Source of the DNA: Escherichia phage fp01
Sequence record: NC_048731.1
Length of the DNA stretch: 64,000 nucleotides
Direction: 5' to 3' (one strand)
The notes beneath the pieces were generated by a model that made no database searches, was not told the DNA's origin, and saw nothing but the letters and a program-made list of their open reading frames with translations. Shown here piece by piece: positions 1 to 64,000 of this stretch. Both the position numbers and the translations under genes were made by a program. How positions within the stretch are numbered: the first letter of the stretch is position 1; every line of letters starts with the position of its first letter.

Positions 1-226
1 TCCAAAGAACCCTACAATACGCATGTAGAACAAGCATTCTTTGGCTGTCATATTATTTACTGCTTTTTTCTGCTTTTCATCTTTAAACTTCTGTTCTTGA
101 TCATCAATACGTAGATACTTAATAAACCATTCAGCAGAGTATTCGTCCAAATGTCTAATAATAGCTATCGCATACCCAGCACCAATTAAAAACCAAGTTG
201 TAACAAGAATTAGTAATGTAGTCATA
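1..226 (-). CDS. partial CDS (start at 226, C-terminus beyond window edge); small hydrophobic/membrane protein
   Basis: ATG at 224-226 preceded by GGAGATAAT SD-like sequence; open frame to position 1; translation MTTLLILVTTWFLIGAGYAIAII... is hydrophobic. Confidence 0.35.
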
Positions 227-335
227 TTATCTCCAGTTATGGCTAGCAGCCACCTCACCACTTACCGCACTAAGGGGCACGACTCCCTTATCCGTAACAG
301 TTGCAGGTGACGCAACTCGGTCCTACGCGAGTTCT

Positions 336-620
336 TTAAGTATTCTGCATTTCAGCTTTAAATTTTTTCATATTACGAGTCTTTCTATAAAAGAAAAACA
401 CAGATGTTGGGCCTAGAAGAATATCCACAATAAATATCATAGATCTAGCACATCTGAGTAATGTTTTATCATCAAGAGGTGGCAGATCTAACGGTCGAGT
501 TTTATGTATAACGTATAATAGTACATCTTTATTCTTAGAAATATACAGATCATCAACCAAGCTGTAAATAGCAACCACAGACCCAATGACGAACCAAAGA
601 GCAAATGGGGAGATAATCAT
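336..620 (-). CDS. hypothetical small membrane protein
   Basis: ORF track 94 aa; hydrophobic N-terminus; part of a tightly packed minus-strand gene string. Confidence 0.5.
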   Translation of the reverse strand: MIISPFALWFVIGSVVAIYSLVDDLYISKNKDVLLYVIHKTRPLDLPPLDDKTLLRCARSMIFIVDILLGPTSVFFFYRKTRNMKKFKAEMQNT

Positions 621-913
621 TTCAGATCCTTTTCATTAATTAGAATATTAGTAAACAGTGGGGTAAATCCCAGGCTCATAGTAGGTCCAAACGTATTCAT
701 GGCTACCCATAATTGCATAGTGATCATCCCATCTTTAATCTCTGGATCTTTATATTCTTCTATACGTTTTTTAGCAAAGGCAACTACATCTGGAGTACTA
801 CCGTTCTTTACAACATGATCATGCCAAAACTGAGCGTTTTCACTCCGTAAGAATGTTAAAACATCCTTAGTTGCTGGAATCTGCACTGTGCTATTGATGT
901 TTAGTCTTTTCAC
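617..913 (-). CDS. hypothetical protein
   Basis: ORF track 98 aa; 4-nt overlap with neighbour, typical operon packing. Confidence 0.5.
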   Translation of the reverse strand: MKRLNINSTVQIPATKDVLTFLRSENAQFWHDHVVKNGSTPDVVAFAKKRIEEYKDPEIKDGMITMQLWVAMNTFGPTMSLGFTPLFTNILINEKDLK

Positions 914-1310
914 GTTCTTCTCTCCGACGTTTGCGTTCTTTCATCATATGAGCTGCTACAACTTCATGGTAGTAGTCATTAATGTTATCTTCTGGCAAGA
1001 AGTGCTTAATAGTCTCTAGCTGACAAATAACTCGATGAAGATGGTTATTTGGTAGACATAATTTTATACCTGCAACAAATCCAGAGAAGCCTGGAACACT
1101 GAACATGGGTTGAGCTTCTACTCTACCTTCAGAGTTGATATTAAGCTCAATTGAGATACCCATTTTCATGCTATAAAGCTGGCAATATTCTCCATTACCA
1201 GACCTTGACCAAACAGTAAAATCCTCATCAATTTGATCTTGAATTTCTGTAATAGCAAATTTAATTCTAGGGTCTAAATTATTCATCTTCACCTTCAAAG
1301 TCGCAATCAT
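891..1310 (-). CDS. hypothetical protein
   Basis: ORF track 139 aa. Confidence 0.5.
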   Translation of the reverse strand: MIATLKVKMNNLDPRIKFAITEIQDQIDEDFTVWSRSGNGEYCQLYSMKMGISIELNINSEGRVEAQPMFSVPGFSGFVAGIKLCLPNNHLHRVICQLETIKHFLPEDNINDYYHEVVAAHMMKERKRRREEREKTKHQ

Positions 1311-1584
1311 AACGACAAGTAAAAGAACTGGAGCTATTAGTACGTTGAGTGGTTATTTCACCGCGTTTGCTAATAGTAACGGCTGGAGTAGAGAAGTTTT
1401 TATTAGTATAGATTTCTACTTTACCATTACGTTCTTTAACATCACGAACTTTACCATACTCGGTAATAATGCCGTTCTGTTGGACTTTAACATTACCATT
1501 TTTCATAGAAACTTTGGTAGATGCCAGAGAACCGAAACTAACTGCGGAGATCATCAATGTAATAATAAACTTATTCATCTTCAT
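1279..1584 (-). CDS. small secreted/lipoprotein-like protein (signal peptide), Cys-rich acidic C-terminus
   Basis: Start moved to ATG 1582-1584, which has a GGGGAGG SD immediately upstream; N-terminus MKMNKFIITLMISAVSFGSLA looks like a signal peptide; C-terminus ...CRYDCDFEGEDE. Confidence 0.5.
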   Translation of the reverse strand: MKMNKFIITLMISAVSFGSLASTKVSMKNGNVKVQQNGIITEYGKVRDVKERNGKVEIYTNKNFSTPAVTISKRGEITTQRTNSSSSFTCRYDCDFEGEDE

Positions 1585-1852
1585 CCTCCCCACTACAATC
1601 ACGACATACATCATAATCGTTGAAAGAACGTTCGTGAGCTTCACACCACCAAGAACAAGAATCGCAGAGAAACATTTCGGTTTTCTCTAGTGCTTGACCT
1701 AAAAGATCATCAGCTTCCTCAGCAGTAATCTTCAATCCGCACACATCTGCCACACGTTCTTTAATTAAACGACCTGCTTCGTGGTAAGACATACAGGTTC
1801 CCGCAACATCATGTTCAAGAACATGAACAGCACAGTCTAGACGAGTTTTCAT
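1571..1852 (-). CDS. hypothetical Cys-rich protein with acidic C-terminal tail
   Basis: ORF track 93 aa; C-terminus CDSCSWWC...CRDCSGEDEDE resembles the tail of the adjacent gene. Confidence 0.5.
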   Translation of the reverse strand: MKTRLDCAVHVLEHDVAGTCMSYHEAGRLIKERVADVCGLKITAEEADDLLGQALEKTEMFLCDSCSWWCEAHERSFNDYDVCRDCSGEDEDE

Positions 1853-1882
1853 TTCAAACCTCTCTCATCAATTTATAAACAT

Positions 1883-1911
1883 ATTATAGCAAGAAAAGAG
1901 AGGTTTAGCAA
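1883..1911 (-). promoter_or_regulatory. T5-type early promoter (-10 TATAAT / -35 TTGCTA, 17-bp spacer), minus strand
   Basis: plus-strand attata 1883-1888 and tagcaa 1906-1911; conserved flanking aatttataaa block. Confidence 0.55.
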
Positions 1912-1928
1912 ATGAATTATTTCAGAAT

Positions 1929-2276
1929 TTAGTCATAGCACCACCATAACCCACGTTTACGCATGTCATGATCGCGATTATAATCATAATTTTCTGGATC
2001 TTTCATCACGCGGTGGAGTTCTTGACGATTCCCCTGACGAACCATTTTATTAGAATGCCACTTAACATTCTTACTAATGGAATTCCAGTTATAACCATCC
2101 TTTTTCTCATTACGAATAGTTGCTTCCTTCATTTCTTTTTTGATGTCATCCCAGGATTTGGCATAAATAACACGAATCCAGTAGCCATTTTCTTTGAGGA
2201 AAGAATATTCTTGAGAGAATTGTTCTTTAGACTTCCACCACTGATCACCAGATTGTTTACGATAAGTACGGCTCAT
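1929..2276 (-). CDS. hypothetical protein (Trp/Tyr-rich)
   Basis: ORF track 115 aa. Confidence 0.5.
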   Translation of the reverse strand: MSRTYRKQSGDQWWKSKEQFSQEYSFLKENGYWIRVIYAKSWDDIKKEMKEATIRNEKKDGYNWNSISKNVKWHSNKMVRQGNRQELHRVMKDPENYDYNRDHDMRKRGLWWCYD

Positions 2277-2353
2277 ATTACCTCCATTAAGTCTTTTAAA
2301 TTAACCTAATGTGGATGAATTTTATTACACATATATTATGTACCTTTATACAG

Positions 2354-2386
2354 AAAAACCCCAGACTACTTATTCAATAGCTGGGG
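2354..2386 (-). terminator. rho-independent terminator (minus strand)
   Basis: hairpin CCCCAG...CTGGGG (2359-2386) with A-run 2354-2358 on plus = U-run after the hairpin on the minus transcript. Confidence 0.5.
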
Positions 2387-2397
2387 TTTGTTATTAA

Positions 2398-2703
2398 TTA
2401 CAGATCGGGGTGTTCATCTTCGAACGCTACGAAGCCATCAAATTCATCATTTGAAATACCACCAGTATAGGTGATGTCCGCAATCATCGCTTCCATTTTC
2501 CTGATCTCCGAGGTTTTCATACCTGCTTTACTATTCTTATAATATTTGCGAGGGTTCCCACACATCCAACAAGAACAGATGCAAGGAGTAGTAGTGATAA
2601 TACCTAACCGCTTAGGGCTTTCTTCATGTGGGAAGACTGTCCAGTACTTCTTGCGGTTGTTCTTCACACGTTGCCGGTGATGGCGTCTTAATGCTCGATC
2701 CAC
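2398..2703 (-). CDS. hypothetical Cys-containing protein
   Basis: ORF track 101 aa. Confidence 0.45.
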   Translation of the reverse strand: MDRALRRHHRQRVKNNRKKYWTVFPHEESPKRLGIITTTPCICSCWMCGNPRKYYKNSKAGMKTSEIRKMEAMIADITYTGGISNDEFDGFVAFEDEHPDL

Positions 2704-2784
2704 ACATTCCTCCTAAAACTTGGGAGATAAACGGAGTTTGCTCGACTACCTTGCGTAGCTGGGAGAAATCGTATCCAAACCCCA

Positions 2785-3153
2785 TTACATCGCCTGAGTA
2801 AATGTACGACTAATAACGTCGTTCTGTTGTTCACGAGTCAGTGCATTAAATCGAACAGCGTAGCCAGAGACACGGATGGTCAACTGAGGATATTTTTCAG
2901 GATGTTTCTGCGCATCCAAAAGCTGATCACGGCTTAACACATTGACATTTAGGTGCTGACCACCTTCGATTTGAGGGGCGACTTCCACCTTAACTTCACG
3001 GAAGGCTTCAGGATCGAATTGTGGTGTGATACCTTCTAGATCTTCAACTAGAACTTTCTGTTTAAGTTCACCATTGTCGGAGTATAGCTGAATAATCTGA
3101 TTTTCATGAACAAGGTTAATTACGCCAGATTTAAGATTTTGATATGCTTTCAT
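2785..3153 (-). CDS. autonomous glycyl-radical cofactor (GrcA/YfiD-like spare-part protein)
   Basis: 122 aa; C-terminus ...[35 protein letters not shown] carries the RVSGYAV glycyl-radical motif and GQHLNVNV block typical of GrcA and PFL C-termini. Confidence 0.8.
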
Positions 3154-3195
3154 TAGATCTCCCCGATATTAGAATTTGGCTCAGCTATTTATTCT

Positions 3196-3390
3196 TTATA
3201 CTTTTCCATAGTATACGGAAACTGTCTTACCAGTTTGGTTCATGACATATGCTACTTCATCTTCTTTTAAAAAGATGGCTTGATCTACTCCAACTATAGC
3301 CAATCTTTTATTTCTAGGATTAAAGCTTACACTTTTGCCTGTATGAATCTGTTCCCCATTCTTGGCTGACATTATTTTAATTGTTAACAT
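3196..3390 (-). CDS. hypothetical protein
   Basis: ORF track 64 aa. Confidence 0.4.
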   Translation of the reverse strand: MLTIKIMSAKNGEQIHTGKSVSFNPRNKRLAIVGVDQAIFLKEDEVAYVMNQTGKTVSVYYGKV

Positions 3391-3427
3391 AGCTGCTCCT
3401 AAATTTGGCTATCTCTAGCCCTTTTAA

Positions 3428-3503
3428 TGGTAGTTAGTAGTGGATTTGAACCACTGTAGTCGCTCCGTATGAAGGAGGTGCATAACCACTCTGCCAACTA
3501 ACT
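3428..3503 (-). tRNA. tRNA, anticodon CAT (Met/Ile2 family)
   Basis: cloverleaf read by eye: acceptor AGTTAGT/ACTAACT, T-arm AGTGG-TTCAAAT-CCACT, anticodon loop TTCATAC, encoded CCA. Confidence 0.7.
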
Positions 3504-3599
3504 ATTATGTTTTACTAGACTAAGTAAGTATTCTTTATACTCTTTAGACCAATTAGCTTTTTTAAACTTTCCTGGACGCATAGTCTTAATTCCTAAATT

Positions 3600-3676
3600 T
3601 GGTACTCCGGGAGGGATTTAAACCCCCGATCTCTCGGTTATCAGCCGAGTGCTTTAGATCGCTAAGCTACCGAAGC
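3600..3676 (-). tRNA. tRNA-Ile (anticodon GAT)
   Basis: acceptor GCTTCGG/CCGGAGT (wobbles), D-stem GCTT/AAGC, anticodon stem CTCGG/CCGAG with loop CTGATAA, CCA encoded. Confidence 0.7.
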
Positions 3677-3677
3677 A

Positions 3678-3905
3678 TTAACATTTTACAGCAGAACGTT
3701 TGCCATTTCTGGGTGCACCTGGAAGTCGTGCACGTTCTGACATTCTTCGCTTAATCTTTGAGATATTTTCTAGTGTTTGTTCTTCAGGCTTAATACCTGA
3801 AACACTACACCACTGATTACCATCCCATGCGGTAATGATCATAACACCATTACTCATGATCTTTTCTGTAAAAGTAATCCTCATTATAGCAACTCGTCTA
3901 AGCAA
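3678..3905 (-). CDS. hypothetical protein
   Basis: ORF track 75 aa. Confidence 0.4.
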   Translation of the reverse strand: MLRRVAIMRITFTEKIMSNGVMIITAWDGNQWCSVSGIKPEEQTLENISKIKRRMSERARLPGAPRNGKRSAVKC

Positions 3906-4177
3906 GAGGTATATTTAAGTTTACCATCTTTATCTACTTTGATTTCGACTTCCACTCGTGGTACTTGACGAACTACACCATGAATCATCTTATAGTTAAT
4001 AGACTTAGATGGTTCATAATCTTTTGGAAAGACTTGCTTAACCGTTACTACCTTGTACCCATCACGCGGTGTTAGTACAACTACTTGATCACCTTCTTTG
4101 ATTTTCCAAGAGCCAGGAAATTCATAAGTATAGCGTTGACCACCAGTTTGGAACACAACAGAAAGATAACGTTTCAT
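3884..4177 (-). CDS. hypothetical protein
   Basis: ORF track 97 aa; lies directly downstream of promoter 4208-4236. Confidence 0.5.
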   Translation of the reverse strand: MKRYLSVVFQTGGQRYTYEFPGSWKIKEGDQVVVLTPRDGYKVVTVKQVFPKDYEPSKSINYKMIHGVVRQVPRVEVEIKVDKDGKLKYTSCLDELL

Positions 4178-4207
4178 TTGGCTTCCCTCTCATTAATTTA
4201 TATAAAT

Positions 4208-4236
4208 ATTATAGCAATAAATAAGAGAGAAAGCAA
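4208..4236 (-). promoter_or_regulatory. T5-type early promoter (minus strand)
   Basis: plus attata 4208-4213, aagcaa 4231-4236, 17-bp spacer; flanking aatttatataaat block. Confidence 0.55.
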
Positions 4237-4244
4237 ATGAATTT

Positions 4245-4412
4245 TTAATAAAGTTTAGTCACTTCATAAACTATACTACGAGATTCTTTATTACGTTCTA
4301 TTAAATTAGCATATGCTTTTTCAGCTTCATTTTTAGTATTAAAGTCTATAACGTGGGAGGTATTCGCTCTATTTGATTGACTATACCAGATAACTACTAA
4401 CAGTTTAAACAT
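4245..4412 (-). CDS. hypothetical small protein
   Basis: ORF track 4245..4439; start trimmed to an internal Met because the upstream part overlaps the tRNA at 4427-4513. Confidence 0.3.
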   Translation of the reverse strand: MFKLLVVIWYSQSNRANTSHVIDFNTKNEAEKAYANLIERNKESRSIVYEVTKLY

Positions 4413-4426
4413 ACTAGTCCTTAAGT

Positions 4427-4513
4427 TGGTGCTGGGCACAGGATTCGAACCTGCAATGGGATTACTCCTCCTGATTACAAATCAGGTGCATTCAACCATT
4501 CTGCCAACCCAGC
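4427..4513 (-). tRNA. type II tRNA (long variable arm), anticodon loop TTTGTAA; identity uncertain
   Basis: acceptor GCTGGGT/GCCCAGC, T-arm GCAGG-TTCGAAT-CCTGT, variable arm GGA-GTAA-TCC, CCA encoded; loop position 34-36 reads TGT, which is atypical for a type II body. Confidence 0.55.
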
Positions 4514-4521
4514 AGAACCCG

Positions 4522-4686
4522 TTATTTCAACGGGATTTCTTTTTCAATAACAGGAGACTTATCAGTCATGACTGTCATTGCCATTTGTTGTAGAAATTCA
4601 AAGGTGAAGGCTACACGTTCTTCACCAATCTCTACTTCTACACGTTTCTTTTGTTTGTCGATCTTAACTTTTAGGTTATCAGCCAT
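4522..4686 (-). CDS. hypothetical small protein (54 aa)
   Basis: manual translation MADNLKVKIDKQKKRVEVEIGEERVAFTFEFLQQMAMTVMTDKSPVIEKEIPLK; below the ORF-track size cutoff. Confidence 0.3.
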   Translation of the reverse strand: MADNLKVKIDKQKKRVEVEIGEERVAFTFEFLQQMAMTVMTDKSPVIEKEIPLK

Positions 4687-4930
4687 TAGAGATTACAGTA
4701 CTGGTAGTTGGCAGTATTACAGATGAAGCAACAGTGTTTAAATGCTTTCTCCAGTCTAGGTTAAATTGTTTTCGAAAATCTTCATAAGGTTCTTCCGGAT
4801 AAAAGCTAAAACCTCCTTTTTCATCATTCAGGATAACAGAGCCGTCAGTTTGTTCGTATGCTCGGTATGTTTCTCCAATAATAATAACTCGTTTATCGGT
4901 ACTTTTATTACGAAATTCAAAAACGTGCAT
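4679..4930 (-). CDS. hypothetical protein
   Basis: ORF track 83 aa. Confidence 0.4.
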   Translation of the reverse strand: MHVFEFRNKSTDKRVIIIGETYRAYEQTDGSVILNDEKGGFSFYPEEPYEDFRKQFNLDWRKHLNTVASSVILPTTSTVISNG

Positions 4931-4946
4931 AACGTTTCCTTAAAGT

Positions 4947-5022
4947 TGGAGCGGCTAGAGGGAATCGAACCCTACTCAGCGAGGCTTGGAAGGCCTGCGA
5001 CACAACCCGTGTGCTTAACCGC
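4947..5022 (-). tRNA. tRNA-Gly (anticodon TCC)
   Basis: acceptor GCGGTTA/TAGCCGC, anticodon loop CTTCCAA, T-loop TTCGATT, CCA encoded. Confidence 0.65.
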
Positions 5023-5030
5023 TTATTGTT

Positions 5031-5108
5031 TGGCAGGGGATATTGGATTTGAACCAATGATCTCGACTTCAAAGGCCGAAGCTTTAGGCCAGGCTAAGCT
5101 AATCCCCA
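5031..5108 (-). tRNA. tRNA-Gln (anticodon TTG)
   Basis: anticodon stem TCGGC/GTCGA with loop CTTTGAA; T-arm ATTGG-TTCAAAT-CCAAT; position 1-72 unpaired; CCA encoded. Confidence 0.65.
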
Positions 5109-5114
5109 ACTGTT

Positions 5115-5190
5115 TGGCAGAAGGTAGTGGGTTCGAACCACTGATCGGGGTTTCAGAGACCCCAGCCTTAACCGACTTGGCTAACCTTCT
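5115..5190 (-). tRNA. tRNA-Gln (anticodon CTG)
   Basis: acceptor AGAAGGT/ACCTTCT, anticodon stem GGGGT/ACCCC with loop CTCTGAA, T-arm AGTGG-TTCGAAC-CCACT, CCA encoded. Confidence 0.65.
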
Positions 5191-5749
5191 TCTTAATACT
5201 TTTTGGATCTTTACCTGTTAAGGATTTATAACGTTTACGTAGTCCGTTATCAGATAACCCTAACTCTTTTGATGCTTTAACCCATGAATAGTTTATTACC
5301 CAATATTCTATTTGCTCTGCTGTAATATCAGGGCTACTCTTAGGTTTACAGTCAAAACAAGTTTTAGAGGAAGAATTTATTTGTTTATTACAGTAAGGGC
5401 ATTTATTACCACCTATTGTATGCCCCCTTTCAACTGTAGTTTTTATTCTATGCTCTTCCTTGGTCATGACCACCAGATTATCTAAGGAAAAGTTCAATTT
5501 ATTCCTATCTTTGTGATCCACTTCTAGTTCAGATTCTAGTGAAGGTAAATCTTTAAATACTCTAGCTAATAATCTATGCAATACAATAGAGACATTCTTA
5601 CCCTGCTCATAGAACGTTACAAACGGATACCCTGCACTACCTAAGTGATGTGTTAGTAATTTATTACTCTTAGTAGAGTAAACCTCCCCATATGGGGAGA
5701 TTAAGTATTTGGGATACTCCGGAATTACTTTGAAATTCTCTAATTTCAT
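5168..5749 (-). CDS. HNH homing endonuclease
   Basis: 193 aa; HNH motif VDHKDRNKLNFSLDNLVVMTKEEHRIK; Cys pairs CPYC/CFDC; 3' end overlaps the tRNA-Gln(CTG) gene by about 23 nt. Confidence 0.7.
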   Translation of the reverse strand: MKLENFKVIPEYPKYLISPYGEVYSTKSNKLLTHHLGSAGYPFVTFYEQGKNVSIVLHRLLARVFKDLPSLESELEVDHKDRNKLNFSLDNLVVMTKEEHRIKTTVERGHTIGGNKCPYCNKQINSSSKTCFDCKPKSSPDITAEQIEYWVINYSWVKASKELGLSDNGLRKRYKSLTGKDPKSIKKKVSQVG

Positions 5750-5750
5750 C

Positions 5751-5951
5751 TTACTCTACAGGAACCGTGGCGATTGGTTCTGGATCTTCTAAACGTTTGC
5801 CTTCATGATCTACTCGAATAACTCCGCATCCCTCGCAAATCACAACAGCACCGTAGCCTTCTTTAACTTCAGCTTCTGTAATCAAACCAGAAAGATCACC
5901 AGTATCTCTGCCCCACATATCAATGGAGCATTGTTTGCAGAAATCAGCCAT
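5751..5951 (-). CDS. hypothetical Cys-rich small protein
   Basis: ORF track 66 aa; CKQC ... CEGCG motifs. Confidence 0.45.
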   Translation of the reverse strand: MADFCKQCSIDMWGRDTGDLSGLITEAEVKEGYGAVVICEGCGVIRVDHEGKRLEDPEPIATVPVE

Positions 5952-5976
5952 ATTTTATTTCCTATTTAAGTTAATT

Positions 5977-6053
5977 TGGGGTGGCTAGTGGAATTCGAAT
6001 CCACATAGGCCTGATTCACAATCAGGATCATTAACCAATTATGATATAGCCAC
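5977..6053 (-). tRNA. tRNA-His (anticodon GTG)
   Basis: acceptor GTGGCTA/TAGCCAC, discriminator C, D-stem TCAT/ATGA, anticodon stem CCTGA/TCAGG with loop TTGTGAA, CCA encoded. Confidence 0.75.
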
Positions 6054-6422
6054 AATTGAAAACTCGCAGGGTTAGCGAAACCTTCCTCAATTAGCATGTT
6101 CTAGAATACTAATCAAGTTATCTCCTATTGCACGCAGCTCAAGACGAGTACGAATTTTCAATTGTGGCGGCTCTCCGAAACTCTTCTACTCTAGCCTTAG
6201 CAGCTTACTCCCGAACGCATGTCGGGAAAGTCTTACTAAGAGCATCAAATAGCACCGTTACACTTTGAGCCATAGATATATCAAGAAGCAGAAGGACTTG
6301 AACCTTCACGAGATAGACCATTTATCTCAGCCGCTTTATGAGGTATGTTGCAGGGAGTGGATGTTCCCTATAAACCTTTTAGGCAGCCCCGTCTACCGAT
6401 TCCGGCATACTTCAAGAATTTT

Positions 6423-6596
6423 TTATAAACCAGCAGAAGCCTCATTTAAAGCATCAACAATAGCTTCACGTTGGGTCATTCCGTACCCGGTGGAATCTAG
6501 GTGTGGCAAATAAGCCATCCATCCCTTATCTGTTTCATGAAGACATGCTTTAAATTTTTTACCATCCTTCATTGTTACAGTAACTGTTTTGCTCAT
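6423..6596 (-). CDS. small HicB-like (antitoxin-fold) protein, 57 aa
   Basis: manual translation MSKTVTVTMKDGKKFKACLHETDKGWMAYLPHLDSTGYGMTQREAIVDALNEASAGL; the Y-x-P-x-L-x-G-x-G-x-T-x-x-EA-x-x-A-x-x-EA pattern resembles HicB/UPF0150 N-domains. Confidence 0.4.
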   Translation of the reverse strand: MSKTVTVTMKDGKKFKACLHETDKGWMAYLPHLDSTGYGMTQREAIVDALNEASAGL

Positions 6597-6616
6597 AAGA
6601 CTTCCTTATAGTTAAT

Positions 6617-6706
6617 TGGCAGAAGATAATGGAGTCGAACCATCACCGTATCGCTACAGCGGGCTGGTTTTCAAGACCAGTTACGTACCACTACGTCCTA
6701 TCTTCT
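6617..6706 (-). tRNA. tRNA-Ser (anticodon TGA), type II
   Basis: acceptor AGAAGAT/ATCTTCT, anticodon stem CTGGT/ACCAG with loop CTTGAAA, long variable arm, CCA encoded. Confidence 0.7.
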
Positions 6707-6712
6707 ATTGTT

Positions 6713-6803
6713 TGGCGGAAGAGGAGAGATTTGAACTCTCAAGCCGTTTTACCAGTCAGCCGCTTTCCAAGCGGTTTTCGTCGCCAATTCGATTTGCTCT
6801 TCC
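6713..6803 (-). tRNA. tRNA-Ser (anticodon GGA), type II
   Basis: acceptor GGAAGAG/CTCTTCC, T-arm GAGAG-TTCAAAT-CTCTC, anticodon loop TTGGAAA, long variable arm, CCA encoded. Confidence 0.7.
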
Positions 6804-6915
6804 AATAATAAGATGATGCCTCTATCACACCAGGCAGTTACGCCTCGCTGGGATTCGAACCCATTAAAACAGCTCAACCGAGATAGTAGGTTTAATTTAC
6901 TCTGACCATCAAATT

Positions 6916-7000
6916 TGGTGGGGCTAGGGAGACTCGAACTCCCACGCATTTAAGCTACGGAATCTAAGGCCGTATTGTCTACCAGTTCCAGCATAGCCCC
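6916..7000 (-). tRNA. tRNA-Leu (anticodon TAG), type II
   Basis: acceptor GGGGCTA/TAGCCCC, anticodon stem TACGG/CCGTA with loop CTTAGAT, T-arm GGGAG-TTCGAGT-CTCCC, CCA encoded. Confidence 0.65.
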
Positions 7001-7005
7001 GAATT

Positions 7006-7079
7006 TGGTGGAGAAAGAGGGAGTTGAACCCTCGTCTTCTGCGTGCAAAGCAGATGTTCTACCATTAAACTATATCCCC
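7006..7079 (-). tRNA. tRNA-Ala (anticodon TGC)
   Basis: anticodon stem TCTGC/GCAGA with loop TTTGCAC, T-arm GAGGG-TTCAACT-CCCTC, CCA encoded. Confidence 0.65.
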
Positions 7080-7411
7080 AAATTCTTTAGTTTACTAAGG
7101 CTATTAGCTCGGCGTAACTACAGCACCTTCGCTTCGAGCGGAAGGAACTGCGTCATCTCGCAAACCCAATACACTATTCAGTTGCCACTGAATCTAGTGG
7201 ACTAATCTAGAACTTCTCCCGAATCGTAGGGATCGTGCTTTTTGGCAGCCAGTCCTAGGTCGAGCTAATACCTTAGTGAACTAAATTGATGGATACCAGA
7301 CTAATTTTGCTACGACGTTTATCCTGAGGATCTCTTTTTCGGTAGCTCTGCTAGTGTAGACGTCATACACCTGATATCTAGGCAGCTATTTTCGCATCAA
7401 TTTATATAAAT

Positions 7412-7440
7412 ATTATAACAAGAAATTAAGCATCAAGCAA
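7412..7440 (-). promoter_or_regulatory. T5-type early promoter (minus strand) firing into the ORF-free region 7080-7405
   Basis: plus attata 7412-7417, aagcaa 7435-7440, 17-bp spacer; flanking caatttatataaatatt block. Confidence 0.55.
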
Positions 7441-7458
7441 CTGCGTTTTTCTTGAAAT

Positions 7459-7537
7459 TGGTAGATCGCCTGGGACTCGAACCCAGAACCTTCCGATTAA
7501 AAGTCGGATGCTACTAAACCTATTGAGCTAGCGATCT
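7459..7537 (-). tRNA. tRNA-Lys (anticodon TTT)
   Basis: acceptor AGATCGC/GCGATCT, anticodon stem TCCGA/TCGGA with loop CTTTTAA, T-arm CTGGG-TTCGAGT-CCCAG, CCA encoded. Confidence 0.75.
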
Positions 7538-7538
7538 A

Positions 7539-7706
7539 TTAGTAACCATTATATACTTCTTTAATAGAGTGAACTTTCAAGTAAGGGTGATTAGTATTAA
7601 ATTCTACCATTACTTCATCCCAATTTTTACCATAATGAGCAAGTAAGGATTTTGATGTATTCTTACCTAATCGTTTGTCACTTACTACTAATCGAAATAC
7701 TTTCAT
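7539..7706 (-). CDS. hypothetical small protein (55 aa)
   Basis: manual translation MKVFRLVVSDKRLGKNTSKSLLAHYGKNWDEVMVEFNTNHPYLKVHSIKEVYNGY; below ORF-track cutoff. Confidence 0.3.
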   Translation of the reverse strand: MKVFRLVVSDKRLGKNTSKSLLAHYGKNWDEVMVEFNTNHPYLKVHSIKEVYNGY

Positions 7707-7726
7707 TTCGAAATCCTCTATTAAAA

Positions 7727-7804
7727 TGGAAGCGGGTGCAGGGATCGAACCTACCTCTTTCTAGCTTATGAGACTAGCGATCTCTACCAGAGATCTAACC
7801 CGCA
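7727..7804 (-). tRNA. tRNA, anticodon CAT (Met/Ile2 family)
   Basis: D-stem GATC/GATC, anticodon stem CTAGT/GCTAG with loop CTCATAA, T-arm GTAGG-TTCGATC-CCTGC, position 1-72 unpaired, CCA encoded. Confidence 0.65.
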
Positions 7805-7810
7805 ATTGTT

Positions 7811-7886
7811 TGGTCAGTGCGGCAGGACTCGAACCTGCGACCCGAAGCATCCAAGGCTCCCACGCTACCAACTGCGCTACGCACTG
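7811..7886 (-). tRNA. tRNA-Pro (anticodon TGG)
   Basis: acceptor CAGTGCG/CGCACTG, D-arm GCGC-AGTTGGTA-GCGT, anticodon loop CTTGGAT, T-arm GCAGG-TTCGAGT-CCTGC, CCA encoded. Confidence 0.75.
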
Positions 7887-7917
7887 TTAATTTTTGTTAA
7901 CTCACTTTATAAAATAC

Positions 7918-7946
7918 ATTATACAGATAATTAAGCAGAATAGCAA
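7918..7946 (-). promoter_or_regulatory. T5-type early promoter (minus strand) upstream of tRNA-Pro/tRNA-Met
   Basis: plus attata 7918-7923, tagcaa 7941-7946, 17-bp spacer. Confidence 0.5.
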
Positions 7947-8083
7947 ATGAATTTTTAATAAATTTACTTATTGTGTAGGCCACCTGGAGGCTACCAACCC
8001 CACGGCTGACAAAGAAGTTTGCGAGACCTCTCTTAAATGCCAGAATAGACCCGCCAATCTATCGGAACCTACATAATAAGTAA

Positions 8084-8207
8084 ACTTTATAGTGTCATTC
8101 TAGACAGGACTCGAACCTGCTATCACTTGTGCGGACTTACGAGAACCATTCTTTCACTCGAGTCGAACGAGCTTCTGCCCTAGCCAAGCTGGTTTCCCCA
8201 TCAACCA
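8084..8207 (-). ncRNA. elongated tRNA-like gene (about 124 nt): perfect acceptor stem, D-arm and T-arm plus a ~49-nt insertion
   Basis: minus-strand 5' ATTCTAG (plus 8201-8207) pairs perfectly with 3' CTAGAAT (plus 8088-8094); D-arm TGGT-TGATGGGGAA-ACCA; T-arm GCAGG-TTCGAGT-CCTGT; an extra internal hairpin CTCG-TTCGACT-CGAG; no canonical anticodon arm. Confidence 0.35.
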
Positions 8208-8338
8208 CGCTAGAATGTTTGATTGTTTTCAGTGCAAGAGTCCGAGTCTTGGACACGACCGCTTCGCAAGTACATAGGCAGCTTATCATGAGTCAGCACT
8301 TCCGAATTGCTAGCTCCGTGTTCTGCACTGAAATTTTG

Positions 8339-8686
8339 TTAATTTAATAGTAAAGTATTATCTACTTCACCATTAATTGTTCGGCATTCTTCTGGGATTG
8401 CTGGGGTGGCCTTGTATTCCCACCACTCAGAACCATCATATTCACCACGTTCTAACCAAGTTCCATCAGTAAACCATACGTTACCGTAAAGCAATTGTCC
8501 ACCGAAACCAGAATCATATTTAAAGTCTAGATTATTTAGAAAATCTTCAATATCTTTTTCTGTATAACCTACTGGTAATACCCAAACTTCTTTGTCCCCA
8601 TAATAACCGAATTCTATCTTAATACACTTAACTTCAGAATTAGTATTCTTTAGGGCAAGTAACAACTCTTCTTTAGCATTAATCAT
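8339..8686 (-). CDS. hypothetical protein
   Basis: ORF track 115 aa. Confidence 0.5.
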   Translation of the reverse strand: MINAKEELLLALKNTNSEVKCIKIEFGYYGDKEVWVLPVGYTEKDIEDFLNNLDFKYDSGFGGQLLYGNVWFTDGTWLERGEYDGSEWWEYKATPAIPEECRTINGEVDNTLLLN

Positions 8687-8712
8687 AGCGTATTTCTCGT
8701 ACTAGTTTAGTT

Positions 8713-8788
8713 TGGTACACCCACTAGGACTTGAACCTAGAACCCTCCGCTTAAGAGGCGGTAGCTCTAACCATTGAGCTATGGATGT
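8713..8788 (-). tRNA. tRNA-Lys (anticodon CTT)
   Basis: acceptor ACATCCA/TGGGTGT, D-arm GCTC-AATGGTTA-GAGC, anticodon loop CTCTTAA, T-arm CTAGG-TTCAAGT-CCTAG, CCA encoded. Confidence 0.7.
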
Positions 8789-8969
8789 ATATTTGAAGAA
8801 TCTCTCGTAAGAATTTCTTCAAATACCCTCTCCTGTGAAAAAGGGATTTGCTTAATTATTGTGGCTAGGGCGCGGTAAAGCAGCTTTCTAGTCGGAAGCC
8901 CCAGAGCATATCCGTCTAAAGACCATATGTGACCTCCCCTATCTTTACCTACTCTGTACCCTAATTGTT

Positions 8970-9046
8970 TGGCGCGACCGATGGGATTCGAACCCACATT
9001 CTCTCCCGTGACAGGGGAGTACCATTACCAAGCCAGCCCCGGTCGC
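8970..9046 (-). tRNA. tRNA-Asp (anticodon GTC)
   Basis: acceptor GCGACCG/CGGTCGC, anticodon stem CTCCC/GGGAG with loop CTGTCAC, T-arm GTGGG-TTCGAAT-CCCAT, CCA encoded. Confidence 0.75.
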
Positions 9047-9055
9047 ATAATTCAT

Positions 9056-9241
9056 TTACTCAGCTTTGAGTTTTTCAATAGCTGCATTAAGTTCCTTAAG
9101 AAACTCTTTTCGTACATTAAGACGATTAAGACTTACTAGTATATCATGTTTAAGTTCTTCGATGTATTTCTTCTCCACTTCAATATTGTTGATAGTGCTA
9201 TCACGATGAACTTCTAGCTGCGCAATTACATTCTTGGACAT
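9056..9241 (-). CDS. hypothetical small coiled-coil protein
   Basis: ORF track 61 aa. Confidence 0.4.
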   Translation of the reverse strand: MSKNVIAQLEVHRDSTINNIEVEKKYIEELKHDILVSLNRLNVRKEFLKELNAAIEKLKAE

Positions 9242-9343
9242 GCTTGTTTCCTCAGTTATTAATGAAAATGGTATCTGTGGCTGAATTCGATATCAGCAAT
9301 GATAGCTGGTTGGCTACCGGTTTACTTAACTCTACACAGAATT

Positions 9344-9426
9344 TGGCGGGCCGTGTAGGATTCGAACCTACGTTGTCTTTCGACATGGATTAACAGTCCA
9401 CCGCCAAACCGCTTGGCTAACGACCC
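9344..9426 (-). tRNA. tRNA with anticodon GTT (Asn by loop position) but an extended variable arm
   Basis: acceptor GGGTCGT/ACGGCCC, anticodon stem GTGGA/TCCAT with loop CTGTTAA, variable GTC-GAAA-GAC, T-arm GTAGG-TTCGAAT-CCTAC, CCA encoded. Confidence 0.55.
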
Positions 9427-9578
9427 TAAATTTATATTGCTGACTAGGATTTTCACCTAGACGGAGTTAGCACCGTAGCGTGTAGCGGCATACCTCTCCA
9501 AACCGTGCCTCATCTTTCAATTACGGAGACAGTGTTCCTACGCGTGCCTGAATTGATTTAACAATTCTTTCAGCAAAT

Positions 9579-9654
9579 TGGACGACCGCATGAGATTTAA
9601 ACTCACATAAAAAGGATTTGCAATCCTTCGCCTAAGCCATTCAGCCAACGGTCG
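9579..9654 (-). tRNA. tRNA-Cys (anticodon GCA)
   Basis: acceptor CGACCGT/GCGGTCG, anticodon stem AAGGA/TCCTT with loop TTGCAAA, T-arm GTGAG-TTTAAAT-CTCAT, CCA encoded. Confidence 0.7.
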
Positions 9655-9703
9655 ATTTATCTTGTTCTGTCATGTTGCTCCCCACAGTTCAATTTATGTA
9701 ATT

Positions 9704-9732
9704 ATTATACAGAACTTTTGGAAACTAAGCAA
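9704..9732 (-). promoter_or_regulatory. T5-type early promoter (minus strand)
   Basis: plus attata 9704-9709, aagcaa 9727-9732, 17-bp spacer; overlaps the 3' end of ORF 9725-10012. Confidence 0.45.
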
Positions 9733-10012
9733 CTACATTTTTTAAGAATTTGATGCCTTTCTTTTTCTTCTTATATTTCCACGTTAATGGATTCTGTCGA
9801 TTGTGAACGCTTGAGATCTTCGTCTCGTCAAAGTTCTTCAATATCATGTAATCACAAGATAATTGTTCTAGTGGAATGTGATCACCATCAAAAGCATATA
9901 CATAAGGCTGTTGACTAGCACGATAATGATAGACTTTGTTAATTCTACGTTTCAGCGACTTATCCGCGCAGTAAATAAAGAAGTTTTCAGGATGCATCAG
10001 CAGCTCCTTCAA
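9725..10012 (-). CDS. hypothetical protein
   Basis: ORF track 95 aa. Confidence 0.45.
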   Translation of the reverse strand: MKELLMHPENFFIYCADKSLKRRINKVYHYRASQQPYVYAFDGDHIPLEQLSCDYMILKNFDETKISSVHNRQNPLTWKYKKKKKGIKFLKNVVA

Positions 10013-10014
10013 TT

Positions 10015-10089
10015 TGGTGCACCCTGTTCGTATCGAACGAACCTCTCAAGCTCTTCAGGCAAGCGCTAATCCATCTCAGCTAAAGGTGC
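10015..10089 (-). tRNA. tRNA-like gene with atypical anticodon arm (identity unresolved; possible pseudo-tRNA)
   Basis: acceptor GCACCTT/AGGGTGC, T-arm GTTCG-TTCGATA-CGAAC and CCA are good; no clean 5-bp anticodon stem with a 7-nt loop could be drawn. Confidence 0.4.
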
Positions 10090-10095
10090 AAATTT

Positions 10096-10178
10096 TGGCA
10101 AACCTACTAGGACTCGAACCTAGACCGTACGGTTTTGGAGACCGACATGCTGTCCAGTAACACTCTAGGAATGCAGGA
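10096..10178 (-). tRNA. tRNA-like gene, candidate anticodon CCA (Trp), weak acceptor stem
   Basis: T-arm CTAGG-TTCGAGT-CCTAG, anticodon stem CGGT/ACCG with loop CTCCAAA, CCA encoded; acceptor stem has two T-T mismatches. Confidence 0.4.
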
Positions 10179-10180
10179 AT

Positions 10181-10257
10181 TGGCGTCCTGTGCGGGGATC
10201 GAACCCGCAAATCCTACCTTGAAAGGGTAGTGACTTTACCAGTTTGTCTAACAGGAC
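10181..10257 (-). tRNA. tRNA-Glu (anticodon TTC)
   Basis: acceptor GTCCTGT/ACAGGAC, anticodon stem CTACC/GGTAG with loop CTTTCAA, T-arm GCGGG-TTCGATC-CCCGC, CCA encoded. Confidence 0.75.
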
Positions 10258-10263
10258 TTAAAT

Positions 10264-10350
10264 TGGTGGGGAAAGATGGAGTCGAACCACCCGAGTCGCA
10301 ATGACAACTGATTTACAGTCAGCTCTGCTACCACTTACAGAATATTCCCC
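10264..10350 (-). tRNA. tRNA-Tyr (anticodon GTA), type II
   Basis: anticodon stem GCTGA/TCAGT with loop CTGTAAA, long variable arm, T-arm GGTGG-TTCGACT-CCATC, CCA encoded. Confidence 0.7.
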
Positions 10351-10482
10351 CATATTTAGAAGTATTCAAAAAATTCTAATTTAAACACTTTTAAATATGT
10401 TTCCAAATTAGATAACTATTATACCAAGTTTTAAGGCACTGAGCAAGTCAAATTTTAAAGAACTTGCTCAGTGCTGTATTAG

Positions 10483-10758
10483 TTAGTCGAACTTAGGAGT
10501 GACAGTTAAGGAGAATGGAAGTTCGAAAACTTCTTCACCCTCATCACTAACAGTAATTACACGACCTTTAAGTTCAGACATTGAAATATCAATATCAGCT
10601 TTTGCATCCGGAGCCATGCCAGCTTCAACACATTTAGCTTTAATTTCCGGCAGAAGTTCTACATCGTAGAAATAAAGCCATTCAATCTCACCTTCCCAGC
10701 CTTCCCAGGATTTACAGATTGCACTTTCAATACCAGCTGCTATAACACGATTTTGCAT
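10483..10758 (-). CDS. hypothetical protein
   Basis: ORF track 91 aa. Confidence 0.5.
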   Translation of the reverse strand: MQNRVIAAGIESAICKSWEGWEGEIEWLYFYDVELLPEIKAKCVEAGMAPDAKADIDISMSELKGRVITVSDEGEEVFELPFSLTVTPKFD

Positions 10759-10848
10759 TCGTTAACTCCTTCATCAATTTATATAACTATTATATCAGAA
10801 ATTTAAAGCAAAAGGCAAGTACATTTTTAAAAATTCTATTTGGAGGAG

Positions 10849-11055
10849 CTAAACTCCAGATTCTTCAGCCAAGTCTAGACTAATAAGAGATATAGCCATA
10901 ATTGCCGCTCCATGCTCTTTTTCTCCAGTCTCTTTAGCTAGAGTTATAATGTCAAGAAATTGCTTATGAAAATCTGCAACCTCTTGAGTTATACCTGCCT
11001 CAGCAATCATGCCTTTAAGCATGAAACGTTGTGCTGTAATTTCAGGATTAGCCAT
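10849..11055 (-). CDS. hypothetical protein
   Basis: ORF track 68 aa; ATG overlaps the stop of the upstream small ORF (TAATG-style coupling). Confidence 0.45.
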   Translation of the reverse strand: MANPEITAQRFMLKGMIAEAGITQEVADFHKQFLDIITLAKETGEKEHGAAIMAISLISLDLAEESGV

Positions 11056-11215
11056 GTTGTTTCTCCAGTTTCATCTTTAATAGTCTACAAATAAAATCAA
11101 TGTCTTCATCCGTGCCTAGATCTCTGTCTTCAAGAGTTGCCTTGAAGTTTTTAGTCAATTCCATGAGGATAACTTCCCTAGAACGACGTGTTGGCGGAGG
11201 TGGATGTCTATACAT
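11048..11215 (-). CDS. hypothetical small protein (55 aa), Pro-rich N-terminus
   Basis: manual translation MYRHPPPPTRRSREVILMELTKNFKATLEDRDLGTDEDIDFICRLLKMKLEKQHG; below ORF-track cutoff. Confidence 0.3.
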   Translation of the reverse strand: MYRHPPPPTRRSREVILMELTKNFKATLEDRDLGTDEDIDFICRLLKMKLEKQHG

Positions 11216-11230
11216 CTTATTTCCTTAATT

Positions 11231-11307
11231 TGGTAGGGGTGGTGGGATTCGAACCCACAAAACCTGAATTTTAAGTCCAGTACCTATGCCAATTCGATTA
11301 CACCCCC
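11231..11307 (-). tRNA. tRNA with anticodon TAA (Leu by loop position) on a short-variable-loop (type I) body
   Basis: acceptor GGGGGTG/CACCCCT, anticodon stem CTGGA/TTCAG with loop CTTAAAA, 5-nt variable loop, T-arm GTGGG-TTCGAAT-CCCAC, CCA encoded. Confidence 0.55.
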
Positions 11308-11408
11308 GTGTAATCAGTTTATTAGTTGATACATATTATAGCCTAGTGAAAACCCTACTACTAGTCCCACAAACCAACCAATATAATAATCTTTTAGTTT
11401 CACAGGTA

Positions 11409-11594
11409 TTATCCTCTTTCAATATCTAGAGAAATACCACAGTTAGGATTAATACCTGTACCCTTGCAATTTGGGCAAACCCATATATTGCAAAAAGTAT
11501 CTCCTGCTTCTGCATCAGAACTTTCACCAATTCCCCTACACTCAGGGCAGGCACACTTTTCTAGCTCTTGCTTGAGTTCTTGAAACTTGGACAT
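11409..11594 (-). CDS. small zinc-ribbon protein
   Basis: ORF track 61 aa; CACPEC...CPNC Cys pairs. Confidence 0.45.
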   Translation of the reverse strand: MSKFQELKQELEKCACPECRGIGESSDAEAGDTFCNIWVCPNCKGTGINPNCGISLDIERG

Positions 11595-11603
11595 ATAGTC
11601 TCC

Positions 11604-11792
11604 TTAGTCAATTACTTTTGAGGCTTCAAGGTAGTCGATATAGTGTACGTTTTCTACCGTAATCATATAATCTGCCACTTTATCCATAGCTTGGGCTTCA
11701 GAGGTAGCTCTGGCTAGCCTATATCCTTTTTTATATTCATCCGGGTATTCTCTATCTTGAATAAACACAACATAAACTATATACAGATCCAT
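11604..11792 (-). CDS. hypothetical protein
   Basis: ORF track 62 aa. Confidence 0.45.
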   Translation of the reverse strand: MDLYIVYVVFIQDREYPDEYKKGYRLARATSEAQAMDKVADYMITVENVHYIDYLEASKVID

Positions 11793-11810
11793 TTGTGACC
11801 TCTATTTAAT

Positions 11811-11888
11811 TGGTGGCTCCCCGAGGATTCGAACCTACGTACCTTCCGGTTATGAGCCGGGTGCTCATACCATATGAGCTTGAGAACC
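11811..11888 (-). tRNA. tRNA, anticodon CAT (Met family)
   Basis: acceptor GGTTCTC/GGGAGCC, anticodon stem CCGG/CCGG with loop CTCATAA, T-loop TTCGAAT, CCA encoded; third CAT tRNA in the array. Confidence 0.6.
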
Positions 11889-11894
11889 AAAATC

Positions 11895-11983
11895 TGGCGG
11901 AAGAAGTGGGAATCGAACCCACAAGGCTATATTTCAAACCGACAGATTAGCAATCTGCTGCAATACCGTTATGCTATTCTTCC
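11895..11983 (-). tRNA. tRNA-Ser (anticodon GCT), type II
   Basis: acceptor GGAAGAA/TTCTTCC, anticodon stem GCAGA/TCTGT with loop TTGCTAA, long variable arm, T-arm GTGGG-TTCGATT-CCCAC, CCA encoded. Confidence 0.7.
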
Positions 11984-12004
11984 GAGTTTATAAGATATAT
12001 TATA

Positions 12005-12574
12005 TTAGAAATTTAGCTTCATAGCAAGAAAATTTTTCAAGTTTTCGGTAGACATCTCATCCACATCTACGGGAGAAACAAAGCCGTTTAATTTTCTAGC
12101 AAATTTTTCACCCGCAGGATCATTATCCCCGACAGCTACCAATTTAAAGGGTAGTAATTTCAGTTGCTTTAATAACGCTTTTCCTGGAGAAGAACCCAAC
12201 ATTGCTAGGGCTGGATAACCAGCATTATGTAATGCAACTGCCTTAAATACAGATTCAGCAATCAATACTACTTTTTCATCTCCATTGAGAGTTTCTAGTC
12301 CCCATACACACTGTGTAGTGGAGTAGGTAAAATATTTAGCCTCAAAAGGGCACTTACCATGCCCTTTTGGAGCAGAAGGATTATACGTCTGATAGCCCCG
12401 CAACATCCCAGAGAAGTCATACAATGGGACTGTTAGCCATCCTTCCGGACTTAACCAGCAATGATATTTATCTGTATCAAATCCTCTAGATAAGAGGTGC
12501 TGTGTTAGCTCATCAACATTCATATCTGGTTCCTCTCTCAAATTTATAGATATATTATACAGAGAATTTAGCAT
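12005..12574 (-). CDS. hypothetical protein with Toprim-like acidic motif (LVAVGDNDPAGEKFA)
   Basis: ORF track 189 aa; DxD-containing motif resembles Toprim domains; promoter 12554-12582 immediately upstream. Confidence 0.5.
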   Translation of the reverse strand: MLNSLYNISINLREEPDMNVDELTQHLLSRGFDTDKYHCWLSPEGWLTVPLYDFSGMLRGYQTYNPSAPKGHGKCPFEAKYFTYSTTQCVWGLETLNGDEKVVLIAESVFKAVALHNAGYPALAMLGSSPGKALLKQLKLLPFKLVAVGDNDPAGEKFARKLNGFVSPVDVDEMSTENLKNFLAMKLNF

Positions 12575-12582
12575 TCAAGCAA
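12554..12582 (-). promoter_or_regulatory. T5-type early promoter (minus strand)
   Basis: plus attata 12554-12559, aagcaa 12577-12582, 17-bp spacer. Confidence 0.5.
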
Positions 12583-12698
12583 TCAAATTTTTTAACTTTT
12601 TATAGGAAAATCATAGGGCACTTAAGGGTAGCAGATAAGTGGTGAGGACCAAAATTTGTGCCCCCACTAAAAATCCGGGGGCAATTTTTAAAGACCCC

Positions 12699-12727
12699 TT
12701 GACATTTTCGCTGGGGTAGTGTAAAGT
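12699..12727 (+). promoter_or_regulatory. sigma70-like promoter (TTGACA-17-TAAAGT) for the plus-strand low-complexity cassette
   Basis: TTGACA 12699-12704, TAAAGT 12722-12727; diverges from promoter 12554-12582. Confidence 0.5.
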
Positions 12728-12789
12728 ATATGTTATGGATGAGTGATCAAAGAGACACACATTTTCTATATACTAGGAGGTGTCAAAAA

Positions 12790-13773
12790 ATGACAGAAGA
12801 AGTAGCTAAGAGTCCTGAGACCGTCGCTAGCGTTGCAGCAGAACTGCACCGTCACGAGGAATCAGATAAGAAAAAGTGGGAGAAGGTCAGAGCCTACGAA
12901 GAAAAACATCGTGAACACGATGATGAAGAAGATGATGATGAACATTGTCATAAATATGGAAAACATAAAATGCAAGAACCAGTAAACGTATTCACTAGTG
13001 GCTTCCCTGGCCTACTGGGTGGTTACCCAGCAAACGCAAGTGCTTTCGGTGGTGAAGGTATGGGACTATTCGGAGCTATCCTAATCGGTGCTCTATTAAC
13101 AGGCGGATTCGGTGGTTTCGGTGGATTCGGTGGACGTGGTGTAGTTGGTGAAGGTACCGCAGTTGATGCAGTACTTCAGAACCAAGATACCGCTAGTATT
13201 CTAGCAGCTATTAACACTACTCGTACAGAAGCTAACCAGGGTACTGGGGCTGTTTTAAGCGCAGTTAACAATGGTTTTAGCCAGACATCCCAAAACCAGA
13301 GCCGTGATACTCAGTCTGTACTAACTACGATCTATGGTACAGGTGCTAATCTGTCTAATCAGATCTGCCAGGAAACTCGCAACGTTATTCAGGGTCAGTT
13401 CGATCTTTCTCGCCAGATTGATCAATCTTTCGCAGCTAACCAGATAGCTCGTGCACAAGATAAGTTTGATTCTGCACAGATCGCTTTCCAGCAGACTTTA
13501 CAAACTAATAACCAGTTTGCCGCTGTTCAGGCTCAGATGTGTGCTAACCAGAACTCTCTGGAACGTCAGATCGCTGAATGTTGCTGTGAACTTCAGACTG
13601 CGATCGCTGGTGTAACTACTGCACGTATCCAGGATGAGTTAGACGCATGTCGCCTACGTGAAGCAATCGCTGCGGGTAGTGGTGCTAACGGTCAGGTAAT
13701 TAATCAAATCGCTTTAAGTCTTGGTGCTATCACTCAGACTCTGGCTGGTCTGCAGGCTAAACTGCCGGCTTAA
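12790..13773 (+). CDS. low-complexity protein: acidic His-rich N-terminus, Gly-zipper hydrophobic segment, Q/N/A-rich C-terminal half
   Basis: ORF track 12730..13773; start placed at ATG 12790 with AGGAGG SD upstream; GLFGAILIGALLTGGFGGFGGFGGRG segment; CCC in ...IAECCCELQ. Confidence 0.6.
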   Translation: MTEEVAKSPETVASVAAELHRHEESDKKKWEKVRAYEEKHREHDDEEDDDEHCHKYGKHKMQEPVNVFTSGFPGLLGGYPANASAFGGEGMGLFGAILIGALLTGGFGGFGGFGGRGVVGEGTAVDAVLQNQDTASILAAINTTRTEANQGTGAVLSAVNNGFSQTSQNQSRDTQSVLTTIYGTGANLSNQICQETRNVIQGQFDLSRQIDQSFAANQIARAQDKFDSAQIAFQQTLQTNNQFAAVQAQMCANQNSLERQIAECCCELQTAIAGVTTARIQDELDACRLREAIAAGSGANGQVINQIALSLGAITQTLAGLQAKLPA

Positions 13774-13794
13774 TATTAAGGGGAGGAGCCCATT

Positions 13795-14211
13795 ATGAGT
13801 AAATATGGTTTTGTAAATAACGGACTTAATCAAAGTATGGGCTCCCAGCAGCCCATTCCGGGTCTGGATAATCCCTACTTACAACAGTTGCAACAGCGTT
13901 TAGCAGAAGCGCAACAGATGCAGCAACAACTCCAGCAAAATCCTGGAAGTGTGAGTCCTATGCAAATGATGCAGCAAATGAGCGGGCAGTCGCAAATGCC
14001 TCAACAAATGCAGCAACAGATGCCACAGCAGCAAGTTCAGCAACAAACCCAACAACCGCAGGTTTCTGCGGAAGGACAGGCAGTACTAGCCCTTTTCGAA
14101 GACTTCGCAAAGACAGAGGATGGGAAGCAGCTTGTATCACTTATGGGTAAGTTTAATAGCTTCTGCCAAAGCCAAATTGCAAAAGCTCAAAATAGTGGTA
14201 ATAACTCCTAA
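13795..14211 (+). CDS. Gln-rich low-complexity protein
   Basis: ORF track 138 aa; SD GGGGAGGAG upstream; QQLQQRLAEAQQMQQQLQQ... repeats. Confidence 0.6.
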   Translation: MSKYGFVNNGLNQSMGSQQPIPGLDNPYLQQLQQRLAEAQQMQQQLQQNPGSVSPMQMMQQMSGQSQMPQQMQQQMPQQQVQQQTQQPQVSAEGQAVLALFEDFAKTEDGKQLVSLMGKFNSFCQSQIAKAQNSGNNS

Positions 14212-14220
14212 GGAGGAATT

Positions 14221-14415
14221 ATGTGTTGCAGAAAATCTGTTTCGTGCTGCCCAATGCCTGTAGCACGTTGTTGCTCTCCAGCAATGTTTACGCAAATACC
14301 GGCGTTCAATCCGTTTGCCTTTAAGCCTACTCTTATCCTGCCCCCTAGAGTAGATTTTCAGTCAAGATTGGCCTCCCGTATGGGTGGTTGCTGTAACAAG
14401 AGTATATGGTTCTAA
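14221..14415 (+). CDS. small Cys-rich protein (CC pairs)
   Basis: ORF track 64 aa; SD AAGGAGGA upstream; MCCRKSVSCCP...RCCSP...GGCCNKS. Confidence 0.5.
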   Translation: MCCRKSVSCCPMPVARCCSPAMFTQIPAFNPFAFKPTLILPPRVDFQSRLASRMGGCCNKSIWF

Positions 14416-14430
14416 AGAACCAAACAATAA

Positions 14431-14466
14431 AGCCCCTAGTCGAAAGACTTAGGGGCTTTTTCTTTT
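14431..14466 (+). terminator. rho-independent terminator (plus strand)
   Basis: hairpin AGCCCCTAGTC-GAAA-GACTTAGGGGCT followed by TTTTTCTTTTT. Confidence 0.6.
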
Positions 14467-14479
14467 TCCTTAAATACAG

Positions 14480-14510
14480 AAAAGCCCGCGCTCTCGGAGG
14501 AAACGCGGGC
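14480..14510 (-). terminator. rho-independent terminator (minus strand) after the SPFH gene
   Basis: hairpin GCCCGCGCTCTCGGAGGAAACGCGGGC with A-run 14480-14483 on plus = U-run on the minus transcript. Confidence 0.55.
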
Positions 14511-14535
14511 TTGGTTCGAAGATTACGTGTAACTA

Positions 14536-15483
14536 TTACTTGTTACGCATATCCATAATCATTTGACCATCATAGCCAGTGCCAACTACAGTCTGAGGTA
14601 CACCACCTTGATATTTCTGAGCACGAATCATCTCAACTTCCAGTTGTTTCCAACGAATCATCTCAGGAGTAATGGTACGTTGCAGTGCGGCGTTAGCTTC
14701 AGCTTCTTTCTTAGCTGCGTACAGTTTAGCATCTGCGTCACGTTCATTAGCGATAGCTTGGTTGTTGCGAGCTTCACGATCAGCTTCTGCTTGTTTAACT
14801 TTCTGCTGAGCTTCTTGTTCAACACGAGCAAGCTCAGCTTTCGCAGCATTAACTTGCTCTTCACGAACTTTGGTATTCTGTACCTGTTCCATGATTACCG
14901 GTGGCAAAGTAATATCCTGAAGGAACACCTGCTTAACTGTGTAACCATATGGGCGCGCATACTCTTCAACTTCCTGTTGAATTGCGGTTTGCAATTGAGC
15001 CTGAATTTTAGCATCAAATAAATCTTGTGCTTTAGGTACAGACTTACCAAACTCACGAATAGTAGACAGTAATTTTTCAGTTACATATTTGTCTAATGCT
15101 TGATCCTGAGTACCTGCATTAATACGGTTAATCGGTGCCTTAGAACCATCAAACTGCAACATAACAGTCAGGTCAACAGTGGATTTAAACTTATCCTGAC
15201 TAGGGACCTGAAGTTTATCTAATTTTAGAGCAATATCTTTAGTACTAAAAGTATCGAAAGAAGCAAAAGGATTTACAATATGAAAGCCGGGTAATACTGG
15301 GCTAGGGTCAACTTTACCCAGGAAAGTCTGGGTTTTAACAGTACCGTCTTGAACAACAGTGTAAGAGTTAAGAGCCAGAACTAAACCTACCAAACCAACT
15401 GCAGCCCCAATACCCCAACGTTTGATATTACGCATTAATTTTTGCTCATAAGTCAGTTCTTTAGTGTTTTTAGTAGCAAACAT
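14536..15483 (-). CDS. SPFH/band-7 (stomatin/prohibitin/HflK-C-like) membrane protein
   Basis: 315 aa; N-terminal TM helix (WGIGAAVGLVGLVLAL), SPFH-like core and C-terminal Ala/Glu/Gln-rich coiled coil (VREEQVNAAKAELARVEQEAQQKVKQAEADREARNNQAIANERDADAKLYAAKKEAEANAALQR). Confidence 0.8.
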   Translation of the reverse strand: MFATKNTKELTYEQKLMRNIKRWGIGAAVGLVGLVLALNSYTVVQDGTVKTQTFLGKVDPSPVLPGFHIVNPFASFDTFSTKDIALKLDKLQVPSQDKFKSTVDLTVMLQFDGSKAPINRINAGTQDQALDKYVTEKLLSTIREFGKSVPKAQDLFDAKIQAQLQTAIQQEVEEYARPYGYTVKQVFLQDITLPPVIMEQVQNTKVREEQVNAAKAELARVEQEAQQKVKQAEADREARNNQAIANERDADAKLYAAKKEAEANAALQRTITPEMIRWKQLEVEMIRAQKYQGGVPQTVVGTGYDGQMIMDMRNK

Positions 15484-15517
15484 ATATTTCCTTTGTTTTA
15501 GTTACAGTTAATAAAAT

Positions 15518-15592
15518 TGGCCGAGGTGACAGGATTCGAACCTGCATAAAGGAATTTAGAAGACTCCTGCCTCTCCCTTAGACTACACCCCG
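15518..15592 (-). tRNA. tRNA-Arg (anticodon TCT)
   Basis: acceptor CGGGGTG/CACCTCG, anticodon stem GGAGT/ATTCC with loop CTTCTAA, T-arm GCAGG-TTCGAAT-CCTGT, CCA encoded. Confidence 0.65.
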
Positions 15593-16094
15593 TTTAAGTA
15601 TTTTTAAGAACTCTCGTAAAAACTCTTAAAAATACAGACGATACCGGGAGAGTCATAAGTCTCACTCATTAAGTATTTCAAGACAAAATACGGTAACGTC
15701 TATTATTTTCCAGTTTAAGTCAGGGTGACTTAGTGGTTATGTCCTGCGGTATATTGAGGACTCGGTTAGGCTTGGGGTCATGACTTCCCGCCTTTTGCTG
15801 CTACTCAACAGGAATTATCGCGAATTACCTGTGCTATTGTGCACCATTAGTGACATCTCTCATGTCAGCATTTCCCACTTTGTGGATAGCTTGAAAAACT
15901 ACTCCGATATGGAGAAAGAACTTCACTATCCTAGAATACCTTCTAAAGTTCTTCTTTAGTCTGGACATAGTTAAATCGTAATAAAACTATTCAGCAGACT
16001 GGTTGGTTAGTCTGGAACCAACTACCGCGTGGTTTAGGCAGTGCGCAACTAACCTCGGAAGCTTTTACATTAAAAGCACCAGTTATCCAGTTCT

Positions 16095-16175
16095 TACCGA
16101 CCGTAGGATTCGAACCTACATCTTCCACCAGTTACGGCTTGATAATACCAATTATACTAGGACGGCAGTGTTACT
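16095..16175 (-). ncRNA. degenerate tRNA-like element (pseudo-tRNA)
   Basis: T-arm GTAGG-TTCGAAT-CCTAC and acceptor GCCGTCC/GGTCGGT are present, but the D-arm is aberrant and no anticodon stem can be drawn. Confidence 0.35.
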
Positions 16176-16389
16176 ACATAAGTGATTTCCACACCCCACT
16201 ATTTATAAATTAGAGAAGAGTTTAGGGGAGAGGTTTCAGACGCCTCATTTTACACGTTCTAGCCACTAACCGGGATTGCCGCCCCCTGTGTACTAGTTTT
16301 ACAACTAACCCACCGACTCTATTCAATGCGCTCCGGTTGGGATTCTGCACTCAGCGTAATCGGCTCGCTGTTCCCTAATTTATGAATAT

Positions 16390-16418
16390 AGTATACAGAA
16401 TTTAAAGGCATTTAGCAA
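16390..16418 (-). promoter_or_regulatory. T5-type promoter (minus strand, -10 TATACT) firing into the ORF-free region 15593-16389
   Basis: plus agtata 16390-16395, tagcaa 16413-16418, 17-bp spacer. Confidence 0.45.
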
Positions 16419-16426
16419 ATAAATTT

Positions 16427-16870
16427 TTAATTAAATTCGCCAGCAATCTGAGCAGCAGTACCACCATCATAACGCCCAGGAAATTCTTCCTTAATCGCTT
16501 TCATCAGCATACCTTTTGTAATTCCAGGGTTTAGCTTAACTAATTCTGCAAAGTATTTACGAATCTCAGTATCAGATAACTGAGGGGGCAGATACTCCTG
16601 CAACCACTTATTTAGAATGTATTCATACTGAGCAGACTGCAAGCTATAACTATCAAGATCTTGACCATGAAGTTTAGCTTTCATCTGGTTAATGCTTTTT
16701 AGTTGAGCTTTGAGATAAGACACAAACTGTTCAGAAGTGATGAAATCTTTATCAATACGCTGAAGATCCCCGATTATGGTCTGATAGCTTTTAGCGATTT
16801 CTTTATCAGAACCATTAAACTTAGAATCCTGCAAAGCTCTGCGCAAAACATCTAAAATATTTTCTTCCAT
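16427..16870 (-). CDS. GatB/YqeY-domain protein
   Basis: 147 aa; C-terminal ...GMLMKAIKEEFPGRYDGGTAAQIAGEFN resembles YqeY/GatB C-domains. Confidence 0.65.
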   Translation of the reverse strand: MEENILDVLRRALQDSKFNGSDKEIAKSYQTIIGDLQRIDKDFITSEQFVSYLKAQLKSINQMKAKLHGQDLDSYSLQSAQYEYILNKWLQEYLPPQLSDTEIRKYFAELVKLNPGITKGMLMKAIKEEFPGRYDGGTAAQIAGEFN

Positions 16871-17040
16871 TATTTCATTCCTAACGCCTGGTTAAAAGAT
16901 TGTTCTGTCATAACTGCTGAGACTTTGGCGAAATCAAACTTTTTAGGGTTTGTAGTGATTTCAGCAACGTTAGAAGTTTTAACAGTTTTCGTAGTACGAA
17001 TACCGCGGGTGTTAACACCAATAATTACAACTGATTTCAT
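16870..17040 (-). CDS. hypothetical small protein (56 aa)
   Basis: manual translation MKSVVIIGVNTRGIRTTKTVKTSNVAEITTNPKKFDFAKVSAVMTEQSFNQALGMK; stop overlaps the downstream ATG (TAATGG). Confidence 0.35.
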   Translation of the reverse strand: MKSVVIIGVNTRGIRTTKTVKTSNVAEITTNPKKFDFAKVSAVMTEQSFNQALGMK

Positions 17041-17071
17041 ATTTTGCTTCCTCTCATTAATTTATGGAAGT

Positions 17072-17100
17072 ATTATACGGAAATTTAAGTATTTAAGCAA
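17072..17100 (-). promoter_or_regulatory. T5-type early promoter (minus strand)
   Basis: plus attata 17072-17077, aagcaa 17095-17100, 17-bp spacer. Confidence 0.5.
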
Positions 17101-17108
17101 GTAAATTT

Positions 17109-17576
17109 TTAAGTTTTAGTGACAACAGGTTTATAGAATGTATGTCCCTTAATCTTAGTTGTTTTCTTAAATTTCTTTGTCCAGTAAGGTTTATCTTTAC
17201 CACTATGGAAGTATAGTGCTCCATATGTAGGATCTTGTGGTAAATCAACGTAGTATATCACTCTAGCTAAATTCTTAGCGGTTTGCCAAGCCTCATCAGT
17301 TTTATCAACTTTTGGTCTCTTAGATACCCAAGAGAACTGGTTAGACTGATATACTACTTTACAGTAGGAATCTGGGAATTTACCGGAGTTTACACGGTTT
17401 TTAGTAACATGTGCAATCGCCGTCATTCCCTTTATGCCCTCACCACGACTCTCGAAATAGATATTTTTAGCAATGCAATCTATTTCTTTTGCATCATGCG
17501 ATGCCTGACTACTAAAGCTGAAGGTAAGGGCAGCTACTAAAAGCAAAGCTGCCTTCATTCTTTTTACTCCTGCCAA
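17109..17576 (-). CDS. cell-wall hydrolase, SleB-like (Hydrolase_2 family), with signal peptide
   Basis: 155 aa; N-terminal signal peptide MKAALLLVAALTFSFSSQA; CIAKNIYFESRGEG...AIAHVTKNRV...YCKVVYQSNQFSW conserved blocks. Confidence 0.7.
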   Translation of the reverse strand: MAGVKRMKAALLLVAALTFSFSSQASHDAKEIDCIAKNIYFESRGEGIKGMTAIAHVTKNRVNSGKFPDSYCKVVYQSNQFSWVSKRPKVDKTDEAWQTAKNLARVIYYVDLPQDPTYGALYFHSGKDKPYWTKKFKKTTKIKGHTFYKPVVTKT

Positions 17577-17881
17577 TCATATTCAACACGATTGGGATTT
17601 TCTTTATACCCTAAGTCAAGCAAATCATTACGCATATTTTGCTTAGCTACTGGGTTCGAGGTTACTAGTACCACTTTCTTTGGTCTCTGCCCAAATTCTA
17701 AGAGTAAACGAAGAATTTGATAACCTTCCATACCATCTACAGCCAAGTCATTATCCATATAAACGAAATGGCCTGTGGTATCAGTTTTATTCAGAAACTC
17801 TACAGCGGCTTCTGGGGTTCGAATGATAATGTCCATTCCGTGAAGATTACGCACATCATCAATCAAAATATGAAAAGTCAT
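17564..17881 (-). CDS. hypothetical protein (receiver-like fold possible)
   Basis: ORF track 105 aa. Confidence 0.5.
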   Translation of the reverse strand: MTFHILIDDVRNLHGMDIIIRTPEAAVEFLNKTDTTGHFVYMDNDLAVDGMEGYQILRLLLEFGQRPKKVVLVTSNPVAKQNMRNDLLDLGYKENPNRVEYDWQE

Positions 17882-17911
17882 AATAGCCTCGTTTCATCAA
17901 TTTAAAAATAT

Positions 17912-17940
17912 ATTATACATATAATTTAGTAGATTAGCAA
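17912..17940 (-). promoter_or_regulatory. T5-type early promoter (minus strand)
   Basis: plus attata 17912-17917, tagcaa 17935-17940, 17-bp spacer. Confidence 0.5.
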
Positions 17941-18323
17941 ATACATTTTTAAATTGTGAAACTAGTAAACCGATAAACAGCCTAGAGGCGCCACAGGCCA
18001 TATCTTATGAGCCATGTACCTTTGATCTAGGGTTTGAATCATCAACGAATACTTTGCATCTTTTAGCTTTAGAAGTTTAGAAGTTTGAGTTCTTTAAACT
18101 TTTCAGCTTTCATACTTAAATGTTGATCTTTGAAGTTGTGTCGGTAATATCAACGACGCTTTGTTCTTACGTGTCAGCTTAAAAGGCTGGTGTAATAAAC
18201 ATAATCTCCAATAGATTATACTTTATAGTATGGTCAGCGGTCTTATTTAACCTCGTATTTCAACCGCTACTGCGAGGTAAGATGCTTGGGCTTTCGTCTA
18301 CCGATTTACTAGCTTTTAAATTA

Positions 18324-18962
18324 TTACTCTACTTCAATGAAGGTAGAGGCGTTAGACTCGGACAGAACAAAGTCAACATTTGTTGCAAAGTCCTGGTATT
18401 CCTCGTCATGCTGCTTAATCAGCTTCTCCAGTTCCAGCGGATCAATCAAGAATGGAGTATTCTTGAGTTCCAGCAGGTTGAGCTGCATTTTAACTTCATC
18501 TTCGGAAGTTTTCTTATCGCGGGTAGCCATGCTATCCTGCAAACGCTCATATTTAGCATCAAACTGTGCTTTCTGCGTATTAAACTTAACCGTAGCGGCA
18601 TGGAACTGCTTACGCATATTAGCCAGCAGTTGGGCTTTAAGTTCCATAGAACGCTTAGCTTCAATTGCTTCCGCAACAGTCATTTTACGAGAACCGATCT
18701 CAACTACTGTTTCCGCATTGCTCTTAATCAGAGCAGCTTTGATACGATCACGCTGGGACATCATATCCAGGAGAGATTGGAAATCTGCCTTAATACGAGC
18801 AGACAGATCGTCTACTTCGATTGCAGCGCCAACTACAACCTTATTTTTATCTTTACCTTCACCAACAGCGATCAGGAGTTGTTGTTCAGTAGCTTTACGG
18901 ATTTTAGCTTCCAGAGATTTGATAGTTGCCAGAGCGCGAGTTTTAGAGATACGAGTAGTCAT
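18324..18962 (-). CDS. hypothetical coiled-coil protein
   Basis: ORF track 212 aa; chosen over overlapping plus-strand ORFs because it fits the minus-strand gene string. Confidence 0.55.
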   Translation of the reverse strand: MTTRISKTRALATIKSLEAKIRKATEQQLLIAVGEGKDKNKVVVGAAIEVDDLSARIKADFQSLLDMMSQRDRIKAALIKSNAETVVEIGSRKMTVAEAIEAKRSMELKAQLLANMRKQFHAATVKFNTQKAQFDAKYERLQDSMATRDKKTSEDEVKMQLNLLELKNTPFLIDPLELEKLIKQHDEEYQDFATNVDFVLSESNASTFIEVE

Positions 18963-19015
18963 TATTTGCTTCCTTATATGAAGTTTGAGATTTGAATTTA
19001 TTTAAATTTGGTCTA

Positions 19016-19198
19016 TTACAGACCAATTGCCAGCAGAGTGCGCAGAACAGTATCATTACTGTTATCAATTTTAGGATTAGCACGATTTAGCAGATCAAAG
19101 ATTTTCTGGATACCTGATTGACGTTCAGCCATACGACGGATACCCAGATTACGAGTAGCTTTCTTACCATTTTTACGAACATTTTTAGATACTGGCAT
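19016..19198 (-). CDS. hypothetical small basic protein
   Basis: ORF track 60 aa. Confidence 0.4.
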   Translation of the reverse strand: MPVSKNVRKNGKKATRNLGIRRMAERQSGIQKIFDLLNRANPKIDNSNDTVLRTLLAIGL

Positions 19199-19238
19199 AT
19201 TTGTTTTCCTTTTATTGTTTTCTCAAATTTATGAATAT

Positions 19239-19267
19239 ATTATACAGAATTTTGGAGCCGGAAGCAA
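19239..19267 (-). promoter_or_regulatory. T5-type early promoter (minus strand)
   Basis: plus attata 19239-19244, aagcaa 19262-19267, 17-bp spacer. Confidence 0.5.
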
Positions 19268-19268
19268 A

Positions 19269-19970
19269 TCAAATTTTCATTTTTTCGATCATAGCTGCAA
19301 CACAATAGCTCTCAACTAAGGCATCAAATGCTGGGTCGTGCTTAACCGGGTAGATCCCATAACGAATAGTGTCCATCTTCTCCATTTTAGCTATTGCCCA
19401 GCTAATACCTTCGGTCTCTAGAGCCTTATAACTGTATCCAGCTTGCATCCAGAGATTACGAAGAGATCGAACATTACCCAAATTCCAGAATTTCCACGGA
19501 ACTACCTCTTCATTGGTTCCAGCATGGAATGTGTTTGCAGAGTAGATAGTCATATCAAACTCTGGGCCATTACCATAATACAAAGCATTTTCGCCTAGAG
19601 CCAACTCCATAATATTTTGAGCCATAGAGTAGGCAGCATAGTTTGAGCCTAATTTATTAGTGCAATGATGTTTACCATTTTGGAAGGCAATCAGTTTTGG
19701 ATTACGTTCCTTCATAGCTTCCATAATGTGAATAGCAGATGGGCTATGTTTAGCTTGATCCATCCAGAATGCTAGAGTAGATGCTGTAACTTTGGCACCA
19801 GAATTAAGCTGATCCTGCACATCCAAAGTAACAAATACTAGATCAGGGTCTTTATCAATTCCATGCATAGCCACAAAAGCGAATGAAGGCATTGCGATAT
19901 GAGTAGTACCACAATCTCCTGGAGTTCCCAGAGATTCGATATCTAGCATACCAAATGGTTTTACTTTCAT
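19269..19970 (-). CDS. DEDDh-type 3'-5' exonuclease (DnaQ/RNase T-like)
   Basis: 233 aa; MLDIESLGT (Exo I D-x-E) near N-terminus and HDPAFDA (Exo III) near C-terminus. Confidence 0.6.
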   Translation of the reverse strand: MKVKPFGMLDIESLGTPGDCGTTHIAMPSFAFVAMHGIDKDPDLVFVTLDVQDQLNSGAKVTASTLAFWMDQAKHSPSAIHIMEAMKERNPKLIAFQNGKHHCTNKLGSNYAAYSMAQNIMELALGENALYYGNGPEFDMTIYSANTFHAGTNEEVVPWKFWNLGNVRSLRNLWMQAGYSYKALETEGISWAIAKMEKMDTIRYGIYPVKHDPAFDALVESYCVAAMIEKMKI

Positions 19971-19998
19971 AACTTATCCTTTATTGTGTAGAAAACTA

Positions 19999-20220
19999 TT
20001 AAAGAGCTGTCTCTTTAATAGACTCCCACTTCTTGGGGTCTTTAAAACCAGGAAGCATATCCTCACTGACATCCCAGTTCTCTTCCATATAGAGGTCATC
20101 TAAGTCTAACTCATCCACTGCTAGATCCATTACCTCATGACTAGAAAGTCGTGTATAATCCCTAGCGGACTTATGAGTGCTAGCACGGTTAAAATCGTTC
20201 TTTGCTACAAAATTATGCAT
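19999..20220 (-). CDS. hypothetical protein
   Basis: ORF track 73 aa. Confidence 0.4.
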   Translation of the reverse strand: MHNFVAKNDFNRASTHKSARDYTRLSSHEVMDLAVDELDLDDLYMEENWDVSEDMLPGFKDPKKWESIKETAL

Positions 20221-20261
20221 AGTTTCTCCAAATAAGAGGGGCTTTCGCCCCCTGATTTAAA

Positions 20262-20477
20262 TCACTTGCCCAGCAGTTTAAGGATATTTTCCATAATAGT
20301 TTGGGCAGATTTTTCACTCTTGTTGGTTTCAGCCAACTTTAAAGCGAGTTCTTCCTGCTGTTTCTGAATATCAGCTGCGATTTTTTGATCAGCCTCAATA
20401 CGAGCTTGAAGCTCATCAGTGATAGTGGTAAAGGAAGCAACGATTTCAGTAACAGAACGTGGTTTCTTAGAGAACAT
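20262..20477 (-). CDS. hypothetical protein
   Basis: ORF track 71 aa. Confidence 0.4.
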   Translation of the reverse strand: MFSKKPRSVTEIVASFTTITDELQARIEADQKIAADIQKQQEELALKLAETNKSEKSAQTIMENILKLLGK

Positions 20478-20541
20478 AAAAAATATCCTTGATTAGTTAG
20501 AGAATTAGTAGATTGTAGGGGCTTCTGCCCCTATTTATCTA

Positions 20542-21057
20542 TTACTTCGCTTTACGCTTGCGAGCTGGTTTAGCAGATTTACGAGCAGAATCACCCGTGA
20601 ACTTAATGCCTACACCGTAACACAGAGCACGAACATTATCTTTAATATACTCTACGCCAAAGATATTTGGCTTAACAGAACCAAACTGTCCACGAGTATC
20701 ACGCAGTACATCTGCTGTTGGTTTACGCTTCTGGTTAACTGCCTTCTCATAGTCTTTCATAGACATACCATTACGAGGGAACAGTTCAGCCCCAGCGTTG
20801 AAGCTCAGGGAAACTGGGACAGATTTGTGGCCGTAATTTTCTACATACATAACCATTTTGTAGGATTTACGGGTGGCATTTTTAGCTTTAGGCTTCTGAC
20901 GAATCGGAGCCGGACTATTCAGTGCTTGCGCAGCCTGAGCATCGGTAGGATGCTTACGCAGGTGGCGTTCCAGACGAGCTTTGCGATTAGCCTCGGTCTG
21001 TGGGAAAGTTTTAACTGCCGGAGCTGCTTGAGTTTTTGCGTTTTTCTGCTTAGCCAT
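20542..21057 (-). CDS. hypothetical basic (Lys/Arg-rich) protein
   Basis: ORF track 171 aa; basic termini. Confidence 0.5.
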   Translation of the reverse strand: MAKQKNAKTQAAPAVKTFPQTEANRKARLERHLRKHPTDAQAAQALNSPAPIRQKPKAKNATRKSYKMVMYVENYGHKSVPVSLSFNAGAELFPRNGMSMKDYEKAVNQKRKPTADVLRDTRGQFGSVKPNIFGVEYIKDNVRALCYGVGIKFTGDSARKSAKPARKRKAK

Positions 21058-21095
21058 TATTTATTTTCCTTTTTGTTTATCAATTTATGAAGTAT

Positions 21096-21124
21096 ATTAT
21101 ACGAGAATTTGAAGCGTTTAGCAA
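21096..21124 (-). promoter_or_regulatory. T5-type early promoter (minus strand)
   Basis: plus attata 21096-21101, tagcaa 21119-21124, 17-bp spacer. Confidence 0.5.
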
Positions 21125-21140
21125 ATGAATTTTTTAAAAA

Positions 21141-21419
21141 TTATCTACCAACCATCTTAGCTTGTTCGGCATCTGAGACATATTGATACGCTCCTTTATT
21201 ATACGCCGGAGCAGTACACATTTTCTTACGCTCAATCTCTTCTTGAGCTTTTCTTTCGCGTTCAGCTAATTCTTCGTCCAGATAAACTAAACGTTGTTCT
21301 GGAGGAGGTGGAAGACGTGTTTCTGGCTCACCAATATTAGCCTCTCTTATTTGACGAGGTGATTGTGCACGTTTTCTCAATGGTTTAAATCCTAATGAAT
21401 TTGAGTTATAAATCCGCAT
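21141..21419 (-). CDS. hypothetical protein
   Basis: ORF track 92 aa. Confidence 0.45.
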   Translation of the reverse strand: MRIYNSNSLGFKPLRKRAQSPRQIREANIGEPETRLPPPPEQRLVYLDEELAERERKAQEEIERKKMCTAPAYNKGAYQYVSDAEQAKMVGR

Positions 21420-21446
21420 AAAGCCCTCCTCACTTTCAATACGAAT

Positions 21447-21475
21447 ATTATACTAAATTAGAGGGCTTTAAGCAA
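21447..21475 (-). promoter_or_regulatory. T5-type early promoter (minus strand)
   Basis: plus attata 21447-21452, aagcaa 21470-21475, 17-bp spacer. Confidence 0.5.
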
Positions 21476-21496
21476 GAAAATTTTTTAATTTATTTA

Positions 21497-21973
21497 TCAC
21501 ATCTCAGCCATTTCAGCTTCAGTAATAACTGTGTTACACAATGCATCTACGGCTTCATTACCACTAATACCAGAATGTCCTTTAACCTTAATAAAGGTGG
21601 GGTTAGTATTATGAAAGTTAATATACTGCTGTGTTAACTTAAATGCTTCTTGCCAAAGTTCTAGATTAAGAGGAACTTCACCATCTGCTTTCTTCCAGCC
21701 TTTCCTTTGCCAAGAAAACATCCAACTTTCCATGCCATTTTTGCAATAAGCAGAGTCAGTATAGATAGCAATTGGTCTATTATCTTTTTTAACAGACCAA
21801 CGTAGAGCTTCTACAATAGCTGTGAGTTCCATCTCATTATTTGTAGTTTTAGGATTATAACCAGATTTAGAACCTAAACGATCGTCGTTATCATCATAGA
21901 CAATAAAACCCCAAGAACCTGGACCTGGGTTAGACTTACAAGCACCATCTGTGTAAATGTGGAAAACGCTCAC
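21497..21973 (-). CDS. rnhA: ribonuclease HI
   Basis: 158 aa; IYTDGACKSNPGPGSWG N-terminal motif, internal NNEMEL (catalytic Glu) and TDS blocks, C-terminal HSGISGNEAVDAL. Confidence 0.85.
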   Translation of the reverse strand: MSVFHIYTDGACKSNPGPGSWGFIVYDDNDDRLGSKSGYNPKTTNNEMELTAIVEALRWSVKKDNRPIAIYTDSAYCKNGMESWMFSWQRKGWKKADGEVPLNLELWQEAFKLTQQYINFHNTNPTFIKVKGHSGISGNEAVDALCNTVITEAEMAEM

Positions 21974-22518
21974 TTATTAAGTTCCTCTACTGGTGGGTAA
22001 TAGTTGGTATAGAAATCTTCTATAACTGCTTCGCTACCATGAAGTGTTTTTCTTAGTTCATTAGCCTTTATGACCGCACTTTCTAGGTCTAAGTAGTCAA
22101 AAACACCCCCGTAAATATTTTTACCATTATTATCAATCACCTGTACTTGCCATTTCTGTAGTTGTTTGTTCCAGTGTACACCTAGATATCCAGATTTACT
22201 CGATGCGGTACAATTTCTATTATTAGACTGGCTTGTAGCTTCTCTTAGATTTATCCACCTATTATCTGACCTAATTCTATTTTTGTGGTCTATTAAATCA
22301 GGTATTGATCCTGTCATGTATAGAAAGGCTAACCTATGTGCTAAATAATCTATTTTATCTATCTTAATAGTTATATAGCCATCTTTTCTTAGGTATCCAG
22401 CGGGCGAACCTGCTTTTCCTCCCCTACCACGACTCACCTTATTAGTAAATATACCAGTATCTGGATCATAGATTAGTATTTCTTTTAATCTTTCTTGGCT
22501 AGGTAACTTTTTACTCAT
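21970..22518 (-). CDS. HNH endonuclease (homing-endonuclease-like)
   Basis: 182 aa; IDHKNRIRSDNRWINLREATSQSNNRN HNH motif. Confidence 0.75.
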   Translation of the reverse strand: MSKKLPSQERLKEILIYDPDTGIFTNKVSRGRGGKAGSPAGYLRKDGYITIKIDKIDYLAHRLAFLYMTGSIPDLIDHKNRIRSDNRWINLREATSQSNNRNCTASSKSGYLGVHWNKQLQKWQVQVIDNNGKNIYGGVFDYLDLESAVIKANELRKTLHGSEAVIEDFYTNYYPPVEELNK

Positions 22519-22894
22519 CTAACCATCCTATGTCTATACTAAGTAATGCTTTTATTCCTGTAATACCTGTACCATAAGTGTTATATCGAATAGCACTTCT
22601 GCTCTTTACTTCAAGTATATTTTCATACTCTGTATTTTCTAGAATTTCTGTAGATATACCTAAATATCCTAATTGATCTTCCTCGTCCCAACCCATATCT
22701 TCTAGAAGATTTAGACGTAACTCTACCTTCTCATCTCCATTTCCTACAGAGTAGTAGTCTTCTAAAGTCCTGAATTTAGAAGTGATAGAGTCTAGTATTA
22801 ATAATACCTGTTCCTTAGTAATAGTTTCTTTATCACCCTGCAAGTAATTGGAGTAATTCAGAAGGGCTTGTTCTAATTCAATTTCTTTACTCAT
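22511..22894 (-). CDS. hypothetical acidic protein
   Basis: ORF track 127 aa. Confidence 0.5.
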   Translation of the reverse strand: MSKEIELEQALLNYSNYLQGDKETITKEQVLLILDSITSKFRTLEDYYSVGNGDEKVELRLNLLEDMGWDEEDQLGYLGISTEILENTEYENILEVKSRSAIRYNTYGTGITGIKALLSIDIGWLDE

Positions 22895-22993
22895 TTTATT
22901 ATCCTTTTGTACTTATTGAGTATATTATATTTGAAATTGTACTCAATAAGCAAGTACAATTTCAAATATAATAGCCCCGAAGGGCTACTTAAG

Positions 22994-23833
22994 TTAAGAG
23001 GACATCTTAGCTTTAAGAGCTGGATGTGGATCATATCCTTCCAGCTTGAAAGACCAGGCCGCAGTATTATTCTCTAATAAATCATAAAGATCTACAAATT
23101 CTGGCATTACTAGAGTTGGCAAAGGACGTGGTTTACGTTTCAATTGCTCCTCTACTTGCTCTATATGATCACTATAAATATGTGTATCTCCACCACTAAA
23201 AATGAGATAACGAGGTTTTAATCCAGTCAGTTTTGCTAGGATATGTGTTAGTAAAGCATAACTAGCAATATTGAAAGGTAGACCTAGAAAACAGTCTACA
23301 GAACGTTGTGTCCATTTAAGATCTAAGTATCCATCATTACTTACGTAACATTGGAAACCATAGTGACATGGTGGTAATGCCATCTTATCCAGTTCAGCTA
23401 CGTTCCATGCAGATACTAGGTGTCTACGACCATGTGGATTATTCTTGAGACCCTCAATGAGTTCTAGGATCTGATCTCGTCCACCAAAGTTGCGCCATTG
23501 TTTACCATATACTGGCCCCAGATTACCTCTGTCATAACCCATGCTTATGGCTTGGTCTTCATAATTTGGAGTCCAGATAGTCCACTGTCCTTCGTCACGC
23601 CCAAATGTGAATACTCGTAGATCATGGAGATTTGTAGATCCAGATAAAAACCATAGGAGTTCTCCAACTACCGATTTCCAAGCTAGACGTTTAGTGGTTA
23701 CAGCTGGAAATCCTTCACGTAGGTCGAACTTAGCATAGGAATCGAAAATCGAAACTGTGCCTGTCCCCGTACGATCGTTACGTGGTTCACCTAGTAAAAT
23801 TACATCTGTTAGAATTTTTAAATATTGTTGCAT
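22994..23833 (-). CDS. thyA: thymidylate synthase
   Basis: 279 aa; ...RTGTGT..., LPPCH active-site Cys context, DLKWTQRSVDCFLGLPFNIASYALLTHILA conserved blocks. Confidence 0.95.
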   Translation of the reverse strand: MQQYLKILTDVILLGEPRNDRTGTGTVSIFDSYAKFDLREGFPAVTTKRLAWKSVVGELLWFLSGSTNLHDLRVFTFGRDEGQWTIWTPNYEDQAISMGYDRGNLGPVYGKQWRNFGGRDQILELIEGLKNNPHGRRHLVSAWNVAELDKMALPPCHYGFQCYVSNDGYLDLKWTQRSVDCFLGLPFNIASYALLTHILAKLTGLKPRYLIFSGGDTHIYSDHIEQVEEQLKRKPRPLPTLVMPEFVDLYDLLENNTAAWSFKLEGYDPHPALKAKMSS

Positions 23834-24366
23834 TAATAAGTAACCAATTCCTGTACAAATCGCAGGCTGTTATCACTGTTTGCGCCAGTTGCGTAAACTA
23901 AACGAGTAGATTCATAGTTGTAATCTAGAATCGTATTATCCAGATGTACATCTGCCTCTAGTTTTTGAGTACTAAAGATCGTGGATACAAAAGCACTTTC
24001 AATATGTCCATGAATATACATTTCGTACAGTAATGTTGCACCACCTAAAACCACTGTCTGTTGATCTTTTAAGAATGTAGGTAATGTATCCCCAATCTTT
24101 GAAATTGGGGTATAGATACCCTGTTTAATCTCATCAGGCAGAGGACGATCCGCACGAATAAAGAGGTCGGATTCTCCAATCATACGTTGCCGAACAACTT
24201 CTGGAAGTGCTAAATAAGTACCCGCACCAATGATGATGTTATCTGGGTTCAACACGTCCAGTTGAGAATAGAAAGCATCTAGTTCTTCTTTGAAGGAACC
24301 CCATGGAAGTTTACCTCGGAGGCCGAACTCCCCATTCGGCCCAACTGCATACATTGCTGTAATCAT
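23833..24366 (-). CDS. dihydrofolate reductase
   Basis: 177 aa; start overlaps thyA stop; DHFR-like N-terminus MITAMYAVGPNGEFGLRGKLPW. Confidence 0.8.
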   Translation of the reverse strand: MITAMYAVGPNGEFGLRGKLPWGSFKEELDAFYSQLDVLNPDNIIIGAGTYLALPEVVRQRMIGESDLFIRADRPLPDEIKQGIYTPISKIGDTLPTFLKDQQTVVLGGATLLYEMYIHGHIESAFVSTIFSTQKLEADVHLDNTILDYNYESTRLVYATGANSDNSLRFVQELVTY

Positions 24367-25508
24367 AAGAAATCTCCAAATTCATTACCCAGATCTTTCA
24401 GAGTATCAGTAGAGGTTTCGGTGACTTGACCTACACGATATGCTGCACCAATCTGGATTTCTTGTGGAGCAGGCTGTAAAGAAGTGGTATCCAACCAGTT
24501 CATGATCCACGGAATAGGGTTTTTGGTGATTACTGGTAAATGACTAGGCCATTCTACACCGATGTGCATAAATGCATTACGTCCCACAAAATACAGATAT
24601 TCTTCTAGAAGTTCTGCATTTAAACCAATCAGACTACGACCTTTGAAAATGAAATGACCCCACTCAATTTCAGTTTTCAGAGTTTTCAGAAGCTGTGCGG
24701 GTGCTTTAGCCAATGCTTCATCCACCAGATCTTTGTCAAACTGCTGGAACATAATCTGGATGATTGCTTTAGACATCTGAGTGTGTAGAGCTTCATCTTT
24801 AGCGATTAGTTGTAGGTTTTTAGCAATACCTTGCAGAATATCGTTCTCTGCTAATGCAAAGGTACATGCAAAGGATGCGTAAAACTGCATTGCTTCCAGA
24901 CCGTAGATTGCAAAGTAAGCATCTAATAGCTTAGCCTGAGTTTCACGTTTAACTTCAGGAAACTCGGTTTCTGGGTAAGTATTATCGCCACGATGATCAC
25001 GTACTGCTAGGAAATACTGACCTAACTGATATAGCTCATCAAATAGCTCAACAGAATCAGCGATGCGTGCGAATGCTTCCTGGTTTTTGGTTACAGAATC
25101 AATAAATTCTGCTGGATCAGTCAGCACATTACGAATAATATTACTATATGCACGGCTATGCAGATCTTCGAAGTAGCTCCACTGCTTGAGCATACCTTCC
25201 AATTCTGGACGACTTACAAGTGGCATAATAGCTGCTTCAGGAGCACGACTGATAAAGGAGTCAGTTTGGGTTTGCCATGCTAAGTTCAGGAGTGTAATTT
25301 CCTGAATTTCACGTGGGAGATTGGGCCATTGTTTCTTATCTGCTTCCAGACTGATTTCAGTTTCAGTCCAAAATTGAGAGCGTTGCAGAAGTGCCAGACG
25401 TTCTAGTTCTGGATGTGCTACACGTACATAATCTGCGATACCGAGAGAATCTCCCAGGAAAAGGTCAGCGTTAGTATGGTCCCAATTCAGGTTTAGTAAA
25501 GTAGTCAT
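24363..25508 (-). CDS. nrdB: ribonucleotide reductase class Ia small subunit
   Basis: 381 aa; di-iron ligand blocks (...EALH..., ...FKGRSLIGLNAELLEEYLYF...) and conserved C-terminal tail. Confidence 0.95.
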   Translation of the reverse strand: MTTLLNLNWDHTNADLFLGDSLGIADYVRVAHPELERLALLQRSQFWTETEISLEADKKQWPNLPREIQEITLLNLAWQTQTDSFISRAPEAAIMPLVSRPELEGMLKQWSYFEDLHSRAYSNIIRNVLTDPAEFIDSVTKNQEAFARIADSVELFDELYQLGQYFLAVRDHRGDNTYPETEFPEVKRETQAKLLDAYFAIYGLEAMQFYASFACTFALAENDILQGIAKNLQLIAKDEALHTQMSKAIIQIMFQQFDKDLVDEALAKAPAQLLKTLKTEIEWGHFIFKGRSLIGLNAELLEEYLYFVGRNAFMHIGVEWPSHLPVITKNPIPWIMNWLDTTSLQPAPQEIQIGAAYRVGQVTETSTDTLKDLGNEFGDFL

Positions 25509-25539
25509 TGATTTTCCTCTTTCTCACTATTTCAGGAAT

Positions 25540-25568
25540 ATTATAGCAAATCTGGTAGCGATTAGCAA
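25540..25568 (-). promoter_or_regulatory. T5-type promoter (minus strand) for nrdB
   Basis: plus attata 25540-25545, tagcaa 25563-25568, 17-bp spacer. Confidence 0.5.
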
Positions 25569-25580
25569 GTAAAATTTCAA

Positions 25581-25606
25581 AGAAAAAGGAGACCCGAAGA
25601 TCTCCT
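25581..25606 (-). terminator. hairpin plus U-run between nrdA and nrdB (minus strand)
   Basis: AGGAGACCCGAAGATCTCCT hairpin with flanking A-run on plus (U-run on minus transcript); sits upstream of the nrdB promoter. Confidence 0.45.
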
Positions 25607-25614
25607 TGTTTTTA

Positions 25615-27945
25615 TTAAATAGTACAACCACCGGATGCACAACCTGCTGCTTCTTCTCCAGCACCCCCACCATTTGCGGTATTGAAGTTAGCATAATACC
25701 AAGTTTTCCACCCATACTTAACAGCAGTCATGAAATCACGAACTACTACTGGGCCAGGAATAATTTCATTCTCAAACTTGGTGTAGTCATAGTACATATT
25801 CGTACTGATAGACTGACTGAAGAATTTCTGCATAGTTGCTACCCATTTGATCCACTCGATACGATCTACATCATAAGCCAATTTATAGCTCATTAACGTT
25901 TCCCAATCGGTTGCACCTGGAGCAATTGCAATTACTTTATTTACTGCACTACCTTTAATAGATACAATCTTACGAGGCGGTTCGATAGAGTTAGTAACTC
26001 CTAGCAGAACAGAAGAACTTTCTCCGGGCATCTGAGCAGTCAGAACAGAGTTACGCATACCATATTTCAGAATATCTGCACGCAGAGACTCCCAATCCAT
26101 TTCTAGACCTACGGATACCAGTTCATCAACAGTTTTCTTGTACGTGTCGATTACCAGGATTCCTTTAGATGGTTTAGTACGATCAAACCACTCACATGCA
26201 CCCTGTTCCTTAGCCAGGCGTACAGAGGCTTTATGCAGGAAGTAAGACAGTTTTTCAGCCTCACGGTGGATCCAGTTACGAGCTTCAATACCTTCGTAAG
26301 CCAGACCTTCTGCTGCCATTGCACCTGCTGCGTTCATTAGGCCAATACCAACATTACGACGTTTCTTAGCCGTATACTCCATAGTTGGGAACGGATAATC
26401 CTGAATTTCAATAATTGTATCAACGAATTTCAGAAGGATGTAGCAAGTTTTTTCCCACTCAGCTAGAGATTCCATGCGTCCAAGTACAACACCACCTAAG
26501 TTACACAGAGATACTTCACCAATATCCTCCGGCTTCATTTGATCAAGCTGCTCTTTTGTCTTATACAGCTCTGTGATATGATGGAACGGGCGTGTAGGCT
26601 GAGTAATTTCAACACAAAGGTTTGTCATGCGGATCGGATCAAGGAAGTTACCGTGACGATTAGATTCCCCGATGTGATGAGCATACATACGTCCTGTTTC
26701 CATTCGGATACGTAGCCAAGTATCTAGGATTTCTTTTGCAGAGACTTTAGGAGCTGCAGGAACTGTTTTTCCTTCGTGGTCGATCTTTGTAAGAGATGCC
26801 ACACGTTTCTCCGCTGCCACGTAGATTTCTTCAAATTTAGCCTCGTCATCACTATAAAACGCTTCATGAACTTCTGGAGCATAGAAGTATGAAATTAGCG
26901 TAATATCTTCGTTTTTAAGATAACGTTTTAACAAAAGATTGTTAAAGCTCAGAGAATAGTCCATCTTATCGATTTTATTCTCATCTGTAGCACGTTGTTG
27001 CTTAACCTGCATCAATTGAATGATTTCAGGGTCGAAGTATGGATAAGACACTGTAGCAGAACCACCACGAGTTTGCTGAGTATTGGCCTTTACTGAGCGG
27101 TCAATGTGTCGATAATATGGCAGTTTTCCGGAATGCGGGAATGCCCCATTTCGCACCGGATCAGCAATTGATCGGCTTTCAAGATGATACCCGATTCCCG
27201 CTCTGGCTGCGACCATTTTGAAGACGATGTGCTCGGCGGTGTCGATTGAATCCAACGTGTCAGTGGAATCCACGAGGCAGCAACTAGCAAATCCACGGTC
27301 ACTAGAGCGCAGACCAACCAGTGGCGGCGTAGGAACGTTAATTTTGTGGAGCGACATTGCGTTGTAGAGATCGATTGCATCTAGAATTGTCCAGTTAGGT
27401 TGAGATAGCATCGCCATTGCCATACCCATGTAGGCAAACTGCGGAGTTTCATAAATTTCACCAGTGGCTATGTTACGGCGGGAATACTTATCAAAGAACT
27501 GCTTCAGCCCACCACTAGTAAAAAGACGGTCACGATCATGGTCGATAACCTGATTCAGAGCTTCAAATTGCTCATCGGTAATCCATGCACTCATGTCTTC
27601 CCATGCACCTACGCTAACCATATGGTCATGGAAGAAGCGTAGAGAAGGTGGTTCGAAAGAATCATAAAGGCGTTTACGCATTTGCGCAAGACGTAATTCC
27701 TTTGCTGGCACATCATATGCTGGATTATCTTTAATAAGACTTTCAGCAGCTTTAATTAATGCATCCATCAGAGTGTCGGAATCTACAACCCCTTTAGGCA
27801 GAGTTTTTTGAGCAGCCATAGTAATGGCTGACCAACTTACATCAACTGTTTTGCAACCATACTCTGCCCAACCATTGATTTTTTCAGGAGCAAAGTCTTC
27901 TACAGTACCGTCACGTTTAATTACTTTTTCAATGCGATGGCTCAT
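25615..27945 (-). CDS. nrdA: ribonucleotide reductase class Ia large subunit
   Basis: ORF track 25615..28050; start moved to ATG 27943-27945 (MSHRIEKVIKRDGT..., AAGGAAAG SD upstream), giving about 776 aa; ATP-cone N-terminus and Cys-containing C-terminal tail. Confidence 0.95.
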   Translation of the reverse strand: MSHRIEKVIKRDGTVEDFAPEKINGWAEYGCKTVDVSWSAITMAAQKTLPKGVVDSDTLMDALIKAAESLIKDNPAYDVPAKELRLAQMRKRLYDSFEPPSLRFFHDHMVSVGAWEDMSAWITDEQFEALNQVIDHDRDRLFTSGGLKQFFDKYSRRNIATGEIYETPQFAYMGMAMAMLSQPNWTILDAIDLYNAMSLHKINVPTPPLVGLRSSDRGFASCCLVDSTDTLDSIDTAEHIVFKMVAARAGIGYHLESRSIADPVRNGAFPHSGKLPYYRHIDRSVKANTQQTRGGSATVSYPYFDPEIIQLMQVKQQRATDENKIDKMDYSLSFNNLLLKRYLKNEDITLISYFYAPEVHEAFYSDDEAKFEEIYVAAEKRVASLTKIDHEGKTVPAAPKVSAKEILDTWLRIRMETGRMYAHHIGESNRHGNFLDPIRMTNLCVEITQPTRPFHHITELYKTKEQLDQMKPEDIGEVSLCNLGGVVLGRMESLAEWEKTCYILLKFVDTIIEIQDYPFPTMEYTAKKRRNVGIGLMNAAGAMAAEGLAYEGIEARNWIHREAEKLSYFLHKASVRLAKEQGACEWFDRTKPSKGILVIDTYKKTVDELVSVGLEMDWESLRADILKYGMRNSVLTAQMPGESSSVLLGVTNSIEPPRKIVSIKGSAVNKVIAIAPGATDWETLMSYKLAYDVDRIEWIKWVATMQKFFSQSISTNMYYDYTKFENEIIPGPVVVRDFMTAVKYGWKTWYYANFNTANGGGAGEEAAGCASGGCTI

Positions 27946-28087
27946 TTGGCTTTCCTTTTTATAGTTATCAGGATTTAAGGAATATTCTACATTATTATTG
28001 GTCATTAGGCAAATAAAATTTTCTGATAGAAAAGGCCCGAGTATTTTCATACCCAGGCCCTGTATATTACCAGTCTAGCTTTTTAGC

Positions 28088-28308
28088 TTATTCAATTACT
28101 TTAGCTCTAGCTACTTCTTTTAATAGAATATCTATGGAGGTGCTCAGCTCGTTATAATTGAATGGTTTATTTGGATTTGAGGTTACAATTTTCCACGCTA
28201 GGGTTGTCTTAGGACTTTCTTCTCCTTCCTTACGTGTAATAATATTAGCAGCACTCAGTGAAGTACGATGTATTTTAGTTTTACGGCTCAGATGAACGAC
28301 GTTTCCCA
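28088..28308 (-). CDS. hypothetical protein
   Basis: ORF track 28088..28378 trimmed to ATG 28306-28308 (MGNVVHLS...) just after the phoH stop. Confidence 0.4.
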
Positions 28309-28310
28309 TA

Positions 28311-29063
28311 TTACACCTTCCCCATGTCTTTAAAAATATCATAGAATGCTTTAGACTCGACAGAACGAACGTTATCAATCAATTCGATCATTGAGAATGG
28401 GGCATTTTCGTATTTCTCATAGACTTCCATAAGGAGTGCTAGACCTGAGTCACCTTTAATGTCTTTCTGAGCTATATCTCCGCAGATAATTAAACGGCAG
28501 TCTTGTCCTACACGAGTTAGGAGACAAATCATTGCCTCAACGGAAATATTCTGAGCTTCATCGACAATTACATAGGAGTTGTTGAAAGTTCTGCCACGAG
28601 CATGTTCTACAGCCAAAAATTTAATTTTCTGACGTTCGACATATCCTTTATATGCATGATCGCCGATGGCCCATTTCATACCATCAGCTATTGGCTCCAA
28701 CCAAGGCTCTAGCTTTTCCGCTAGATCACCAGGAAGCATACCAAGAGACTTACCCAGAGGTTCATTAGGACGTACGAGGATCACTTGCTCAATATCTGAG
28801 TGAAGGTCTACGAGTTCCTGAGCTGCAAGAACGGACGGAATAAAGGTTTTACCAGTACCTGGCTCACCGATACCCACAGTCACTGTGTTGTTCTTGATCA
28901 TATTGATATATGATTTTTGCTCGCGGTTTTTACCTACTAGGGATTTAGCAACTGGATTAGCGTAATCATTAGAAAAATCAGCCTGAATTACGTTATTCTC
29001 ATACTTGTTGCCACGCTTTCTTGAACCATTGCGGTTCTCTCTTTTTTGACGTGCTTTTCCCAT
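28311..29063 (-). CDS. phoH: PhoH-like ATPase
   Basis: Walker A GEPGTGKTF, Walker B VIVDEAQN; start set at ATG 29061-29063 with AGGAG SD 8 nt upstream. Confidence 0.9.
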   Translation of the reverse strand: MGKARQKRENRNGSRKRGNKYENNVIQADFSNDYANPVAKSLVGKNREQKSYINMIKNNTVTVGIGEPGTGKTFIPSVLAAQELVDLHSDIEQVILVRPNEPLGKSLGMLPGDLAEKLEPWLEPIADGMKWAIGDHAYKGYVERQKIKFLAVEHARGRTFNNSYVIVDEAQNISVEAMICLLTRVGQDCRLIICGDIAQKDIKGDSGLALLMEVYEKYENAPFSMIELIDNVRSVESKAFYDIFKDMGKV

Positions 29064-29136
29064 AAATAACACTCCTATAGTGTACTTCGCTAACAGAGGA
29101 TCAACAAAAAGATCTTGTTTATCAACTTACAAATAT

Positions 29137-29165
29137 ATTATACCAATATATACAGTAAAAAGCAA
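29137..29165 (-). promoter_or_regulatory. T5-type promoter (minus strand) for phoH
   Basis: plus attata 29137-29142, aagcaa 29160-29165, 17-bp spacer. Confidence 0.5.
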
Positions 29166-29357
29166 CTACAATTTTAAATAAGCCTATGATATTGCATTTA
29201 AATAAAAAATTTGCTTGCTTTTAACGTGAGATGTGTGATACTAGATAATCATTTTATATCGCGTACACGAGTGCGTGATTATACAATTTTTAATAGAGAT
29301 TGGCAAATAAAATTTTTTGACTCAGATCATGTTACAGAACTTTATAGTAAAATATTG

Positions 29358-29386
29358 TTGACATCCGCCCTCGAATGAGTTATAAT
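29358..29386 (+). promoter_or_regulatory. consensus sigma70 promoter (TTGACA-17-TATAAT) for nrdD
   Basis: TTGACA 29358-29363, TATAAT 29381-29386; GAAGGAGAG SD before ATG 29416. Confidence 0.6.
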
Positions 29387-29415
29387 AGTAGTCTTAGTTA
29401 GAGAAGGAGAGTATA

Positions 29416-31290
29416 ATGAATCGCAATGAAGAACTAAAATATAAAGAAATGCAGGCGTTAATTAGAAACTGCAAAGAGATTATCGAAGGGTCAGCAGACG
29501 AAGAGCTGCTGTTTAATAATGCCAATAAACCCTCAGAACGTTTTCCTACACAAAGGGATATGCTTGCAGGTGAGTTGAGTAAGTATCTGATTCTAGAAGA
29601 AATGCCAATTCAGATTCGAAATGCTCATATGATTGGGGATATTCATTTCCATGATGCTGATTATGCTGCATTAGGCATGACTAACTGTTGCCTGGTAGCT
29701 CTGGAAGATATGTTAAAGAATGGTATGAAGGTTGGTAATGCTGAAATTAGCACTCCAAACTCTATCACTACTGCGGCGGCTATCACTGCTCAGATTATCA
29801 CTCAAGTTAGCTCCCATCAGTATGGTGGTACTTCTGTAGATCGCCTTGATGAAGTATTAGCCCCTTATGTTCGTAAATCATATGATAAAAATCATGCGTT
29901 TGCAAAACGTTGGACTAAGGATGAAGCCAAAGCATCCGTAATGGCTACGGAGATGACTGAAAAAGAAGTCTATGACGCTTGTCAGGGTTTAGAATATGAA
30001 ATCAATACCATGTTCAACTCTAATGGTCAGAGTCCATTTATTACCTTTGGTTTTGGTCTAGGAACTTCTTGGGAAGCACGTCTAGTACAGAAAGCAATAC
30101 TGAAAGTACGCATGGATGGTTTAGGTATCAATAAACGTACAGCTATCTTCCCGAAACTGGTATTTGTACTTCGTGATGGCGTAAATATGAAACCAGGAGA
30201 TGTTAATTATGACATCAAGAAGTTAGCTATGAAATGTACTGCTGAACGTATGTATCCAGATTATATCAGCTATGACAAGGTTGTAGAAGTTACTGGAGAC
30301 TACAAAGTTTCTATGGGCTGCCGTTCATTCCTAGCTGCTACAGAAGATGGTGAAACTGCCGGCCGTAATAACTTAGGTGTTGTTTCTGTAAACTTGCCTA
30401 GAATTGCTATCGAAGCTGAGGGAAATATTGACCTATTCTTTGATTTGCTTGAGCTACGTGTGGATACAGCGTTAAAAGCATTGGAGTGGAGAGTTGATCG
30501 CTTAAAATACATTCAAGCTAAAGCTGCACCTATCCTCTATATGTCAGGAGCCTTTGGGTTACGCTTGGAGCCTGATGAGTATGTATTCGATCATTTCTAT
30601 AACCGTGCTTCTGTATCTCTAGGGTATATTGGTTGCCATGAAATGCTACAGTTTATGTTTGGCAAAGATGTAGACACAATGTCCGAGACCTGCATCAAGT
30701 TTGTTCAGCGTGTATTGCAGTACATGCGGGATAGAGTCGATCAGAAGAAGGAAGAAACTAAGTTAGGTTATAGCCTGTATGCTACACCATCAGAATCCCT
30801 ATGTGACCGTTTTTGTCGTCTAGACCGTGAATATTTCCCAGAGCATGAAGATATTCTGTCCAAAGGATACTACACTAACTCGCACCACCTTGATGTAGAA
30901 CGTAAAGTTGCTCCCAATGTGAAATTTGATTATGAATCTAACTTTACTCCGATTGCTTCTGGTGGGTGCATTTCCTATGTAGAACTACCGGATATGAAAC
31001 GATTCCCAGATGCACTGGAATGGGTTATTAATTATGCTGCTAGTAAGGTTCATTACTTCGGTATTAATACCCCAGTGGATTCTTGTGGTAAATGTGGATT
31101 CTTAGGTGAAACAATAGCATCCGAAGATGGATTTAAGTGCCCTATCTGTGGTAATCATGACCCCGAAACTCTTGAAGTAACTCGTCGAGTTTGTGGGTAT
31201 CTTGGAAATCCGGGTGCTCGTCCATTTAACCCCGGCAAACAGCACGAGGTTATGGGCAGAGTGAAACATCAGGATATTCGAGCTAAATAA
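29416..31290 (+). CDS. nrdD: anaerobic ribonucleoside-triphosphate reductase (class III)
   Basis: 624 aa; C-terminal Zn-ribbon CGKCGF...CPICG followed by glycyl-radical motif TRRVCGYLG. Confidence 0.95.
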   Translation: MNRNEELKYKEMQALIRNCKEIIEGSADEELLFNNANKPSERFPTQRDMLAGELSKYLILEEMPIQIRNAHMIGDIHFHDADYAALGMTNCCLVALEDMLKNGMKVGNAEISTPNSITTAAAITAQIITQVSSHQYGGTSVDRLDEVLAPYVRKSYDKNHAFAKRWTKDEAKASVMATEMTEKEVYDACQGLEYEINTMFNSNGQSPFITFGFGLGTSWEARLVQKAILKVRMDGLGINKRTAIFPKLVFVLRDGVNMKPGDVNYDIKKLAMKCTAERMYPDYISYDKVVEVTGDYKVSMGCRSFLAATEDGETAGRNNLGVVSVNLPRIAIEAEGNIDLFFDLLELRVDTALKALEWRVDRLKYIQAKAAPILYMSGAFGLRLEPDEYVFDHFYNRASVSLGYIGCHEMLQFMFGKDVDTMSETCIKFVQRVLQYMRDRVDQKKEETKLGYSLYATPSESLCDRFCRLDREYFPEHEDILSKGYYTNSHHLDVERKVAPNVKFDYESNFTPIASGGCISYVELPDMKRFPDALEWVINYAASKVHYFGINTPVDSCGKCGFLGETIASEDGFKCPICGNHDPETLEVTRRVCGYLGNPGARPFNPGKQHEVMGRVKHQDIRAK

Positions 31291-31295
31291 GCTAA

Positions 31296-31330
31296 TCAGC
31301 CGGGTTGCTAGTCGACCTGGCTTTTATTTT
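31296..31330 (+). terminator. terminator-like hairpin plus T-run after nrdD
   Basis: AGCCGGGTTGCTAGTCGACCTGGCT hairpin followed by TTTTATTTTATTT. Confidence 0.45.
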
Positions 31331-31332
31331 AT

Positions 31333-31361
31333 TTGCTTTCAGCCAAAAATTTATATATAAT
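31333..31361 (+). promoter_or_regulatory. T5-type early promoter (plus strand)
   Basis: TTGCTT 31333-31338, TATAAT 31356-31361, 17-bp spacer; downstream AGATTTATAAATTTGAGAGGAG block. Confidence 0.55.
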
Positions 31362-31389
31362 AGATTTATAAATTTGAGAGGAGAAAGAT

Positions 31390-31770
31390 ATGGAATTAAA
31401 ACCCTATATAGTTGAATCTACATGTGGTAGTTTCCATCTGGGTGTGGATGATATTGCTGAGGCTGTCTTTGCTGCCACAGGTGATTACTCGCATATAGAG
31501 GGTGTTGCATACCCTACCATTATTGGCGATTGGGTGGGAACAAATCTAGATGTATCGCCTTATAACCCATATTGCTTGTTTGATGAAGATAGAGATGAAG
31601 TAAAATGTAATCTTGAATTTGTGTATAATAGAGTGTTAAAAGTATACCAACGTAGCCCCAATGGGTACGAAGATATTACTTGGAGTATTAAACAGTATCT
31701 TAAAGATATATACTCTAGTTTTTCTGACGAAGACCTAGAAACAGTTGCAGTGGAGTTTAATAATGACTAA
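31390..31770 (+). CDS. hypothetical protein
   Basis: ORF track 126 aa; no radical-SAM CxxxCxxC motif, so not an NrdG-type activase. Confidence 0.5.
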   Translation: MELKPYIVESTCGSFHLGVDDIAEAVFAATGDYSHIEGVAYPTIIGDWVGTNLDVSPYNPYCLFDEDRDEVKCNLEFVYNRVLKVYQRSPNGYEDITWSIKQYLKDIYSSFSDEDLETVAVEFNND

Positions 31771-31969
31771 GAATGTGAAACATCTTAAATATCGCTTAAT
31801 TTACAATGGACGTATGGAAACAGAAGATCTGGCCCAATTAGCTATTAATTCTAATGAGGTTACAGTGCGTGCGCTGGCAATTGAAAAGTTGCGTGCCTCT
31901 TATGAAAATCGTGTTATGGAACTAGAGGAGAAACTTTATGGCATTCTCGAAGCCGATGCTACCAGATAA
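31745..31969 (+). CDS. hypothetical protein
   Basis: ORF track 74 aa. Confidence 0.4.
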   Translation: MQWSLIMTKNVKHLKYRLIYNGRMETEDLAQLAINSNEVTVRALAIEKLRASYENRVMELEEKLYGILEADATR

Positions 31970-32159
31970 GGGTTTAAACGCTGCTTTGGAAAACGCATTA
32001 ATGCAGCACTGGGAAACTGGCTATAAGGATGGTGTTGAATCCTGTGCTACTATGCTAGAAGTTATTGCTAATACCTTAATGGAGAAAGGCAATAAAGAAT
32101 TAGCTGAGCTATTAGACAGTATTGGGCAAAATTTCAGAGAACAGGTGAAAAATGCGTAG
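31938..32159 (+). CDS. hypothetical protein
   Basis: ORF track 73 aa. Confidence 0.4.
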   Translation: MAFSKPMLPDKGLNAALENALMQHWETGYKDGVESCATMLEVIANTLMEKGNKELAELLDSIGQNFREQVKNA

Positions 32160-32988
32160 ATTAATTATTATTAGCGGTGCGGGTTTGAGTGTTGAAAGTG
32201 GTGTACGAGCTTTTCGTACTGATACTGCTAGTGGTAAAGCATTGTGGGATGATTATGATCTAGAAGAAGTATGTAATATTCATGCCTTTCGTGGTAACTT
32301 CTATCATAAAACCCATATGTTTTACAACAAGCGTCGTGAAGAGCTAAAAACTGTTGAACCCAATCTTGCGCATTTGCGTATTGGTGAATGGTATAAACAA
32401 TATCCAGGTCAGGTAGTAAACTTGACTACCAACGTTGATGACCTTATTGAGCGTGCTGGCGTTCCAAATAGTGACATTCTGCACATTCACGGATATTTAA
32501 AAGAGGTTGTTGTAGCTGATAGCTACAATAGTAGCAATAAACGGATTATTGATGTAGGATACAATTCTATTGATCCAGATGATTATAAATGGGTTAAACC
32601 TAATGTAATCTTCTTTGGGGAGCATGCTCCAGCGTATGCAGAAATGTACAATGTTTTTGATGGTATTACCAGTCAAGATATGATCATTGTGGTTGGTTGC
32701 TCTAACCAAGTAATTAACTTCTACTGGGAATTATTTCCTGTTCTTAATTTGAATGCTGCCAAACTAATGGTAGTTAACTACTATGATAGTGCCCTCGCAG
32801 CGGAACCGGGCTATCAAGGTATGACTCGTAGTGAGATGTACCAACTGGAAGAACGTGGTATCCCTTACTGGAGTAAAGGTGCGGTAGATGCTTTTAGTGA
32901 CCCTGATTTTATTGCTCGTGTAGAAGCTCATTTAGAGGGTAGACCTTATGTGTCGAGAAGCAAGGGAAACAGATATGTCCATAGTTAA
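32152..32988 (+). CDS. Sir2-family (sirtuin-like) NAD-binding protein
   Basis: 278 aa; GAGLSVESGVRAFR N-terminal motif, TTNVDDL block and HIHGYL (catalytic His); no CxxC...CxxC zinc-binding cluster. Confidence 0.7.
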   Translation: MRRLIIISGAGLSVESGVRAFRTDTASGKALWDDYDLEEVCNIHAFRGNFYHKTHMFYNKRREELKTVEPNLAHLRIGEWYKQYPGQVVNLTTNVDDLIERAGVPNSDILHIHGYLKEVVVADSYNSSNKRIIDVGYNSIDPDDYKWVKPNVIFFGEHAPAYAEMYNVFDGITSQDMIIVVGCSNQVINFYWELFPVLNLNAAKLMVVNYYDSALAAEPGYQGMTRSEMYQLEERGIPYWSKGAVDAFSDPDFIARVEAHLEGRPYVSRSKGNRYVHS

Positions 32989-33157
32989 ACCTGTGTATAC
33001 ACATCCTGATGATATATTTGTATGGGCGGACGGTAGTTGGTGCTATCGCTGTGAGCTGTGGGAAATGGATTATAAATCCGATGACTATGGTGTTATATAT
33101 GTTGATACGGTTGAGTATGATACGTTCTTAGAAAGGAACAAAAATGGAAATAAGTAA
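32948..33157 (+). CDS. hypothetical protein
   Basis: ORF track 69 aa. Confidence 0.35.
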   Translation: MCREARETDMSIVKPVYTHPDDIFVWADGSWCYRCELWEMDYKSDDYGVIYVDTVEYDTFLERNKNGNK

Positions 33158-33650
33158 TACTCCAATTATTTTTCTAGACATTGATGGGGTGCTCAATTCG
33201 AGCATCTCCCACCATCATGCACCTGATAATGAAAAGATTTTCTTTGGAAGTGACTGGGTTTTCAAACCCCTTCTCAAGGCTTTTCAGGATTTTATTCGTC
33301 CTTCTCCGATAATGATTGTTGGAGTATCCTCATGGTTCTCTGTCAGGAATGAGATGGAGAACGTTCAGATTATGACCGGATTAGGTCTTATCGATCGTTT
33401 TCTTGGTACAACGGATTTTACTGGGGGTGGATTATCTAGAGGTAATTCTGTTCTTCGTTTCGTTGAAAAGCATAAGCTCAAACATTGGTGTGTGCTTGAT
33501 GATGCTGGTGCTATGATGTATCAGTATCCAACGGTTATAGTCAACGGTAGGACTGGGATAAATCTTCAAGATTTAAAAGCTGTTAGCTATATGCTAGAAT
33601 TTAGCCCAGATCTTGAAATGTGTAAATCCTTACAACAATTTAAGGTGTAA
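33144..33650 (+). CDS. HAD-superfamily phosphatase-like protein
   Basis: 168 aa; HAD motif I IFLDIDGVLN near N-terminus, later VLDDAG acidic motif. Confidence 0.6.
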   Translation: MEISNTPIIFLDIDGVLNSSISHHHAPDNEKIFFGSDWVFKPLLKAFQDFIRPSPIMIVGVSSWFSVRNEMENVQIMTGLGLIDRFLGTTDFTGGGLSRGNSVLRFVEKHKLKHWCVLDDAGAMMYQYPTVIVNGRTGINLQDLKAVSYMLEFSPDLEMCKSLQQFKV

Positions 33651-33652
33651 AT

Positions 33653-34081
33653 ATGTTCAATAATGTATTCTCTAAAGAAGCTAACCCAATTTTGGTTAAC
33701 TTTTGGCGTACCCTCCCGGCTAGCCTGTATAATGAGGCTATTAACTCTTTGAAAATATGGTGTGAGAATAACGAAATCTCCTTTGCTTTTAAAGATGATA
33801 TTGATGAGGCCCCTTGTATTGGTTTAATTGTTCAGGTAGAGGAGGGTCTTGAAGAGATTGTCGGCTGGAAAGAGTTAGATGAAATGGGCTTAGTTTTTGC
33901 ATTAAACTATAAGCTGTTTATGCCTGCTAAGCATCGCCTCGTTGTTAACTATAAAACTAGTGAATCTCCTGGTTTTCAGGTTAATGAACGTTATGGTTGG
34001 TCTTACTCACCGGAAGAAGTAAATGAGGGGATTCAGAAACTTCGACGTTTCGGGTATATGATCCCAGGTTTAACTGCTTAA
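33653..34081 (+). CDS. hypothetical protein (paralog A)
   Basis: 142 aa; shares PCIG...W.EL..MGL..ALN..LF.P...PG motifs with the next gene. Confidence 0.5.
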   Translation: MFNNVFSKEANPILVNFWRTLPASLYNEAINSLKIWCENNEISFAFKDDIDEAPCIGLIVQVEEGLEEIVGWKELDEMGLVFALNYKLFMPAKHRLVVNYKTSESPGFQVNERYGWSYSPEEVNEGIQKLRRFGYMIPGLTA

Positions 34082-34090
34082 GGAGGCAAA

Positions 34091-34483
34091 ATGGAACAAG
34101 TATATTGGCGTCAGATTGACCCTAGTTTGGTAAAGCGTGCGGAAAAGCTGCTACAACGTTGGTTGGGAGTAAGACAAGCCTCCTTCACTTTTCCGGAGCA
34201 GCAAACGGATGATCCCTGCATTGGCGTTTTCCTGTCTGGGTATGCCGGGGAATGGGAGATGGACTGGAATGAATTGTCCGCTATGGGTTTAATTGTTGCC
34301 CTAAATTTCTCTTTGTTCCATCCACGTGGTTTTGCCATATGTCGTGTGCCGGATGATGGCTGTTCGCCACATCTTTTACAGGTGGAAGACGATATTTGGG
34401 AGTACACTCCAGGTATTCTCAAAGAAGCTAAAGAACAGTTAAACAGTGTTGGGATCTATGTTCCGGGATTAAATGATGAATAA
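34091..34483 (+). CDS. hypothetical protein (paralog B)
   Basis: 130 aa; tandem paralog of 33653-34081; GGAGG SD upstream. Confidence 0.5.
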   Translation: MEQVYWRQIDPSLVKRAEKLLQRWLGVRQASFTFPEQQTDDPCIGVFLSGYAGEWEMDWNELSAMGLIVALNFSLFHPRGFAICRVPDDGCSPHLLQVEDDIWEYTPGILKEAKEQLNSVGIYVPGLNDE

Positions 34484-34667
34484 AGAATATTGGGTATGTT
34501 ATGGTAAAATTAAAAAGTGGAATAAGGGTCAACTTTCAGCTAAGCAAGTAAAATTTATGGCAAGATATTTGACTGATCCCACTTTCGATATTAAAAAGTT
34601 AAGTAGCTCAAACCGCGCTATTATACTTAAATTTGCTAGTACTATTCGTGGTCTTTTTTATGATTAA
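34473..34667 (+). CDS. hypothetical protein
   Basis: ORF track 64 aa. Confidence 0.4.
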   Translation: MMNKEYWVCYGKIKKWNKGQLSAKQVKFMARYLTDPTFDIKKLSSSNRAIILKFASTIRGLFYD

Positions 34668-34743
34668 TCCGTATAACCGAGTCATTTTGACTCGGTTTTC
34701 TCTATGCTCAAAGACACTGATAGCACCTTTGGGAAAAATTTAC

Positions 34744-34772
34744 TTGCATGATGCCCAAAATCTTGATATAAT
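34744..34772 (+). promoter_or_regulatory. T5-type early promoter (plus strand)
   Basis: TTGCAT 34744-34749, TATAAT 34767-34772 with TG extension; downstream ATTTATATTGAATTGAGAG block. Confidence 0.55.
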
Positions 34773-35073
34773 ATTTATATTGAATTGAGAGACATTAGTA
34801 AAAATTGATTTTGCTAATTTTTCTTGTTTACAATCCGCGATACGGAACAGTTAGGCTGCCCCATTAAGGGTTGTTTTAACTGTTACGTGTTAGTTTTTAA
34901 ACAAATAGTTAATAGAATACTTAGCGATCTGCGTCCCATAGGAACCCTGGTAAGGCCTCGAAGCAACCTAGTATGAGGTGGTTGTGAAGTGAGATGGGAG
35001 GAGTGAAAAACTACCGAGACGTGATTCTGTAAGTTATATTGCATCTAGTATGAGCTAGTACATGAAGCATTAG

Positions 35074-38061
35074 GTGAGCAAATCTGGCTTAGCGGCCATC
35101 CTCAAGGATTTGTGCGGTATAATGAGGCAGCAGCGCAGCGTGAAAGTGGAAGTTGCCACCCCACTTCAGTATTTGCGATTAATTGTTGAGAAATTGACAG
35201 TAACAGTTGTTCTATTCTTTCTGAATAGTCCTAAAGAAAACTTATTTCATTTCCAACACAGGAGTATTGTTGTGTTCTCAATCCTACAAGGTCATGCAGG
35301 ATTTCATCGCGATTTAGCCACTGGCATTTGGCGAGAAGTTAAAGCAGAAGACTATCTTTTTGCTAAAAGATTTTCCTCAAAGCATCCTGAAGGTAAACCA
35401 GCTTCAATGCCCTTCAAGTTTGATGTAATTGATGAAATTGATCCTCAAACCCTAGTAGAAATGCTCCCCCTTATGAGACGTTTAACGTCTGACCCTCATA
35501 TCGTTGCGGTACGAGGACGATGTCTTGCACCCAAAAATAATGTGCGACGTAAGAAGGGCAACTTTAATGTATCTAACCCAAGTCATATAATTGCAATGGA
35601 CGTGGATGGTATTGTAGATACAGGTGGTTGTAACAAGTTTGATCTTGTTGGCATGGCTCGACATATTATTAGGATGTTAAATAGTATTAGTGAGGATATG
35701 TTTCCTCTTGATGCAGGGTTTATTGCTCATGCATCGTCTTCGGCTGGGCTAAAACCAGGTATCCGAATGCACTTAATACTAGAATCTAATGTTAAAGTAA
35801 CTCAGGGTCAAATCAAATTCTTATTTACATCTATCAACGAAAGTAGTAGACAAAAGTATGGCTTTGATATTGCCGACTTAGCTTATTACTCTTCCGTACA
35901 GCTCCATTATTTTGCAGATCCGTTGTTTACCGATGGTATAGTAGATCCGTTTAAAGCGGAGGGTGCTTCACGTCTGGTATTTGTTAAGGGTTCTAAAGTA
36001 AATTTACCCAATAATCTGGTTGACTATGAAACAACTAGAGGTGAGTTTAAAGAAGAGTTCTACTCTTTACTCGACCAAATTAAGGGTAAAAAAGCTGCCT
36101 CTGATAAAGTAGAAGAAACTATCAGCGAACTAGAAGAAGCTGAGGATGGAGTGTATCTACGTATTATTCCTAAACTCTATCACAGGGCTTTGGAGGATGG
36201 TGTTGATTTTGCATGGTTAGAAAAAGAAATCCGTCCAGCCTTATCAGAATATATTGCAACTAAAGATAATAGTCGTAATATTCAAGACTACTTTAATAAT
36301 GGTCGTAAACAGGCTCTAAAAGCGTTTGTTAATAATTCTAAACGTGATATACCGGATGTTTTAAAAGGTATTCCACTTAAAAAGCTAGAAACTAACTCTT
36401 TAGAGACTGATAACTTCTTGAAATTAAATACTGTACCACCAGAAGGTTATATGACTTTTGTAAAAGCAAGTTTAGGTACAGGTAAAACTACAGCGGTTGT
36501 GCGTTGGTTAGATTCAGGAGTTATTAAAGGTAATTTCTTAGCAATTACCAATACTCGAGCACTGGTATCTTCAAATGCTAAGAAATTTAGTGCAGGACAA
36601 TATGATAAGTCTGTAGATATGCTTAATTTTAAGCGTGGTGCTATTGACCGTATGTCCACAACTATTCACTCTTTGCATAAGTTCAAGAGTTTTATTGGTC
36701 AAATCGATGCAATCTTTATCGATGAATGTGATGCTGTAATGAATGACCTATTGTTCGCCCCTGTTGTTAAACAACGTCGTGAATGTATTCAGGTTCTTCG
36801 GGATATTCTTGCAACTGCAAAAATCATTATATTATCTGATGGTGATATTAGTGCAGAAACAATTGAAGCATATGGTTCTTTGATTGAGTTTGATAAACCG
36901 GTTGCATTTTATAATCATCACCGTAAAATGCTGTCAAAAGCTCATGCTTACGAGTTCCCTGACGAATCCAGTATTTGGGTTGCACTTCAGACTTCTCTAG
37001 AGATGGGTGAGAAATCTATTCTGGTATCTGACTGTGGGCCGGATGAACTGAATGAGAAGGGCATGGCGTTGCGTCGTAATACGGGTGCATTAGTTAAGGA
37101 AATCCACTCAAACTCTACGTCTGATGTAGATATTAGACGTATTCTGGATTACACAACTAATGAGCTAATTGACCAACAAATTGATTGCTTATTATGTAGT
37201 CCATCCGTAACGAGTGGTGTTGACTTTAACTATTTTGATAACGTATTCGTTATCACTAGAACTAGTAACCAAGCGCCAAACATGCGTTTCCAAGCAATCA
37301 GGCGCGACCGTGGTGCTCAGAACATTTATTATTTTATTGATAAATCTACGAGTGGATTCTCCGCAGGTTCTGAGCAATATAACATTGATGAAGGTTGGCT
37401 GGAGTTAGCACAGCAATTATACGCACGTCGAAGAGAGCTGGAATCTAGGAACTATACTAGTACTTTACGTTATTATTTGCTTGATCAAGGTGCAACTATT
37501 GATATTTTCAGTGAAAGCTGGGGAACTATCGAAGGTGCAGGAAAAGAGTATACGGAAGAGCGAATCAAAGCTATATTGTATTCAACTCCTGATTATTGTG
37601 CTCCACGTCATGCAGATGCGTATGAAGCTAAACTACTTCTTGTTCGCTATTATCATCTTGAATCTATTAAAGATGTAACAGTTGAGCATGTTGAACAATA
37701 TATCAAGGATAAACCGAATGATCGAGCAGCATTCTTCCATAAAATGCACGAGATGTTCTGGGAAGATATTAAGAAGTGTTCAAATGTCACTATCAAACCA
37801 TTCATAGAAGCTCTGAAAGGTAAGAAGAAAGATTTCTTCCTTAAAACAGGTCAGAGTGCTAACCCAAAATATGCCAGAATGTATCTTGGTATGATGGGTA
37901 TTGGTAAGGATATGAACACGGAGAATATTGTAGACTGGTACAGAACTTATTGTAAAATCGAGTGTATGCCAATCCCGTATAAGTTTATGACTGATGAGGA
38001 GAAACATATGCATGATGAAGCAATGGCAGAGCTAGGTGCTAGAAATGACAGTGAAGAATAA
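35074..38061 (+). CDS. large P-loop NTPase (helicase/origin-binding-like replication protein)
   Basis: 995 aa; Walker A ASLGTGKTTAV and Walker B IFIDECDAV; ORF-track start is GTG and the true start is uncertain. Confidence 0.65.
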   Translation: MSKSGLAAILKDLCGIMRQQRSVKVEVATPLQYLRLIVEKLTVTVVLFFLNSPKENLFHFQHRSIVVFSILQGHAGFHRDLATGIWREVKAEDYLFAKRFSSKHPEGKPASMPFKFDVIDEIDPQTLVEMLPLMRRLTSDPHIVAVRGRCLAPKNNVRRKKGNFNVSNPSHIIAMDVDGIVDTGGCNKFDLVGMARHIIRMLNSISEDMFPLDAGFIAHASSSAGLKPGIRMHLILESNVKVTQGQIKFLFTSINESSRQKYGFDIADLAYYSSVQLHYFADPLFTDGIVDPFKAEGASRLVFVKGSKVNLPNNLVDYETTRGEFKEEFYSLLDQIKGKKAASDKVEETISELEEAEDGVYLRIIPKLYHRALEDGVDFAWLEKEIRPALSEYIATKDNSRNIQDYFNNGRKQALKAFVNNSKRDIPDVLKGIPLKKLETNSLETDNFLKLNTVPPEGYMTFVKASLGTGKTTAVVRWLDSGVIKGNFLAITNTRALVSSNAKKFSAGQYDKSVDMLNFKRGAIDRMSTTIHSLHKFKSFIGQIDAIFIDECDAVMNDLLFAPVVKQRRECIQVLRDILATAKIIILSDGDISAETIEAYGSLIEFDKPVAFYNHHRKMLSKAHAYEFPDESSIWVALQTSLEMGEKSILVSDCGPDELNEKGMALRRNTGALVKEIHSNSTSDVDIRRILDYTTNELIDQQIDCLLCSPSVTSGVDFNYFDNVFVITRTSNQAPNMRFQAIRRDRGAQNIYYFIDKSTSGFSAGSEQYNIDEGWLELAQQLYARRRELESRNYTSTLRYYLLDQGATIDIFSESWGTIEGAGKEYTEERIKAILYSTPDYCAPRHADAYEAKLLLVRYYHLESIKDVTVEHVEQYIKDKPNDRAAFFHKMHEMFWEDIKKCSNVTIKPFIEALKGKKKDFFLKTGQSANPKYARMYLGMMGIGKDMNTENIVDWYRTYCKIECMPIPYKFMTDEEKHMHDEAMAELGARNDSEE

Positions 38062-38278
38062 AAAATGGGAAACAAGGAAGTTCCCAGTAAAAGAACGTAA
38101 AGTTCCTGTTTACGACACTTCGGAAAAGCTATGTAGGGTGGTACCACATAGATTAGCTGGCATCCCTAACATATCCGAGTGGTTACTTAAACAACGGAAA
38201 ACAAACGTGTCTCTTCGCATCGGCTTTGAGTTAGATAAAGTCTATGCTGAACTTGCTTCTTTGCTCAAGGAATCGTAA
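38036..38278 (+). CDS. hypothetical protein
   Basis: ORF track 80 aa. Confidence 0.35.
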   Translation: MLEMTVKNKKWETRKFPVKERKVPVYDTSEKLCRVVPHRLAGIPNISEWLLKQRKTNVSLRIGFELDKVYAELASLLKES

Positions 38279-38286
38279 AAATTTAT

Positions 38287-38315
38287 TTGCATAGTGCAAA
38301 AAATTTCTGTATAAT
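38287..38315 (+). promoter_or_regulatory. T5-type early promoter (plus strand)
   Basis: TTGCAT 38287-38292, TATAAT 38310-38315; downstream AGATTCATAAATTTGAGAGAGGAG block. Confidence 0.55.
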
Positions 38316-38346
38316 AGATTCATAAATTTGAGAGAGGAGTTTAAAT

Positions 38347-39051
38347 ATGGCTGGTTCTCGTAGAAAGAAACATATCCATGAAATCCCTGATGAAGTCTTT
38401 AAAAAGGTTATAGAGCATCTGGGGAACGGTGGTACTAAGAAAGCAGCATGTGAAATGCTCGGCGTATCATCTAATCCAACTATGGAAAGGATGATTGAAG
38501 AATGGCAAGACCGCCAGATTCAAGTTGCCGAAATGAAGAAAAAGAAACGTGGCACACTTATTGAAGGCATCGAGCTAGCTAACGTTATTGAGCAGTATTT
38601 GTCTGGTGATTCTTTTGAAGAGATTGCCGATCGTAATTATCGCTCTGTAGCAATGGTTAAATCTGTTCTGGAACGATATGGTGCTCTACTTCGTTTGAAC
38701 GATATTGTAGATCCATTGAATCCTCCGATTATTCCTGATGATGCTGTAGCAGAAGAATTTGCAGTTGGTGAGCTTGTTTGGGTTCCTGGATACCAGTGTA
38801 TCGGTGAAATCAAAAAAGCAATGGATAATCCTGTTGGTTGCTACCGTGTATGGCTTCTATCAGAAGGCAAACAACAGAACGTCCATTATATGAATTACGA
38901 GCTGGCCTCTGTTAAACATCTGGAAAAGCTAGGGGTTGACGTAAAGTCTCTGGGATATAAATGGACTCGTGAAGAAATTATTACGTTGATTAACGAAGCT
39001 GTTAAGGCTGCCCTGAAACTTGATAAAGAAAAAGGAAAACGCCGTGAGTAA
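38347..39051 (+). CDS. putative DNA-binding protein with N-terminal HTH
   Basis: 234 aa; TKKAACEMLGVSSNPTMERMIEEW helix-turn-helix-like segment. Confidence 0.5.
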   Translation: MAGSRRKKHIHEIPDEVFKKVIEHLGNGGTKKAACEMLGVSSNPTMERMIEEWQDRQIQVAEMKKKKRGTLIEGIELANVIEQYLSGDSFEEIADRNYRSVAMVKSVLERYGALLRLNDIVDPLNPPIIPDDAVAEEFAVGELVWVPGYQCIGEIKKAMDNPVGCYRVWLLSEGKQQNVHYMNYELASVKHLEKLGVDVKSLGYKWTREEIITLINEAVKAALKLDKEKGKRRE

Positions 39052-39295
39052 GCTAACTGATTTGCTTAAAGATGGGGAAGTAAAAACTCTGTACCGTAGA
39101 AGCTGGGATAATGATAATAATGGCTTAGTATTACTAACTCTAGATGCTGATTTGGATGTAGTTACCCAACATACCTGGGTAGCTGGTAACTATCCGTATA
39201 GCGAGGTTGTAGCATTAACAGTATGCGAAGCTATTGCGGACGATTGGGAGGTTTCCAGCATCGATGATATGCTCGCTGTTGGCCTAGTGGAGTAA
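39020..39295 (+). CDS. hypothetical protein
   Basis: ORF track 91 aa. Confidence 0.4.
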   Translation: MIKKKENAVSKLTDLLKDGEVKTLYRRSWDNDNNGLVLLTLDADLDVVTQHTWVAGNYPYSEVVALTVCEAIADDWEVSSIDDMLAVGLVE

Positions 39296-39312
39296 CTACT
39301 GAAAAATTTCAG

Positions 39313-39341
39313 TTGCTTAATCCTATAATTCTTGATATAAT
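39313..39341 (+). promoter_or_regulatory. T5-type early promoter (plus strand)
   Basis: TTGCTT 39313-39318, TATAAT 39336-39341, 17-bp spacer. Confidence 0.5.
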
Positions 39342-39398
39342 ATTCTCATAGTTTGAAAGAACTATTCTGTTTAATTCTTAATTAAGGAAATATAAAAT

Positions 39399-39809
39399 AT
39401 GACTACTCCAACTCAGTGGACTGATGAACTGTTCGAAAAAATGTCTTCCGAATACGTTGCTCGTATGGAGCAATTCCCAGAGGATGAACGTCCGGGTGTT
39501 AGCATGGAAATTGTTAGCGAAATTGCCCAAGAAAATGGTGTAACTCCGAACGGTTTTCGTATGAAGCTGACTAAAGCAGGTTTGTATATCAAGAAAGCTG
39601 CTGGCTCTGCTTCTAAATCTAGCGCATCTACAGGAGAAAAAGCTTCTGGTGGTTCTCGTACTTCCAAAGCCCAAGCTCATGCCGACCTTCGTTCAGCATT
39701 CTCTGATGCTGGCCTAGCACCAGATTTTCTGGATGATGCAATTATCGACAAACTGACCGGTAAAGCGGCTGCTCATCTGGCAGAAGCAATCCGAGCTATC
39801 ACTAAGTAA
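39399..39809 (+). CDS. hypothetical protein
   Basis: ORF track 136 aa; AAGGAAATATAAAAT ATG context. Confidence 0.5.
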   Translation: MTTPTQWTDELFEKMSSEYVARMEQFPEDERPGVSMEIVSEIAQENGVTPNGFRMKLTKAGLYIKKAAGSASKSSASTGEKASGGSRTSKAQAHADLRSAFSDAGLAPDFLDDAIIDKLTGKAAAHLAEAIRAITK

Positions 39810-39823
39810 TAAGGAGATTATAC

Positions 39824-40114
39824 ATGAACAAGCAAGAAATTATCTCCGCATGTGAAGCTCATAACGAGTTCTATCTTCATTACGAGAAATTACGCCAAAA
39901 AGGTACTACGTACCTTCAAGGTACTATGGATTTTTCTGATAAGTACCTTAGTAAACGATTTGCCCAGGAGCGTATTCGTCAACCAAAAGACGACGAGATT
40001 CTAGTATTTAGTCGTACTAATGATAGCTTCCGTTTTATTCCTGTAAATAAGGTGAAACGTATTACTTCATTGTCTAGTGAACTCGATAGAGCTACGCCAG
40101 TAGGCAAAAAATAA
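39824..40114 (+). CDS. hypothetical protein
   Basis: ORF track 96 aa; AAGGAG SD upstream. Confidence 0.45.
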   Translation: MNKQEIISACEAHNEFYLHYEKLRQKGTTYLQGTMDFSDKYLSKRFAQERIRQPKDDEILVFSRTNDSFRFIPVNKVKRITSLSSELDRATPVGKK

Positions 40115-40161
40115 TAAAGAAAAGGAGAGCTTCGGCTCTCCTTTGTTGTATATGGGTTATA

Positions 40162-40827
40162 GTGAAAAAGTTAACAGCAAAGCAAATAAATAAAGAATTA
40201 GAGCCGCGAGGTTTTAGTATAGTAAGTGAGTGGATTAATATAAGGACACCCGCCATATTTAAGTGCTCAAAAGGTCACCAATGGAGGGCATACCTAAACA
40301 ACATAAGAAAAGGTAGTGGTTGTCCACACTGTAGTAATAAAGCTAAGCTTACTATAGAGCAAATAAATCAACAATTAGCCAATAGAGGTATAAAACTTGT
40401 ATCCACGTATATCAATGCCCATAGTCAAGCAGTATTCGAGTGCGAAGAAGGACATAGGTGGACTAGTAGCGTGGATAAGATTAAAAATGCAGGAAGATCT
40501 TGTCCTATCTGTATAGCTACAAGCTATTTGTATATATTTTATAGCCAGCAGCTTGGAACAAAAATAGGAACATCTAAAAGTCCAGAGAGAAGACTTTTAG
40601 AGATCAAAAAAGATTCTAATCTAGAGGACTTGAGTGCATATGGAGTATACTCTTGTGAGGGGTCAGCATATAATCTAGAAAATAAAGCACATAGATTCTT
40701 TAGTGCTACACAGATATTTACAGAATCAATATTTGACGGTTCTACTGAGTTTTTCAATATTCAACCAGAGGAGGCAGAGGAATATCTCCTAAGTCAGGGA
40801 GCAATAAAATGTCAGGAGATAATGTAA
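40162..40827 (+). CDS. putative endonuclease with tandem zinc-ribbon repeats and GIY-YIG-like segment (homing-endonuclease-like)
   Basis: 221 aa; duplicated CSKGHQW...CPHC / CEEGHRW...CPIC modules, then YLYIFYSQQLGTKIGTSKSPERRLLEI; GTG start in ORF track. Confidence 0.45.
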   Translation: MKKLTAKQINKELEPRGFSIVSEWINIRTPAIFKCSKGHQWRAYLNNIRKGSGCPHCSNKAKLTIEQINQQLANRGIKLVSTYINAHSQAVFECEEGHRWTSSVDKIKNAGRSCPICIATSYLYIFYSQQLGTKIGTSKSPERRLLEIKKDSNLEDLSAYGVYSCEGSAYNLENKAHRFFSATQIFTESIFDGSTEFFNIQPEEAEEYLLSQGAIKCQEIM

Positions 40828-41120
40828 ATCAGGATTATGTTGGACATGTAGATGATCAGTCCATAGTTATCTGGGAAAGAGAAGATGGCCAACAGGTTAG
40901 GCTAACTGTATCTGAGTTTAGGGGGAATCTATACTTAGGAATTAGGTACTGGCTCCAAGATATAGAAGGTGAATGGTTTCCAACAAAAAGTGGATTCAGT
41001 ATGCCCTACACTCTAGAAACAACATCTCATTTATTTAAGGCATTTACTAAAATATTATCTAATAGTGAGGTTTTATTAGAAGTAGAAAAAGAAGCTAAAC
41101 GCCTGGCGGAAAAAGAATAA
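40809..41120 (+). CDS. PC4/Sub1-like ssDNA-binding domain protein
   Basis: 103 aa; QVRLTVSEFRGNLYLGIRYW...WFPTKSGFSMP resembles PC4-family domains. Confidence 0.45.
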   Translation: MSGDNVNQDYVGHVDDQSIVIWEREDGQQVRLTVSEFRGNLYLGIRYWLQDIEGEWFPTKSGFSMPYTLETTSHLFKAFTKILSNSEVLLEVEKEAKRLAEKE

Positions 41121-41126
41121 ATGTAT

Positions 41127-41155
41127 TTGCTTTCAACTCAGTTTTGTTATATAAT
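41127..41155 (+). promoter_or_regulatory. T5-type early promoter (plus strand) for ligase A
   Basis: TTGCTT 41127-41132, TATAAT 41150-41155; downstream ATTTATATAAATTGATGAGAG block. Confidence 0.55.
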
Positions 41156-41186
41156 ATTTATATAAATTGATGAGAGATACAAATAA

Positions 41187-42158
41187 ATGACTAATGTAAA
41201 AGACTTTATTAAACGTTGTCAAGAAGCATATTACCAGGGAATGTCTTTAATCTCTGACGAAGAATATGATCGTCTGATTAAAAGATTTCCGTTAGAAGAA
41301 GAGATCGGGCCTAAGGGTGATATTCCACATCTGTATCGTATGTATTCTTTACAGAAAGTTTATTATAATCGTGGAGATAAACCCCCATTTAACCCGTTAG
41401 GTCAGGTAGAAACTGATAAGTTAGATGGTTGTGCGATTTCTCTGTTATATATTAATGGCGAATTTGTTCAAGCACTAACTCGTGGCAATGGTATTCTAGG
41501 GAATGATGTCACAAGCAACGTAAGATTGCTGAACATCCCCAAAAAGATTTCCCAAAAAGTACCTACTCAAATCACTGGTGAAGTTCTAATTACAAAAGAA
41601 GTAGAAAATAAACGTAACTTTGCCTCTGGTGCTATTAACCTCAAAGATAGCGATGATTTCGTACAACGTATCGGAGAAGGTGGTTTAATCTTCGTTGCAT
41701 ATGGTATCCAGTGTTCTGCTGAATCTGTAGGTATTACAGAAACGTATTTAAAAGATATGCTTTGGCTAGAGAATGAGAACTTCTTAACAGTTGTTAATGT
41801 GCGTTCCTTCTTTAAATGGATTCCGACGGATGGTAAAGTTGTTCGTATTAATGACAACAACAAATTCTTCCGAGAAGGCTGGACTAATAAATTCCCTCGT
41901 GGAGCATTCGCTATTAAAGAGGATGAAGAAGGCGAGATTACAACTCTTACTAAAGTTGAATGGCAGGTAGGGGCTTCTGGTAAAGTAACTCCAGTTGGTT
42001 ATTTCGAACCGGTAATTATTGATGATGCTACAATTGTTAAGGCGACTCTTAATAACGTTGATTATATTAACTCTCTTGATCTAGAGATCGGTTGCCAGAT
42101 TCGAGTGATTCGTGCCGGTGGTGTAATCCCGTGCATAGTAGAGCGAGTATACGATTAA
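41187..42158 (+). CDS. NAD-dependent DNA ligase, adenylation/OB-fold subunit (ligase part A)
   Basis: 323 aa; adenylation motif KLDGCAI with TRGNG block. Confidence 0.8.
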   Translation: MTNVKDFIKRCQEAYYQGMSLISDEEYDRLIKRFPLEEEIGPKGDIPHLYRMYSLQKVYYNRGDKPPFNPLGQVETDKLDGCAISLLYINGEFVQALTRGNGILGNDVTSNVRLLNIPKKISQKVPTQITGEVLITKEVENKRNFASGAINLKDSDDFVQRIGEGGLIFVAYGIQCSAESVGITETYLKDMLWLENENFLTVVNVRSFFKWIPTDGKVVRINDNNKFFREGWTNKFPRGAFAIKEDEEGEITTLTKVEWQVGASGKVTPVGYFEPVIIDDATIVKATLNNVDYINSLDLEIGCQIRVIRAGGVIPCIVERVYD

Positions 42159-42301
42159 TACATAACCCTTTGCTACCCATCCACCATATCGGAATTATAA
42201 AGTGGTTATTGACATTTTCGCCGCTTAGGTATATACTATTATCATTCAGTTGAGGGATAGAAAGTTATGGCGAGGGTAAGCAAAGTTAGTTAAAATTGTA
42301 G

Positions 42302-42330
42302 TTGCTAAATGCTTAAATACTTGCTATAAT
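42302..42330 (+). promoter_or_regulatory. T5-type early promoter (plus strand) in the ligase A/B spacer
   Basis: TTGCTA 42302-42307, TATAAT 42325-42330; downstream ATTTATATAAATTGATAAGGAAG block. Confidence 0.55.
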
Positions 42331-42357
42331 ATTTATATAAATTGATAAGGAAGAAAT

Positions 42358-43140
42358 TTGATGAAAATCGAAATTCCAACACAATGTCCCTCTTGTGGTT
42401 CTAAGCTAGATCTTGTCAACGGACAATTATTCTGTCGGAATAAGTCCAACTGTCCAGCGCAATCAAGTAAGTTAATTGAGAACTTCTGTACAAAAATGAA
42501 GTTAAAGGGCTTTGGCCCAAAAACTATTGAGAAGCTGGAGCTGACGAAGATTTCAGAACTATTTTACCTAACCGAAGAAGATTTGGTTAGAGCCGTGGGT
42601 AGCAAGGTTGCCGCTAAGTTAATTAGCGAATTAAATACTAAAGTTCGCGGAGACATTGACTTTGGTTCAGTTCTCGGTTCTTTAGGAATCCCTCTAATAG
42701 GAGAGGTTGCAGCAAAGAAATTATCCCAAAATTGCACTAGCTTCCACGATGTGAAGGCTGACGGCAAGGCTGGAGAAAATTATAAAGCCTGGCTAAATTC
42801 CCCACAAGGCAGGGATGTTATCGAACTACCGTGGAAATTTTCAACCGGTATTAAGGGCACTAAAGCTAATATCATCATTACAGATGAATTAGTTGCCCAG
42901 CCAAATGGAATCGCGGTATGTATTACCGGATCTTTGCAAGATTTTGCAAATAGAACGGATGCAACAAACTATTTAGAAGGTCTAGGATATACGGTTAAGA
43001 AATCCGTTACCAAAGACGTCAAATACCTGATCTGTGAGGATGAATCAAAACGTTCTTCCTCATCTTATAAGAAAGCCGAAACGAATGGGATAGAAATCCT
43101 GTCGATTAAAGAACTATTGGAGAAAAATAATAATGTCTAA
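42358..43140 (+). CDS. NAD-dependent DNA ligase, Zn-finger/HhH/BRCT subunit (ligase part B)
   Basis: 260 aa; CPSCGSKLDLVNGQLFCRNKSNCPAQ zinc finger; C-terminal BRCT-like region. Confidence 0.8.
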   Translation: MMKIEIPTQCPSCGSKLDLVNGQLFCRNKSNCPAQSSKLIENFCTKMKLKGFGPKTIEKLELTKISELFYLTEEDLVRAVGSKVAAKLISELNTKVRGDIDFGSVLGSLGIPLIGEVAAKKLSQNCTSFHDVKADGKAGENYKAWLNSPQGRDVIELPWKFSTGIKGTKANIIITDELVAQPNGIAVCITGSLQDFANRTDATNYLEGLGYTVKKSVTKDVKYLICEDESKRSSSSYKKAETNGIEILSIKELLEKNNNV

Positions 43141-43900
43141 ACTGAACTGGAACGTAGAAGGTGTAACCGAGTCTCTGAAAGCAAAAGCCACTGCTCTGGG
43201 TGTTTCTGTAATCTCTCAAGAACAAGTAGCTGCTATCGCTGCTGAACTGGCTGCTGAAACTGGCAAAGATGTTACTGCCCGCTCTGTTGGCTCTAAACTG
43301 CGTAAAGAAGGTTTTGAAGTACAGAAAGCTAACGAAGTACAGAAATCCCCGTGGACTCCTGAGCAGGAAGCTGAACTGGTTGATTTCCTGAACGCTCATG
43401 CTGGTCAGTATACCTATGCTGAAATCGCTGCTGCTGTAGCTGGTGGCCAGTTCGGTGCTAAACAGGTACAGGGTAAGATTCTGAGCCTGGAAATGACCGC
43501 TTCTGTTAAGCCAACCGAAAAAGCTGCTGCTGTTCGTTCCTTCACTCCGGATGAAGAAACTGATTTTGTTAATCAGGTTGTTGCTGGTGCTACTATTGAA
43601 GCTATCGCTGCTCACTTCGGTCGTAATATCAAGCAGATCCGTGGTAAAGCTCTGAGCCTGCTTCGTGAAGGTCGTATCGCGGCTATGCCGGTACAGGAAA
43701 CTTCAAGTGCTAAAACTCGTGAAGATCTGTTAGAAGGTCTGGATCTGGTTAACATGACTGTTGCTGAGATCGCTGAGAAAACTGGTAAATCTGAGCGCGG
43801 TGTTAAATCTATGCTGTCTCGTCGTGGTCTGGTTGCTAAGGACTATGATGGTGCCGCTAAGCGTGCTAAACTGGATGCAAAAGCTGCGGCTGTTGAATAA
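43133..43900 (+). CDS. abundant-type repeat protein (four ~55-aa HTH-like repeats), E. coli-optimal codon usage
   Basis: 255 aa; repeated ...EIA...G......K.LSL... modules; strong CTG/GCT/CGT/GGT codon preference unlike neighbouring genes. Confidence 0.6.
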   Translation: MSKLNWNVEGVTESLKAKATALGVSVISQEQVAAIAAELAAETGKDVTARSVGSKLRKEGFEVQKANEVQKSPWTPEQEAELVDFLNAHAGQYTYAEIAAAVAGGQFGAKQVQGKILSLEMTASVKPTEKAAAVRSFTPDEETDFVNQVVAGATIEAIAAHFGRNIKQIRGKALSLLREGRIAAMPVQETSSAKTREDLLEGLDLVNMTVAEIAEKTGKSERGVKSMLSRRGLVAKDYDGAAKRAKLDAKAAAVE

Positions 43901-43917
43901 TCTGGTAAATTAAACCT

Positions 43918-43950
43918 AAGGGGAGGGGGCTATGCTCCTTCCCCTTTTTG
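43918..43950 (+). terminator. terminator-like hairpin plus T-run after the repeat protein gene
   Basis: AAGGGGAGGGGG...CTCCTTCCCC hairpin followed by TTTTTG. Confidence 0.45.
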
Positions 43951-43982
43951 CATTTAGAAGGCACGAAAGCGTGCAAAGGAGA

Positions 43983-45455
43983 ATGACCTTGTTTAACGTG
44001 CAAGCTGTAGTGTTGAAGATGCTTCTAGCTTCCGAACAGAAGCAAATAGCATTGGAAACATTCTCAAAACTGCATAAAGATCATTTTAATGACGCTTTCT
44101 CCTCAATTTACCAAGCCGTCCAGAATTATTATAAAAAATATAACACAATGCCGTCCATTGACGCACTTATGCTTGAAGCTAATAGGAACGCCCGCCTTTC
44201 TCAAGCTCTAGTCGTCTTAGCTAACACTCAAATTCCAGAAGTGAGCATGGAACAGGCACTTGAAGTCCTAGAAGCCGAGTATACGCAGGATTTATTCTTG
44301 AAGCTTCTAGAAACAGACGTGCTTCAAGATTTAACAATGCTGGATCAGGGAGAAATTCTCAACCGAGTTGCCTCCCTTCACTTAAAATTAGAAGAGAAAG
44401 TAACGAATACTGGAAAAGTATTCAACGCAGATAACATGCGTATTTTCCAGAGAGAAGAAGATACCAAACTGAACTTAATCGCTCTTGGTATTTGTAATGA
44501 GTTCGACGCTCAAATTGGTTTAGCTCGCACAGAAACGTTACTGCTTGGTGGTTGGCGTGGTACTGGTAAATCCATTATCTGTTCAAACATACAGGTTCAG
44601 CAATATTTGAATGGAGATATTGCTCCATACTTCTCAATTGAGATGAAAGAACATGAAGTATTTAGACGTAATCTAGCCATGTTAGCTGGTGTATCAGCAC
44701 TAGCAATGCGTAATAATACTCTAGAAGGTGCAGCTCTGTTGAGATTAGCCAGAACTAGAGCTAGAATGTTTAATGGTGGTGAAGAGCTTTTCGATAACTT
44801 CGTTAAACAGTATACAATGGCTAAGATGAGTGATTTCTACGATATGGAGAGTAAGCTAATAGAAGGGTATGAACTACATACTCCTATGATTATTGTTTAT
44901 GATCCTGAACTGTCCATTACAACAGTTGACGTAGAATTAAATAAGTTAGTTGCTAGATATGGTGATAAAGTTACAGTAGCTTTACTTGATTATATTAACC
45001 AAACCCGACTTCCAGACTCTAAAACCATTGATATGTATGACTGGAAAGAACAGATGGTTGTTAGCTCGTCTTTCAAATCTATCTGTCAGAAACATAACGT
45101 GGCTGGCGTAGCTCCTTACCAGATCGATCAAGATGGTAGAACACGTATGTCAAAGGGGATTCTTGATTCCGCAGACATGGCTGCTAATCTTAATGCTGCA
45201 AAAGCTGATAATGGTCAAGGTGCTATTATGTTTGACTTCGTTAAGACTCGTTCTTCTGATAGCGTGAAGTTTATGCCTAAAATGAACTGGGAAACCCTGC
45301 GGATGGATAACACTACCAATCTAGCAATGGAAGATATATCTCAAATGGAAGCTGAGTTCGTTATCCCTATTGAGAAGGATAAGCCGGCTCAACCTAAACG
45401 TGCTAAGAAAGACAAAACTGAAAATTCAACAGGTGAACAGGCCAGCGATATATGA
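43983..45455 (+). CDS. DnaB-like replicative helicase
   Basis: ORF track 43932..45455; start moved to ATG 43983 (MTLFNVQ...) after AAGGAGA SD and downstream of the hairpin; Walker A GGWRGTGKS. Confidence 0.75.
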   Translation: MTLFNVQAVVLKMLLASEQKQIALETFSKLHKDHFNDAFSSIYQAVQNYYKKYNTMPSIDALMLEANRNARLSQALVVLANTQIPEVSMEQALEVLEAEYTQDLFLKLLETDVLQDLTMLDQGEILNRVASLHLKLEEKVTNTGKVFNADNMRIFQREEDTKLNLIALGICNEFDAQIGLARTETLLLGGWRGTGKSIICSNIQVQQYLNGDIAPYFSIEMKEHEVFRRNLAMLAGVSALAMRNNTLEGAALLRLARTRARMFNGGEELFDNFVKQYTMAKMSDFYDMESKLIEGYELHTPMIIVYDPELSITTVDVELNKLVARYGDKVTVALLDYINQTRLPDSKTIDMYDWKEQMVVSSSFKSICQKHNVAGVAPYQIDQDGRTRMSKGILDSADMAANLNAAKADNGQGAIMFDFVKTRSSDSVKFMPKMNWETLRMDNTTNLAMEDISQMEAEFVIPIEKDKPAQPKRAKKDKTENSTGEQASDI

Positions 45456-46342
45456 GTAGAATAACAGAACTACTTGATCTGAAAGGCATTGAATATAAAG
45501 ACACAGGTGGGGACATCCTCATCTGTTGTCTCAATCCAGATCATGACGATAAACACCCAAGTTTGCGTATTGATCCTGAAACAGGTATTATGCACTGCTT
45601 GAGTTGTGGCTTCGGTAAAGGTATACCGAGCATTTACCATTATTTTAATGAGACTCAGTACCGACAGTCTCCAAGACTATCGCAGGTACGTAAAAAGATT
45701 TCAGAGATTAGGAATGGATCTACGAATCTTGCAATTCCTGAATCTGCTTACCTTTTCGAAGGTGATTTCCGAGGTATAAGTTCTAAGACCTTGAAGAAAT
45801 ATTTTGCTTTCCAACACCAAGCAGACTGGGAAGGCAGAATTGTATTCCCAATCACAGATGCTGTTGGACGCAATATCCTATTTTTGGGTCGTTCTATAAA
45901 CAGTTCTGCCCCTCCTAAATACTTAGTAAAACCAAAACAAGTTTCACCACCGATTTTCCCTGTACGATATAATACTCCAGTTCTTATTCTAGTTGAAGGT
46001 ATCTTTGATATGCTGAACCTAGAGGATAATGGTATAGACTATGCTTCTTGCTGCTTTGGCACACATCAGTTCACCTCAGATAACATTGCAGATAAGTTCA
46101 GTCCTTATATTATTGCTGGTGTTAAAGTTGTTGTTATCTTACTAGATAATGATGCTTCTGGTAATAAGGCTGCACAAGCATTGGCCAAATTAATTCGTAC
46201 AAAAACGCGTTTAACACCTGTAGTTGCTAACTTTCTTCTACCAGAAGGCAAAGATCCAGGTGACTTAAACAAAGATGAAATTGATATGTTAGCAAAACGT
46301 ATTGAAATTTTAGTTGCTGAATCGCTTAAAGATTTGGTATAA
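45452..46342 (+). CDS. DNA primase (DnaG-like: CHC2 zinc finger plus Toprim)
   Basis: 296 aa; CCLNPDHDDKHPSLRI...HCLSCG zinc finger; Toprim EGIFDMLNL...LLDNDASGNKAA. Confidence 0.85.
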   Translation: MSRITELLDLKGIEYKDTGGDILICCLNPDHDDKHPSLRIDPETGIMHCLSCGFGKGIPSIYHYFNETQYRQSPRLSQVRKKISEIRNGSTNLAIPESAYLFEGDFRGISSKTLKKYFAFQHQADWEGRIVFPITDAVGRNILFLGRSINSSAPPKYLVKPKQVSPPIFPVRYNTPVLILVEGIFDMLNLEDNGIDYASCCFGTHQFTSDNIADKFSPYIIAGVKVVVILLDNDASGNKAAQALAKLIRTKTRLTPVVANFLLPEGKDPGDLNKDEIDMLAKRIEILVAESLKDLV

Positions 46343-46404
46343 TATATTGGTAAGTTAGAGAAGAAACACTGAAGTTATACTTACTTACCAAGAGGAGATT
46401 AAAT

Positions 46405-48972
46405 TTGAAAATCGCAGTAGTTGATAAAGCTCTAAATAACACTCGTTACGATAAACATTTCCAGCTATACGGCGAGGAAGTTGATGTATTCCATATGTGT
46501 AACGAGAAGTTATCTGGTCGTTTGCTTAAAAAGCACATTACTATTGGAACACCAGAAAACCCATTTGATCCGAATGATTATGATTTTGTTATACTAGTAG
46601 GTGCTGAACCTTTCCTGTATTTCGCAGGTAAGAAAGGCATTGGTGACTATACTGGTAAACGTGTAGAGTATAATGGATATGCTAACTGGATTGCGAGTAT
46701 CAGCCCAGCCCAGTTACACTTTAAGCCTGAAATGAAACCAGTTTTCGATGCAACAGTAGAAAATATCCACGATATTATCAATGGTCGTGAGAAGATTGCA
46801 AAAGCTGGTGATTACCGTCCTATTACTGACCCTGATGAGGCGGAAGAATATATCAAGATGGTGTATAATATGGTTATCGGACCTGTCGCATTCGACTCCG
46901 AAACCTCAGCACTATACTGTCGAGATGGTTATCTGCTAGGTGTTTCTATATCTCACCAAGAGTATCAGGGTGTATATATCGATTCTGATTGTCTCACAGA
47001 GGTTGCAGTATATTATCTCCAGAAAATTCTGGATAGTGAAAACCACACTATTGTTTTTCACAACTTGAAGTTTGATATGCACTTTTATAAGTACCATCTG
47101 GGACTTACTTTTGATAAAGCACATAAAGAACGCAGGCTCCATGATACTATGTTGCAGCATTATGTTCTAGATGAGCGTCGTGGTACTCATGGCTTGAAAT
47201 CTCTAGCAATGAAGTATACCGATATGGGTGACTATGACTTTGAACTAGATAAGTTCAAGGAGGATTACTGCAAAGCACATAAAATCAAGAAAGAAGATTT
47301 CACCTATGATTTAATTCCGTTTGATATTATGTGGCCTTACGCTGCGAAAGATACTGATGCCACCCTACGTTTGCACAACTTCTTCTTACCAAAAATTGAG
47401 AAGAATGAAAAACTTTGCAGCCTGTATTATGATGTCCTAATGCCTGGTTGTGTATTTCTCCAGCGTGTTGAGGATCGTGGTGTACCTATTTCTATTGATC
47501 GTTTAAAAGAAGCACAGTACCAGTTAACCCATAATCTGAATAAAGCTCGTGAGAAGCTGTATACTTATCCAGAAGTAGTTCAGCTAGAGAAAGATCAGAA
47601 TGAAGCGTTTAACCCAAACTCTGTTAAACAACTCCGTGTTCTTCTGTTTGACTATGTTGGCTTAACTCCAACAGGTAAATTGACGGATACTGGAGCAGAC
47701 TCTACAGATGCAGAAGCTCTGAACGAATTGTCTACGCAGCATCCAATTGCTAAGACTCTACTAGAGATTCGTAAGCTGACTAAGCTGATCTCTACTTACG
47801 TTGAGAAAATTCTTCTGAGTATTGATGCAGATGGTTGCATTCGTACTGGCTTCCACGAACACATGACTACTTCTGGTCGCCTGAGTTCTTCTGGTAAACT
47901 GAACCTGCAACAGTTACCTCGTGATGAATCTATTATCAAGGGCTGTGTAGTAGCTCCTCCCGGGTATCGTGTAATCGCATGGGACTTAACAACTGCGGAA
48001 GTTTATTATGCTGCTGTTCTATCTGGCGATAGAAATATGCAACAAGTATTTATCAACATGAGAAATGAACCAGATAAATACCCGGACTTCCACTCTAACA
48101 TCGCACACATGGTATTTAAGCTCCAATGCGAACCTCGTGATGTTAAAAAGTTATTCCCAGCTCTGCGTCAAGCAGCTAAAGCAATCACCTTTGGTATTCT
48201 ATATGGTTCTGGCCCAGCTAAAGTAGCTCATTCTGTTAACGAAGCTCTTCTGGAGCAGGCTGCTAAGACAGGCGAACCGTTTGTAGAATGTACGGTTGCA
48301 GATGCTAAAGAGTATATCGAAACTTACTTCGGTCAGTTCCCGCAGCTTAAGCGTTGGATTGATAAGTGCCACGATCAGATCAAGAATCATGGATTTATCT
48401 ATAGTCACTTTGGTCGTAAGCGTCGTCTGCACAATATCCACTCCGAAGACCGTGGTGTTCAGGGTGAGGAAATCCGTTCTGGATTTAACGCAATCATTCA
48501 GTCTGCTTCTTCTGATAGTCTCCTTTTAGGTGCTGTAGATGCAGATAATGAGATCATTTCTCTTGGCCTAGAACAAGAGATGAAGATTGTTATGCTGGTT
48601 CATGACTCCGTAGTTGCTATTGTTCGTGAGGATTTGATCGACCAATACAATGAAATCCTGATTCGTAATATTCAGAAAGACCGTGGTATCAGTATTCCTG
48701 GCTGTCCGATTGGTATTGATTCAGATTCTGAAGCTGGAGGTTCTCGTGACTACTCTTGTGGTAAGATGAAGAAGCAGCATCCATCAATCGCTTGTATTGA
48801 TGATGATGAATATACCCGCTATGTCAAAAGTGTGTTACTTGATGCAGATTTCGAGTATAAGAAACTAGCTGCAATGGATAAAGAGCATCCAGATCACAGC
48901 AAATACAAGGATGATAAGTTTATTGCTGTATGTAAAGATTTGGATAACGTGAGAAGGATTCTCGGTGCTTGA
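46405..48972 (+). CDS. family-A DNA polymerase with 3'-5' exonuclease domain (T5-type Pol)
   Basis: 855 aa; FDSETSAL exo motif, KAITFGILYGSG motif B, LVHDSVV motif C; TTG start after GAGGAG SD. Confidence 0.95.
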   Translation: MKIAVVDKALNNTRYDKHFQLYGEEVDVFHMCNEKLSGRLLKKHITIGTPENPFDPNDYDFVILVGAEPFLYFAGKKGIGDYTGKRVEYNGYANWIASISPAQLHFKPEMKPVFDATVENIHDIINGREKIAKAGDYRPITDPDEAEEYIKMVYNMVIGPVAFDSETSALYCRDGYLLGVSISHQEYQGVYIDSDCLTEVAVYYLQKILDSENHTIVFHNLKFDMHFYKYHLGLTFDKAHKERRLHDTMLQHYVLDERRGTHGLKSLAMKYTDMGDYDFELDKFKEDYCKAHKIKKEDFTYDLIPFDIMWPYAAKDTDATLRLHNFFLPKIEKNEKLCSLYYDVLMPGCVFLQRVEDRGVPISIDRLKEAQYQLTHNLNKAREKLYTYPEVVQLEKDQNEAFNPNSVKQLRVLLFDYVGLTPTGKLTDTGADSTDAEALNELSTQHPIAKTLLEIRKLTKLISTYVEKILLSIDADGCIRTGFHEHMTTSGRLSSSGKLNLQQLPRDESIIKGCVVAPPGYRVIAWDLTTAEVYYAAVLSGDRNMQQVFINMRNEPDKYPDFHSNIAHMVFKLQCEPRDVKKLFPALRQAAKAITFGILYGSGPAKVAHSVNEALLEQAAKTGEPFVECTVADAKEYIETYFGQFPQLKRWIDKCHDQIKNHGFIYSHFGRKRRLHNIHSEDRGVQGEEIRSGFNAIIQSASSDSLLLGAVDADNEIISLGLEQEMKIVMLVHDSVVAIVREDLIDQYNEILIRNIQKDRGISIPGCPIGIDSDSEAGGSRDYSCGKMKKQHPSIACIDDDEYTRYVKSVLLDADFEYKKLAAMDKEHPDHSKYKDDKFIAVCKDLDNVRRILGA

Positions 48973-49462
48973 TTTCAAATTGCCCGTATATGCTTTACGG
49001 GCGTTTGTATCAATTGAGCAAGAGGGTGATTATTCCGTAATTACAACAAGGTATAATAAATATGTGCTAGATAACAGGAAGTTGCCTGGCACGTTTTCTC
49101 AACGTAGGCTTATTCTATTTGAGAAACGGAAAGAATTACCCTACAAGCTCTACCCTATTAGAGGTAGAATATCAATGTTGTCTCAATTAGTTGGGTCAAA
49201 GCGTAGCCAATTTATAGATTCTGATGGAAATCTTATTAACTGGAAGAAAACTACATTCTATGATGTTGTCACCTCTAAAGTTTTGCATTCAGCTAGAATT
49301 TATAATGGAAAATACCAATGCTATGTAGCTAAAGTTCCATACCCATTTGTATTATCCTATGTTCCAGCTTATATAAGCTATATTCTGGTAAATAATAGCC
49401 CTGTTATTTACCAAGTCCATCAAGAGGAGCCTGAAATTCCTAGACTTAGAATAAAATTATGA
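48965..49462 (+). CDS. hypothetical protein
   Basis: ORF track 165 aa. Confidence 0.45.
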   Translation: MLDFKLPVYALRAFVSIEQEGDYSVITTRYNKYVLDNRKLPGTFSQRRLILFEKRKELPYKLYPIRGRISMLSQLVGSKRSQFIDSDGNLINWKKTTFYDVVTSKVLHSARIYNGKYQCYVAKVPYPFVLSYVPAYISYILVNNSPVIYQVHQEEPEIPRLRIKL

Positions 49463-50811
49463 AAGTTGTTATATCTAATAAAGCCTATTTCAAGCCCGAT
49501 GATGAACTTTGGGATTATTGTAGTAAGCAAACCACTTATCACATAGAGACAATGACTAGTAAATACCCTATTATGTATAAGAATAGTGGTGTTGTTGCCA
49601 AAGAGATTAAGTGGATTCCTATCACTCGTCTAGATTTATTAGATGCTAAAGGAGTAAAATACGAATTAGTCGATAAACGCACATTAGCTCCGGCAGATAT
49701 ACCAAAACCTAAGTTCAAGCTGCGTGAAGAAGATCAGCTTCCAATATACGAAGAATGCGATGATACCTGTATTATTAATGGTAAGCCTGGATTTGGTAAA
49801 ACTATCCTAGCCCTTGCACTTGCGTATAAATTTGGCCAAAAAACTCTGGTAATATGTACGAATACATCCATTCGTGAGATGTGGGCAGCAGAAGTTCGTA
49901 AATGGTTTGGGTTTGAACCGGGTATCATAGGTTCTGGGAAATACAATATTGATCCACCAATTGTAGTCAGTAATATTCAAACAGTGAATAAACATGCGAA
50001 TAATCTTTCTAAAGTATTCGGTACTGTTATAGTTGATGAAGTTCACCATTGTGTGGCTACAACTTTCACTAACTTCCTAGAAATATCATGTGCTCGCTAT
50101 AAGATTGGACTATCCGGTACATTAAAAAGAAAAGATGGTCTACAAGTTATGTTCAAAGATTTCTTTGGATATAAGATTTTTAGCCCACCGGTTAATAATA
50201 CTGTTGCACCTACAATCCATAGGTACTCTGTACCTGTTGAGTTATCAGGAAATCAGAATGTGCCATGGGCATTACGTGCTAATGATGTGTACAATCATCC
50301 TGAGTATCGAGAAACTATTATAAACCTAGCACATTTATATGTGAATATGGGGCATAAAGTACTCATTGTAAGCGATAGAACAGAGTTAATCCAAACAGTA
50401 CTAGAAGCTCTTGCACAGCGTGGTGTTACAACTTATGAAATTATAGGGGCAACCCACTTAGATGACCGATTAAAAATCCAGGAAGATATAGCAAAAGGTG
50501 GACCTTGTGTACTTGCAGCAGCTCAGAGTATCTTCTCTGAAGGTATTTCCCTTAATGAGCTATCTTGTTTAATAATGGGAAGTCTTATTAATAATGAATC
50601 TCTCATTGAACAGCTTGCAGGACGTGTTCAACGTATTGTCGATGGTAAACTCGACCCTATTGTTGTAGATCTAATCATGAAAGGTGGTACTGGGCTAAGA
50701 CAGGCTTCTGGACGTATGGCAGTATATCGTAACAACGGGTGGAAAACTATTACCACGACTCCGGAGAAAGCAGTTCAATTAGCTAAAATTGCATTTGGCA
50801 ACAGCTCATAA
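49459..50811 (+). CDS. SF2 DNA helicase (DExH-box)
   Basis: 450 aa; Walker A GKPGFGKT, DExH VIVDEVHH. Confidence 0.85.
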   Translation: MKVVISNKAYFKPDDELWDYCSKQTTYHIETMTSKYPIMYKNSGVVAKEIKWIPITRLDLLDAKGVKYELVDKRTLAPADIPKPKFKLREEDQLPIYEECDDTCIINGKPGFGKTILALALAYKFGQKTLVICTNTSIREMWAAEVRKWFGFEPGIIGSGKYNIDPPIVVSNIQTVNKHANNLSKVFGTVIVDEVHHCVATTFTNFLEISCARYKIGLSGTLKRKDGLQVMFKDFFGYKIFSPPVNNTVAPTIHRYSVPVELSGNQNVPWALRANDVYNHPEYRETIINLAHLYVNMGHKVLIVSDRTELIQTVLEALAQRGVTTYEIIGATHLDDRLKIQEDIAKGGPCVLAAAQSIFSEGISLNELSCLIMGSLINNESLIEQLAGRVQRIVDGKLDPIVVDLIMKGGTGLRQASGRMAVYRNNGWKTITTTPEKAVQLAKIAFGNSS

Positions 50812-50823
50812 ATGATGTATAAT
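50795..50823 (+). promoter_or_regulatory. T5-type promoter (TTGGCA-17-TATAAT) overlapping the helicase stop
   Basis: TTGGCA 50795-50800, TATAAT 50818-50823; downstream ATATATACATAAATTTGAGAGAG block. Confidence 0.5.
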
Positions 50824-50894
50824 ATATACATAAATTTGAGAGAGAAAGTTTCGGATTGATAAGAAAGTCCGAAGCAGAAAAATAAAAATTTTAG

Positions 50895-50924
50895 TTGCTA
50901 AATTCTCTCGAAATCTAGTATAAT
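50895..50924 (+). promoter_or_regulatory. T5-type promoter (TTGCTA-18-TATAAT), second of a tandem pair
   Basis: TTGCTA 50895-50900, TATAAT 50919-50924; downstream ATATACATAAATTCGAGGAG block. Confidence 0.5.
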
Positions 50925-51031
50925 ATATACATAAATTCGAGGAGAAAACAAAAATTAAATTCTTCGATTATGAAAAGCTATACTTACTAGCTAGAGGAAA
51001 TTCCGACCTAATTATTAAGCTATTCAAAAGA

Positions 51032-51316
51032 ATGCTTACAGAGCCTGATGCTCACCAACTATTGGTCGGTTCCTCATTCATTTTGAATGAATCAACTATT
51101 GTTGATAATCCAAATAAATTGTCTAATAGACAACTGGCAGAATATCTAGGAATTTTAAGTCTACGAAATTATGCCGAATACAAGTTTACAAACGATCCTA
51201 GTTTGGACATGCAATATGTTCCAGTATGGATACCACGTTTAGTAATCGACACTAACCCACTAATCGCAATTAACAAATCGAAATTAATCTTTAAAGAGGA
51301 AATAAAATATGGCTAA
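51032..51316 (+). CDS. hypothetical protein
   Basis: ORF track 94 aa. Confidence 0.4.
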   Translation: MLTEPDAHQLLVGSSFILNESTIVDNPNKLSNRQLAEYLGILSLRNYAEYKFTNDPSLDMQYVPVWIPRLVIDTNPLIAINKSKLIFKEEIKYG

Positions 51317-52082
51317 GTCTTGGGGCGAAACTACTGGCGGTTCTAACGATAAAATCGAATTCCTGAAGTTCAACAACGGTATCACTCGTGTTCGTATCGT
51401 TTCTGGTGTTCTTCCACGTTATGTCTATTGGCTGACTAATAAAGAGGGTAACGTAGCTCCTTTTGAATGTCTCCGTTTTAACCGTGACAAAGAGAGCTTT
51501 GTTCGTGGTAAAGCTGATCCAGTTCATGAGATGGGCTTCTTCGAGAAAGAGCTGGATAAAGATGGTAATCGTGTTCCGCTGAAACCGAAGAAAAACTATA
51601 TCGCTTTTGTTATTGACCGTTCTGATAACAAACTGAAAGTAATGGAAGTCAAGGCTACTATTCTGAAAGGCATCCAGTCTATCATGAAGCAGCTGAGCCT
51701 GGCAACTCCGTTTGATATTGATATTTCTATCGAGAAAAAAGGTAAAGGTTTCGATACTGAGTATGATGTACAGCAGATTGCTGCTATGCAGTTCCAGATT
51801 AAGCTGCAAGATCCTAACAGTGCGGAATCTAAGCAATATGCTGCGGATGTCGATCTGATCGGTGAAGCTATGTGTGATGAAGATGGCGACATCATTAAGT
51901 TCGAAAAAGTTCCTTCTCTGGAACAAACCTATCCGGTTCCTACCTATGAAGAGCAGAAAGAAGCAATTCAAGCCTTCATGGAGGGTCGTGAGAATAAAGA
52001 TGATGATGCCAAATCTGGTAATAGCAATGCAGGCTCCCAGAAAGGTATTGACTCAGAAGCTGCAAGCGATCTGGACGACTAA
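51309..52082 (+). CDS. putative ssDNA-binding protein with acidic C-terminal tail
   Basis: 257 aa; C-terminus ...AASDLDD; optimal codon usage; sits among replication genes. Confidence 0.5.
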   Translation: MAKSWGETTGGSNDKIEFLKFNNGITRVRIVSGVLPRYVYWLTNKEGNVAPFECLRFNRDKESFVRGKADPVHEMGFFEKELDKDGNRVPLKPKKNYIAFVIDRSDNKLKVMEVKATILKGIQSIMKQLSLATPFDIDISIEKKGKGFDTEYDVQQIAAMQFQIKLQDPNSAESKQYAADVDLIGEAMCDEDGDIIKFEKVPSLEQTYPVPTYEEQKEAIQAFMEGRENKDDDAKSGNSNAGSQKGIDSEAASDLDD

Positions 52083-52087
52083 TAAAT

Positions 52088-52113
52088 AGAGGGGCTTCGG
52101 CCCCTTTCTTTTT
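52088..52113 (+). terminator. rho-independent terminator (plus strand)
   Basis: AGGGGCTTCGGCCCCT hairpin followed by TTCTTTTT. Confidence 0.6.
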
Positions 52114-52118
52114 AACCA

Positions 52119-53096
52119 ATGAGAATATTATTTAGTGCTGATCATCATATCAAACTAGGACAAGATAAAGTTCCAAAGGAATGGCAGAAGCGTCGCTTCC
52201 TGATGCTAGGAGAACGGTTAAATGATATATTCCATAATCATAACTGTGATCTTCATATTGCTGGTGGTGATATACTTGATGTTGCCGACCCGTCGTCAGA
52301 AGAAATAGAACTGCTTGAACAGTTCATGTCAAGACTTGACCATCCAGGCAAAATCTTTACTGGAAATCATGAAATGTTAACTAAAACCATTTCATGTCTA
52401 TATCATTATGCAGGAGTTATTAATAAAGTAACGAGCGGGAAGTGGGAAGTAATTACCAAACCATATCGTTCCCCTGAATTTGATATTGTTCCATATGACG
52501 AAATCCATAAATCTAAGTGGAAACCATCTGAATCAAAACTATGTTTCACGCATGTTCGTGGTGAAATCCCTCCACATGTAAAACCAGAAATTGATCTAAC
52601 TAAGTATAACTGTTATGATACTGTAATTGCTGGCGATTTACATTCTTATACTAATAGCCAGACTATCGGATCTACTAGACTTCTCTACCCAGGGTCTCCA
52701 TTAACTACATCGTTCCATAGAGAACGCACAAAAGGTACAAATGGTTGTTTTATCGTTGATACCGACACATTAAAAGTAGAATGGATTGAACTCGGTGATT
52801 TACCACAACTGATTCGTAAAACAATCGGAGCCGGTGAAGAGATGGAACCTAGTGATTATGATCGTGTAGTATATGAAGTTACTGGTGACGTTGTTCAATT
52901 AAAGTCAATCAAAGACTCTGATTTATTAGATAAGAAGATTAACCATCGAGTTACTAAAGACGCTAAGTTAAATCTTGTCGATCTTGATATGTTAGGTGAA
53001 CTTGAACTTTACTTCCGTGAAGTCGAGAAGCTATCTCAAGGCGACATTGATAGAATCTTGGCTAGAGCTGCGAAATATGTCAAAGATTACAATTAA
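52119..53096 (+). CDS. SbcD/Mre11-family nuclease
   Basis: 325 aa; calcineurin-like phosphoesterase motifs DHH, GGD, GNHE. Confidence 0.9.
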   Translation: MRILFSADHHIKLGQDKVPKEWQKRRFLMLGERLNDIFHNHNCDLHIAGGDILDVADPSSEEIELLEQFMSRLDHPGKIFTGNHEMLTKTISCLYHYAGVINKVTSGKWEVITKPYRSPEFDIVPYDEIHKSKWKPSESKLCFTHVRGEIPPHVKPEIDLTKYNCYDTVIAGDLHSYTNSQTIGSTRLLYPGSPLTTSFHRERTKGTNGCFIVDTDTLKVEWIELGDLPQLIRKTIGAGEEMEPSDYDRVVYEVTGDVVQLKSIKDSDLLDKKINHRVTKDAKLNLVDLDMLGELELYFREVEKLSQGDIDRILARAAKYVKDYN

Positions 53097-54915
53097 GACA
53101 CTAAAATTTAGTAACGTTATGTCTTACGGTAAGGACATCGTAATTCATTTCGATAAGAATCCAGTTACTCAACTAATTGGTGGCAATGGGCTAGGGAAAT
53201 CCACTATTGCTACTGTTATTGAAGAATTGTTTTATAACAAGAACTCACGGGGTATTAAGAAGGACGCCCTGTTCTCTTGGTCTACTCCGAAAAAAGAGTA
53301 TGATATGCACGCTTACTTCTCGAAAGATGAAGATGAGTATGAATTGCATAAAGTAGTTAAATCAACTGCTAAAGTAACTCTTATTAAGAATGGAGAAGAT
53401 ATTAGTGGCCACACGGCAACTCAAACATACAAGATGATTGAAGAGATTATGGGTGGTGACTTCCAAACATTCACCAAACTAATTTATCAATCAGTGGGTT
53501 CCAATCTAGACTTTCTAAAAGCAACAGATGCAACACGTAAGGCTTTTCTTGTCAACTTGTTCAATCAAGAACAGTATAAAGAAATGTCAGAAACTATTAA
53601 GGCTGACCGTAAAGAAATAGCAAATACCTTAAATAATTTGCAGGGCCAAATGGCTGTAATTACGAAGATCCTTAATGGAAAGAATAATCTGGGAACTTTG
53701 CAGGAACCTGTAGAAGTACCGGAGTTTGATGAAGAGCCATTAGCACAAGAACTTACTGAATCGAAAATTAAGGCGGCATTAGCCAAGTCTCAAGAGGCTA
53801 ATATTACTAAATTGCGTAATTTGGACAAAGCTGTACAAGTTGCCGAACAATCTTTCGAACCTTTCAAAAATTTGCCCGCGCCTACTGACCAAAACGAAGA
53901 GATCTCAAGTGTTACGCGTGACCTAACGATTGTGACCTCACGTGCGGGAGAAGTTAAGAAACGTTATCAGAAGTTCAAGCAAGAGGCTTCAAATACTGAA
54001 TGTCCTACTTGTGGTACTCATCTGGATACAACTGCTGCTCAAAAAGCAATGGATATGGCTAGAATAGAATATGACCCTCTGTTCAAAGAGAAGCAATCTC
54101 TTGAAGCTAAGCTAGAACAGTTGAAGAAAGAACAACTTGAGTACGTTGCGTATACTAGAGCAAAGGATGCTTTGGATAAAGCAGTGGCAGCTAGAGACGA
54201 GTTCAAAAATTCAATGAGTGACGCCTCTTTTGAAGAACTCAATGTGCAAAACCTACAGGTGCAAATCCGACAACTAGAACAGGAAATAGCTGATGGCCGT
54301 TCTAAGGTTGCAATTGCCAAAGAGCATAATGCAAATGTCGAATTAGCCAATGCAAAATATAAAGCGAAACTAGAACAGATTGAGAAAGCTGAGGCAGAAA
54401 TGTCTGAGATTACTTCCAAACTGGATGAAGTATCAGAAGCTGTTTCTGATCTAGATATTCTGATTGCTGCATTGAAAAATCTGGTAGGGTATAAACTAGA
54501 ACATAGCGTGAAAGTATTTGAAGAGCTTATCAATAAATACCTTTCCATTATGACTGGCGGTAAGTTCGCACTTGGATTTGAACTTGATGAAACAAAATTA
54601 CAAGTAGTAATCTTCAATGATGGAAACCGTACTAGTATGGAGAATTGCTCTACTGGTCAGCAAAGTCGAATCAACCTAGCAACTCTGTTAGCTATTCGAA
54701 TGCTACTAACATCTATTAGTAAAGTTAATATTAATCTTCTATTCCTTGATGAAGTAATTAGCTTTATTGATACGAAAGGACTTGACACCCTTGTTGAATT
54801 ATTAAATGAGGAAGAAAGTCTAAATTCTATCATTGTTTCTCATGGGCATACGCATCCATTGGCCCATAAGATTACTGTCAAAAAAGATGCAGAAGGATTT
54901 TCCTACTTAGAATAA
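53077..54915 (+). CDS. SbcC/Rad50-family ATPase
   Basis: ORF track 52996..54915; start placed at ATG 53077 (MSKITIKTLKF...); Walker A GGNGLGKST, zinc-hook CPTCG, Walker B LFLDEVISFID; 20-nt overlap with the SbcD-like gene. Confidence 0.9.
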   Translation: MSKITIKTLKFSNVMSYGKDIVIHFDKNPVTQLIGGNGLGKSTIATVIEELFYNKNSRGIKKDALFSWSTPKKEYDMHAYFSKDEDEYELHKVVKSTAKVTLIKNGEDISGHTATQTYKMIEEIMGGDFQTFTKLIYQSVGSNLDFLKATDATRKAFLVNLFNQEQYKEMSETIKADRKEIANTLNNLQGQMAVITKILNGKNNLGTLQEPVEVPEFDEEPLAQELTESKIKAALAKSQEANITKLRNLDKAVQVAEQSFEPFKNLPAPTDQNEEISSVTRDLTIVTSRAGEVKKRYQKFKQEASNTECPTCGTHLDTTAAQKAMDMARIEYDPLFKEKQSLEAKLEQLKKEQLEYVAYTRAKDALDKAVAARDEFKNSMSDASFEELNVQNLQVQIRQLEQEIADGRSKVAIAKEHNANVELANAKYKAKLEQIEKAEAEMSEITSKLDEVSEAVSDLDILIAALKNLVGYKLEHSVKVFEELINKYLSIMTGGKFALGFELDETKLQVVIFNDGNRTSMENCSTGQQSRINLATLLAIRMLLTSISKVNINLLFLDEVISFIDTKGLDTLVELLNEEESLNSIIVSHGHTHPLAHKITVKKDAEGFSYLE

Positions 54916-54918
54916 AAC

Positions 54919-55401
54919 ATGGCTGTAGATAGTAGAGAGAAAGGTAAACGTGGTGAATATCAGGTAAGAGATATTCTACGTGAGCGTACAGGTCTTGAGT
55001 GGGAACGTGTTCCTGGCTCTGGTGCTTTTGGCCAGAGCCACGGACTAAAAGGTGACATCTACCTTCCACCACAAAGCGGACACATTAGTAGATACTGCTT
55101 CGAAGTTAAGTGGTATAAAGATGATAATATATCAAGTAATTTATTTAATGTTGGTGAATCCACTCTAGAGAAGTGGTGGCAGCAGTGCTCACGTGAAGGT
55201 GAGCAAATGAACTCCAAACCTGCATTAATATTCAAAAAAGACAGAGGACAGTGGTTAATAGCTTTGGATAGCTCAGACCCGATGGTTGACAACTTAATGA
55301 GTCGTACCCATATGGTGTTAAATAAGAAAGACATGGAAATCGTAATTGGTTTATTTGAGCCGTGGCTACATCATGCATCTGTTGAGGACTTAATTAAATA
55401 A
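54919..55401 (+). CDS. Holliday-junction resolvase-like PD-(D/E)xK nuclease (Hjc-like)
   Basis: 160 aa; KGKRGEYQVRDIL...RVPGSG...DIY...EVK pattern. Confidence 0.55.
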   Translation: MAVDSREKGKRGEYQVRDILRERTGLEWERVPGSGAFGQSHGLKGDIYLPPQSGHISRYCFEVKWYKDDNISSNLFNVGESTLEKWWQQCSREGEQMNSKPALIFKKDRGQWLIALDSSDPMVDNLMSRTHMVLNKKDMEIVIGLFEPWLHHASVEDLIK

Positions 55402-56276
55402 TGAGTAAATCCTGGGGAAAATTTATTGAAGAAGAGGAAGCTGAAATGGCTTCCCGTCGTAACCTAATGATTGTCGATGGAACTAACTTAGGCTTTCGCT
55501 TCAAGCATAACAATAGTAAAAAACCATTTGCCTCAAGTTATGTTTCCACTATTCAGTCTCTTGCAAAATCTTATTCTGCTAGAACTACAATAGTTTTAGG
55601 AGATAAGGGGAAGTCTGCATTCCGCTTAGAGCATTTACCTGAGTATAAGGGTAATCGAGATGAGAAATACTCTCAGCGTACGGAAGAGGAGAAAGCGTTA
55701 GATGAGCAGTTCTTCGAGTATTTGAAAGATGCTTTCGAATTATGTGAAACTACGTTCCCAACTTTCACTATTCGTGGTGTAGAAGCAGACGACATGGCAG
55801 CTTATATTGTTAAGCTCATCGGGCATCTATATGATCATATTTGGCTAATTTCTACCGATGGTGACTGGGATACTTTATTAACTGATAAAGTATCTCGCTT
55901 CTCTTTCACAACACGTCGTGAATATCATCTTCGTGATATGTATGAGCATCATAATGTTGACGATGTAGAGCAGTTTATCTCCCTGAAAGCAATTATGGGT
56001 GATTTAGGGGATAATATCCGAGGTGTTGAAGGTATTGGGGCAAAGCGTGGGTATAATATTATTCGTGAATTTGGTAACGTTCTGGATATTATTGATCAGC
56101 TTCCACTGCCTGGAAAACAGAAATATATACAGAATTTAAATGCTTCGGAAGAATTGCTTTATCGAAACCTAATTCTGGTTGATTTACCTACCTACTGTGT
56201 GGATGCTATTGCTGCTGTAGGTCAAGATGTATTAGATAAATTTACAAAAGATATTTTGGAGATTGCAGAACAATGA
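55401..56276 (+). CDS. 5'-3' exonuclease / flap endonuclease
   Basis: 291 aa; MIVDGTNLGFRF N-terminal motif, EADDMAAY, helix-hairpin-helix region. Confidence 0.9.
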   Translation: MSKSWGKFIEEEEAEMASRRNLMIVDGTNLGFRFKHNNSKKPFASSYVSTIQSLAKSYSARTTIVLGDKGKSAFRLEHLPEYKGNRDEKYSQRTEEEKALDEQFFEYLKDAFELCETTFPTFTIRGVEADDMAAYIVKLIGHLYDHIWLISTDGDWDTLLTDKVSRFSFTTRREYHLRDMYEHHNVDDVEQFISLKAIMGDLGDNIRGVEGIGAKRGYNIIREFGNVLDIIDQLPLPGKQKYIQNLNASEELLYRNLILVDLPTYCVDAIAAVGQDVLDKFTKDILEIAEQ

Positions 56277-56719
56277 TTAAAATTAAATTAACTCATCCAG
56301 ATTGTATGCCTAAGATTGGTTCCGAAGATGCTGCAGGTATGGATCTGCGAGCATTCTTTGGTACTAACCCTGCTGCAGATTTACGTGCTATTGCACCAGG
56401 CAAATCCCTAATGATTGACACCGGTGTCGCGGTGGAAATTCCGCGAGGTTGGTTCGGTTTGGTAGTTCCTCGTAGCTCTTTAGGTAAGCGTCATTTGATG
56501 ATTGCAAATACCGCGGGAGTGATTGACTCAGACTATCGTGGAACTATTAAGATGAACCTGTTCAACTACGGTTCTGAAATTCAAACTCTGGAAAATTTTG
56601 AAAGACTTTGTCAGCTGGTAGTAGTACCACACTACTCAACTCATAATTTTGAAATTGTTGACGAACTAGGGGAGACTGATCGTGGAGAGGGTGGCTTTGG
56701 AAGTTCGGGAAGTAAATAA
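56273..56719 (+). CDS. dut: dUTP pyrophosphatase
   Basis: 148 aa; AAGMDLRA, PRSSLGK, GVIDSDYRG, C-terminal RGEGGFGSSG motifs. Confidence 0.95.
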   Translation: MIKIKLTHPDCMPKIGSEDAAGMDLRAFFGTNPAADLRAIAPGKSLMIDTGVAVEIPRGWFGLVVPRSSLGKRHLMIANTAGVIDSDYRGTIKMNLFNYGSEIQTLENFERLCQLVVVPHYSTHNFEIVDELGETDRGEGGFGSSGSK

Positions 56720-56740
56720 TCTACATATCAAATAAATAAT

Positions 56741-56776
56741 AAACCCCAGAGGGATATCCCTCTGGGGTTTTCTTTT
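56741..56776. terminator. bidirectional rho-independent terminator between convergent dut and tail-fibre genes
   Basis: perfect hairpin CCCCAGAGGG-ATAT-CCCTCTGGGG flanked by A-run and T-run. Confidence 0.7.
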
Positions 56777-58904
56777 ATTGAGGTACTATCTGTACCTTTA
56801 ATTGCTTGAGTTCTTCTTCTAAGTCTTCAATCCTTTTAATAAGATCTTGAACAACATGCATAGTATCAAGAAGCATTGGAGTTGTATCAAGTTCTTTTTG
56901 TTCCTGTTCTGCCCCATTGTTATCATAGAATTTTCTAGTTTTAACATAAAGCGGTTCTATAACTTCTGTTTCCTGAGCGATAACACCTCGTCTTATACGT
57001 TGAAGATTATCGTTATTATATATGAATGTCACAAAGTTTAGATTTTTGATGTTTTCTAAAGCTTTTTCAACAGTTGTATTTTCTATAGAATGTTTAAGGC
57101 GCCTATCTGAAGTTGCATTCTTTTGTAAAGTGTATGTTTCTTCTGATCCTGGTTGCCATTTGTGGAAAAAAATATCGGAATTTAATGGTTGAATACCGAC
57201 ACGAACTCCATAAGCGTTATTAGCATCGCCAGCAATATGCCATACGGATTGTGCAAAAGATGTTCCGTTGTGATGAATCATCCCCCAGTGACACGAAGTC
57301 TTATAACCACCTTGACTAGATTGGGCACCACTAAGAAGACTATTAAAAGCGTAATTTGCTCCAATAGCCTGGTCTTCCGCGCTAAATGTACCTTTAGTAA
57401 AACCTGTTTCACTCCAAGCCATCATAGTCCCATATCTTGCTCTATATCGATCGCTACTCAGCGTACCTGTGTCATCAAAGGCAAGGTCTTTTGTCACCCC
57501 TTTTGTCTTGTTGTATACAGACAGAATCGCATAATAAAGGCCATCCATGTATGCATCGCATCGCAATCCTGCATCCGCTTCAACAACGGTGCCGATTTTG
57601 TATTGGGCCTTTACCTGTCCTGACAATGCCTTTACGCCAGAGCCTGGGCGGACAGCATCAGCATTCATTACACTCCAAGACGTATTCGCGGCAACAAAGC
57701 CACCAGAGGCACGAATCACCCAAACGCCGACAAAGTTGCGCGGAACGATTTCTGCTGCTGAACGACCATAAACAGGACTGCAGCGAGAAGCGTCAAAGTT
57801 GGTTTGTATGTACCTTGAACCAGAGCCAACCGCAGCAGGAGCGTCCCCCGAAGTTATCGACTGAAAAGCACCGTTAGTTGCCACTTGGCTTGCTAAAGAA
57901 GCCAATGTCACCATTGTGTGCGGCGCTGCGTAAGTTATATTTGGAGCGCCTGATTCAGACACAACCCCGTTGGACGATGAATTCCCGCCGTCACCCCTGC
58001 CAAATAAGGCCTGTATGGAACCAGTTTGAACACCGTTCCTGTCAGGCACTCGAAACGTTGTTGTTCCGTTACCCAAAGAATATTTACCACGCTTTGATGC
58101 GTCAGCAAGCCATTCCGCATCTGAAATCGGCGTAAGCATTTGCGCATATGCCCAAAGCTCAGGCCAGTCAGCCCTGTTAAGAAGCTGCCCATCAGAAACC
58201 ACCTCATACGGTTGAATATACGCACGGCTATCTCGAAGATGGAAATCACCGACACCGTAGTTCATCACGCCATTCATTGTGGGTCCTACTGTGCCAGTAT
58301 TAATTTTGTTCTCCACCCAACGCTTAGTTACAGCATCATAATCATTAACGGGGTCTCCCGCAAGGGGGGTAGATCCAATAGGACGAACATTTAACCACGC
58401 AGCTGCGCGATCTGCTAAATCTGATAAATTATTTTCAGTCAATAGGCTTTCGTCTTTTGTTGGCACATTATAACTTTGTCTAAAAGCTTCTTTTGATACT
58501 ACTCCAGTACCCCCTTGTTCTATAGAAAGTGCAGTGGTTAAACCTGTTAAAGATTTAATAGTTGAGTTGGCACCATCCATGTCTATACTAGCAAATCTTG
58601 ACCATGCAGTCCATGAACTGTAAAAAGATCTACTATATATCTCATTACTATTATAAGGTAAGTAAATTTGAGTACAAGAAGTTGCTAAATTGCTTGCATT
58701 ATTTTTTAAAACTAGTAATGTACCTGCAGCCGCAACAGGATAGTTAAGAGAAGTAGGAGAGTTAGCATTTTCAGATTGCCAATACTTTCCATACACACTC
58801 CCATCAAGTGTATTTAAATTTGTTCCTGTAGTAATTAAACCATATACAGGTAAAGCGGCTACATCAGTAGCCTTTAAGTTAATTTTATCAATTCTAAGAG
58901 CCAT
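56775..58904 (-). CDS. tail-fibre protein with C-terminal intramolecular chaperone (peptidase S74-like) domain
   Basis: 709 aa; C-terminal ...SDRRLKHSIENTTVEKALENIKNLNFVTFIY...QDLIKRIEDLEEELKQLK typical of auto-cleaving chaperone domains of phage fibres. Confidence 0.75.
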   Translation of the reverse strand: MALRIDKINLKATDVAALPVYGLITTGTNLNTLDGSVYGKYWQSENANSPTSLNYPVAAAGTLLVLKNNASNLATSCTQIYLPYNSNEIYSRSFYSSWTAWSRFASIDMDGANSTIKSLTGLTTALSIEQGGTGVVSKEAFRQSYNVPTKDESLLTENNLSDLADRAAAWLNVRPIGSTPLAGDPVNDYDAVTKRWVENKINTGTVGPTMNGVMNYGVGDFHLRDSRAYIQPYEVVSDGQLLNRADWPELWAYAQMLTPISDAEWLADASKRGKYSLGNGTTTFRVPDRNGVQTGSIQALFGRGDGGNSSSNGVVSESGAPNITYAAPHTMVTLASLASQVATNGAFQSITSGDAPAAVGSGSRYIQTNFDASRCSPVYGRSAAEIVPRNFVGVWVIRASGGFVAANTSWSVMNADAVRPGSGVKALSGQVKAQYKIGTVVEADAGLRCDAYMDGLYYAILSVYNKTKGVTKDLAFDDTGTLSSDRYRARYGTMMAWSETGFTKGTFSAEDQAIGANYAFNSLLSGAQSSQGGYKTSCHWGMIHHNGTSFAQSVWHIAGDANNAYGVRVGIQPLNSDIFFHKWQPGSEETYTLQKNATSDRRLKHSIENTTVEKALENIKNLNFVTFIYNNDNLQRIRRGVIAQETEVIEPLYVKTRKFYDNNGAEQEQKELDTTPMLLDTMHVVQDLIKRIEDLEEELKQLKVQIVPQ

Positions 58905-58913
58905 TTTAACTCC

Positions 58914-59219
58914 TTATGCCCACATGCGAACAGGTGTTTCTGGGTTTACTATAAATTTATCTAGTATAGAGAGATCAAAATCATCAATATTCATAATACG
59001 CAGATTAACGTGATATCCTTCTTGCACTACATACTCAATATCTTCTATATTTTGATACTCTGTTAAGGGTTTTGCAGGCTGACTGATAATACCGATAAAA
59101 TCAATACTGACATTTTCACAATATAAACTACCTGTTTCTTCATCTAAACTAAAGCCAAATTTTATCAAATTAATTTTCATTTCATCAGCATTAGTAAATT
59201 TTAGATATAAATCTTTCAT
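58914..59219 (-). CDS. hypothetical protein
   Basis: ORF track 101 aa. Confidence 0.45.
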   Translation of the reverse strand: MKDLYLKFTNADEMKINLIKFGFSLDEETGSLYCENVSIDFIGIISQPAKPLTEYQNIEDIEYVVQEGYHVNLRIMNIDDFDLSILDKFIVNPETPVRMWA

Positions 59220-59265
59220 TATAGAATCCTTAATTTTATGGGAACATTATATAATATTCCTGTAC

Positions 59266-61169
59266 TTACCGTAAGCCATTAATTTGATCATTATTTAAAG
59301 CCCTATACCATACTCGGAAATTCTTAATATGATATACAAATTTAGAAGGGGTAGGAGATGGTGATGCACCTAACCTAGACGGAATACCTGTCAAACTCAC
59401 GGGAGTACTAGTAGATTTAGCAGTTTTACCATTAAAGAAATTACTAATCTCATTCCCTGTTATTTTTTGAGCATAGGTCATAGGAGGTAGACTTTCTATA
59501 TCTGGAATAGCTAAGGTTGGCCCTGTACTAGATCTATATGTTCTTATAGTGGCATTATCAGCGCTATCACAGCGGCAGATAATGTCATACTTAGAACCTC
59601 TTACTTGCATAACTTCTACATAACTAGTATAAGGTCGTACTTTACAATTAAATTCAAAAGATACTGTGCGCTCAAAGTAGTCCGCCAGGGTTCTATAGCC
59701 GGCATTATCTGGTATACACCACCATTCATCTGCTGTTCTAGTAGTGGTGGTATCAGTGCTATTACGGATGTAAGAAGTTGGAGCTATGCCTTCCTCAACC
59801 TGTATACCCCAAATGTAGAAACCAGAAACACCATCCCCCTGGTAGACAGTAGTATTGGTATTTTTAGCCATCTGGAGTCTAAATATAGTGCTTCGACTTT
59901 CAGTGGCTGCAAAAGAAACCCAAATTCTATATATACCTCCAGTTAATCTCTCATACCCCCCTCTAATATTACTAGCAGAACCACTTGTAGCAACAGTTTC
60001 ATTTTTAATATCAAAAAACATACCAACAGTTGTACCGGAAGCTACACGTAGATATACTAAACGGTTAGCGGTATCATCTTTAACATAAGCAGAATAGCAA
60101 TAAAAAGTATCAGCAGTCAAAGATATCCATTTATCGTTGCAGTAATGCTCGCCGTCATTGGTATTCTCGGTAAACTTAGTCATCAACATTTCGCCAGTCG
60201 GGCACGCCGAAGCATTAGGAGTTGTAATAACTAGACTACCTCCAGTAATTGCTTCTGAATTAGTATATAAATTAGTGCACTGAGACTCCATTAATAAACC
60301 TTGCTTTTCAAATCTAGGTTCATTAATATCTGCAAAACACATTTTACCACTTTTATCTATATAACTGGCGGTAGTTGAGCGAGTAAAATTTGCAGATTTT
60401 GTTGGCAATTCCAGAGTTACATCATTAATTGTTGCTAAATCGTAGGGGGCCATACCAGATAATAATCTCATATCATCAGTTAAAGGTACCCAAACATCCG
60501 GATAAGGGACAGGTTCATACATAATAATACTAGCAGCAGAAGCAGCGGCGGCAGCTTCAGAAGCTTTAGCATTAATTTCAGAAGCTTTAGCGTTAGTCTC
60601 TGAAGCTTTAGCATTAGTCTCAGAAGNNNNNNNNNNNNNNNNNNNNNNNNNNNNNNNNNNNNNNNNNTTTTACTTGCTAATGCATTAGTTTCGCTAGTAG
60701 CAGCATTAGTTTCCGAGGTTTTAGCTTTGGTTTCACTAGATTTTGCATTAGTTTCTGATGCTTTTGCATTAGTCTCGGATGTTTTAGCCTTAGTTTCACT
60801 AGCTTTCGCATTAGTCTCAGATACTTTAGCTGCTGCGGCTGATGCTGCAGATCTATCCGCTGATGCAGCAGATTGAGTAGCAGATGTAGCGGACTGAGTG
60901 GCAGAGGCTTCAGAAGCTCCAGCAGAAATAGCAGCTTCCTGTTCAGAATCCTTAGCATTAAGTTCTGAAGTCTTAGCAGCTATCTCAGAAGCTTTTGCAG
61001 CTGCAGCAGATTTAGCCGTAGCCTCAATAGAGGATACTAATTCACTTGCAGTAATAGAGCTAATAGAATTACCTAGAGTTACAGTATATCTAGGAAATTT
61101 ACTAGCAGTAGCTTTAGTATCATCAATATTTAATATCTGTTGTACAATAATCTTAGTAGTTACTGCCAT
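59266..61169 (-). CDS. tail-fibre protein with N-terminal S-E-T-N-A-K-A heptad repeats, interrupted by an assembly gap
   Basis: ORF track splits it (59266..60522 and 60480..61169); the frame of the downstream ORF stays open upstream through SETNAKASETNAKASEINAKASEAAAAAS to the N run, matching the repeat in the upstream ORF. Confidence 0.55.
60627..60667. other. assembly gap (41 N) inside a repetitive coding region
   Basis: run of n characters flanked by near-identical 21-nt repeats (aagctttagcattagtctcag...). Confidence 0.95.
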
Positions 61170-61591
61170 TATTTAGTTACCCCATCACTGATAAATACTT
61201 TACCCTCCATTATGCGAAAGGAGCTAATTGCAGATCCTACAACATCTCTAGTCATGATTATATCATAGTATCCTGCTAATCGCTGACGGGGGTTATACTT
61301 ATCTCTATCTTTAGATGCTTTAGCTCCTAGATTTTCCACGGATTCTACTGGCAAACTTATAGCCACAGCCCCCTGGGCAGCATCAATAATATTAGTAGTA
61401 AAGGATGCTAGGGTTTCTGCGTTCTCTTCTAGACTACTTTTTATAACACCTCTTAGAGAATACCCCGTTAAATTAACAGGGGTATTTGTAGGTGGGTAAG
61501 TACTATCATCAACATCTAAGAACTGCATCATTAAACCATATGGTACTTTCTCATCTATTACTAAGTCTATAACTCTATTTTCAGTACTCAT
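61169..61591 (-). CDS. hypothetical tail-associated protein
   Basis: ORF track 140 aa; start overlaps neighbour stop. Confidence 0.45.
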
Positions 61592-61594
61592 TAT

Positions 61595-63652
61595 TTACCT
61601 TATATGGATGTACCCGTTTTGCAGGTCTATCTTCATTCTGTAATAGGCTTCCGGGTTGGAGGATAGTGCTGCTGCACGATCATATATAATATTTACACCG
61701 ATTTGGGATAGGAAAGCATTACCAGCAACTATTTTACTAGCAGTTACAGTACCATTAACTATCATATCACCGTGTAAGACCATAGCAGGGCTAACCCATG
61801 CCGAGCCATTCCATTGTCTAGTAAATGCTGTTTGCGGAGCATTACTATTAAACTCAGTTAATACATCGTATTTAACAGGCGGGGAACCAAAATTACTTTG
61901 GAAGAAGGAGTTAGCACGACTATCGTCCCATCCTCCTAATCCGGCCACTCCAAGAGAATACATGCCCGGACCTCTCTGGCCATCCGCACCAATAGTACCT
62001 TCAGTACCACTCCACTGAACAACATCCGCCCAACTAGTACCTTCCAATAATTTATTTGTAACAGGGTCTAGAGTACCAGTTGTAGCATAAATATTCTGAG
62101 TCATATCAGTACGGTTAGGTGGTGTTTTAGACCATCCAGGAGGCGGATAATCTTGCTCCAATGGTTTTGCTGGCAAACTTTTACCAAGTTTATAAACAAA
62201 TACTGTTTGTTTACCCTGCATCCCAGTACCAATATCTACGTCTCCATTAGGAGTACCAATAACAACTCCACTAGAAATACGAAGAGTATCGCCATCATAG
62301 CGTATCCACTGAGTAGCATTACCTATATCTAACTTTGGCTTAGCAGAAGTGTTATCCATTCCCATCCAGATACCAGATTTTGTATCTCCCCAAGTTTTAC
62401 CTTGAGTATAGATTGCCGGGTTATCTTGGCCAGTTAGATTAGTCATTACAAAGTTAGCAGCATTGATAGTTTTAGTTATAATACTACCATCAACGTTAAC
62501 TATCTTTTTAATAGGGTCGAAAGATATTGGTGCTTTTCCTTCTGCATCTAGGAGGCCTATATTAATAGCACCAGTAGCAGCATCGATTAAAAATGTTTGC
62601 TTCCACGTGGAGCCATCTTTGATCTTACCTTTAATATACGCATAGTTTACTTCTATACCAGTTTCATTAACAAAGCTATTATCAAGATGGGTGTCCTCAT
62701 TTAGTATAAAAGTCTGTACTGCAGAATCTGTAACATCTTGAGCATTTGGCCCCCACGCTATAGAGGAGACCTTAAATTTATGCTCAATTTTCCACGGAAA
62801 CGATATAATAGTTGCCGCTTGTGCAGCACCTACGTTAATTTTTTGGGCCTTAGTCCATCCAGTTCTTGCAAATTCTGTGGAATCTATATAAGAAACGACA
62901 AATTCCCGAACATTGGCTCCAGATCCCCTATTCCACTCCCACTGTACACGAAGGTCATATCTCTCTTTACCATCTGCAATTCTTGCAGCCTTGAAGGTAA
63001 TATTGCTAGGAGCAGTGGGCGGTACAAAGTTATACTCTACAGTAAGAACTTTAGAAAATTCAAAGTATCCAGAGGAGTCTACCGTTACACCATCAGGCAT
63101 AGTAACTTGCCCTGATATGCGTACTTTATAATCACCAATAGGGACACCACCAAATCTAATAGTGGGGGATAACGGACCTACATAATATTTTACCCACGTA
63201 CTATTTGAAGGTTGAGTACTTTTTAACTCAATAGTACAGTAGCTTGCTTCACCAGTTGTTTCTACGACAACTATCGGTGCACCTACCCCAACATCCACAG
63301 GTTCTGATTCAGATCTTGCTGCAACAATTGTTGGCTTCTCTTTTGTCCTAAAGTTAGTCTCATTAGAGAGATTGATACCAATCTTAGCCTCTAACAGTTC
63401 AGAATCAATAATAGAGTCGTAAAAAGCCCCTTGAATCTCATAAGAGGTTGAAGGGGTCAGATTATTAATCATTACGAAGAAAGTATCTATACCAGTATAA
63501 TCACGTCTATCTATACTTTCTCCTGTCTTTAACCAAAAAGATCTGCCAATAACGTCATAGTCAGTATATATAGAATGCTGGACATATGCCATTGTATATC
63601 CAGTCATTATACTATTTAAGACCATTTTGGCTGGTGCATTATTCGAAATCAT
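61595..63652 (-). CDS. tail/baseplate structural protein (beta-rich, fibre-like)
   Basis: ORF track 61595..63667; likely start is ATG 63650-63652 (MISNN...) overlapping the upstream stop as TAATG; Gly/Thr/Ser-rich with no enzymatic motifs. Confidence 0.55.
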   Translation of the reverse strand: MISNNAPAKMVLNSIMTGYTMAYVQHSIYTDYDVIGRSFWLKTGESIDRRDYTGIDTFFVMINNLTPSTSYEIQGAFYDSIIDSELLEAKIGINLSNETNFRTKEKPTIVAARSESEPVDVGVGAPIVVVETTGEASYCTIELKSTQPSNSTWVKYYVGPLSPTIRFGGVPIGDYKVRISGQVTMPDGVTVDSSGYFEFSKVLTVEYNFVPPTAPSNITFKAARIADGKERYDLRVQWEWNRGSGANVREFVVSYIDSTEFARTGWTKAQKINVGAAQAATIISFPWKIEHKFKVSSIAWGPNAQDVTDSAVQTFILNEDTHLDNSFVNETGIEVNYAYIKGKIKDGSTWKQTFLIDAATGAINIGLLDAEGKAPISFDPIKKIVNVDGSIITKTINAANFVMTNLTGQDNPAIYTQGKTWGDTKSGIWMGMDNTSAKPKLDIGNATQWIRYDGDTLRISSGVVIGTPNGDVDIGTGMQGKQTVFVYKLGKSLPAKPLEQDYPPPGWSKTPPNRTDMTQNIYATTGTLDPVTNKLLEGTSWADVVQWSGTEGTIGADGQRGPGMYSLGVAGLGGWDDSRANSFFQSNFGSPPVKYDVLTEFNSNAPQTAFTRQWNGSAWVSPAMVLHGDMIVNGTVTASKIVAGNAFLSQIGVNIIYDRAAALSSNPEAYYRMKIDLQNGYIHIR

Positions 63653-64000
63653 TAAATGGATGCCCACTCCACAGACTGTTCTCCATCATCTCCTTCCGCT
63701 CTAATACGAAAATATAGTTTTCTATTGATTCCTAGAGCATCACTATTATGAAGAGCAAAATCTGCCTTATTATACATTAATAAATAGTCATAAGTATACT
63801 GATTTTCAATACGTACACTTCTTAGCATTCTATTCTGGGAATCATAGATTTCCAGAGTATAGAATATACTTTCTATTATATCTTCTTCTGGTATCCTATC
63901 CCAAGCTAGTTTTACATCTGGGCCTACAAATTCAGTTACATCCCCAGAAGCCGTATTAGTTACCCTAAAATTAGATACTACGCTTAGGTTTTTAGCAGAG
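63652..64000 (-). CDS. partial CDS (C-terminal part; N-terminus beyond window end), probable tail structural protein
   Basis: open minus-strand frame from the window edge to stop at 63652-63654 (...EWASI*). Confidence 0.4.
   Translation of the reverse strand, partial: SAKNLSVVSNFRVTNTASGDVTEFVGPDVKLAWDRIPEEDIIESIFYTLEIYDSQNRMLRSVRIENQYTYDYLLMYNKADFALHNSDALGINRKLYFRIRAEGDDGEQSVEWASI

Follow-up and report, generated by a model that had tools for sequence, protein, structure and literature searches.

By sequence comparison, the block at positions 15593-16376 of the window (the whole 64,000-nt stretch of DNA analysed here), read on the minus strand, is the ortholog of rnaX (RNAX) of phages T5, BF23 and DT57C. 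RNAX is probably an early, non-coding, multi-domain structured RNA of the Demerecviridae that carries a non-decoding tRNA mimic, and this degree of confidence applies to the explanation taken as a whole, including the inferred processing and accessory role. The block is real but already annotated, and the interpretation of it as decaying sequence, put forward in an earlier note on this DNA, should be dropped. As an annotated feature RNAX is not new, whereas no description of its architecture appears to exist.

Identity of the block and its transcription unit

The window as a whole belongs to a T5-like phage and matches Salmonella phage Th1 at 99.8%. The RNAX block matches 444 records in megablast and 524 in blastn, the best being T5-like phages, and over 630 nt of RNAX the blastn identity is 97.3% to BF23, 95% to DT57C and 92.7% to T5 (core). 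The database feature lying under the match in T5 (NC_005859, 40848-41566), BF23 (AJ604530) and DT57C is a misc_RNA, rnaX, described as “stable RNA with unknown functions” and annotated with a length of 719, 784 and 636 nt, respectively. In T5 it is labelled rnaX, T5s08, and is one of eight stable RNAs in the annotation; the term “stable” is that of the database notes. These entries give neither structure nor function and leave the tRNA-like domain unmentioned, and no paper describing RNAX was found in the full-text literature (RNAX, DT57C, BF23, T5 stable RNAs, T5 transcriptomes, T5-like ncRNA), which yielded background alone, on the del-1 deletion hotspot and on defences that target tRNAs. 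Since the T5 deletion mutant st0 is viable without the whole RNAX region, RNAX is not essential.

The 5' end of RNAX was placed via the homologous rnaX start of T5 and BF23, and the 3' end is the last base ahead of tRNA-Arg. The transcription unit and its context are composed of the following elements:

16427..16870, minus strand: YqeY/GatB-tail-like ORF, context only, directly upstream of the RNAX promoter
16390..16418, minus strand: T5-type early promoter (-35 TTGCTA, 17-nt spacer, -10 TATACT), from a consensus scan, alignment and the T5/BF23 annotation “promoter P16-17”
15593..16376, minus strand: RNAX body, 784 nt, from homology to annotated rnaX; non-coding
15518..15592, minus strand: tRNA-Arg(UCU) with encoded CCA, from ARAGORN, Rfam (49.3 bits) and the T5 annotation
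14482..15483, minus strand: rest of the transcription unit (SPFH ORF and terminator)
14536..15483, minus strand: SPFH/Band-7 membrane protein ORF, from the ORF list and Pfam Band_7 (63.9 bits)
14512..14482, minus strand: intrinsic terminator, from a terminator scan and the “efficient bidirectional terminator” of T5

RNAX is placed between the early promoter P16-17 and the YqeY-like gene on one side and the 5' end of tRNA-Arg(UCU) on the other, as in the T5 and BF23 records. The promoter and tRNA-Arg flank rnaX alike in T5, BF23 and DT57C, which share with the window the homologous sequence, P16-17, the tRNA-Arg(UCU) junction and the downstream SPFH gene with its terminator. A promoter at 16390-16418 directed into the block had been proposed in the earlier note, and the analysis agrees: the site is a sigma-70 match (TTGCTA/17 nt/TATACT) homologous to P16-17 of T5 and BF23. 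Its -10 box reads TATACT in the window and TATAAT in nearly all of 23 aligned relatives, and the A/T-rich upstream part extends to 16430. The annotated rnaX start of T5 and BF23, carried over to the window, puts the first transcribed base at 16376; if the promoter behaves like N25 of T5, the start could lie at 16383. The other end of the block was also correctly recognized, tRNA-Arg at 15518-15592 (minus strand) directly abutting it according to ARAGORN and Rfam. This tRNA is predicted to be co-transcribed with RNAX, its 5' end setting the RNAX 3' end, and RNAX itself lies at the edge of an island of 24 tRNAs. The reading of the block as promoter-driven, non-coding and RNA-producing is supported by the rnaX annotation of the homologous stretch in T5, BF23 and DT57C.

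The YqeY-like ORF scores 25.4 bits with Pfam YqeY, slightly below the cut-off of 27, and gives a weak collinear match to the B. subtilis YqeY structure 1ng6. A strict co-occurrence of this gene with RNAX was considered and dropped, as the Klebsiella Sugarlandvirus phages with RNAX are mostly without a detectable homolog. The RNAX domain is absent from phages with an SPFH homolog outside the Demerecviridae.

The tRNA-like domain and its P1 clamp

The 5' half of RNAX contains a tRNA-like element enclosed by a helix, P1, and followed by a hairpin:

16173..16186, minus strand: P1 helix, 5' strand (leader AAUCACUUAUGUAGU region), pairing with 16078-16091
16095..16166, minus strand: tRNA-like domain, from the Rfam tRNA score, covariation in the acceptor, D, T and short arms, and CCA comparison
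16078..16091, minus strand: P1 helix, 3' strand (trailer ACUGGAUAACUGGU), from covariation and RNAalifold
16061..16077, minus strand: hairpin 3, GCUUUUA-AUG-UAAAAGC, from compensatory variants and RNAalifold

The element scores 35.5 bits on the Rfam tRNA model (RF00005), compared with a gathering score of 29, and its counterparts in RNAX homologs reach 26.4-38.3 bits. The degenerate tRNA that the earlier note had placed at 16095-16175 is retained as a tRNA-like element with an intact T arm and a broken anticodon arm, with its end moved from 16175 to 16166. The acceptor stem, previously called good, contains a G1.U72 wobble and a U5.U68 mismatch; the D stem consists of three pairs plus U.U; and the T arm carries the canonical UUCGAAU loop. 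Instead of a canonical anticodon stem-loop, with a 5-bp stem, a 7-nt loop, U33 and a conserved anticodon, the window element possesses a 3-bp stem and the hexaloop GUAACU, and the loop of this arm varies by lineage: 6-nt GUAACU, UUCACC, 5-nt GCGAA, a triloop, or 20 inserted nt that form a hairpin of their own. After the discriminator A the sequence reads AGA, and no CCA is encoded, in contrast to 24/24 real tRNAs of the window. The U5.U68 mismatch, the missing CCA and the missing anticodon loop are common to phages from Pectobacterium through Salmonella; these “defects” are ancestral and not a sign of ongoing decay. Because the acceptor, D and T arms are kept but an anticodon loop and encoded CCA are lacking, the element is a tRNA mimic, neither a decoder nor a decaying pseudogene.

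P1 joins the mimic from the acceptor side across a conserved 6x4-nt internal loop. It spans 14 positions, and seven of its pairs have changed on both sides (e.g. AU/CG, CG/GC, GC/AU, UA/CG). Compensatory changes also occur in the acceptor, D and T arms, and hairpin 3 exists as GCUUAU/AUAAGC, GCUUC/GAAGC, GGUUC/GAACC and GCGUA/UACGC. Unguided RNAalifold recovered P1, the acceptor stem, the T arm and hairpin 3. Covariation of P1, the tRNA-like domain and hairpin 3 was evaluated over 40 pairs in 24 sequences, with slid partners and 500 shuffles as the control. Paired cells amounted to 85.4%, against at most 39.2% with slid partners; changes on both sides were found in 20/40 pairs, against 3-6 when slid; and the covariation score was 0.305, against at most 0.076, a value reached by 0/500 shuffles. 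Purifying selection thus acts on the tRNA-like element, whose base pairs show compensatory changes. G.U pairs are frequent on the minus strand, which fits a structure of RNA and not of DNA.

A model of the RNAX domain finds a single copy in the window, at 172.5 bits, compared with at most 30 bits for the real tRNAs. In L026 and L040 the tRNA-like body is swapped for another insert of ~50 nt inside the same closing stem, so the tRNA shape is not indispensable. Two smaller candidates were rejected: a GUG-GAAAU-CAC hairpin upstream of the mimic, whose bases form part of P1, and an SD-like GGGGUG with an AUG-UAG mini-ORF, which lies inside P1 and whose AUG is ACG in Citrobacter and Pectobacterium phages.

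The element has been labelled “tRNA-Pseudo”, “tRNA-OTHER” or pseudo-tRNA in several genome annotations, and as tRNA-Sec or tRNA-Ser in some. The former labels, together with the location at the edge of the 24-tRNA island, would fit a graveyard of decaying tRNA pseudogenes, neutral remnants of the island, as the earlier note had suggested. Such an origin is very improbable, since every arm that is retained, as well as the adjoining P1 helix, carries compensatory substitutions, the sequence is conserved across genera at the level of coding DNA, the same “defects” recur from Pectobacterium to Salmonella phages, and the tRNA-like element is only one, embedded in covarying structure. The segment 15730-15800, also thought to be tRNA-derived, gave no tRNA covariance-model match on either strand at E<=10 and no ARAGORN call; it is made up of a pair of covarying hairpins together with one strand, the 3' one, of the stem that closes the multi-helix domain described below. 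As for intact tRNAs that relatives might carry at this position, homologous sequence is indeed present there, with the same non-decoding mimic and no intact tRNAs. The mimic resembles a tRNA pseudogene in its Rfam tRNA score, its “pseudo” flag in tRNAscan-type annotation and its lack of decoding, but differs in showing covariation and family-wide conservation instead of decay.

If the element were a working tRNA that decodes by means of an unusual anticodon loop (suppressor, frameshifting), this would account for the tRNA-Sec and tRNA-Ser labels, for the score above the Rfam gathering threshold, and for the “tRNA-Ser(act)” that ARAGORN calls in the T5, DT57C-like and L027 versions; ARAGORN called no tRNA at the window's 16095-16166 element. 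Decoding is nevertheless highly unlikely, as both size and sequence of the loop change between lineages without U33, no CCA is encoded against 24/24 window tRNAs, U faces U at 5-68, and 1-72 is either a mismatch or a wobble pair.

Other domains along RNAX

The remainder of RNAX, still read as a non-coding structured RNA, is divided into seven parts:

16223..16371, minus strand: optional 5' domain (module A), from the indel pattern in a 24-sequence alignment
16025..16055, minus strand: hairpin 4, AGGUUAGU-UGCGC-ACUGCCU, from a by-eye reading of alignments
15879..16024, minus strand: variable central region, with unrelated modules in other lineages
15733..15878, minus strand: multi-hairpin domain, closed by GUGG (15878-15875) / CCAC (15736-15733)
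15718..15730, minus strand: hairpin H_a, AGUCA-CCC-UGACU, almost invariant across genera
15636..15701, minus strand: three-way junction H_b, from independent MFE folds
15598..15635, minus strand: terminal 17-bp hairpin with UACG loop, from MFE fold and RNAalifold

Module A (~150 nt) is inserted into the 5'-terminal hairpin and consists of a GUAA-capped hairpin and a swappable sub-hairpin in two variants. It is present in the window copy and BF23 and missing in T5 and DT57C, which differ from the window in this respect, T5 additionally carrying an 87-nt insertion missing from the window copy; partial homologs of the module occur in Yersinia and Citrobacter phages and in L040. By eye, the stem of hairpin 4 reads GACAG/CUGUC in Citrobacter and Yersinia phages, and its loop, UUGCG, may form a candidate pseudoknot with CGCGG at 16029-16025; in L027, loop and partner co-change to UUUCG/CGAGG. 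The central region, forming the middle third of RNAX that is replaced between lineages, contains a GUUGGUU/AACCAAC stem at 16022-16002. A second pairing there (pseudoknot CAGACU/AGUCUG) was dropped, its partner being lost in SE24-type phages.

For the domain at 15885-15722, RNAalifold on 14 sequences gave 35 pairs, 15 with compensatory changes. The outer stem of H_b (AGACG.UACCG / CGGUA.CGUCU) encloses two hairpins and a conserved single-stranded CUUAAU, an architecture repeated in independent MFE folds of 19 homologs with differing stems (window, SE24-type, Klebsiella, Pectobacterium). The terminal hairpin, situated 5 nt ahead of tRNA-Arg, hardly varies between phages of E. coli and those of Pectobacterium, and its changes in RNAalifold are one-sided and wobble-compatible only (A-U/G.U, U.G/C-G); clean covariation at one of its positions was dropped, the pair being U-A, C-G, C.A or C.C by lineage. 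It is unique within the window, and its motif was found in 0 of 185,579 bacterial and archaeal genomes and on 7 metagenome contigs, all T5-like. Thermodynamic stability against shuffles is unremarkable for full-length RNAX (z=-0.74) and module A (z=+0.67), and the 3' third folds modestly better than shuffles (z=-2.6).

The coding capacity of the block is limited to small ORFs of 30-60 aa, four on the minus strand (42, 45, 44 and 30 aa) and two on the plus strand (59 and 60 aa). None of these six candidates (0/6) has a conserved reading frame, all being interrupted by stops or frameshifts in relatives with conserved nucleotide sequence, and the small ORFs, including those annotated by others, were rejected on this ground. 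The lack of ORFs that the earlier note stated for the minus strand of the block holds for conserved ORFs, and on both strands. Small proteins, suggested by the short ORFs that some annotators have called here, would make up one explanation of the conservation, and a DNA-level element (a replication, recombination or protein-binding site) another. The latter would find a basis in the position of the region within the del-1 deletion hotspot rich in repeated promoters (PMC12483538) and in the terminal hairpin, a long inverted repeat with one arm nearly invariant. Together, these two explanations have a very slight probability: the ORFs are not conserved, pairs are kept via G.U intermediates valid in minus-strand RNA only, and the long-range helices P1, H_b and GUGG/CCAC covary.

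Distribution and downstream context

The RNAX architecture is also found in phages of Klebsiella (Sugarlandvirus), Yersinia, Citrobacter and Pectobacterium (Mccorquodalevirinae), the tRNA-like domain being conserved into other genera and another subfamily of the Demerecviridae. A pattern scan of IMG/VR for wider homologs returned nothing beyond the same T5-like phages. Nucleotide identity is 66-76% in conserved RNAX blocks and 59-66% in neighbouring coding DNA, the two diverging to about the same extent.

What follows RNAX differs between lineages: T5-like phages have tRNA-Arg and the SPFH gene there, L026/L027/SE24 an ORF of 169 aa, and Klebsiella phages small ORFs unrelated to these. The terminal hairpin always adjoins this next gene, either tRNA-Arg or an inserted ORF with a ribosome-binding site. 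This arrangement bears on the possibility that RNAX serves solely in cis, as a long 5' leader of the tRNA-Arg/SPFH operon (processing, stability, attenuation), with no function as a free RNA. The terminator scan found no terminator between the promoter and tRNA-Arg, the first one being located behind the SPFH gene, and the constant attachment of the next gene to the terminal hairpin likewise speaks for a leader. On the other hand, the conserved domains are kept regardless of the downstream content, at least five covarying domains over about 640-800 nt go far beyond the needs of known leaders, and the T5 annotators count RNAX among eight stable RNAs. A leader is on balance rather unlikely, while keeping an appreciable chance.

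Comparison with known RNAs

All 4227 models of Rfam 15 were run with cmscan against the window region (E<=10) and six diverse homologs (E<=1); on the RNAX strand, tRNA was the sole match. This holds for the GOLLD and ROOL covariance models at the same thresholds, both families being included in Rfam (PMC12286853). A tmRNA was rejected, as the ARAGORN tmRNA search and Rfam were negative and the tRNA-like unit is contiguous, not built from 5' and 3' ends.

GOLLD and ROOL are large, multi-helix, covarying RNAs of phages and prophages located beside tRNA islands (PMC12286853). RNAX resembles them in its length of hundreds of nucleotides, its tRNA-island neighbours in phages, its many covarying helices and its non-essential character. 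It differs from both in that it gave no sequence or structure match to their Rfam models, that it is found in lytic Demerecviridae of enterobacteria, and that a helix clamps its tRNA unit, which mimics a tRNA but does not decode. The resemblance is one of kind, with homology not implied. That RNAX is a diverged member of a defined family, i.e. GOLLD, ROOL or another Rfam family (tmRNA, Y-RNA-like), is suggested by its size, its phage location adjacent to a tRNA island, the conserved 3' and variable 5' part and the embedded tRNA-like unit, as in GOLLD/ROOL (PMC12286853), but is extremely improbable with tRNA as the only one of 4227 Rfam 15 models on the RNAX strand and a negative ARAGORN tmRNA search.

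T5 itself encodes RNA1, RNA2 and RNA3 (“tRNA-like stable RNAs”), which are, like RNAX, annotated as stable; they lie inside tRNA clusters, mature with the tRNAs and are in some cases partly tRNA-shaped. The species 1 and 2 RNAs of T4 (rnaC, rnaD) are small stable RNAs in a tRNA cluster, matured with the tRNAs. All these are single units of 70-170 nt, whereas RNAX has several domains in 640-800 nt, and there is no second copy of the RNAX domain in the window. Cloverleaf-like units with a degenerate anticodon arm, set in a longer ncRNA and recognised by tRNA enzymes instead of serving in decoding, are known from the tRNA-like processing module mascRNA (the 3' end of MALAT1) and the tRNA-mimicking domain of the bacterial Y RNA YrlA. 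The RNAX mimic shares with them the intact acceptor, T and D arms, the degenerate anticodon arm and the setting in a long ncRNA, with no homology; YrlA continues into its closing helix from the anticodon-stem side, RNAX from the acceptor side.

Proposed processing and role

In the proposed pathway, RNase P would cut the primary transcript at the 5' end of tRNA-Arg. The RNAX set free in this way would carry the long hairpin 5 nt before its 3' terminus, where it would shield the RNA against 3' exonucleases and so explain why the annotation speaks of a stable RNA. In some lineages an ORF is inserted ahead of tRNA-Arg, so RNase P is unable to make the 3' end beside the terminal hairpin there. The internal mimic could offer a tRNA elbow and acceptor to the host tRNA-binding machinery, the likeliest partner being RNase P, and a cut by this enzyme at the mimic would leave two halves of RNAX still joined by P1; pairing of leader and trailer near the acceptor stem could instead hinder such cleavage. 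RNAX may serve as a decoy or scaffold for tRNA-binding proteins in the tRNA-centred takeover or counter-defence of the phage, an accessory role that is not needed under laboratory conditions.

A more far-reaching proposal is speculative and has a small chance of being correct. According to it, RNAX would be the first member of a hitherto undescribed class of large, structured RNAs of phages, analogous to GOLLD/ROOL but unrelated in sequence, and would act in trans. The clamped mimic would be a decoy or scaffold for the host tRNA-binding machinery or for tRNA-targeting defence nucleases, maybe as an RNP with the adjacent YqeY/GatB-tail-like protein, from a family that binds the tRNA elbow, and would protect the tRNA-based counter-defence of the phage.

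Significance

This analysis describes RNAX as a family-wide multi-domain RNA with covariation support and identifies inside it a purpose-built, non-decoding tRNA mimic, which annotation pipelines mislabel as pseudo-tRNA, tRNA-Ser, tRNA-Sec or small ORFs. P1, the mimic and the terminal hairpin are concrete experimental targets. T5-like phages now serve as central models of immunity directed at tRNAs and of the tRNA counter-measures taken by viruses, with examples including PARIS, Schlafen and other tRNA-cleaving defences (PMC11464382, PMC13056530). RNAX adjoins the tRNA island concerned and has stood in GenBank for about twenty years as a “stable RNA with unknown functions”, with no structure, Rfam family or phenotype. 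Its architecture provides a conceptual tie between RNAX and the unexplained GOLLD and ROOL RNAs that lie alongside phage tRNA islands.

Gene order around RNAX

The window represents a T5-like phage (family Demerecviridae). Over the 1.2 kb around RNAX its identity to Salmonella phage Th1 is 99.8%, and megablast matches this stretch to 444 phage records. The tRNA island is typical of T5-like phages, lies on the minus strand throughout and contains 23 tRNAs according to ARAGORN and 25 tRNA-model matches according to Rfam. RNAX belongs to a transcription unit with a T5-type early promoter and without a terminator before tRNA-Arg, organized as follows:

Features of the RNAX locus, in the direction of transcription
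16870-16427, minus: YqeY-like ORF, immediately preceding the RNAX promoter
16418-16390, minus: promoter, consensus match TTGCTA, 17 nt, TATACT
Between promoter and tRNA-Arg(UCU), minus: RNAX block, about 800 nt
15592-15518, minus: tRNA-Arg(UCU)
15483-14536, minus: SPFH/Band-7 ORF
14512-14482, minus: intrinsic terminator

The promoter proposed in the earlier note at 16390-16418 (minus) is real as a consensus match and homologous to "promoter P16-17" of the T5 and BF23 records. It is a strong T5-type early promoter, with the -10 hexamer (16390-16395, minus) reading TATACT in the window versus the consensus TATAAT in nearly all aligned relatives. Elsewhere in the window, a 56-aa ORF at 16870-17040 (minus) strongly matches Pfam DUF7616 over its full length (113 bits), and a tRNA at 11814-11888 (minus), with a good acceptor stem and an encoded CCA, is found by Rfam (40.3 bits) and missed by ARAGORN; its T5 equivalent is tRNA-Ile2(CAU), in the same place beside tRNA-Ser(GCU).

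Annotation and dispensability of RNAX

The T5 RefSeq record NC_005859 lists a misc_RNA, rnaX (T5s08, 719 nt), as "RNAX, stable RNA with unknown functions", starting within promoter P16-17 and ending at the base before tRNA-Arg. The same feature is annotated in BF23 (AJ604530) at 784 nt and in DT57C at 636 nt, and transfer of the annotated start (the first A of AGGG in ..AAATT/AGGG..) to the window gives 16376-15593, 784 nt as in BF23. Eight stable RNAs are listed in the T5 tRNA region, three of them named "tRNA-like", and where the tRNA-like element lies a second T5 record shows a pseudo-tRNA. In other genomes this element is labelled tRNA-Pseudo-TAA, tRNA-OTHER, tRNA-Ser or tRNA-Sec, or is overlain by hypothetical ORFs. 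The search of the accessible literature found no paper describing RNAX, and its architecture and family-wide covariation appear to be undescribed so far.

RNAX is dispensable in the laboratory; the entire region is absent from T5 st0, a viable deletion mutant, and falls in the non-essential, deletion-prone "del-1" tRNA region (PMC12483538). The early-promoter sequence (window 16376-16430 and paralogous sites), called "repeat c" in one T5 annotation, recurs three to eight times per locus of about 8-14 kb in all loci at 72-88% identity, and these repeats are likely the substrates of the published del-1 deletions.

Coding potential

The absence of minus-strand ORFs from the block, claimed in the earlier note, is borne out in that no ORF there is conserved. 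Only short ORFs of 30-60 aa are present, and every one is broken by stops or frameshifts in relatives that retain the DNA sequence, for example the 44-aa ORF in T5 and the 45-aa ORF in the relatives' loci L027, L047 and L082. These disruptions contradict the production of small proteins from the block, and RNAX is non-coding. Inserted ORFs, where present, sit at domain boundaries: phage gmork has one after the RNAX promoter, and L026, L027, SE24 and ende have one separating the terminal hairpin from tRNA-Arg. The inserted ORF of L027 (2875-3384) has 169 aa and no Pfam match; it also occurs in L026, with corresponding ORFs in L050 (SE24) and L083 (ende), and its insertion point is exact in many Epseptimavirus-type phages. 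The strongest rival explanation, a purely cis-acting leader, is unlikely, as the RNAX domains persist whichever gene follows.

A tRNA mimic enclosed by the P1 helix

The Rfam tRNA model matches 16095-16166 (minus) with 35.5 bits against a gathering score of 29, and ARAGORN does not call this element as a tRNA. It is enclosed by P1, a 14-position helix of leader 16186-16173 and trailer 16091-16078, and a conserved internal loop (AACACU/AAGA) separates P1 from the acceptor stem. Covariation of the proposed structure, 40 pairs comprising P1, the four cloverleaf arms and the next hairpin, was tested in a 24-sequence MAFFT alignment. Standard pairs filled 85.4% of cells, versus 35-39% when the 3' partners were slid by 1-3 columns; both sides had changed in 20 of the 40 pairs (3-6 when slid), and the covariation score was 0.305 (at most 0.076 when slid). 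The observed values were reached by none of 500 shuffles. P1 alone has double changes in half of its pairs (7/14), and RNAalifold, not given the proposed structure, predicted P1, the acceptor stem, the T arm and hairpin 3.

This covariation contradicts neutral tRNA decay, and sequence comparison indicates that the element is conserved rather than decaying. Of the decayed tRNA seen in the earlier note, the tRNA-like element thus stands and the decay does not; the observation was mostly correct and the feature is real, and the description "conserved structured RNA with a built-in tRNA mimic" should take the place of the graveyard of tRNAs. A DNA-level element was likewise contradicted by specific tests.

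Alignments with progressively more distant homologs distinguish the retained arms from the variable one. In the acceptor stem, pair 6-67 occurs as C-G, U.G or U-A and pair 3-70 as C-G or U-A, while the U5.U68 mismatch, common to the window and the Klebsiella and Pectobacterium phages, is independently "repaired" to A-U in T5 and U-A in BF23. The T stem shows U-A to C-G and A-U to G-C switches around an invariant UUCGAAU-type loop, and the D stem also covaries. The freely changing part is the "anticodon" arm:

Variants of the "anticodon" arm
Window: 3-bp stem and hexaloop GUAACU
Klebsiella K7-type and SE24-type phages: stem of the window with pairs swapped
Yersinia phage: 6-bp stem, loop GCGAA
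Pectobacterium phage: 6-bp stem, triloop
Klebsiella IME260: 20-nt insertion folding into its own hairpin

All variants compared lack both U33 and a conserved anticodon. CCA is encoded in all 24 genuine tRNAs of the window and is replaced in this element by A-AGA, a conserved trailer, which contradicts a functional odd tRNA. With its acceptor, D and T arms kept and no U33, conserved anticodon or CCA, the element is therefore a tRNA mimic, which retains the acceptor/T-arm stack together with the D/T elbow but is not built for decoding.

A mosaic RNAX was noticed in L091 (8489-8650; T5-like metagenome contig ERZ1026892.7), about 95% identical to the window otherwise and bearing a Klebsiella-type long "anticodon" arm with the compensated tip GGAGA/UCUCC versus GGGG/CCCC of the Klebsiella phages; the pattern points to recombination inside the mimic with compensatory change. 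In two further phage lineages (L026 2283-2330, L040 2611-2658) the tRNA-like body is swapped for an unrelated insert of about 50 nt, around which P1 and the conserved internal loop persist, together with a closing stem of 5 bp (CCAGA/UCUGG).

A covariance model of the mimic domain scores 172.5 bits at 16055-16201, with no second copy in the window above the approximately 30 bits that ordinary tRNAs give. At 110-150 bits it recovers the domain from Yersinia and Pectobacterium phages and from metagenomic T5-like phages, and it does not detect it in unrelated phages sharing the SPFH gene. The model also aligns end to end over tRNA-Pro and its flanks at 7773-7907 (minus; 29.8 bits), probably through the tRNA core alone.

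Other RNAX domains

The multi-domain structure of RNAX is supported by covariation and conserved family-wide. Module A (16371-16223), the 5' part of about 150 nt, is an optional domain within the 5'-terminal hairpin; T5 and DT57C lack it, and one sub-hairpin of the module comes in two alternative versions. The forms of hairpin 3 (16077-16061) are GCUUUU/AAAAGC, GCUUAU/AUAAGC, GCUUC/GAAGC, GGUUC/GAACC and GCGUA/UACGC. Hairpin 4 (16055-16036) covaries; read by eye, its loop may pair with 16029-16025, both sides being changed in L027. The middle of RNAX (about 16024-15879) is replaced by different modules in other lineages, and is followed by a multi-hairpin domain (15878-15733) with closing stem GUGG/CCAC, for which RNAalifold gives 35 pairs, 15 with compensatory changes. 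This domain includes the stretch 15730-15800 that the earlier note took for tRNA-derived, a suggestion not upheld: at E<=10 neither strand gives a match to tRNA.

The last 140 nt, conserved into Klebsiella, Yersinia and Pectobacterium phages, comprise three elements: (i) hairpin H_a; (ii) H_b, a three-way junction whose outer stem differs in sequence by lineage, yet is recovered each time in independent MFE folds; (iii) a terminal 17-bp hairpin (15635-15598) with a UACG loop, in which substitutions are wobble-compatible only (A-U to G.U, U.G to C-G). The terminal hairpin motif occurs once in the window. None of 185,579 bacterial and archaeal genomes contains it, and the seven metagenome contigs that do are all T5-like. 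At window position ~15718 (T5 locus L022 ~3190-3276), T5 has an insertion of 87 nt in which hairpin H_a (GUCACCUUGAC) and the AAACUGGAA after it are partly duplicated.

In distant phages the conserved blocks have 66-76% nucleotide identity versus 59-66% for flanking coding DNA, an identity pattern unlike that of unconstrained DNA. The full-length fold has z=-0.74; thermodynamic stability is uninformative by itself.

Comparison with known RNA families

Rfam 15 (4227 models) was run on the window at E<=10 and on six diverse homologs at E<=1, and on the RNAX strand only tRNA matches were returned. RNAX therefore has no recognised place in any curated family, whether GOLLD, ROOL, tmRNA, Y-RNA-like or another. 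Among tRNA-like modules for processing or mimicry within longer non-coding RNAs, mascRNA at the 3' end of MALAT1 and the tRNA-like domain of YrlA are possible parallels to the RNAX mimic. While the same scan contradicts membership in GOLLD/ROOL, RNAX resembles these large ornate phage and prophage RNAs in kind. They are "often near tRNA islands", are not essential and have no known function, and GOLLD has a conserved 3' region, a variable 5' region and sometimes tRNAs in the linker (PMC12286853).

Proposed working and role

Cleavage by RNase P at the 5' end of tRNA-Arg would create the RNAX 3' end, 5 nt past the 17-bp hairpin, which could shield it against exonucleases; such shielding would account for the "stable RNA" label. 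To tRNA-binding proteins the mimic would display the acceptor/elbow surface of a tRNA. RNase P would be the obvious candidate partner, given the U at -1, the unpaired stretches of 6 nt in the leader and 4 nt in the trailer, and the intact 12-bp acceptor/T stack. Should this enzyme cut at the mimic, the two halves would stay joined via P1.

More speculatively, a possible partner is encoded next to RNAX. The 16427-16870 (minus) ORF matches Pfam YqeY with 25.4 bits against a cut-off of 27, shows a weak collinear match to the YqeY structure PDB 1ng6, and is publicly labelled "tRNA amidotransferase", "recombination related exonuclease" or "YqeY domain protein". In GatB, this YqeY/GatB-tail-like type of domain contacts the elbow of tRNA; a tRNA-elbow binder may lie beside a tRNA mimic. 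Co-occurrence is not strict, and Klebsiella phages keep RNAX but mostly lack this gene.

The biological role of RNAX is probably accessory and host-dependent, and would fit the part that the T5 tRNA island plays against defences that cleave tRNAs (PMC11464382, PMC13056530).

Follow-up and report, generated by a model that had tools for sequence, protein, structure and literature searches.

What would a T5-like phage do with a sirtuin that has lost its zinc ligands and is encoded just upstream of a HAD-family phosphatase? We approached this question in a stretch of 64,000 nucleotides from Escherichia phage fp01 (NC_048731.1), hereafter the window, whose 95-97% nucleotide identity and common gene order with Tequintaviruses mark its source as a T5-like phage. 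It is near certain that the gene at 32152-32988 is the T5.102-family sirtuin of these phages. Neither this gene nor its pairing with the phosphatase is new, as both are already annotated and published: the 'Sir2' annotation of T5.102 dates from the deposition of the T5 genome, and the sirtuin and SAK-HAD neighbourhood has been described as 'Escherichia phage SP15-type' (Iyer, Burroughs, Anantharaman and Aravind, 2022, Viruses 14:1977, PMC9503650).

The gene array

The sirtuin gene belongs to a co-directional, partly overlapping array of small ORFs, the sirtuin, a further small ORF, a HAD_SAK_2 phosphatase and two DUF7415 proteins. The array lies between two terminator-like hairpins, at a location that is the early-gene region in T5:

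31298..31322, + strand: terminator-like hairpin after nrdD, a 10-pair stem and then a run of T; the downstream transcription unit begins here
31390..31770, + strand: 126-aa protein, T5.100 homologue, first gene of the array (phrog_11748, E=2e-72)
31745..31969, + strand: small ORF, T5.101 homologue, start codon uncertain (phrog_5236, E=1e-45)
31938..32159, + strand: 73-aa small ORF with an 8-nt overlap between its stop and the start of the sirtuin (phrog_5827, E=7e-31)
32152..32988, + strand: phage sirtuin, T5.102 family, 278 aa, class III-like with zinc ligands lost (profile, alignment, AlphaFold, Foldseek)
32948..33157, + strand: small ORF between sirtuin and HAD, 69 aa as listed, variable among phages (phrog_5116, E=8e-30)
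33144..33650, + strand: putative cap-less HAD phosphatase, HAD_SAK_2, T5.105 homologue, 168 aa (Pfam match and HAD motifs)
33653..34081, + strand: DUF7415 protein a, T5.106 homologue (PF24187, E=5e-36, in two stretches; phrog_2502)
34091..34483, + strand: DUF7415 protein b, T5.107 homologue (PF24187, E=1e-31)
34675..34697, + strand: terminator-like hairpin with a 10-pair stem, end of the array

The original prediction had placed a HAD-like hydrolase with a DIDGVLN motif two genes downstream of a 278-aa Sir2-like protein. The sirtuin ORF is present on the + strand, the HAD gene indeed follows after one 69-aa ORF, the motif occupies its residues 12-18, and both genes are neighbours within the one array. 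The window also carries 23 tRNA genes. In T5, the equivalent site between nrdD and T5.100 holds an annotated terminator and promoter, and an annotated terminator follows T5.107; a simple sigma-70 consensus scan from nrdD to the first ORF of the array did not find a strong promoter, where T5 annotates one. The T5.100 homologue, for which a Pfam search gave no family, precedes the sirtuin in some Tequintavirus loci only, and the T5.101 homologue is conserved 5' of the sirtuin in Tequintavirus and Epseptimavirus loci. Since 0, 1 or 2 small ORFs separate the sirtuin from the HAD gene in Tequintaviruses, the HAD start lies between +805 and +1311 nt from the sirtuin start. DUF7415 paralogue a begins 3 nt past the HAD stop, and paralogue b still adjoins the sirtuin in Sugarlandvirus-type phages without HAD. 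A structure search found no solved relative of DUF7415 and a literature search was likewise empty.

The same system is found in T5, which has in common with the window the succession PhoH, NrdD, sirtuin, HAD, two DUF7415 genes and helicase, with a sirtuin that is 94% identical, and in SP15, the published prototype, whose HAD is 97% identical to that of the window. T5 differs in having two small ORFs between sirtuin and HAD, compared to one here, and the C-terminal tail of the sirtuin is slightly longer here; neither is a difference of substance. The features that define the type 3 SP15-like neighbourhood, namely a phage-clade sirtuin, a SAK-type HAD and no adjacent Macro domain, were all found in the window.

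A sirtuin of class III type

The 278-aa product matches Pfam SIR2 (PF02146) over profile positions 1-178 of 180 (E=8.2e-25, 88.2 bits, cut-off 24) and phrog_2162 'Sir2' (E=5.5e-121). The quoted hallmarks of the family are where they were said to be: GAGLSVESGVRAFR spans residues 9-22, TTNVDDL residues 92-98, and HIHG contains His113. The key residues are G9-A10-G11-x-S13, F21-R22, C41, Y58, R61, T93-N94-V95-D96, H113, F155-G156-E157, G182-x-S184 and N209. Among them, the GAGxS...SG..FR motif, N94, D96, H113, FGE, GxS and N209 are invariant in 30 out of 30 homologues (50-87% identity), and the catalytic set pairs residue by residue with G48-G50, F60, R61, N130, D132, H147, F190-E192, G214, S216 and N240 of CobB. 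Conservation of the catalytic residues relative to characterised Sir2 proteins, on which the original prediction was to stand or fall, therefore held in the alignment to CobB and the 30 homologues; by alignment, the NAD-binding and catalytic set of the sirtuin is intact.

The classical class III deacylases, such as E. coli CobB and SIRT5, are the closest relatives of the sirtuin in sequence, profile and predicted fold. The best NCBIfam matches are models of CobB-type deacylases (E=5.7e-29), a PDB sequence search returned E. coli CobB (1s5p, E=4e-18), Sir2Af1 and SIRT5 as best matches, and Foldseek on the AlphaFold model (pLDDT 87) placed CobB first (E ~5e-18, TM-score 0.85 normalised to CobB), followed by Sir2Af1 and SIRT5. 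A greater resemblance to prokaryotic SIR2-like NAD-utilising domains than to deacetylases, as had been suggested, did not survive the profile searches, in which the HAD gene matched HAD_SAK_2 and the sirtuin matched PF02146 alone. Neither SIR2_2 nor any PADLOC sirtuin model matched the sirtuin at E up to 0.1, the sole PADLOC match being to REase_I at chance level (E 0.045), and the defence-type SIR2 structures (ThsA, DSR, Sir2-HerA, SPARSA) were absent from the Foldseek top 50. On these grounds, a defence-type SIR2 NADase is ruled out. Like the phage sirtuin, such NADases (ThsA, DSR1/2, Sir2-HerA, SPARSA) use NAD+ and have the fold of the SIR2 superfamily; the phage protein differs in standing alone at 278 aa and in lacking any sensor or partner domain.

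In SIRT5 and CobB, a Tyr/Arg pair binds the succinyl carboxylate. Y58 and R61 of the phage sirtuin align to CobB Y92 and R95, and C41 provides a small residue at the position of SIRT5 Ala86 and CobB A76; none of the three varies within the phage clade. The plain reading of these data is that of a CobB/SIRT5-like protein lysine deacylase, which, early in infection, would deacetylate or, more probably, desuccinylate or demalonylate proteins of the host or the phage and thereby retune metabolism or replication, with HAD and DUF7415 being merely neighbours. We regard this as a serious possibility that we would nonetheless bet against. It agrees with the standing annotation, with the class III character of the sequence, profile and fold evidence, and with the invariant residues that define desuccinylases; all solved relatives that we found among PDB and Foldseek matches are lysine deacylases. 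A deacylase was also the reading that Skliros et al. (2016) gave to the sirtuins of Vibrio phages KVP40, phiSt2 and phiGrn1, which lack a zinc ligand and were modelled on CobB, listing T5 as a carrier of a homologue. According to their analysis, the peptide clamp of these Vibrio phage proteins is INP, which keeps the Pro, whereas the T5 type has VIN. A homologue from a Vibrio phage, without Cys ligands, has 41% identity to the sirtuin over the aligning part. Literature searches found no published experiments on any phage sirtuin.

Other features sit less well with a plain deacylase. The phage sirtuin is similar to CobB and SIRT5 in fold, NAD-binding motifs, catalytic His, FGE loop and Tyr/Arg anion-binding pair, but it is phage-borne, its identity is only ~25% and its scores fall far under the CobB equivalog cut-offs of NCBIfam (at best 100.8 bits vs 243, and 91.4 bits vs 320), so that it should be seen as a relative of CobB rather than an equivalog. 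Furthermore, parts that shape the peptide cleft have changed clade-wide: all four zinc ligands are replaced, and the clamp VYP of CobB has become VIN, with V and I invariant across the 30 homologues and N or D as the last residue. The Gln of the sirtuin TQN motif contacts NAD, and in all 30 aligned phage homologues it is replaced by Thr (Thr93), giving TTN.

The zinc ribbon deserves a separate comment. The original prediction stated that the protein has no CxxC...CxxC module and no zinc ribbon, and only the first part is correct. The sirtuin contains just two Cys (C41 and C183), no CxxC and no Cys between H113 and F155, and the four zinc ligands are present in none of the 30 aligned homologues. 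Nonetheless, the small-domain segment from His113-Gly114 to FFGE measures 44 residues vs 43-48 in zinc-containing relatives, and AlphaFold predicts beta-strands within it at 114-122, 131-134 and 147-152. Because both the length and the predicted strands are retained, the ribbon appears to have been kept, with the ligands alone lost. Deletion of the ribbon is ruled out by these features and by the (I/V)GY motif, which is common to the sirtuin and its zinc-bearing relatives. The zinc site of sirtuins is structural, not catalytic, so its loss leaves membership of the SIR2 superfamily possible.

The phosphatase and the company it keeps

The downstream protein matches Pfam HAD_SAK_2 (PF18143) over positions 1-138 of 139 (E=7.4e-20, 72.2 bits, cut-off 27.5) and, judged by its sequence, is a member of this cap-less 'Swiss-army-knife RNA repair' family. 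It has all HAD catalytic motifs: D12-x-D14 (motif I), S62-S63 (motif II), an invariant R99 and D119-D120 (motif IV), with D12, D14, S62, S63, D119 and D120 invariant or nearly so among homologues. Its predicted model has no cap domain, and the best structural matches include MDP-1 and the CTD protein phosphatases Scp1 and Fcp1; it is thereby placed with cap-less HADs that act on macromolecules, another of which is the phosphatase domain of phage T4 Pnkp. Cap-less members of the HAD superfamily usually act on macromolecules. A homologue encoded by Aeromonas phage Aeh1 is located three genes upstream of rnlA, after nrdA.1 and denA. In annotations, the HAD gene is widely mislabelled 'Sir2'.

We found homologues of the sirtuin in 1010 phage records and of the HAD in 499, far beyond chance. 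HAD_SAK_2 stands beside the sirtuin in 24 of 24 Tequintavirus and 4 of 4 Epseptimavirus loci, as well as in My1, where the HAD is just 43% identical; in two divergent contigs the order is reversed to HAD, an intervening gene and sirtuin. The link is confined to T5-like phages and is not universal even there, as no HAD adjoins the sirtuin in loci of the Sugarlandvirus type or in any of the non-T5-like loci examined (Vibrio phage D525, for example, has its sirtuin just upstream of topoisomerase II and no HAD within 8 kb). Conversely, Aeromonas, Morganella and Serratia phages have the HAD with no sirtuin nearby. Between sister genera the sirtuin is 52% identical and the HAD 90%, with the sirtuin allele swapped and the flanks conserved, which argues against a co-adapted pair. 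By sequence comparison, the two genes do not co-evolve, as the deacylase reading would have it, and an obligate pair is ruled out by the unequal record counts, the solo occurrences and this divergence.

Food for thought comes from the neighbours in other lineages. In 13 Vequintavirinae/Mydo/rV5-type loci, the sirtuin follows a metallophosphoesterase, an Rnl1 RNA ligase, cREC and an AAA_33 kinase, in this order, and precedes a DNA ligase, and on a 608-kb jumbo-phage contig a sirtuin with just 36% identity has Rnl1 two genes upstream. A deacylase leaves unexplained why sirtuins recur in such RNA ligase/kinase/cREC arrays of unrelated phage lineages. NAD-salvage genes (Prs-like, Nampt-like) lie at most 7 kb from the sirtuin in 11 loci, and have been described in the Vibrio phages KVP40, phiSt2 and phiGrn1 (Skliros et al., 2016). 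Phapecoctavirus-type and several other sirtuin loci have uninformative neighbours. With Mydo and rV5 proteins as queries, no Rnl1-type ligase, kinase or metallophosphoesterase was found in the 64-kb window; among Salmonella phage records, Rnl1 is matched in 15, and the sirtuin or HAD in ~270-290.

A possible role in RNA repair

Our favoured reading is that the sirtuin acts on RNA. From the conserved residues, it is likely that the protein performs sirtuin chemistry, with NAD+, an anionic substrate oxygen and ADP-ribose as the acceptor. NAD+ would be bound, and an oxygen of the anionic substrate group would displace nicotinamide at ribose C1'; His113 would then activate the ribose 2'-OH and the adduct would be resolved, the substrate group leaving on ADP-ribose. 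The invariant Tyr58/Arg61 pair would hold the negative charge of the substrate. What this substrate is can be proposed from gene context only, and we tentatively put forward the 2'-phosphate of damaged tRNA or RNA ends, as in the Tpt1/KptA-like removal of RNA 2'-phosphates that Iyer et al. (2022; PMC9503650, section 3.7.3) proposed for such sirtuins. Removal of this phosphate by the sirtuin would yield ADP-ribose cyclic phosphate, and the cap-less HAD might then either take off the terminal phosphate that remains or act on the by-product, dephosphorylating ADP-ribose phosphate; a role of HAD_SAK_2 in RNA repair is itself a prediction.

In this proposal the sirtuin and Tpt1/KptA would have a job in common, in which NAD+ serves to take a 2'-phosphate off RNA and ADP-ribose cyclic phosphate is formed. 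Going by textbook mechanisms, the two-step chemistry would also run in parallel, with a substrate oxygen attacking ribose C1'' and then the 2''-OH attacking an electrophilic centre. The catalytic domain of Tpt1/KptA, however, has the ART fold, whereas the predicted model of the sirtuin has a Rossmann fold, which places it outside that family; the likeness we propose would be one of function. RNA repair is favoured by the Rnl1/kinase/cREC arrays around the sirtuin, which were re-derived independently in this analysis, and the zinc ligand, TTN and VIN changes speak for a departure from a plain deacylase. Further context in its favour is the HAD_SAK_2 partner of T5-like phages with its cap-less model, the NAD-salvage genes near some sirtuins and the 23 tRNA genes of the window. 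Against it stand the lysine deacylase activity of the solved relatives, the restriction of the HAD link to one phage family with its loss in Sugarlandvirus-type phages, and the occurrence of HAD_SAK_2 beside NAD-rebuilding genes without a sirtuin in other phages. Since T5-like phages lack the Rnl1-type ligase, kinase and metallophosphoesterase, a T5 repair pathway would be incomplete without host enzymes. Nor is any sirtuin known to use a phosphate of a nucleic acid as its substrate.

Dispensability and phage defence

Another question regards the selective advantage of the sirtuin-HAD module. It is accessory and dispensable on laboratory E. coli K-12: the viable natural phage Bas34 has both genes deleted in frame, which makes it a natural double-knockout phage useful for testing. 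Among T5-like phages, it is also Bas34 that has repeatedly been reported to be restricted by NADase systems (PsAvs2 and Vesta) and by systems that target tRNA (OLD and PARIS). One conceivable role, put forward in the original prediction, is counter-defence or manipulation of the NAD pool, in which the sirtuin, with or without the HAD, would degrade NAD+ or a NAD-derived immune signal, or ADP-ribosylate a host defence protein, and so blunt NAD-based immunity. The exchange of the sirtuin allele between sister genera within conserved flanks, a pattern common for conflict genes, would fit such a role, as would the finding that in other phages, with no sirtuin nearby, HAD_SAK_2 immediately precedes NARP1-like genes for the rebuilding of NAD. 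We nevertheless hold it to be improbable. The sirtuin resembles none of the models of defence-type SIR2 NADases, and a NAD-consuming enzyme would deepen NAD depletion rather than relieve it. The Bas34 correlation concerns one phage and is confounded by the smaller genome of Bas34 and the tRNAs that it lacks, to which the authors themselves attribute its sensitivity; Bas33, a T5 relative that may or may not have the sirtuin-HAD pair, is also sensitive to PARIS, and a single phage tRNA rescues it. Moreover, T5-like phages counter NAD depletion by a different, characterised module, NARP3, whose NadR and PnuC were not found when 10 ORFs between window positions 12,005 and 21,057 were tested.

Very improbable, finally, is a protein mono-ADP-ribosyltransferase of the class M SirTM-like kind that modifies a host protein without deacylation: sirtuin chemistry permits ADP-ribosyl transfer, altered peptide-cleft motifs would fit a changed acceptor and most non-CobB sirtuins have been regarded as ADP-ribosyltransferases (Iyer et al., 2022; PMC9503650), but the nearest relatives are class III deacylases rather than class M, and the array has no Macro-domain gene, which the characterised sirtuin ADP-ribosyltransferase systems have (Iyer et al., 2022).

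Taken to its full extent, RNA repair would make the zinc-free phage clade, instead of protein deacylases, the first sirtuins to act on nucleic acid. They would take 2'-phosphates off cleaved tRNAs, while the HAD would finish the RNA end or recycle ADP-ribose phosphate to ADP-ribose for the rebuilding of NAD+; the module would be an accessory counter to RNA-targeting immunity, and its loss would contribute to the sensitivity of Bas34. We consider this whole chain rather unlikely to hold in every part.

The finding from the window adds nothing to existing annotations and publications, its by-products being the recognition of Bas34 and of the 'Sir2' mislabelling of HAD genes. Still, more than 1000 phages with sequenced genomes have a member of the gene family, among them the model phage T5 and many candidates for phage therapy. 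Should the plain reading hold, these phages carry a CobB-like deacylase that retunes host protein acylation. If instead the RNA-repair prediction is true, RNA phosphate would join acyl-lysine as a target of sirtuin chemistry, and phages would have a new answer to tRNA-cleaving defences.

The sirtuin gene and its array

The window comes from the genome of a T5-like phage. Its region 31300-34500 shares 95-97% DNA identity with many Tequintaviruses (e.g. HK6, EC148 and T5_ev212) and is matched by 445 phage records. Here the sirtuin gene, whose T5 homologue T5.102 is labelled 'Sir2 (NAD-dependent deacetylase)' in the T5 reference record, lies in a tight, co-directional array between two terminator-like hairpins. 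The order is three small ORFs, sirtuin, a 69-aa ORF, HAD and two paralogous DUF7415 proteins, with stop and start codons overlapping or abutting. T5 has the identical layout, with a promoter and a terminator annotated there.

Features of the window (coordinates, strand where assigned, description)
3428-15592, -, T5-type tRNA cluster of 23 genes, typical of T5-like phages
31298-31322, terminator-like hairpin, one end of the array
32152-32988, +, sirtuin ORF, 278 aa, T5.102 homologue
33144-33650, +, HAD ORF, 168 aa, T5.105 homologue
33653-34081, DUF7415 paralogue with two repeats
34091-34483, DUF7415 paralogue with two repeats
34473-34667, +, 64-aa ORF overlapping the end of the second DUF7415 gene and stopping just before the hairpin
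34675-34697, terminator-like hairpin, other end of the array

No counterpart of the 64-aa ORF is annotated in the T5 reference record. As the original prediction had it, a HAD phosphatase is encoded by the second gene downstream of the sirtuin gene; it matched Pfam HAD_SAK_2 over its full length (E=7.4e-20), a family described in Pfam as 'HAD domain in Swiss Army Knife RNA repair proteins'. This gene (7589-8095 in comparison sequence L001) is itself widely mislabelled 'Sir2 (NAD-dependent deacetylase)': in RefSeq T5 (T5.105), in many phage records that thereby carry 'Sir2' twice, and in phrog_18062, whose match (E=6e-58) covers the C-terminal half of HAD. The mislabel may have arisen from natural sirtuin-HAD fusion ORFs like the one in phage Bas34.

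A CobB-like sirtuin that has lost its zinc ligands

The sirtuin motifs quoted in the original prediction are present exactly in the 278-aa product, which matched Pfam SIR2 (PF02146) over the whole domain (E=8.2e-25) and a Sir2-labelled PHROG family (E=5.5e-121). From the absence of paired CxxC motifs, the protein had also been likened to prokaryotic SIR2-like NAD-utilising domains more than to classical deacetylases; on this point profiles, PDB and Foldseek all favour the CobB type instead. Classical SIR2 was the sole match in the Pfam search, with none to SIR2_2, and PADLOC gave just a chance-level match to an unrelated restriction-enzyme model (E 0.045). The top NCBIfam models are CobB-type deacylases, every score being far under the equivalog cut-off. 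Of the solved structures, E. coli CobB (1s5p, E=4e-18) came out closest by sequence, ahead of Sir2Af1, SIRT5 and others. Foldseek with an AlphaFold model (30 homologues as input, pLDDT 87) likewise placed CobB first (E about 5e-18, TM 0.85 on the target), then Sir2Af1, Sir2Tm and SIRT5, with no defence sirtuin in the top 50. A defence-like classification is thus unsupported by the SIR2_2, PADLOC, NCBIfam, PDB and Foldseek results.

Alignment to CobB (sequence from the K-12 genome) shows that all NAD-binding and catalytic positions of this characterised Sir2 protein are kept: G9-A10-G11, S13, F21-R22, N94, D96, H113, F155-G156-E157, G182, S184 and N209. Y58 and R61, equivalent to CobB Y92 and R95, preserve the class III signature, and the small residue C41 corresponds to CobB A76. 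All of these positions, C41 included, are invariant among 30 phage homologues (50-87% identity). The phage clade differs from CobB in having no zinc ligands at all, in TTN replacing TQN, and in a peptide-clamp motif changed from VYP to VIN.

The predicted absence of a zinc ribbon holds for the ligands, but not for the ribbon itself. Between the catalytic HG and FGE the sirtuin has 44 residues, compared with 43-48 in zinc-bearing relatives (from a profile search across 1.84 billion cluster representatives), and strands are predicted for this segment in the AlphaFold model, which rules out a deleted zinc module. Among the 150 best representatives, TTN occurs with at most one Cys in the segment in 31 sequences and TQN with CxxC...CxxC or at least three Cys in about 64; a few intermediates carry TTN or TMN with zinc. 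An (I/V)GY motif is common to the phage proteins and the zinc-bearing relatives. The phage proteins thus form a derived branch within a class III-like family, one in which the zinc ligands were replaced. Sirtuins with a missing zinc site were already reported from Vibrio phages phiSt2, phiGrn1 and KVP40 by Skliros et al. (2016), who also list T5 among the phages carrying a sirtuin gene.

Neighbourhoods across phages

Gene neighbourhoods were worked out afresh for 58 IMG/VR loci, for public phage records and for four metagenomic contigs. In 24/24 Tequintavirus and 4/4 Epseptimavirus loci the genes run PhoH, NrdD, sirtuin, HAD, two DUF7415 genes and helicase; Pectobacterium phage My1, with a HAD just 43% identical, keeps this order too. 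Two divergent T5-like contigs have the reversed order NrdD, HAD, x, sirtuin, and Sugarlandvirus-type phages and one other lineage retain the sirtuin and DUF7415 genes without HAD. The pairing is therefore real within T5-like phages, but it is not new: Iyer et al. (2022; PMC9503650) described it with Escherichia phage SP15 as prototype, a close relative of the window whose HAD is 97% identical. Annotation and literature already record the sirtuin gene, the zinc-free character of its product and the pairing with a SAK-type HAD. Two DUF7415 genes follow the sirtuin gene in all T5-like lineages, HAD-less ones included; our searches found neither a solved relative nor literature for DUF7415. Homologues of its C-terminal half adjoin nrdD/nrdG in T4-like Klebsiella phages.

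Outside the T5-like phages, 13 loci of Vequintavirinae, Mydo and rV5-type phages have the sirtuin within an array ordered metallophosphoesterase, Rnl1 RNA ligase, cREC, AAA_33 kinase, sirtuin, DNA ligase (Pfam assignments), with Prs-like and Nampt-like (NARP1-like) genes about 5 kb from the sirtuin. On a 608-kb jumbo-phage contig the sirtuin is just 36% identical and Rnl1 is encoded two genes upstream of it; on another contig Nampt lies directly upstream of the sirtuin. Phapecoctavirus-type and several other sirtuin loci have no informative neighbours.

The two genes also occur apart. Phage records number 1010 for the sirtuin and 499 for HAD, and HAD_SAK_2 is seen in other phages with no sirtuin nearby. 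Its neighbours in Aeromonas phage Aeh1 are td on one side and nrdA.1, denA and rnlA on the other, with a DUF7415-like ORF right after rnlA. In Serratia phage ChuuTotoro (L008 9980-13196) and two metagenomic relatives (150-kb phages on three contigs, L071/L073 and L072), it is directly upstream of a Prs-like and NAPRTase-like pair resembling the NARP1 NAD+-rebuilding pathway. This sirtuin-less arrangement hints that HAD may process ADP-ribose phosphate rather than an RNA end. One of the three contigs carries an Rnl1, kinase and DNA ligase array with a 101-aa ORF in the slot of Mydo's sirtuin.

Between Tequintavirus and Epseptimavirus (window 28311-38061 against L048-L051, the four Epseptimavirus loci), PhoH, NrdD, HAD and helicase share 90-98% protein identity, except for NrdD in one of the four loci (60%). 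The two DUF7415 genes (65-77%) and a small ORF (53-59%) are intermediate, whereas the sirtuins share just 52% and differ by an insertion of about 30 residues. Mydo's sirtuin, at 62%, is nearer to that of the window. The sirtuin allele was therefore swapped in place while HAD stayed, which speaks against a co-adapted, physically interacting pair, though not against a shared pathway.

Possible functions

By sequence, the protein has the full NAD site of a sirtuin together with its catalytic His and an anion-binding Tyr/Arg pair. It would cleave nicotinamide from NAD+ and move an anionic group from a macromolecule to ADP-ribose. The sirtuin and Tpt1 reactions are, in our view, chemically parallel. 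We tentatively prefer, at somewhat less than even odds, a KptA-like enzyme that removes 2'-phosphates from RNA, given its gene neighbours in three or more independent lineages and the clade-wide changes in the peptide cleft; Iyer et al. (2022) proposed such an activity on RNA ends. A search of the 64-kb window found no Rnl1-type ligase, kinase or metallophosphoesterase, which is the chief weakness of the RNA reading where T5-like phages are concerned: any repair would need host enzymes for completion. Rnl1-type ligases are also rare in Salmonella phage records, where T5-like phages abound.

By homology the enzyme would rather be a lysine deacylase, probably acting on acidic acyl groups; we give this about one chance in three, and the altered peptide cleft speaks against it. 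The choice between RNA and acyl-lysine as target is close. A counter-defence or NADase role is unlikely, and protein ADP-ribosylation is more improbable still. NadR and PnuC (NARP3) were absent among the ten window ORFs tested. The search for NAD-salvage genes also brought up an Rv2179c-like 3'-5' exoribonuclease domain protein (19269-19970, -), an SPFH/Band 7 protein (14536-15483, -) and a DUF7022 protein (20542-21057, -).

A natural double knockout

Escherichia phage SelmaRatti (Bas34 of the BASEL collection; MZ501103.1, L074 2501-2950) carries an in-frame deletion across both genes, joining sirtuin residues 1-103 to HAD residues ~117-168 at an 'AG' microhomology. It takes out sirtuin His113 and HAD motif I, and thus both active sites. 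Since Bas34 is viable on E. coli K-12, both genes are accessory. Among Tequintaviruses the P2 OLD tRNase restricts Bas34 alone; Bas34 is also sensitive to PARIS and to the NADase systems PsAvs2 and Vesta, and was used in the PANGU work; recent papers that single it out do not mention the deletion. The tRNase results were attributed by their authors to missing tRNA genes; phage tRNAs counter tRNA-cleaving defences, which makes the 23-tRNA cluster of the window relevant here. As a single, confounded case, the link between deletion and sensitivity is a lead and not evidence.

We found no experimental study of any phage sirtuin in the literature. The interest of the finding is modest: a very widespread phage enzyme has a predicted function, and Bas34 provides a natural double-knockout phage fit for testing what the sirtuin and HAD do.

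Follow-up and report, generated by a model that had tools for sequence, protein, structure and literature searches.

The locus at positions 41187-43140 of the window very probably encodes a T5-type heterodimeric NAD+-dependent DNA ligase that consists of two chains. The window is the whole stretch of DNA analysed, 64,000 nucleotides of Escherichia phage fp01 (NC_048731.1); with 95-98% DNA identity to many Tequintavirus isolates, it belongs to a T5-like phage. The suggestion of a two-subunit ligase, made in a first-pass annotation of the same DNA, is supported, since both halves are intact and conserved, the same split occurs in 118 loci, and the homologues from Providencia phage PR1 are a heterodimer according to the PDB title. 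The LigA family (EC 6.5.1.2) is characterised by a single polypeptide, whereas here two open reading frames (ORFs) lie 202 nt apart, and this two-ORF state is the defining feature of the split subtype. Alignment of ligA and ligB to E. coli LigA shows that no ligase module is missing and none is added. Such a split ligase, of the LigA/LigB type of Demerecviridae, is already known and is ordinary for T5-like phages. The features of the locus are as follows.

41127..41155, + strand: ligA promoter, TTGCTT-17-TATAAT, of the T5 early-promoter type, one of 19 such sites in the window
41187..42158, + strand: ligA, ligase subunit A, 323 aa, with a short domain Ia, an adenylation (NTase) domain and an OB fold (ORF, Pfam, match to 9HU3 chain A)
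41418..41429, + strand: motif I KLDG, residues 78-81, with K78 as the predicted adenylated lysine (sequence reading)
42159..42360, no strand: intergenic spacer from the ligA stop to the ligB ATG, 202 nt (ORF boundaries)
42209..42237, + strand: promoter P1, TTGACA-17-TATACT, equal to T5 P-K 28b (11/12 consensus match; inside the T5 annotation by coordinate transfer)
42252..42293, + strand: SD-like GAGGGA (42252-42257) and mini-ORF of 8 codons, ATG 42267 to TAA 42293, in the P1 leader (sequence reading)
42302..42330, + strand: promoter P2, TTGCTA-17-TATAAT, TG-extended, equal to T5 P-K 28a (motif match; inside the T5 annotation)
42325..42346, + strand: 22-nt box over the -10 hexamer and initial transcribed region, TATAATATTTATATAAATTGAT, common to the ligA promoter and P2
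42347..42353, + strand: ligB Shine-Dalgarno (SD) sequence AAGGAAG, 7 nt 5' of ATG 42361 (sequence reading)
42361..43140, + strand: ligB, ligase subunit B, 259 aa, with a Cys4 zinc finger, HhH and BRCT (ORF, Pfam, match to 9HU3 chain B)
42385..42453, + strand: Cys4 zinc finger of LigB, C9, C12, C25 and C31 (four cysteines invariant in 7 genera)
42907..43122, + strand: BRCT domain of LigB, PF00533, E 9e-8 (residues 184-255 of the TTG-started ORF)
43133..43900, + strand: D5 gene, a DNA-binding protein needed in T5 for replication and late transcription (ORF; T5.118 annotation)

According to the ORF list, both reading frames lie where they were first reported. The adenylation/OB part with its KLDG motif had been taken to end at 42158, and the ORF agrees with this, as do the Pfam matches to DNA_ligase_aden (PF01653, E 6.5e-24) and DNA_ligase_OB (PF03120, E 3.8e-22). 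K78 aligns to K115 of E. coli LigA and, like D80 and G81, does not vary among 30 homologues. E. coli LigA 284-390 is the counterpart of residues 214-320, residues 4-323 match PDB chain 9HU3_A (E 3.1e-104), and the AlphaFold model of LigA (pLDDT 86.6) has 9I5I_A and 9HU3_A as its best PDB matches. At the N-terminus, helices are predicted at residues 2-16 and 24-33, the segment ISDEEYDRL aligns weakly with IPDAEYDRL of E. coli in domain Ia, and Y15, Y27 and D28 are invariant in the 30 homologues. Domain Ia provides NAD+ specificity via conserved Tyr and Asp residues in the N-terminal helices, which are essential residues in E. coli.

The assignment of the zinc finger, HhH and BRCT modules to LigB is borne out by the invariant Cys4 set, the Pfam match of BRCT and the alignment to E. 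coli LigA, in which LigB residues 3-122 correspond to 402-529 and residues 169-253 to 585-666. C9, C12 and C25 align with cysteines of the E. coli zinc-finger segment, and the fourth cysteine, C31, falls just beyond a gap in the alignment; the Pfam matches of HhH are weak and below cut-off. Residues 1-255 match PDB chain 9HU3_B (E 3.5e-80), and every chain B residue shown in the alignment is the same as in Providencia phages PR1 and PSTCR5 (100% identity). The ligB gene does have its own SD sequence as first noted, and its start is almost certainly not TTG 42358 but ATG 42361, one codon on, because all annotated relatives and chain 9HU3_B begin with MKI. Therefore, the spacer is 202 nt long and not 199 bp, a length that is kept exactly in nearly all Tequintavirus and Epseptimavirus loci examined.

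The promoter first seen in the spacer at 42302-42330 (P2) is real; a second one upstream at 42209-42237 (P1), the better consensus match of the two, had been overlooked. By motif match, both have the elements of T5 early sigma70 promoters, namely the -35, the 17-nt gap, the -10 and an A/T-rich discriminator. TTGCT-N17-TATAAT occurs at 19 sites in the window against 0.2 expected, and P2 belongs to the phage's own promoter family. P1 was also considered as a repeated promoter type, which was rejected since it is unique within the window. The 22-nt box of P2 has an exact copy at 41150-41171 in the ligA promoter and 8 copies with three or fewer mismatches in the window (0.02 expected); it fits the conserved discriminator reported for T5 early promoters (PMC7472727). 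T5 RefSeq has a promoter at 65284-65358, the place equivalent to the ligA promoter. A literature text search with the promoter sequences gave no match. Judging from the T5 annotation and the motif matches, P1 and P2 may both fire in vivo in this isolate.

This layout is conserved. A sigma70-type promoter lies 5' of ligB in 30 of 32 distinct upstream regions, compared with 0.32 in shuffles. Klebsiella, Serratia, Providencia, Proteus and Vibrio phages have a counterpart of P1 at -151 to -155 relative to the ligB ATG; one of P2 is present at -53 to -70 in 29/32 distinct relatives, and a further relative has it at -36. Within the genus, the 152-nt stretch that runs from P1 to the ligB ATG is 99.3-100% identical, compared with 74-94% at ligA third codon positions. 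The SD-like element of the P1 leader is conserved between genera, and the mini-ORF ranges from 2 to at least 8 codons with no conserved peptide. In the window the P1 leader folds well (z -3.7); as aligned, this fold shows no conservation, and RNAalifold gave no consensus pairs for the P1-P2 segment of 7 genera. A putative conserved hairpin or inverted repeat lies over the -35 of P2.

Downstream, D5 overlaps the 3' end of ligB by 8 nt and is probably co-transcribed with it from P1/P2; its ORF has a sigma70 region 4-like Pfam match. Upstream, no terminator-like site was found 3' of ligA, so that transcripts begun at the ligA promoter are likely to run on into ligB. Therefore, ligA and ligB are not fully independent transcription units.

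Why the split is kept can be viewed in more than one way. It is possible, though rather unlikely, that it is kept for the sake of a promoter and transcription-unit boundary inside the ligase, by which the amounts and timing of LigA and LigB would be set separately and ligase could be throttled late. If this were true, such throttling could leave the site-specific nicks of T5-type virion DNA unsealed, surplus LigB might bind or mark nicks alone, and the hairpin or inverted repeat at P2 as well as the SD-like element and mini-ORF of the P1 leader would belong to the separate control of LigA and LigB. A further step, which appears improbable, is that LigB made in surplus from the strong tandem promoters also acts without LigA, the split having freed it; it could then serve as a nick- or DNA-binding protein or as a BRCT scaffold, in replication or nick protection. 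The near-universal promoter directly 5' of ligB in the clade and the position of ligB as first gene of the D5-helicase block are in keeping with such a role, as are the Vibrio phages, in which one to three unrelated genes lie between ligA and ligB and the tandem promoters remain with ligB. However, the adjacency of ligA and ligB in every locus is what co-function predicts, and the solved complex is a heterodimer.

The place of the break also agrees with two cooperating subunits. Comparison with single-chain LigA, which the first-pass annotation had proposed for locating the split, puts it in the linker from the OB fold to the zinc finger, at about 393/400 of E. coli LigA; the last aligned residue of LigA, 320, corresponds to E. 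coli 390, and the first of LigB, residue 3, to 402. In 118/118 related loci examined, down to 38% LigB identity, the ligase is split at this point. In a search of a database of 5.8 billion proteins, the best 120 LigA homologues are 310-337 aa long except for one record marked partial (240 aa), and no fused close relative was found among these 120 matches or the 118 loci; phage ligases of the single-chain kind turn up only where identity is 30% or below.

The same data bear on the possibility of a disrupted gene, in which the two ORFs would be decaying ligase halves left by an insertion or a nonsense mutation, with the phage relying on host LigA. The ORFs, which are in different frames, are indeed colinear with single-chain LigA, and in Salmonella phage SP3 a mobile GIY-YIG endonuclease ORF is located exactly in the ligA-ligB gap. 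The earlier statement that the spacer holds no endonuclease ORF is thus true of the window but does not extend to SP3. A homing endonuclease as general occupant of the gap was rejected, as SP3 and one further Salmonella phage were the only ones found to have it there; Pfam gave nothing informative for the gap ORFs in Vibrio and Proteus phages. Decay, which the first-pass annotation had kept as an alternative, is contradicted by the full length of both halves, by catalytic residues invariant in 30 homologues and zinc-binding residues invariant in 7, by the conserved split and uniform LigA length, and by the crystallisation of the homologous pair as a heterodimer on nicked DNA (PDB title), and it is very improbable.

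Least probable of all, and hardly conceivable, is that one protein is made after all, by RNA splicing, split-intein trans-splicing, or read-through or frameshift over the spacer: group I introns or inteins do sometimes interrupt phage genes, and 'fractured genes' that have split inteins and, between their two halves, an endonuclease gene have been reported (PMC2677866), but the interval from the end of LigA (E. coli 393) to the start of LigB (about 400) leaves no space for intein halves, two promoters fill the spacer, and the PDB entry has two separate chains. In line with the first report of no intron, scanning 40800-43400 against Rfam at E<=1 gave no intron or other RNA family in the spacer, the only hit being a chance miRNA match outside it. 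An intein was ruled out since the alignment to E. coli LigA shows no extra residues at the junction, and read-through or frameshift because the spacer has stop codons in each of its three frames. The sequence makes a spliced mRNA unlikely, given the lack of an intron family match, of intein residues and of an open frame across the spacer.

For the two-chain ligase, a probable mechanism can be described as follows. LigA, with domain Ia binding NMN, the NTase domain carrying K78, and the OB fold, would by itself form ligase-AMP from NAD+. The zinc finger, HhH and BRCT of LigB would complete the clamp around nicked DNA as in single-chain LigA, and the two subunits would associate non-covalently on the nick and seal it together. 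Binding and ligation by the proteins of this phage are predicted from their sequences, and heterodimer formation is suggested by the PDB titles and chain composition of a 52-54% identical homologue. Likely substrates would be Okazaki fragments and the single-strand interruptions of phage DNA. Each of the two genes is translated on its own, and their transcription is separate in part, with an early-type promoter in front of ligA and with ligB placed behind the tandem sigma70 promoters P-K 28b and P-K 28a; P1/P2 would probably also drive D5 and the downstream replication genes.

The value of the locus as a discovery is small, for the P28 promoters are classical and the heterodimer was solved in 2026. 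Its value is comparative: a very wide clade, in which LigB identity falls to 38%, keeps both the break point and the ligB promoter, and the two-chain state is therefore old and selected, not accidental. The split ligase is also a natural system in which to ask how the C-terminal clamp of an NAD ligase works in trans.

The closest known system is T5 itself (NC_005859), in which ligA (T5.116) and ligB (T5.117) have carried the annotation of subunits A and B from the 2005 genome paper onwards. Gene order and break point are the same, as is the 202-nt spacer with both P-K 28b and P-K 28a, and only isolate-level substitutions are seen here. T5 lacks the T5orf172-type ORF that the window has at 40162-40827, two genes 5' of ligA. 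An IMG/VR contig (L011) is likewise very close to the window, with a spacer 99.5% identical, LigA 99% and LigB 97%.

Providencia phage PR1 belongs to a different genus, Priunavirus, and its ligase (PDB 9HU3/9I5I, released 2026, titled 'PR1 phage heterodimeric DNA ligase in complex with 21-mer nicked DNA') has two chains with the same domain division and is bound to nicked DNA. Its LigA is 52-54% and its LigB 54% identical to those of the window, and PR1 chain A superposes on the AlphaFold model of the window LigA with TM 0.81-0.84. The PR1 spacer, at 192 nt, has the same tandem promoter layout. The deposited chain A, with 339 aa, is 16 residues longer than LigA of the window, and the annotated ligA ORF of PSTCR5 (1002 nt) is about 10 codons longer, whereas PR1 LigB has about 10 residues fewer in the linker before BRCT. 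Within the literature collection searched, no publication on the 9HU3/9I5I structure or on T5 ligase biochemistry was found.

The 'fractured genes' of PMC2677866 are also cut into two adjacent ORFs, and an endonuclease between the halves resembles the situation in SP3; they differ from the window, which has no intein sequences and no endonuclease gene and in which the halves stay separate. Single-chain LigA from E. coli (2OWO) and Thermus filiformis (1DGS) has the same six modules in the same order with the same motifs (KxDG, Cys4, HhH, BRCT), but in one polypeptide of 667-671 aa that is 25-28% identical to the phage enzyme, whose domain Ia/N-terminal segment is about 37 residues shorter (K78 versus K115). 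Haloferax volcanii LigN-deltaC, engineered by truncation of a single-chain enzyme, corresponds to LigA by itself (Ia, NTase and OB). Reconstitution of LigN from two pieces failed, since the C-terminal piece was not stably expressed (PMC1684257). LigN-deltaC, cut after the OB fold, showed normal self-adenylation but no DNA joining (PMC1684257), and therefore LigB appears to be needed for ligation by the T5-type enzyme.

[quoted passage not shown] The two genes, with their promoters and the ribosome-binding site of ligB, are as follows.

41127-41155, ligA promoter
41187-42158, ligA ORF, same strand as ligB, 323 aa
42209-42237, promoter P1, TTGACA-17-TATACT, near-consensus sigma70
42302-42330, promoter P2, TTGCTA-17-TATAAT
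42347-42353, ligB Shine-Dalgarno sequence, AAGGAAG
42358/42361-43140, ligB ORF, same strand as ligA, 260/259 aa

The first-pass annotation described two separate ligase genes, and the domain content of the ORFs agrees with it. In Pfam searches, LigA matches the NAD-ligase adenylation domain (E 6.5e-24) and OB fold (E 3.8e-22), with KLDG at residues 78-81, and LigB matches BRCT (E 9e-8) and, weakly, HhH, its N-terminal end being a CxxC...C...C zinc finger. Alignments of 30 LigA and 7 LigB homologues show no variation at the catalytic and metal-binding residues. Since T5, all annotated relatives, and the PDB chain 9HU3_B begin with MKI, translation of ligB starts at ATG 42361, one codon downstream of the TTG at 42358 proposed earlier, and therefore the spacer is 202 nt rather than 199 bp.

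The exact split point was sought by alignment with the single-chain E. coli LigA. LigA residues 214-320 correspond to E. coli residues 284-390, and LigB residues 3-122 to 402-529. Since LigA would end at about 393 and LigB start at about 400 in E. coli numbering, the break falls within the linker that joins the OB fold to the zinc finger. Across the break, residues are neither lost nor gained relative to E. coli LigA, which leaves no room for split-intein halves; all three frames of the spacer contain stop codons; and an Rfam scan found no intron or other RNA family in the spacer. Therefore, splicing, trans-splicing, read-through, and frameshifting appear unlikely, from the sequence, as ways to a single protein.

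The split is shared widely. With the concatenated LigA and LigB halves as the tblastn query, all Demerecviridae records listed have the ligase in two pieces, at identities as low as 47%, and phage ligases of the single-chain kind come up only at or below 30% identity. The best 120 LigA homologues in a database of 5.8 billion proteins are 310-337 aa long, except for one partial record of 240 aa. An IMG/VR profile search with LigB added 80 further loci, whose LigB is as little as 38% identical, and in all 80 ligA lies directly upstream of ligB with the same break point. The length of the gap between the genes varies by group: 202 nt for T5-like genera, 185-199 nt for Klebsiella, Serratia, Providencia, and related phages, and 55-118 nt for distant relatives from the environment. 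Vibrio, Proteus, and some other phages have gaps of 344-1375 nt that house one to three small genes. The earlier alternatives were a two-subunit ligase or a disrupted gene; the former is supported and the latter is rejected. With minor corrections, the original observation is confirmed.

The promoter reported at 42302-42330 (P2) is real and is one member of a family of promoters in this phage, since TTGCT-N17-TATAAT occurs at 19 sites in the window against 0.2 expected. Starting at the -10, it shares 22 nt exactly with the ligA promoter, and this stretch has eight near-copies in the window (0.02 expected). P1, which the first-pass annotation missed, lies 93 nt upstream and is the better consensus match; it is the single example in the window, and in the other genera, too, its counterpart stays at -151 to -155 relative to the ligB ATG. 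Since no terminator-like site was found after ligA, transcription of ligB probably has two sources, read-through from the ligA side and starts at P1 and P2, which also head the helicase gene and D5, the latter overlapping the ligB stop by 8 nt.

Among 32 distinct ligB-upstream regions, less than 80% identical to each other, TTGNNN-N16-18-[TG]ATAAT is present in 30, compared with 0.32 in shuffles; it lies 53-70 nt 5' of the start codon in 29 and at -36 in one (locus L090). Therefore, a promoter before ligB dates as far back as the split itself. Tandem P1 and P2, at -152 and -58, are common to enterobacterial, Proteus, Providencia, and Vibrio phage genera, and this layout persists even with extra genes inserted after ligA. 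The 152 nt running from P1 up to the ATG show 99.3-100% identity within Tequintavirus and Epseptimavirus, and ligA third codon positions only 74-94%.

The P1 leader (42252-42293) contains an SD-like GAGGGA, conserved between genera, followed by a mini-ORF of eight codons (42267-42293, MARVSKVS), which elsewhere has 2 to 8 codons or more, or differs altogether, and has no conserved peptide; the two may be left over from a promoter-RBS cassette, or may form a translated minigene. In most genera a hairpin or inverted repeat covers the -35 and spacer of P2 (window about 42276-42320; also related loci L035-L038, L004, L066, and L073), its arms differing in sequence among genera. Mean folding z was -2.9 for ligB P2 regions (n=11) versus -0.4 for the other TTGCT promoters of the window (n=18), and RNAalifold on MAFFT alignments found no common structure for the region. 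This element could act as an operator or, in the P1 transcript, form an RNA hairpin. Elsewhere in the window (10400-10470, minus strand), the promoter at 10446(-) lies inside an inverted repeat with perfect 12-bp arms, CACTGAGCAAGT-N13-ACTTGCTCAGTG, and the -35 hexamer falls in the right arm (z -6.3); this palindrome is of the same kind as that upstream of ligB in Proteus phage PM135. Upstream of the promoter at 7440(-), the sequence at about 7441-7485 (minus strand) ends in GGTTCGAGTCCC...ACCA, a putative tRNA-gene 3' end by its appearance (T5 tRNA region).

Insertions at and near the junction in related phage loci are as follows.

L027 / L063 4950-5606, GIY-YIG homing-endonuclease-like ORF of Salmonella phage SP3, 213 aa, Pfam E 1e-5
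L004 2469-3427, L005 2469-3687, L006 2457-2917, L038 2649-2816, small genes between ligA and ligB in Vibrio and Proteus phages
L001 1687-1959, L002 1687-2160, extra ORFs 5' of ligA, equivalent to window 41121-41186

SP3 (NC_048001) carries a 592-nt insertion directly 3' of the ligA stop; its GIY-YIG ORF overlaps the ligA 3' end, and the last ~70 ligA codons are unusually diverged. Only one other phage in the collection has the same insertion, making two distinct phages in all. The gap can thus take in homing-endonuclease genes, which does not make such an element the cause of the split. Of the one to three genes interposed in Vibrio and Proteus phages, one is annotated as DprA-like and has only a weak Pfam match; the tandem promoters still lie directly 5' of ligB despite these genes. 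In some close relatives, small ORFs (one or two, of 273 and 201 nt) are added between the PC4-like gene and ligA, and the ligA-upstream region is therefore another insertion hot spot. A probable mobile gene, shared with SelmaRatti, ZJUN2, and ESCO30, occupies window 40162-40827; its 221-aa ORF combines two DUF4379/CapR-type zinc-finger repeats with a T5orf172/MUG113 (GIY-YIG-like) domain. T5 lacks it at this place, where T5.114 adjoins T5.115.

Single-chain LigA self-adenylates with NAD+ through its Ia, NTase, and OB part and requires its Zn, HhH, and BRCT part for the DNA-dependent steps. On this division, the phage most likely makes a catalytic protein and a separate clamp protein, which would assemble on the nick. 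A LigN truncation equivalent to LigA alone showed normal adenylation without ligation (PMC1684257). It seems improbable to us that the split serves to let the two halves be regulated separately, perhaps tied to the nicks in T5-type genomes.

The split ligase is already known from annotation, literature, and a solved structure. In T5 (NC_005859), ligA (T5.116) and ligB (T5.117) are annotated, and other papers list them as subunits A and B (PMC3632103, PMC4319617). The T5 record also places promoters P-K 28b and P-K 28a within the spacer, which by coordinate transfer fall at window 42189-42263 (P1) and 42282-42356 (P2), respectively. PDB entries 9HU3 and 9I5I contain a 339-aa chain matching LigA (E 3e-104) and a 248-aa 'DNA ligase subunit B' matching LigB (E 3.5e-80), the aligned residues of chain B matching Providencia phages PR1 and PSTCR5 at 100% identity. 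Foldseek, queried with an AlphaFold model of the window's LigA (pLDDT 86.6), matched the same entries with TM-scores of 0.81-0.84. One entry, released 2026-01-14, is titled 'PR1 phage heterodimeric DNA ligase in complex with 21-mer nicked DNA containing phage nick sequence', and a second has the same title with random sequence instead (2026-02-18). The PR1 pair, a heterodimer on nicked DNA, is 52-54% identical to the window's ligase, and by analogy LigA and LigB of fp01 would assemble on the nick as in the PR1 structure.
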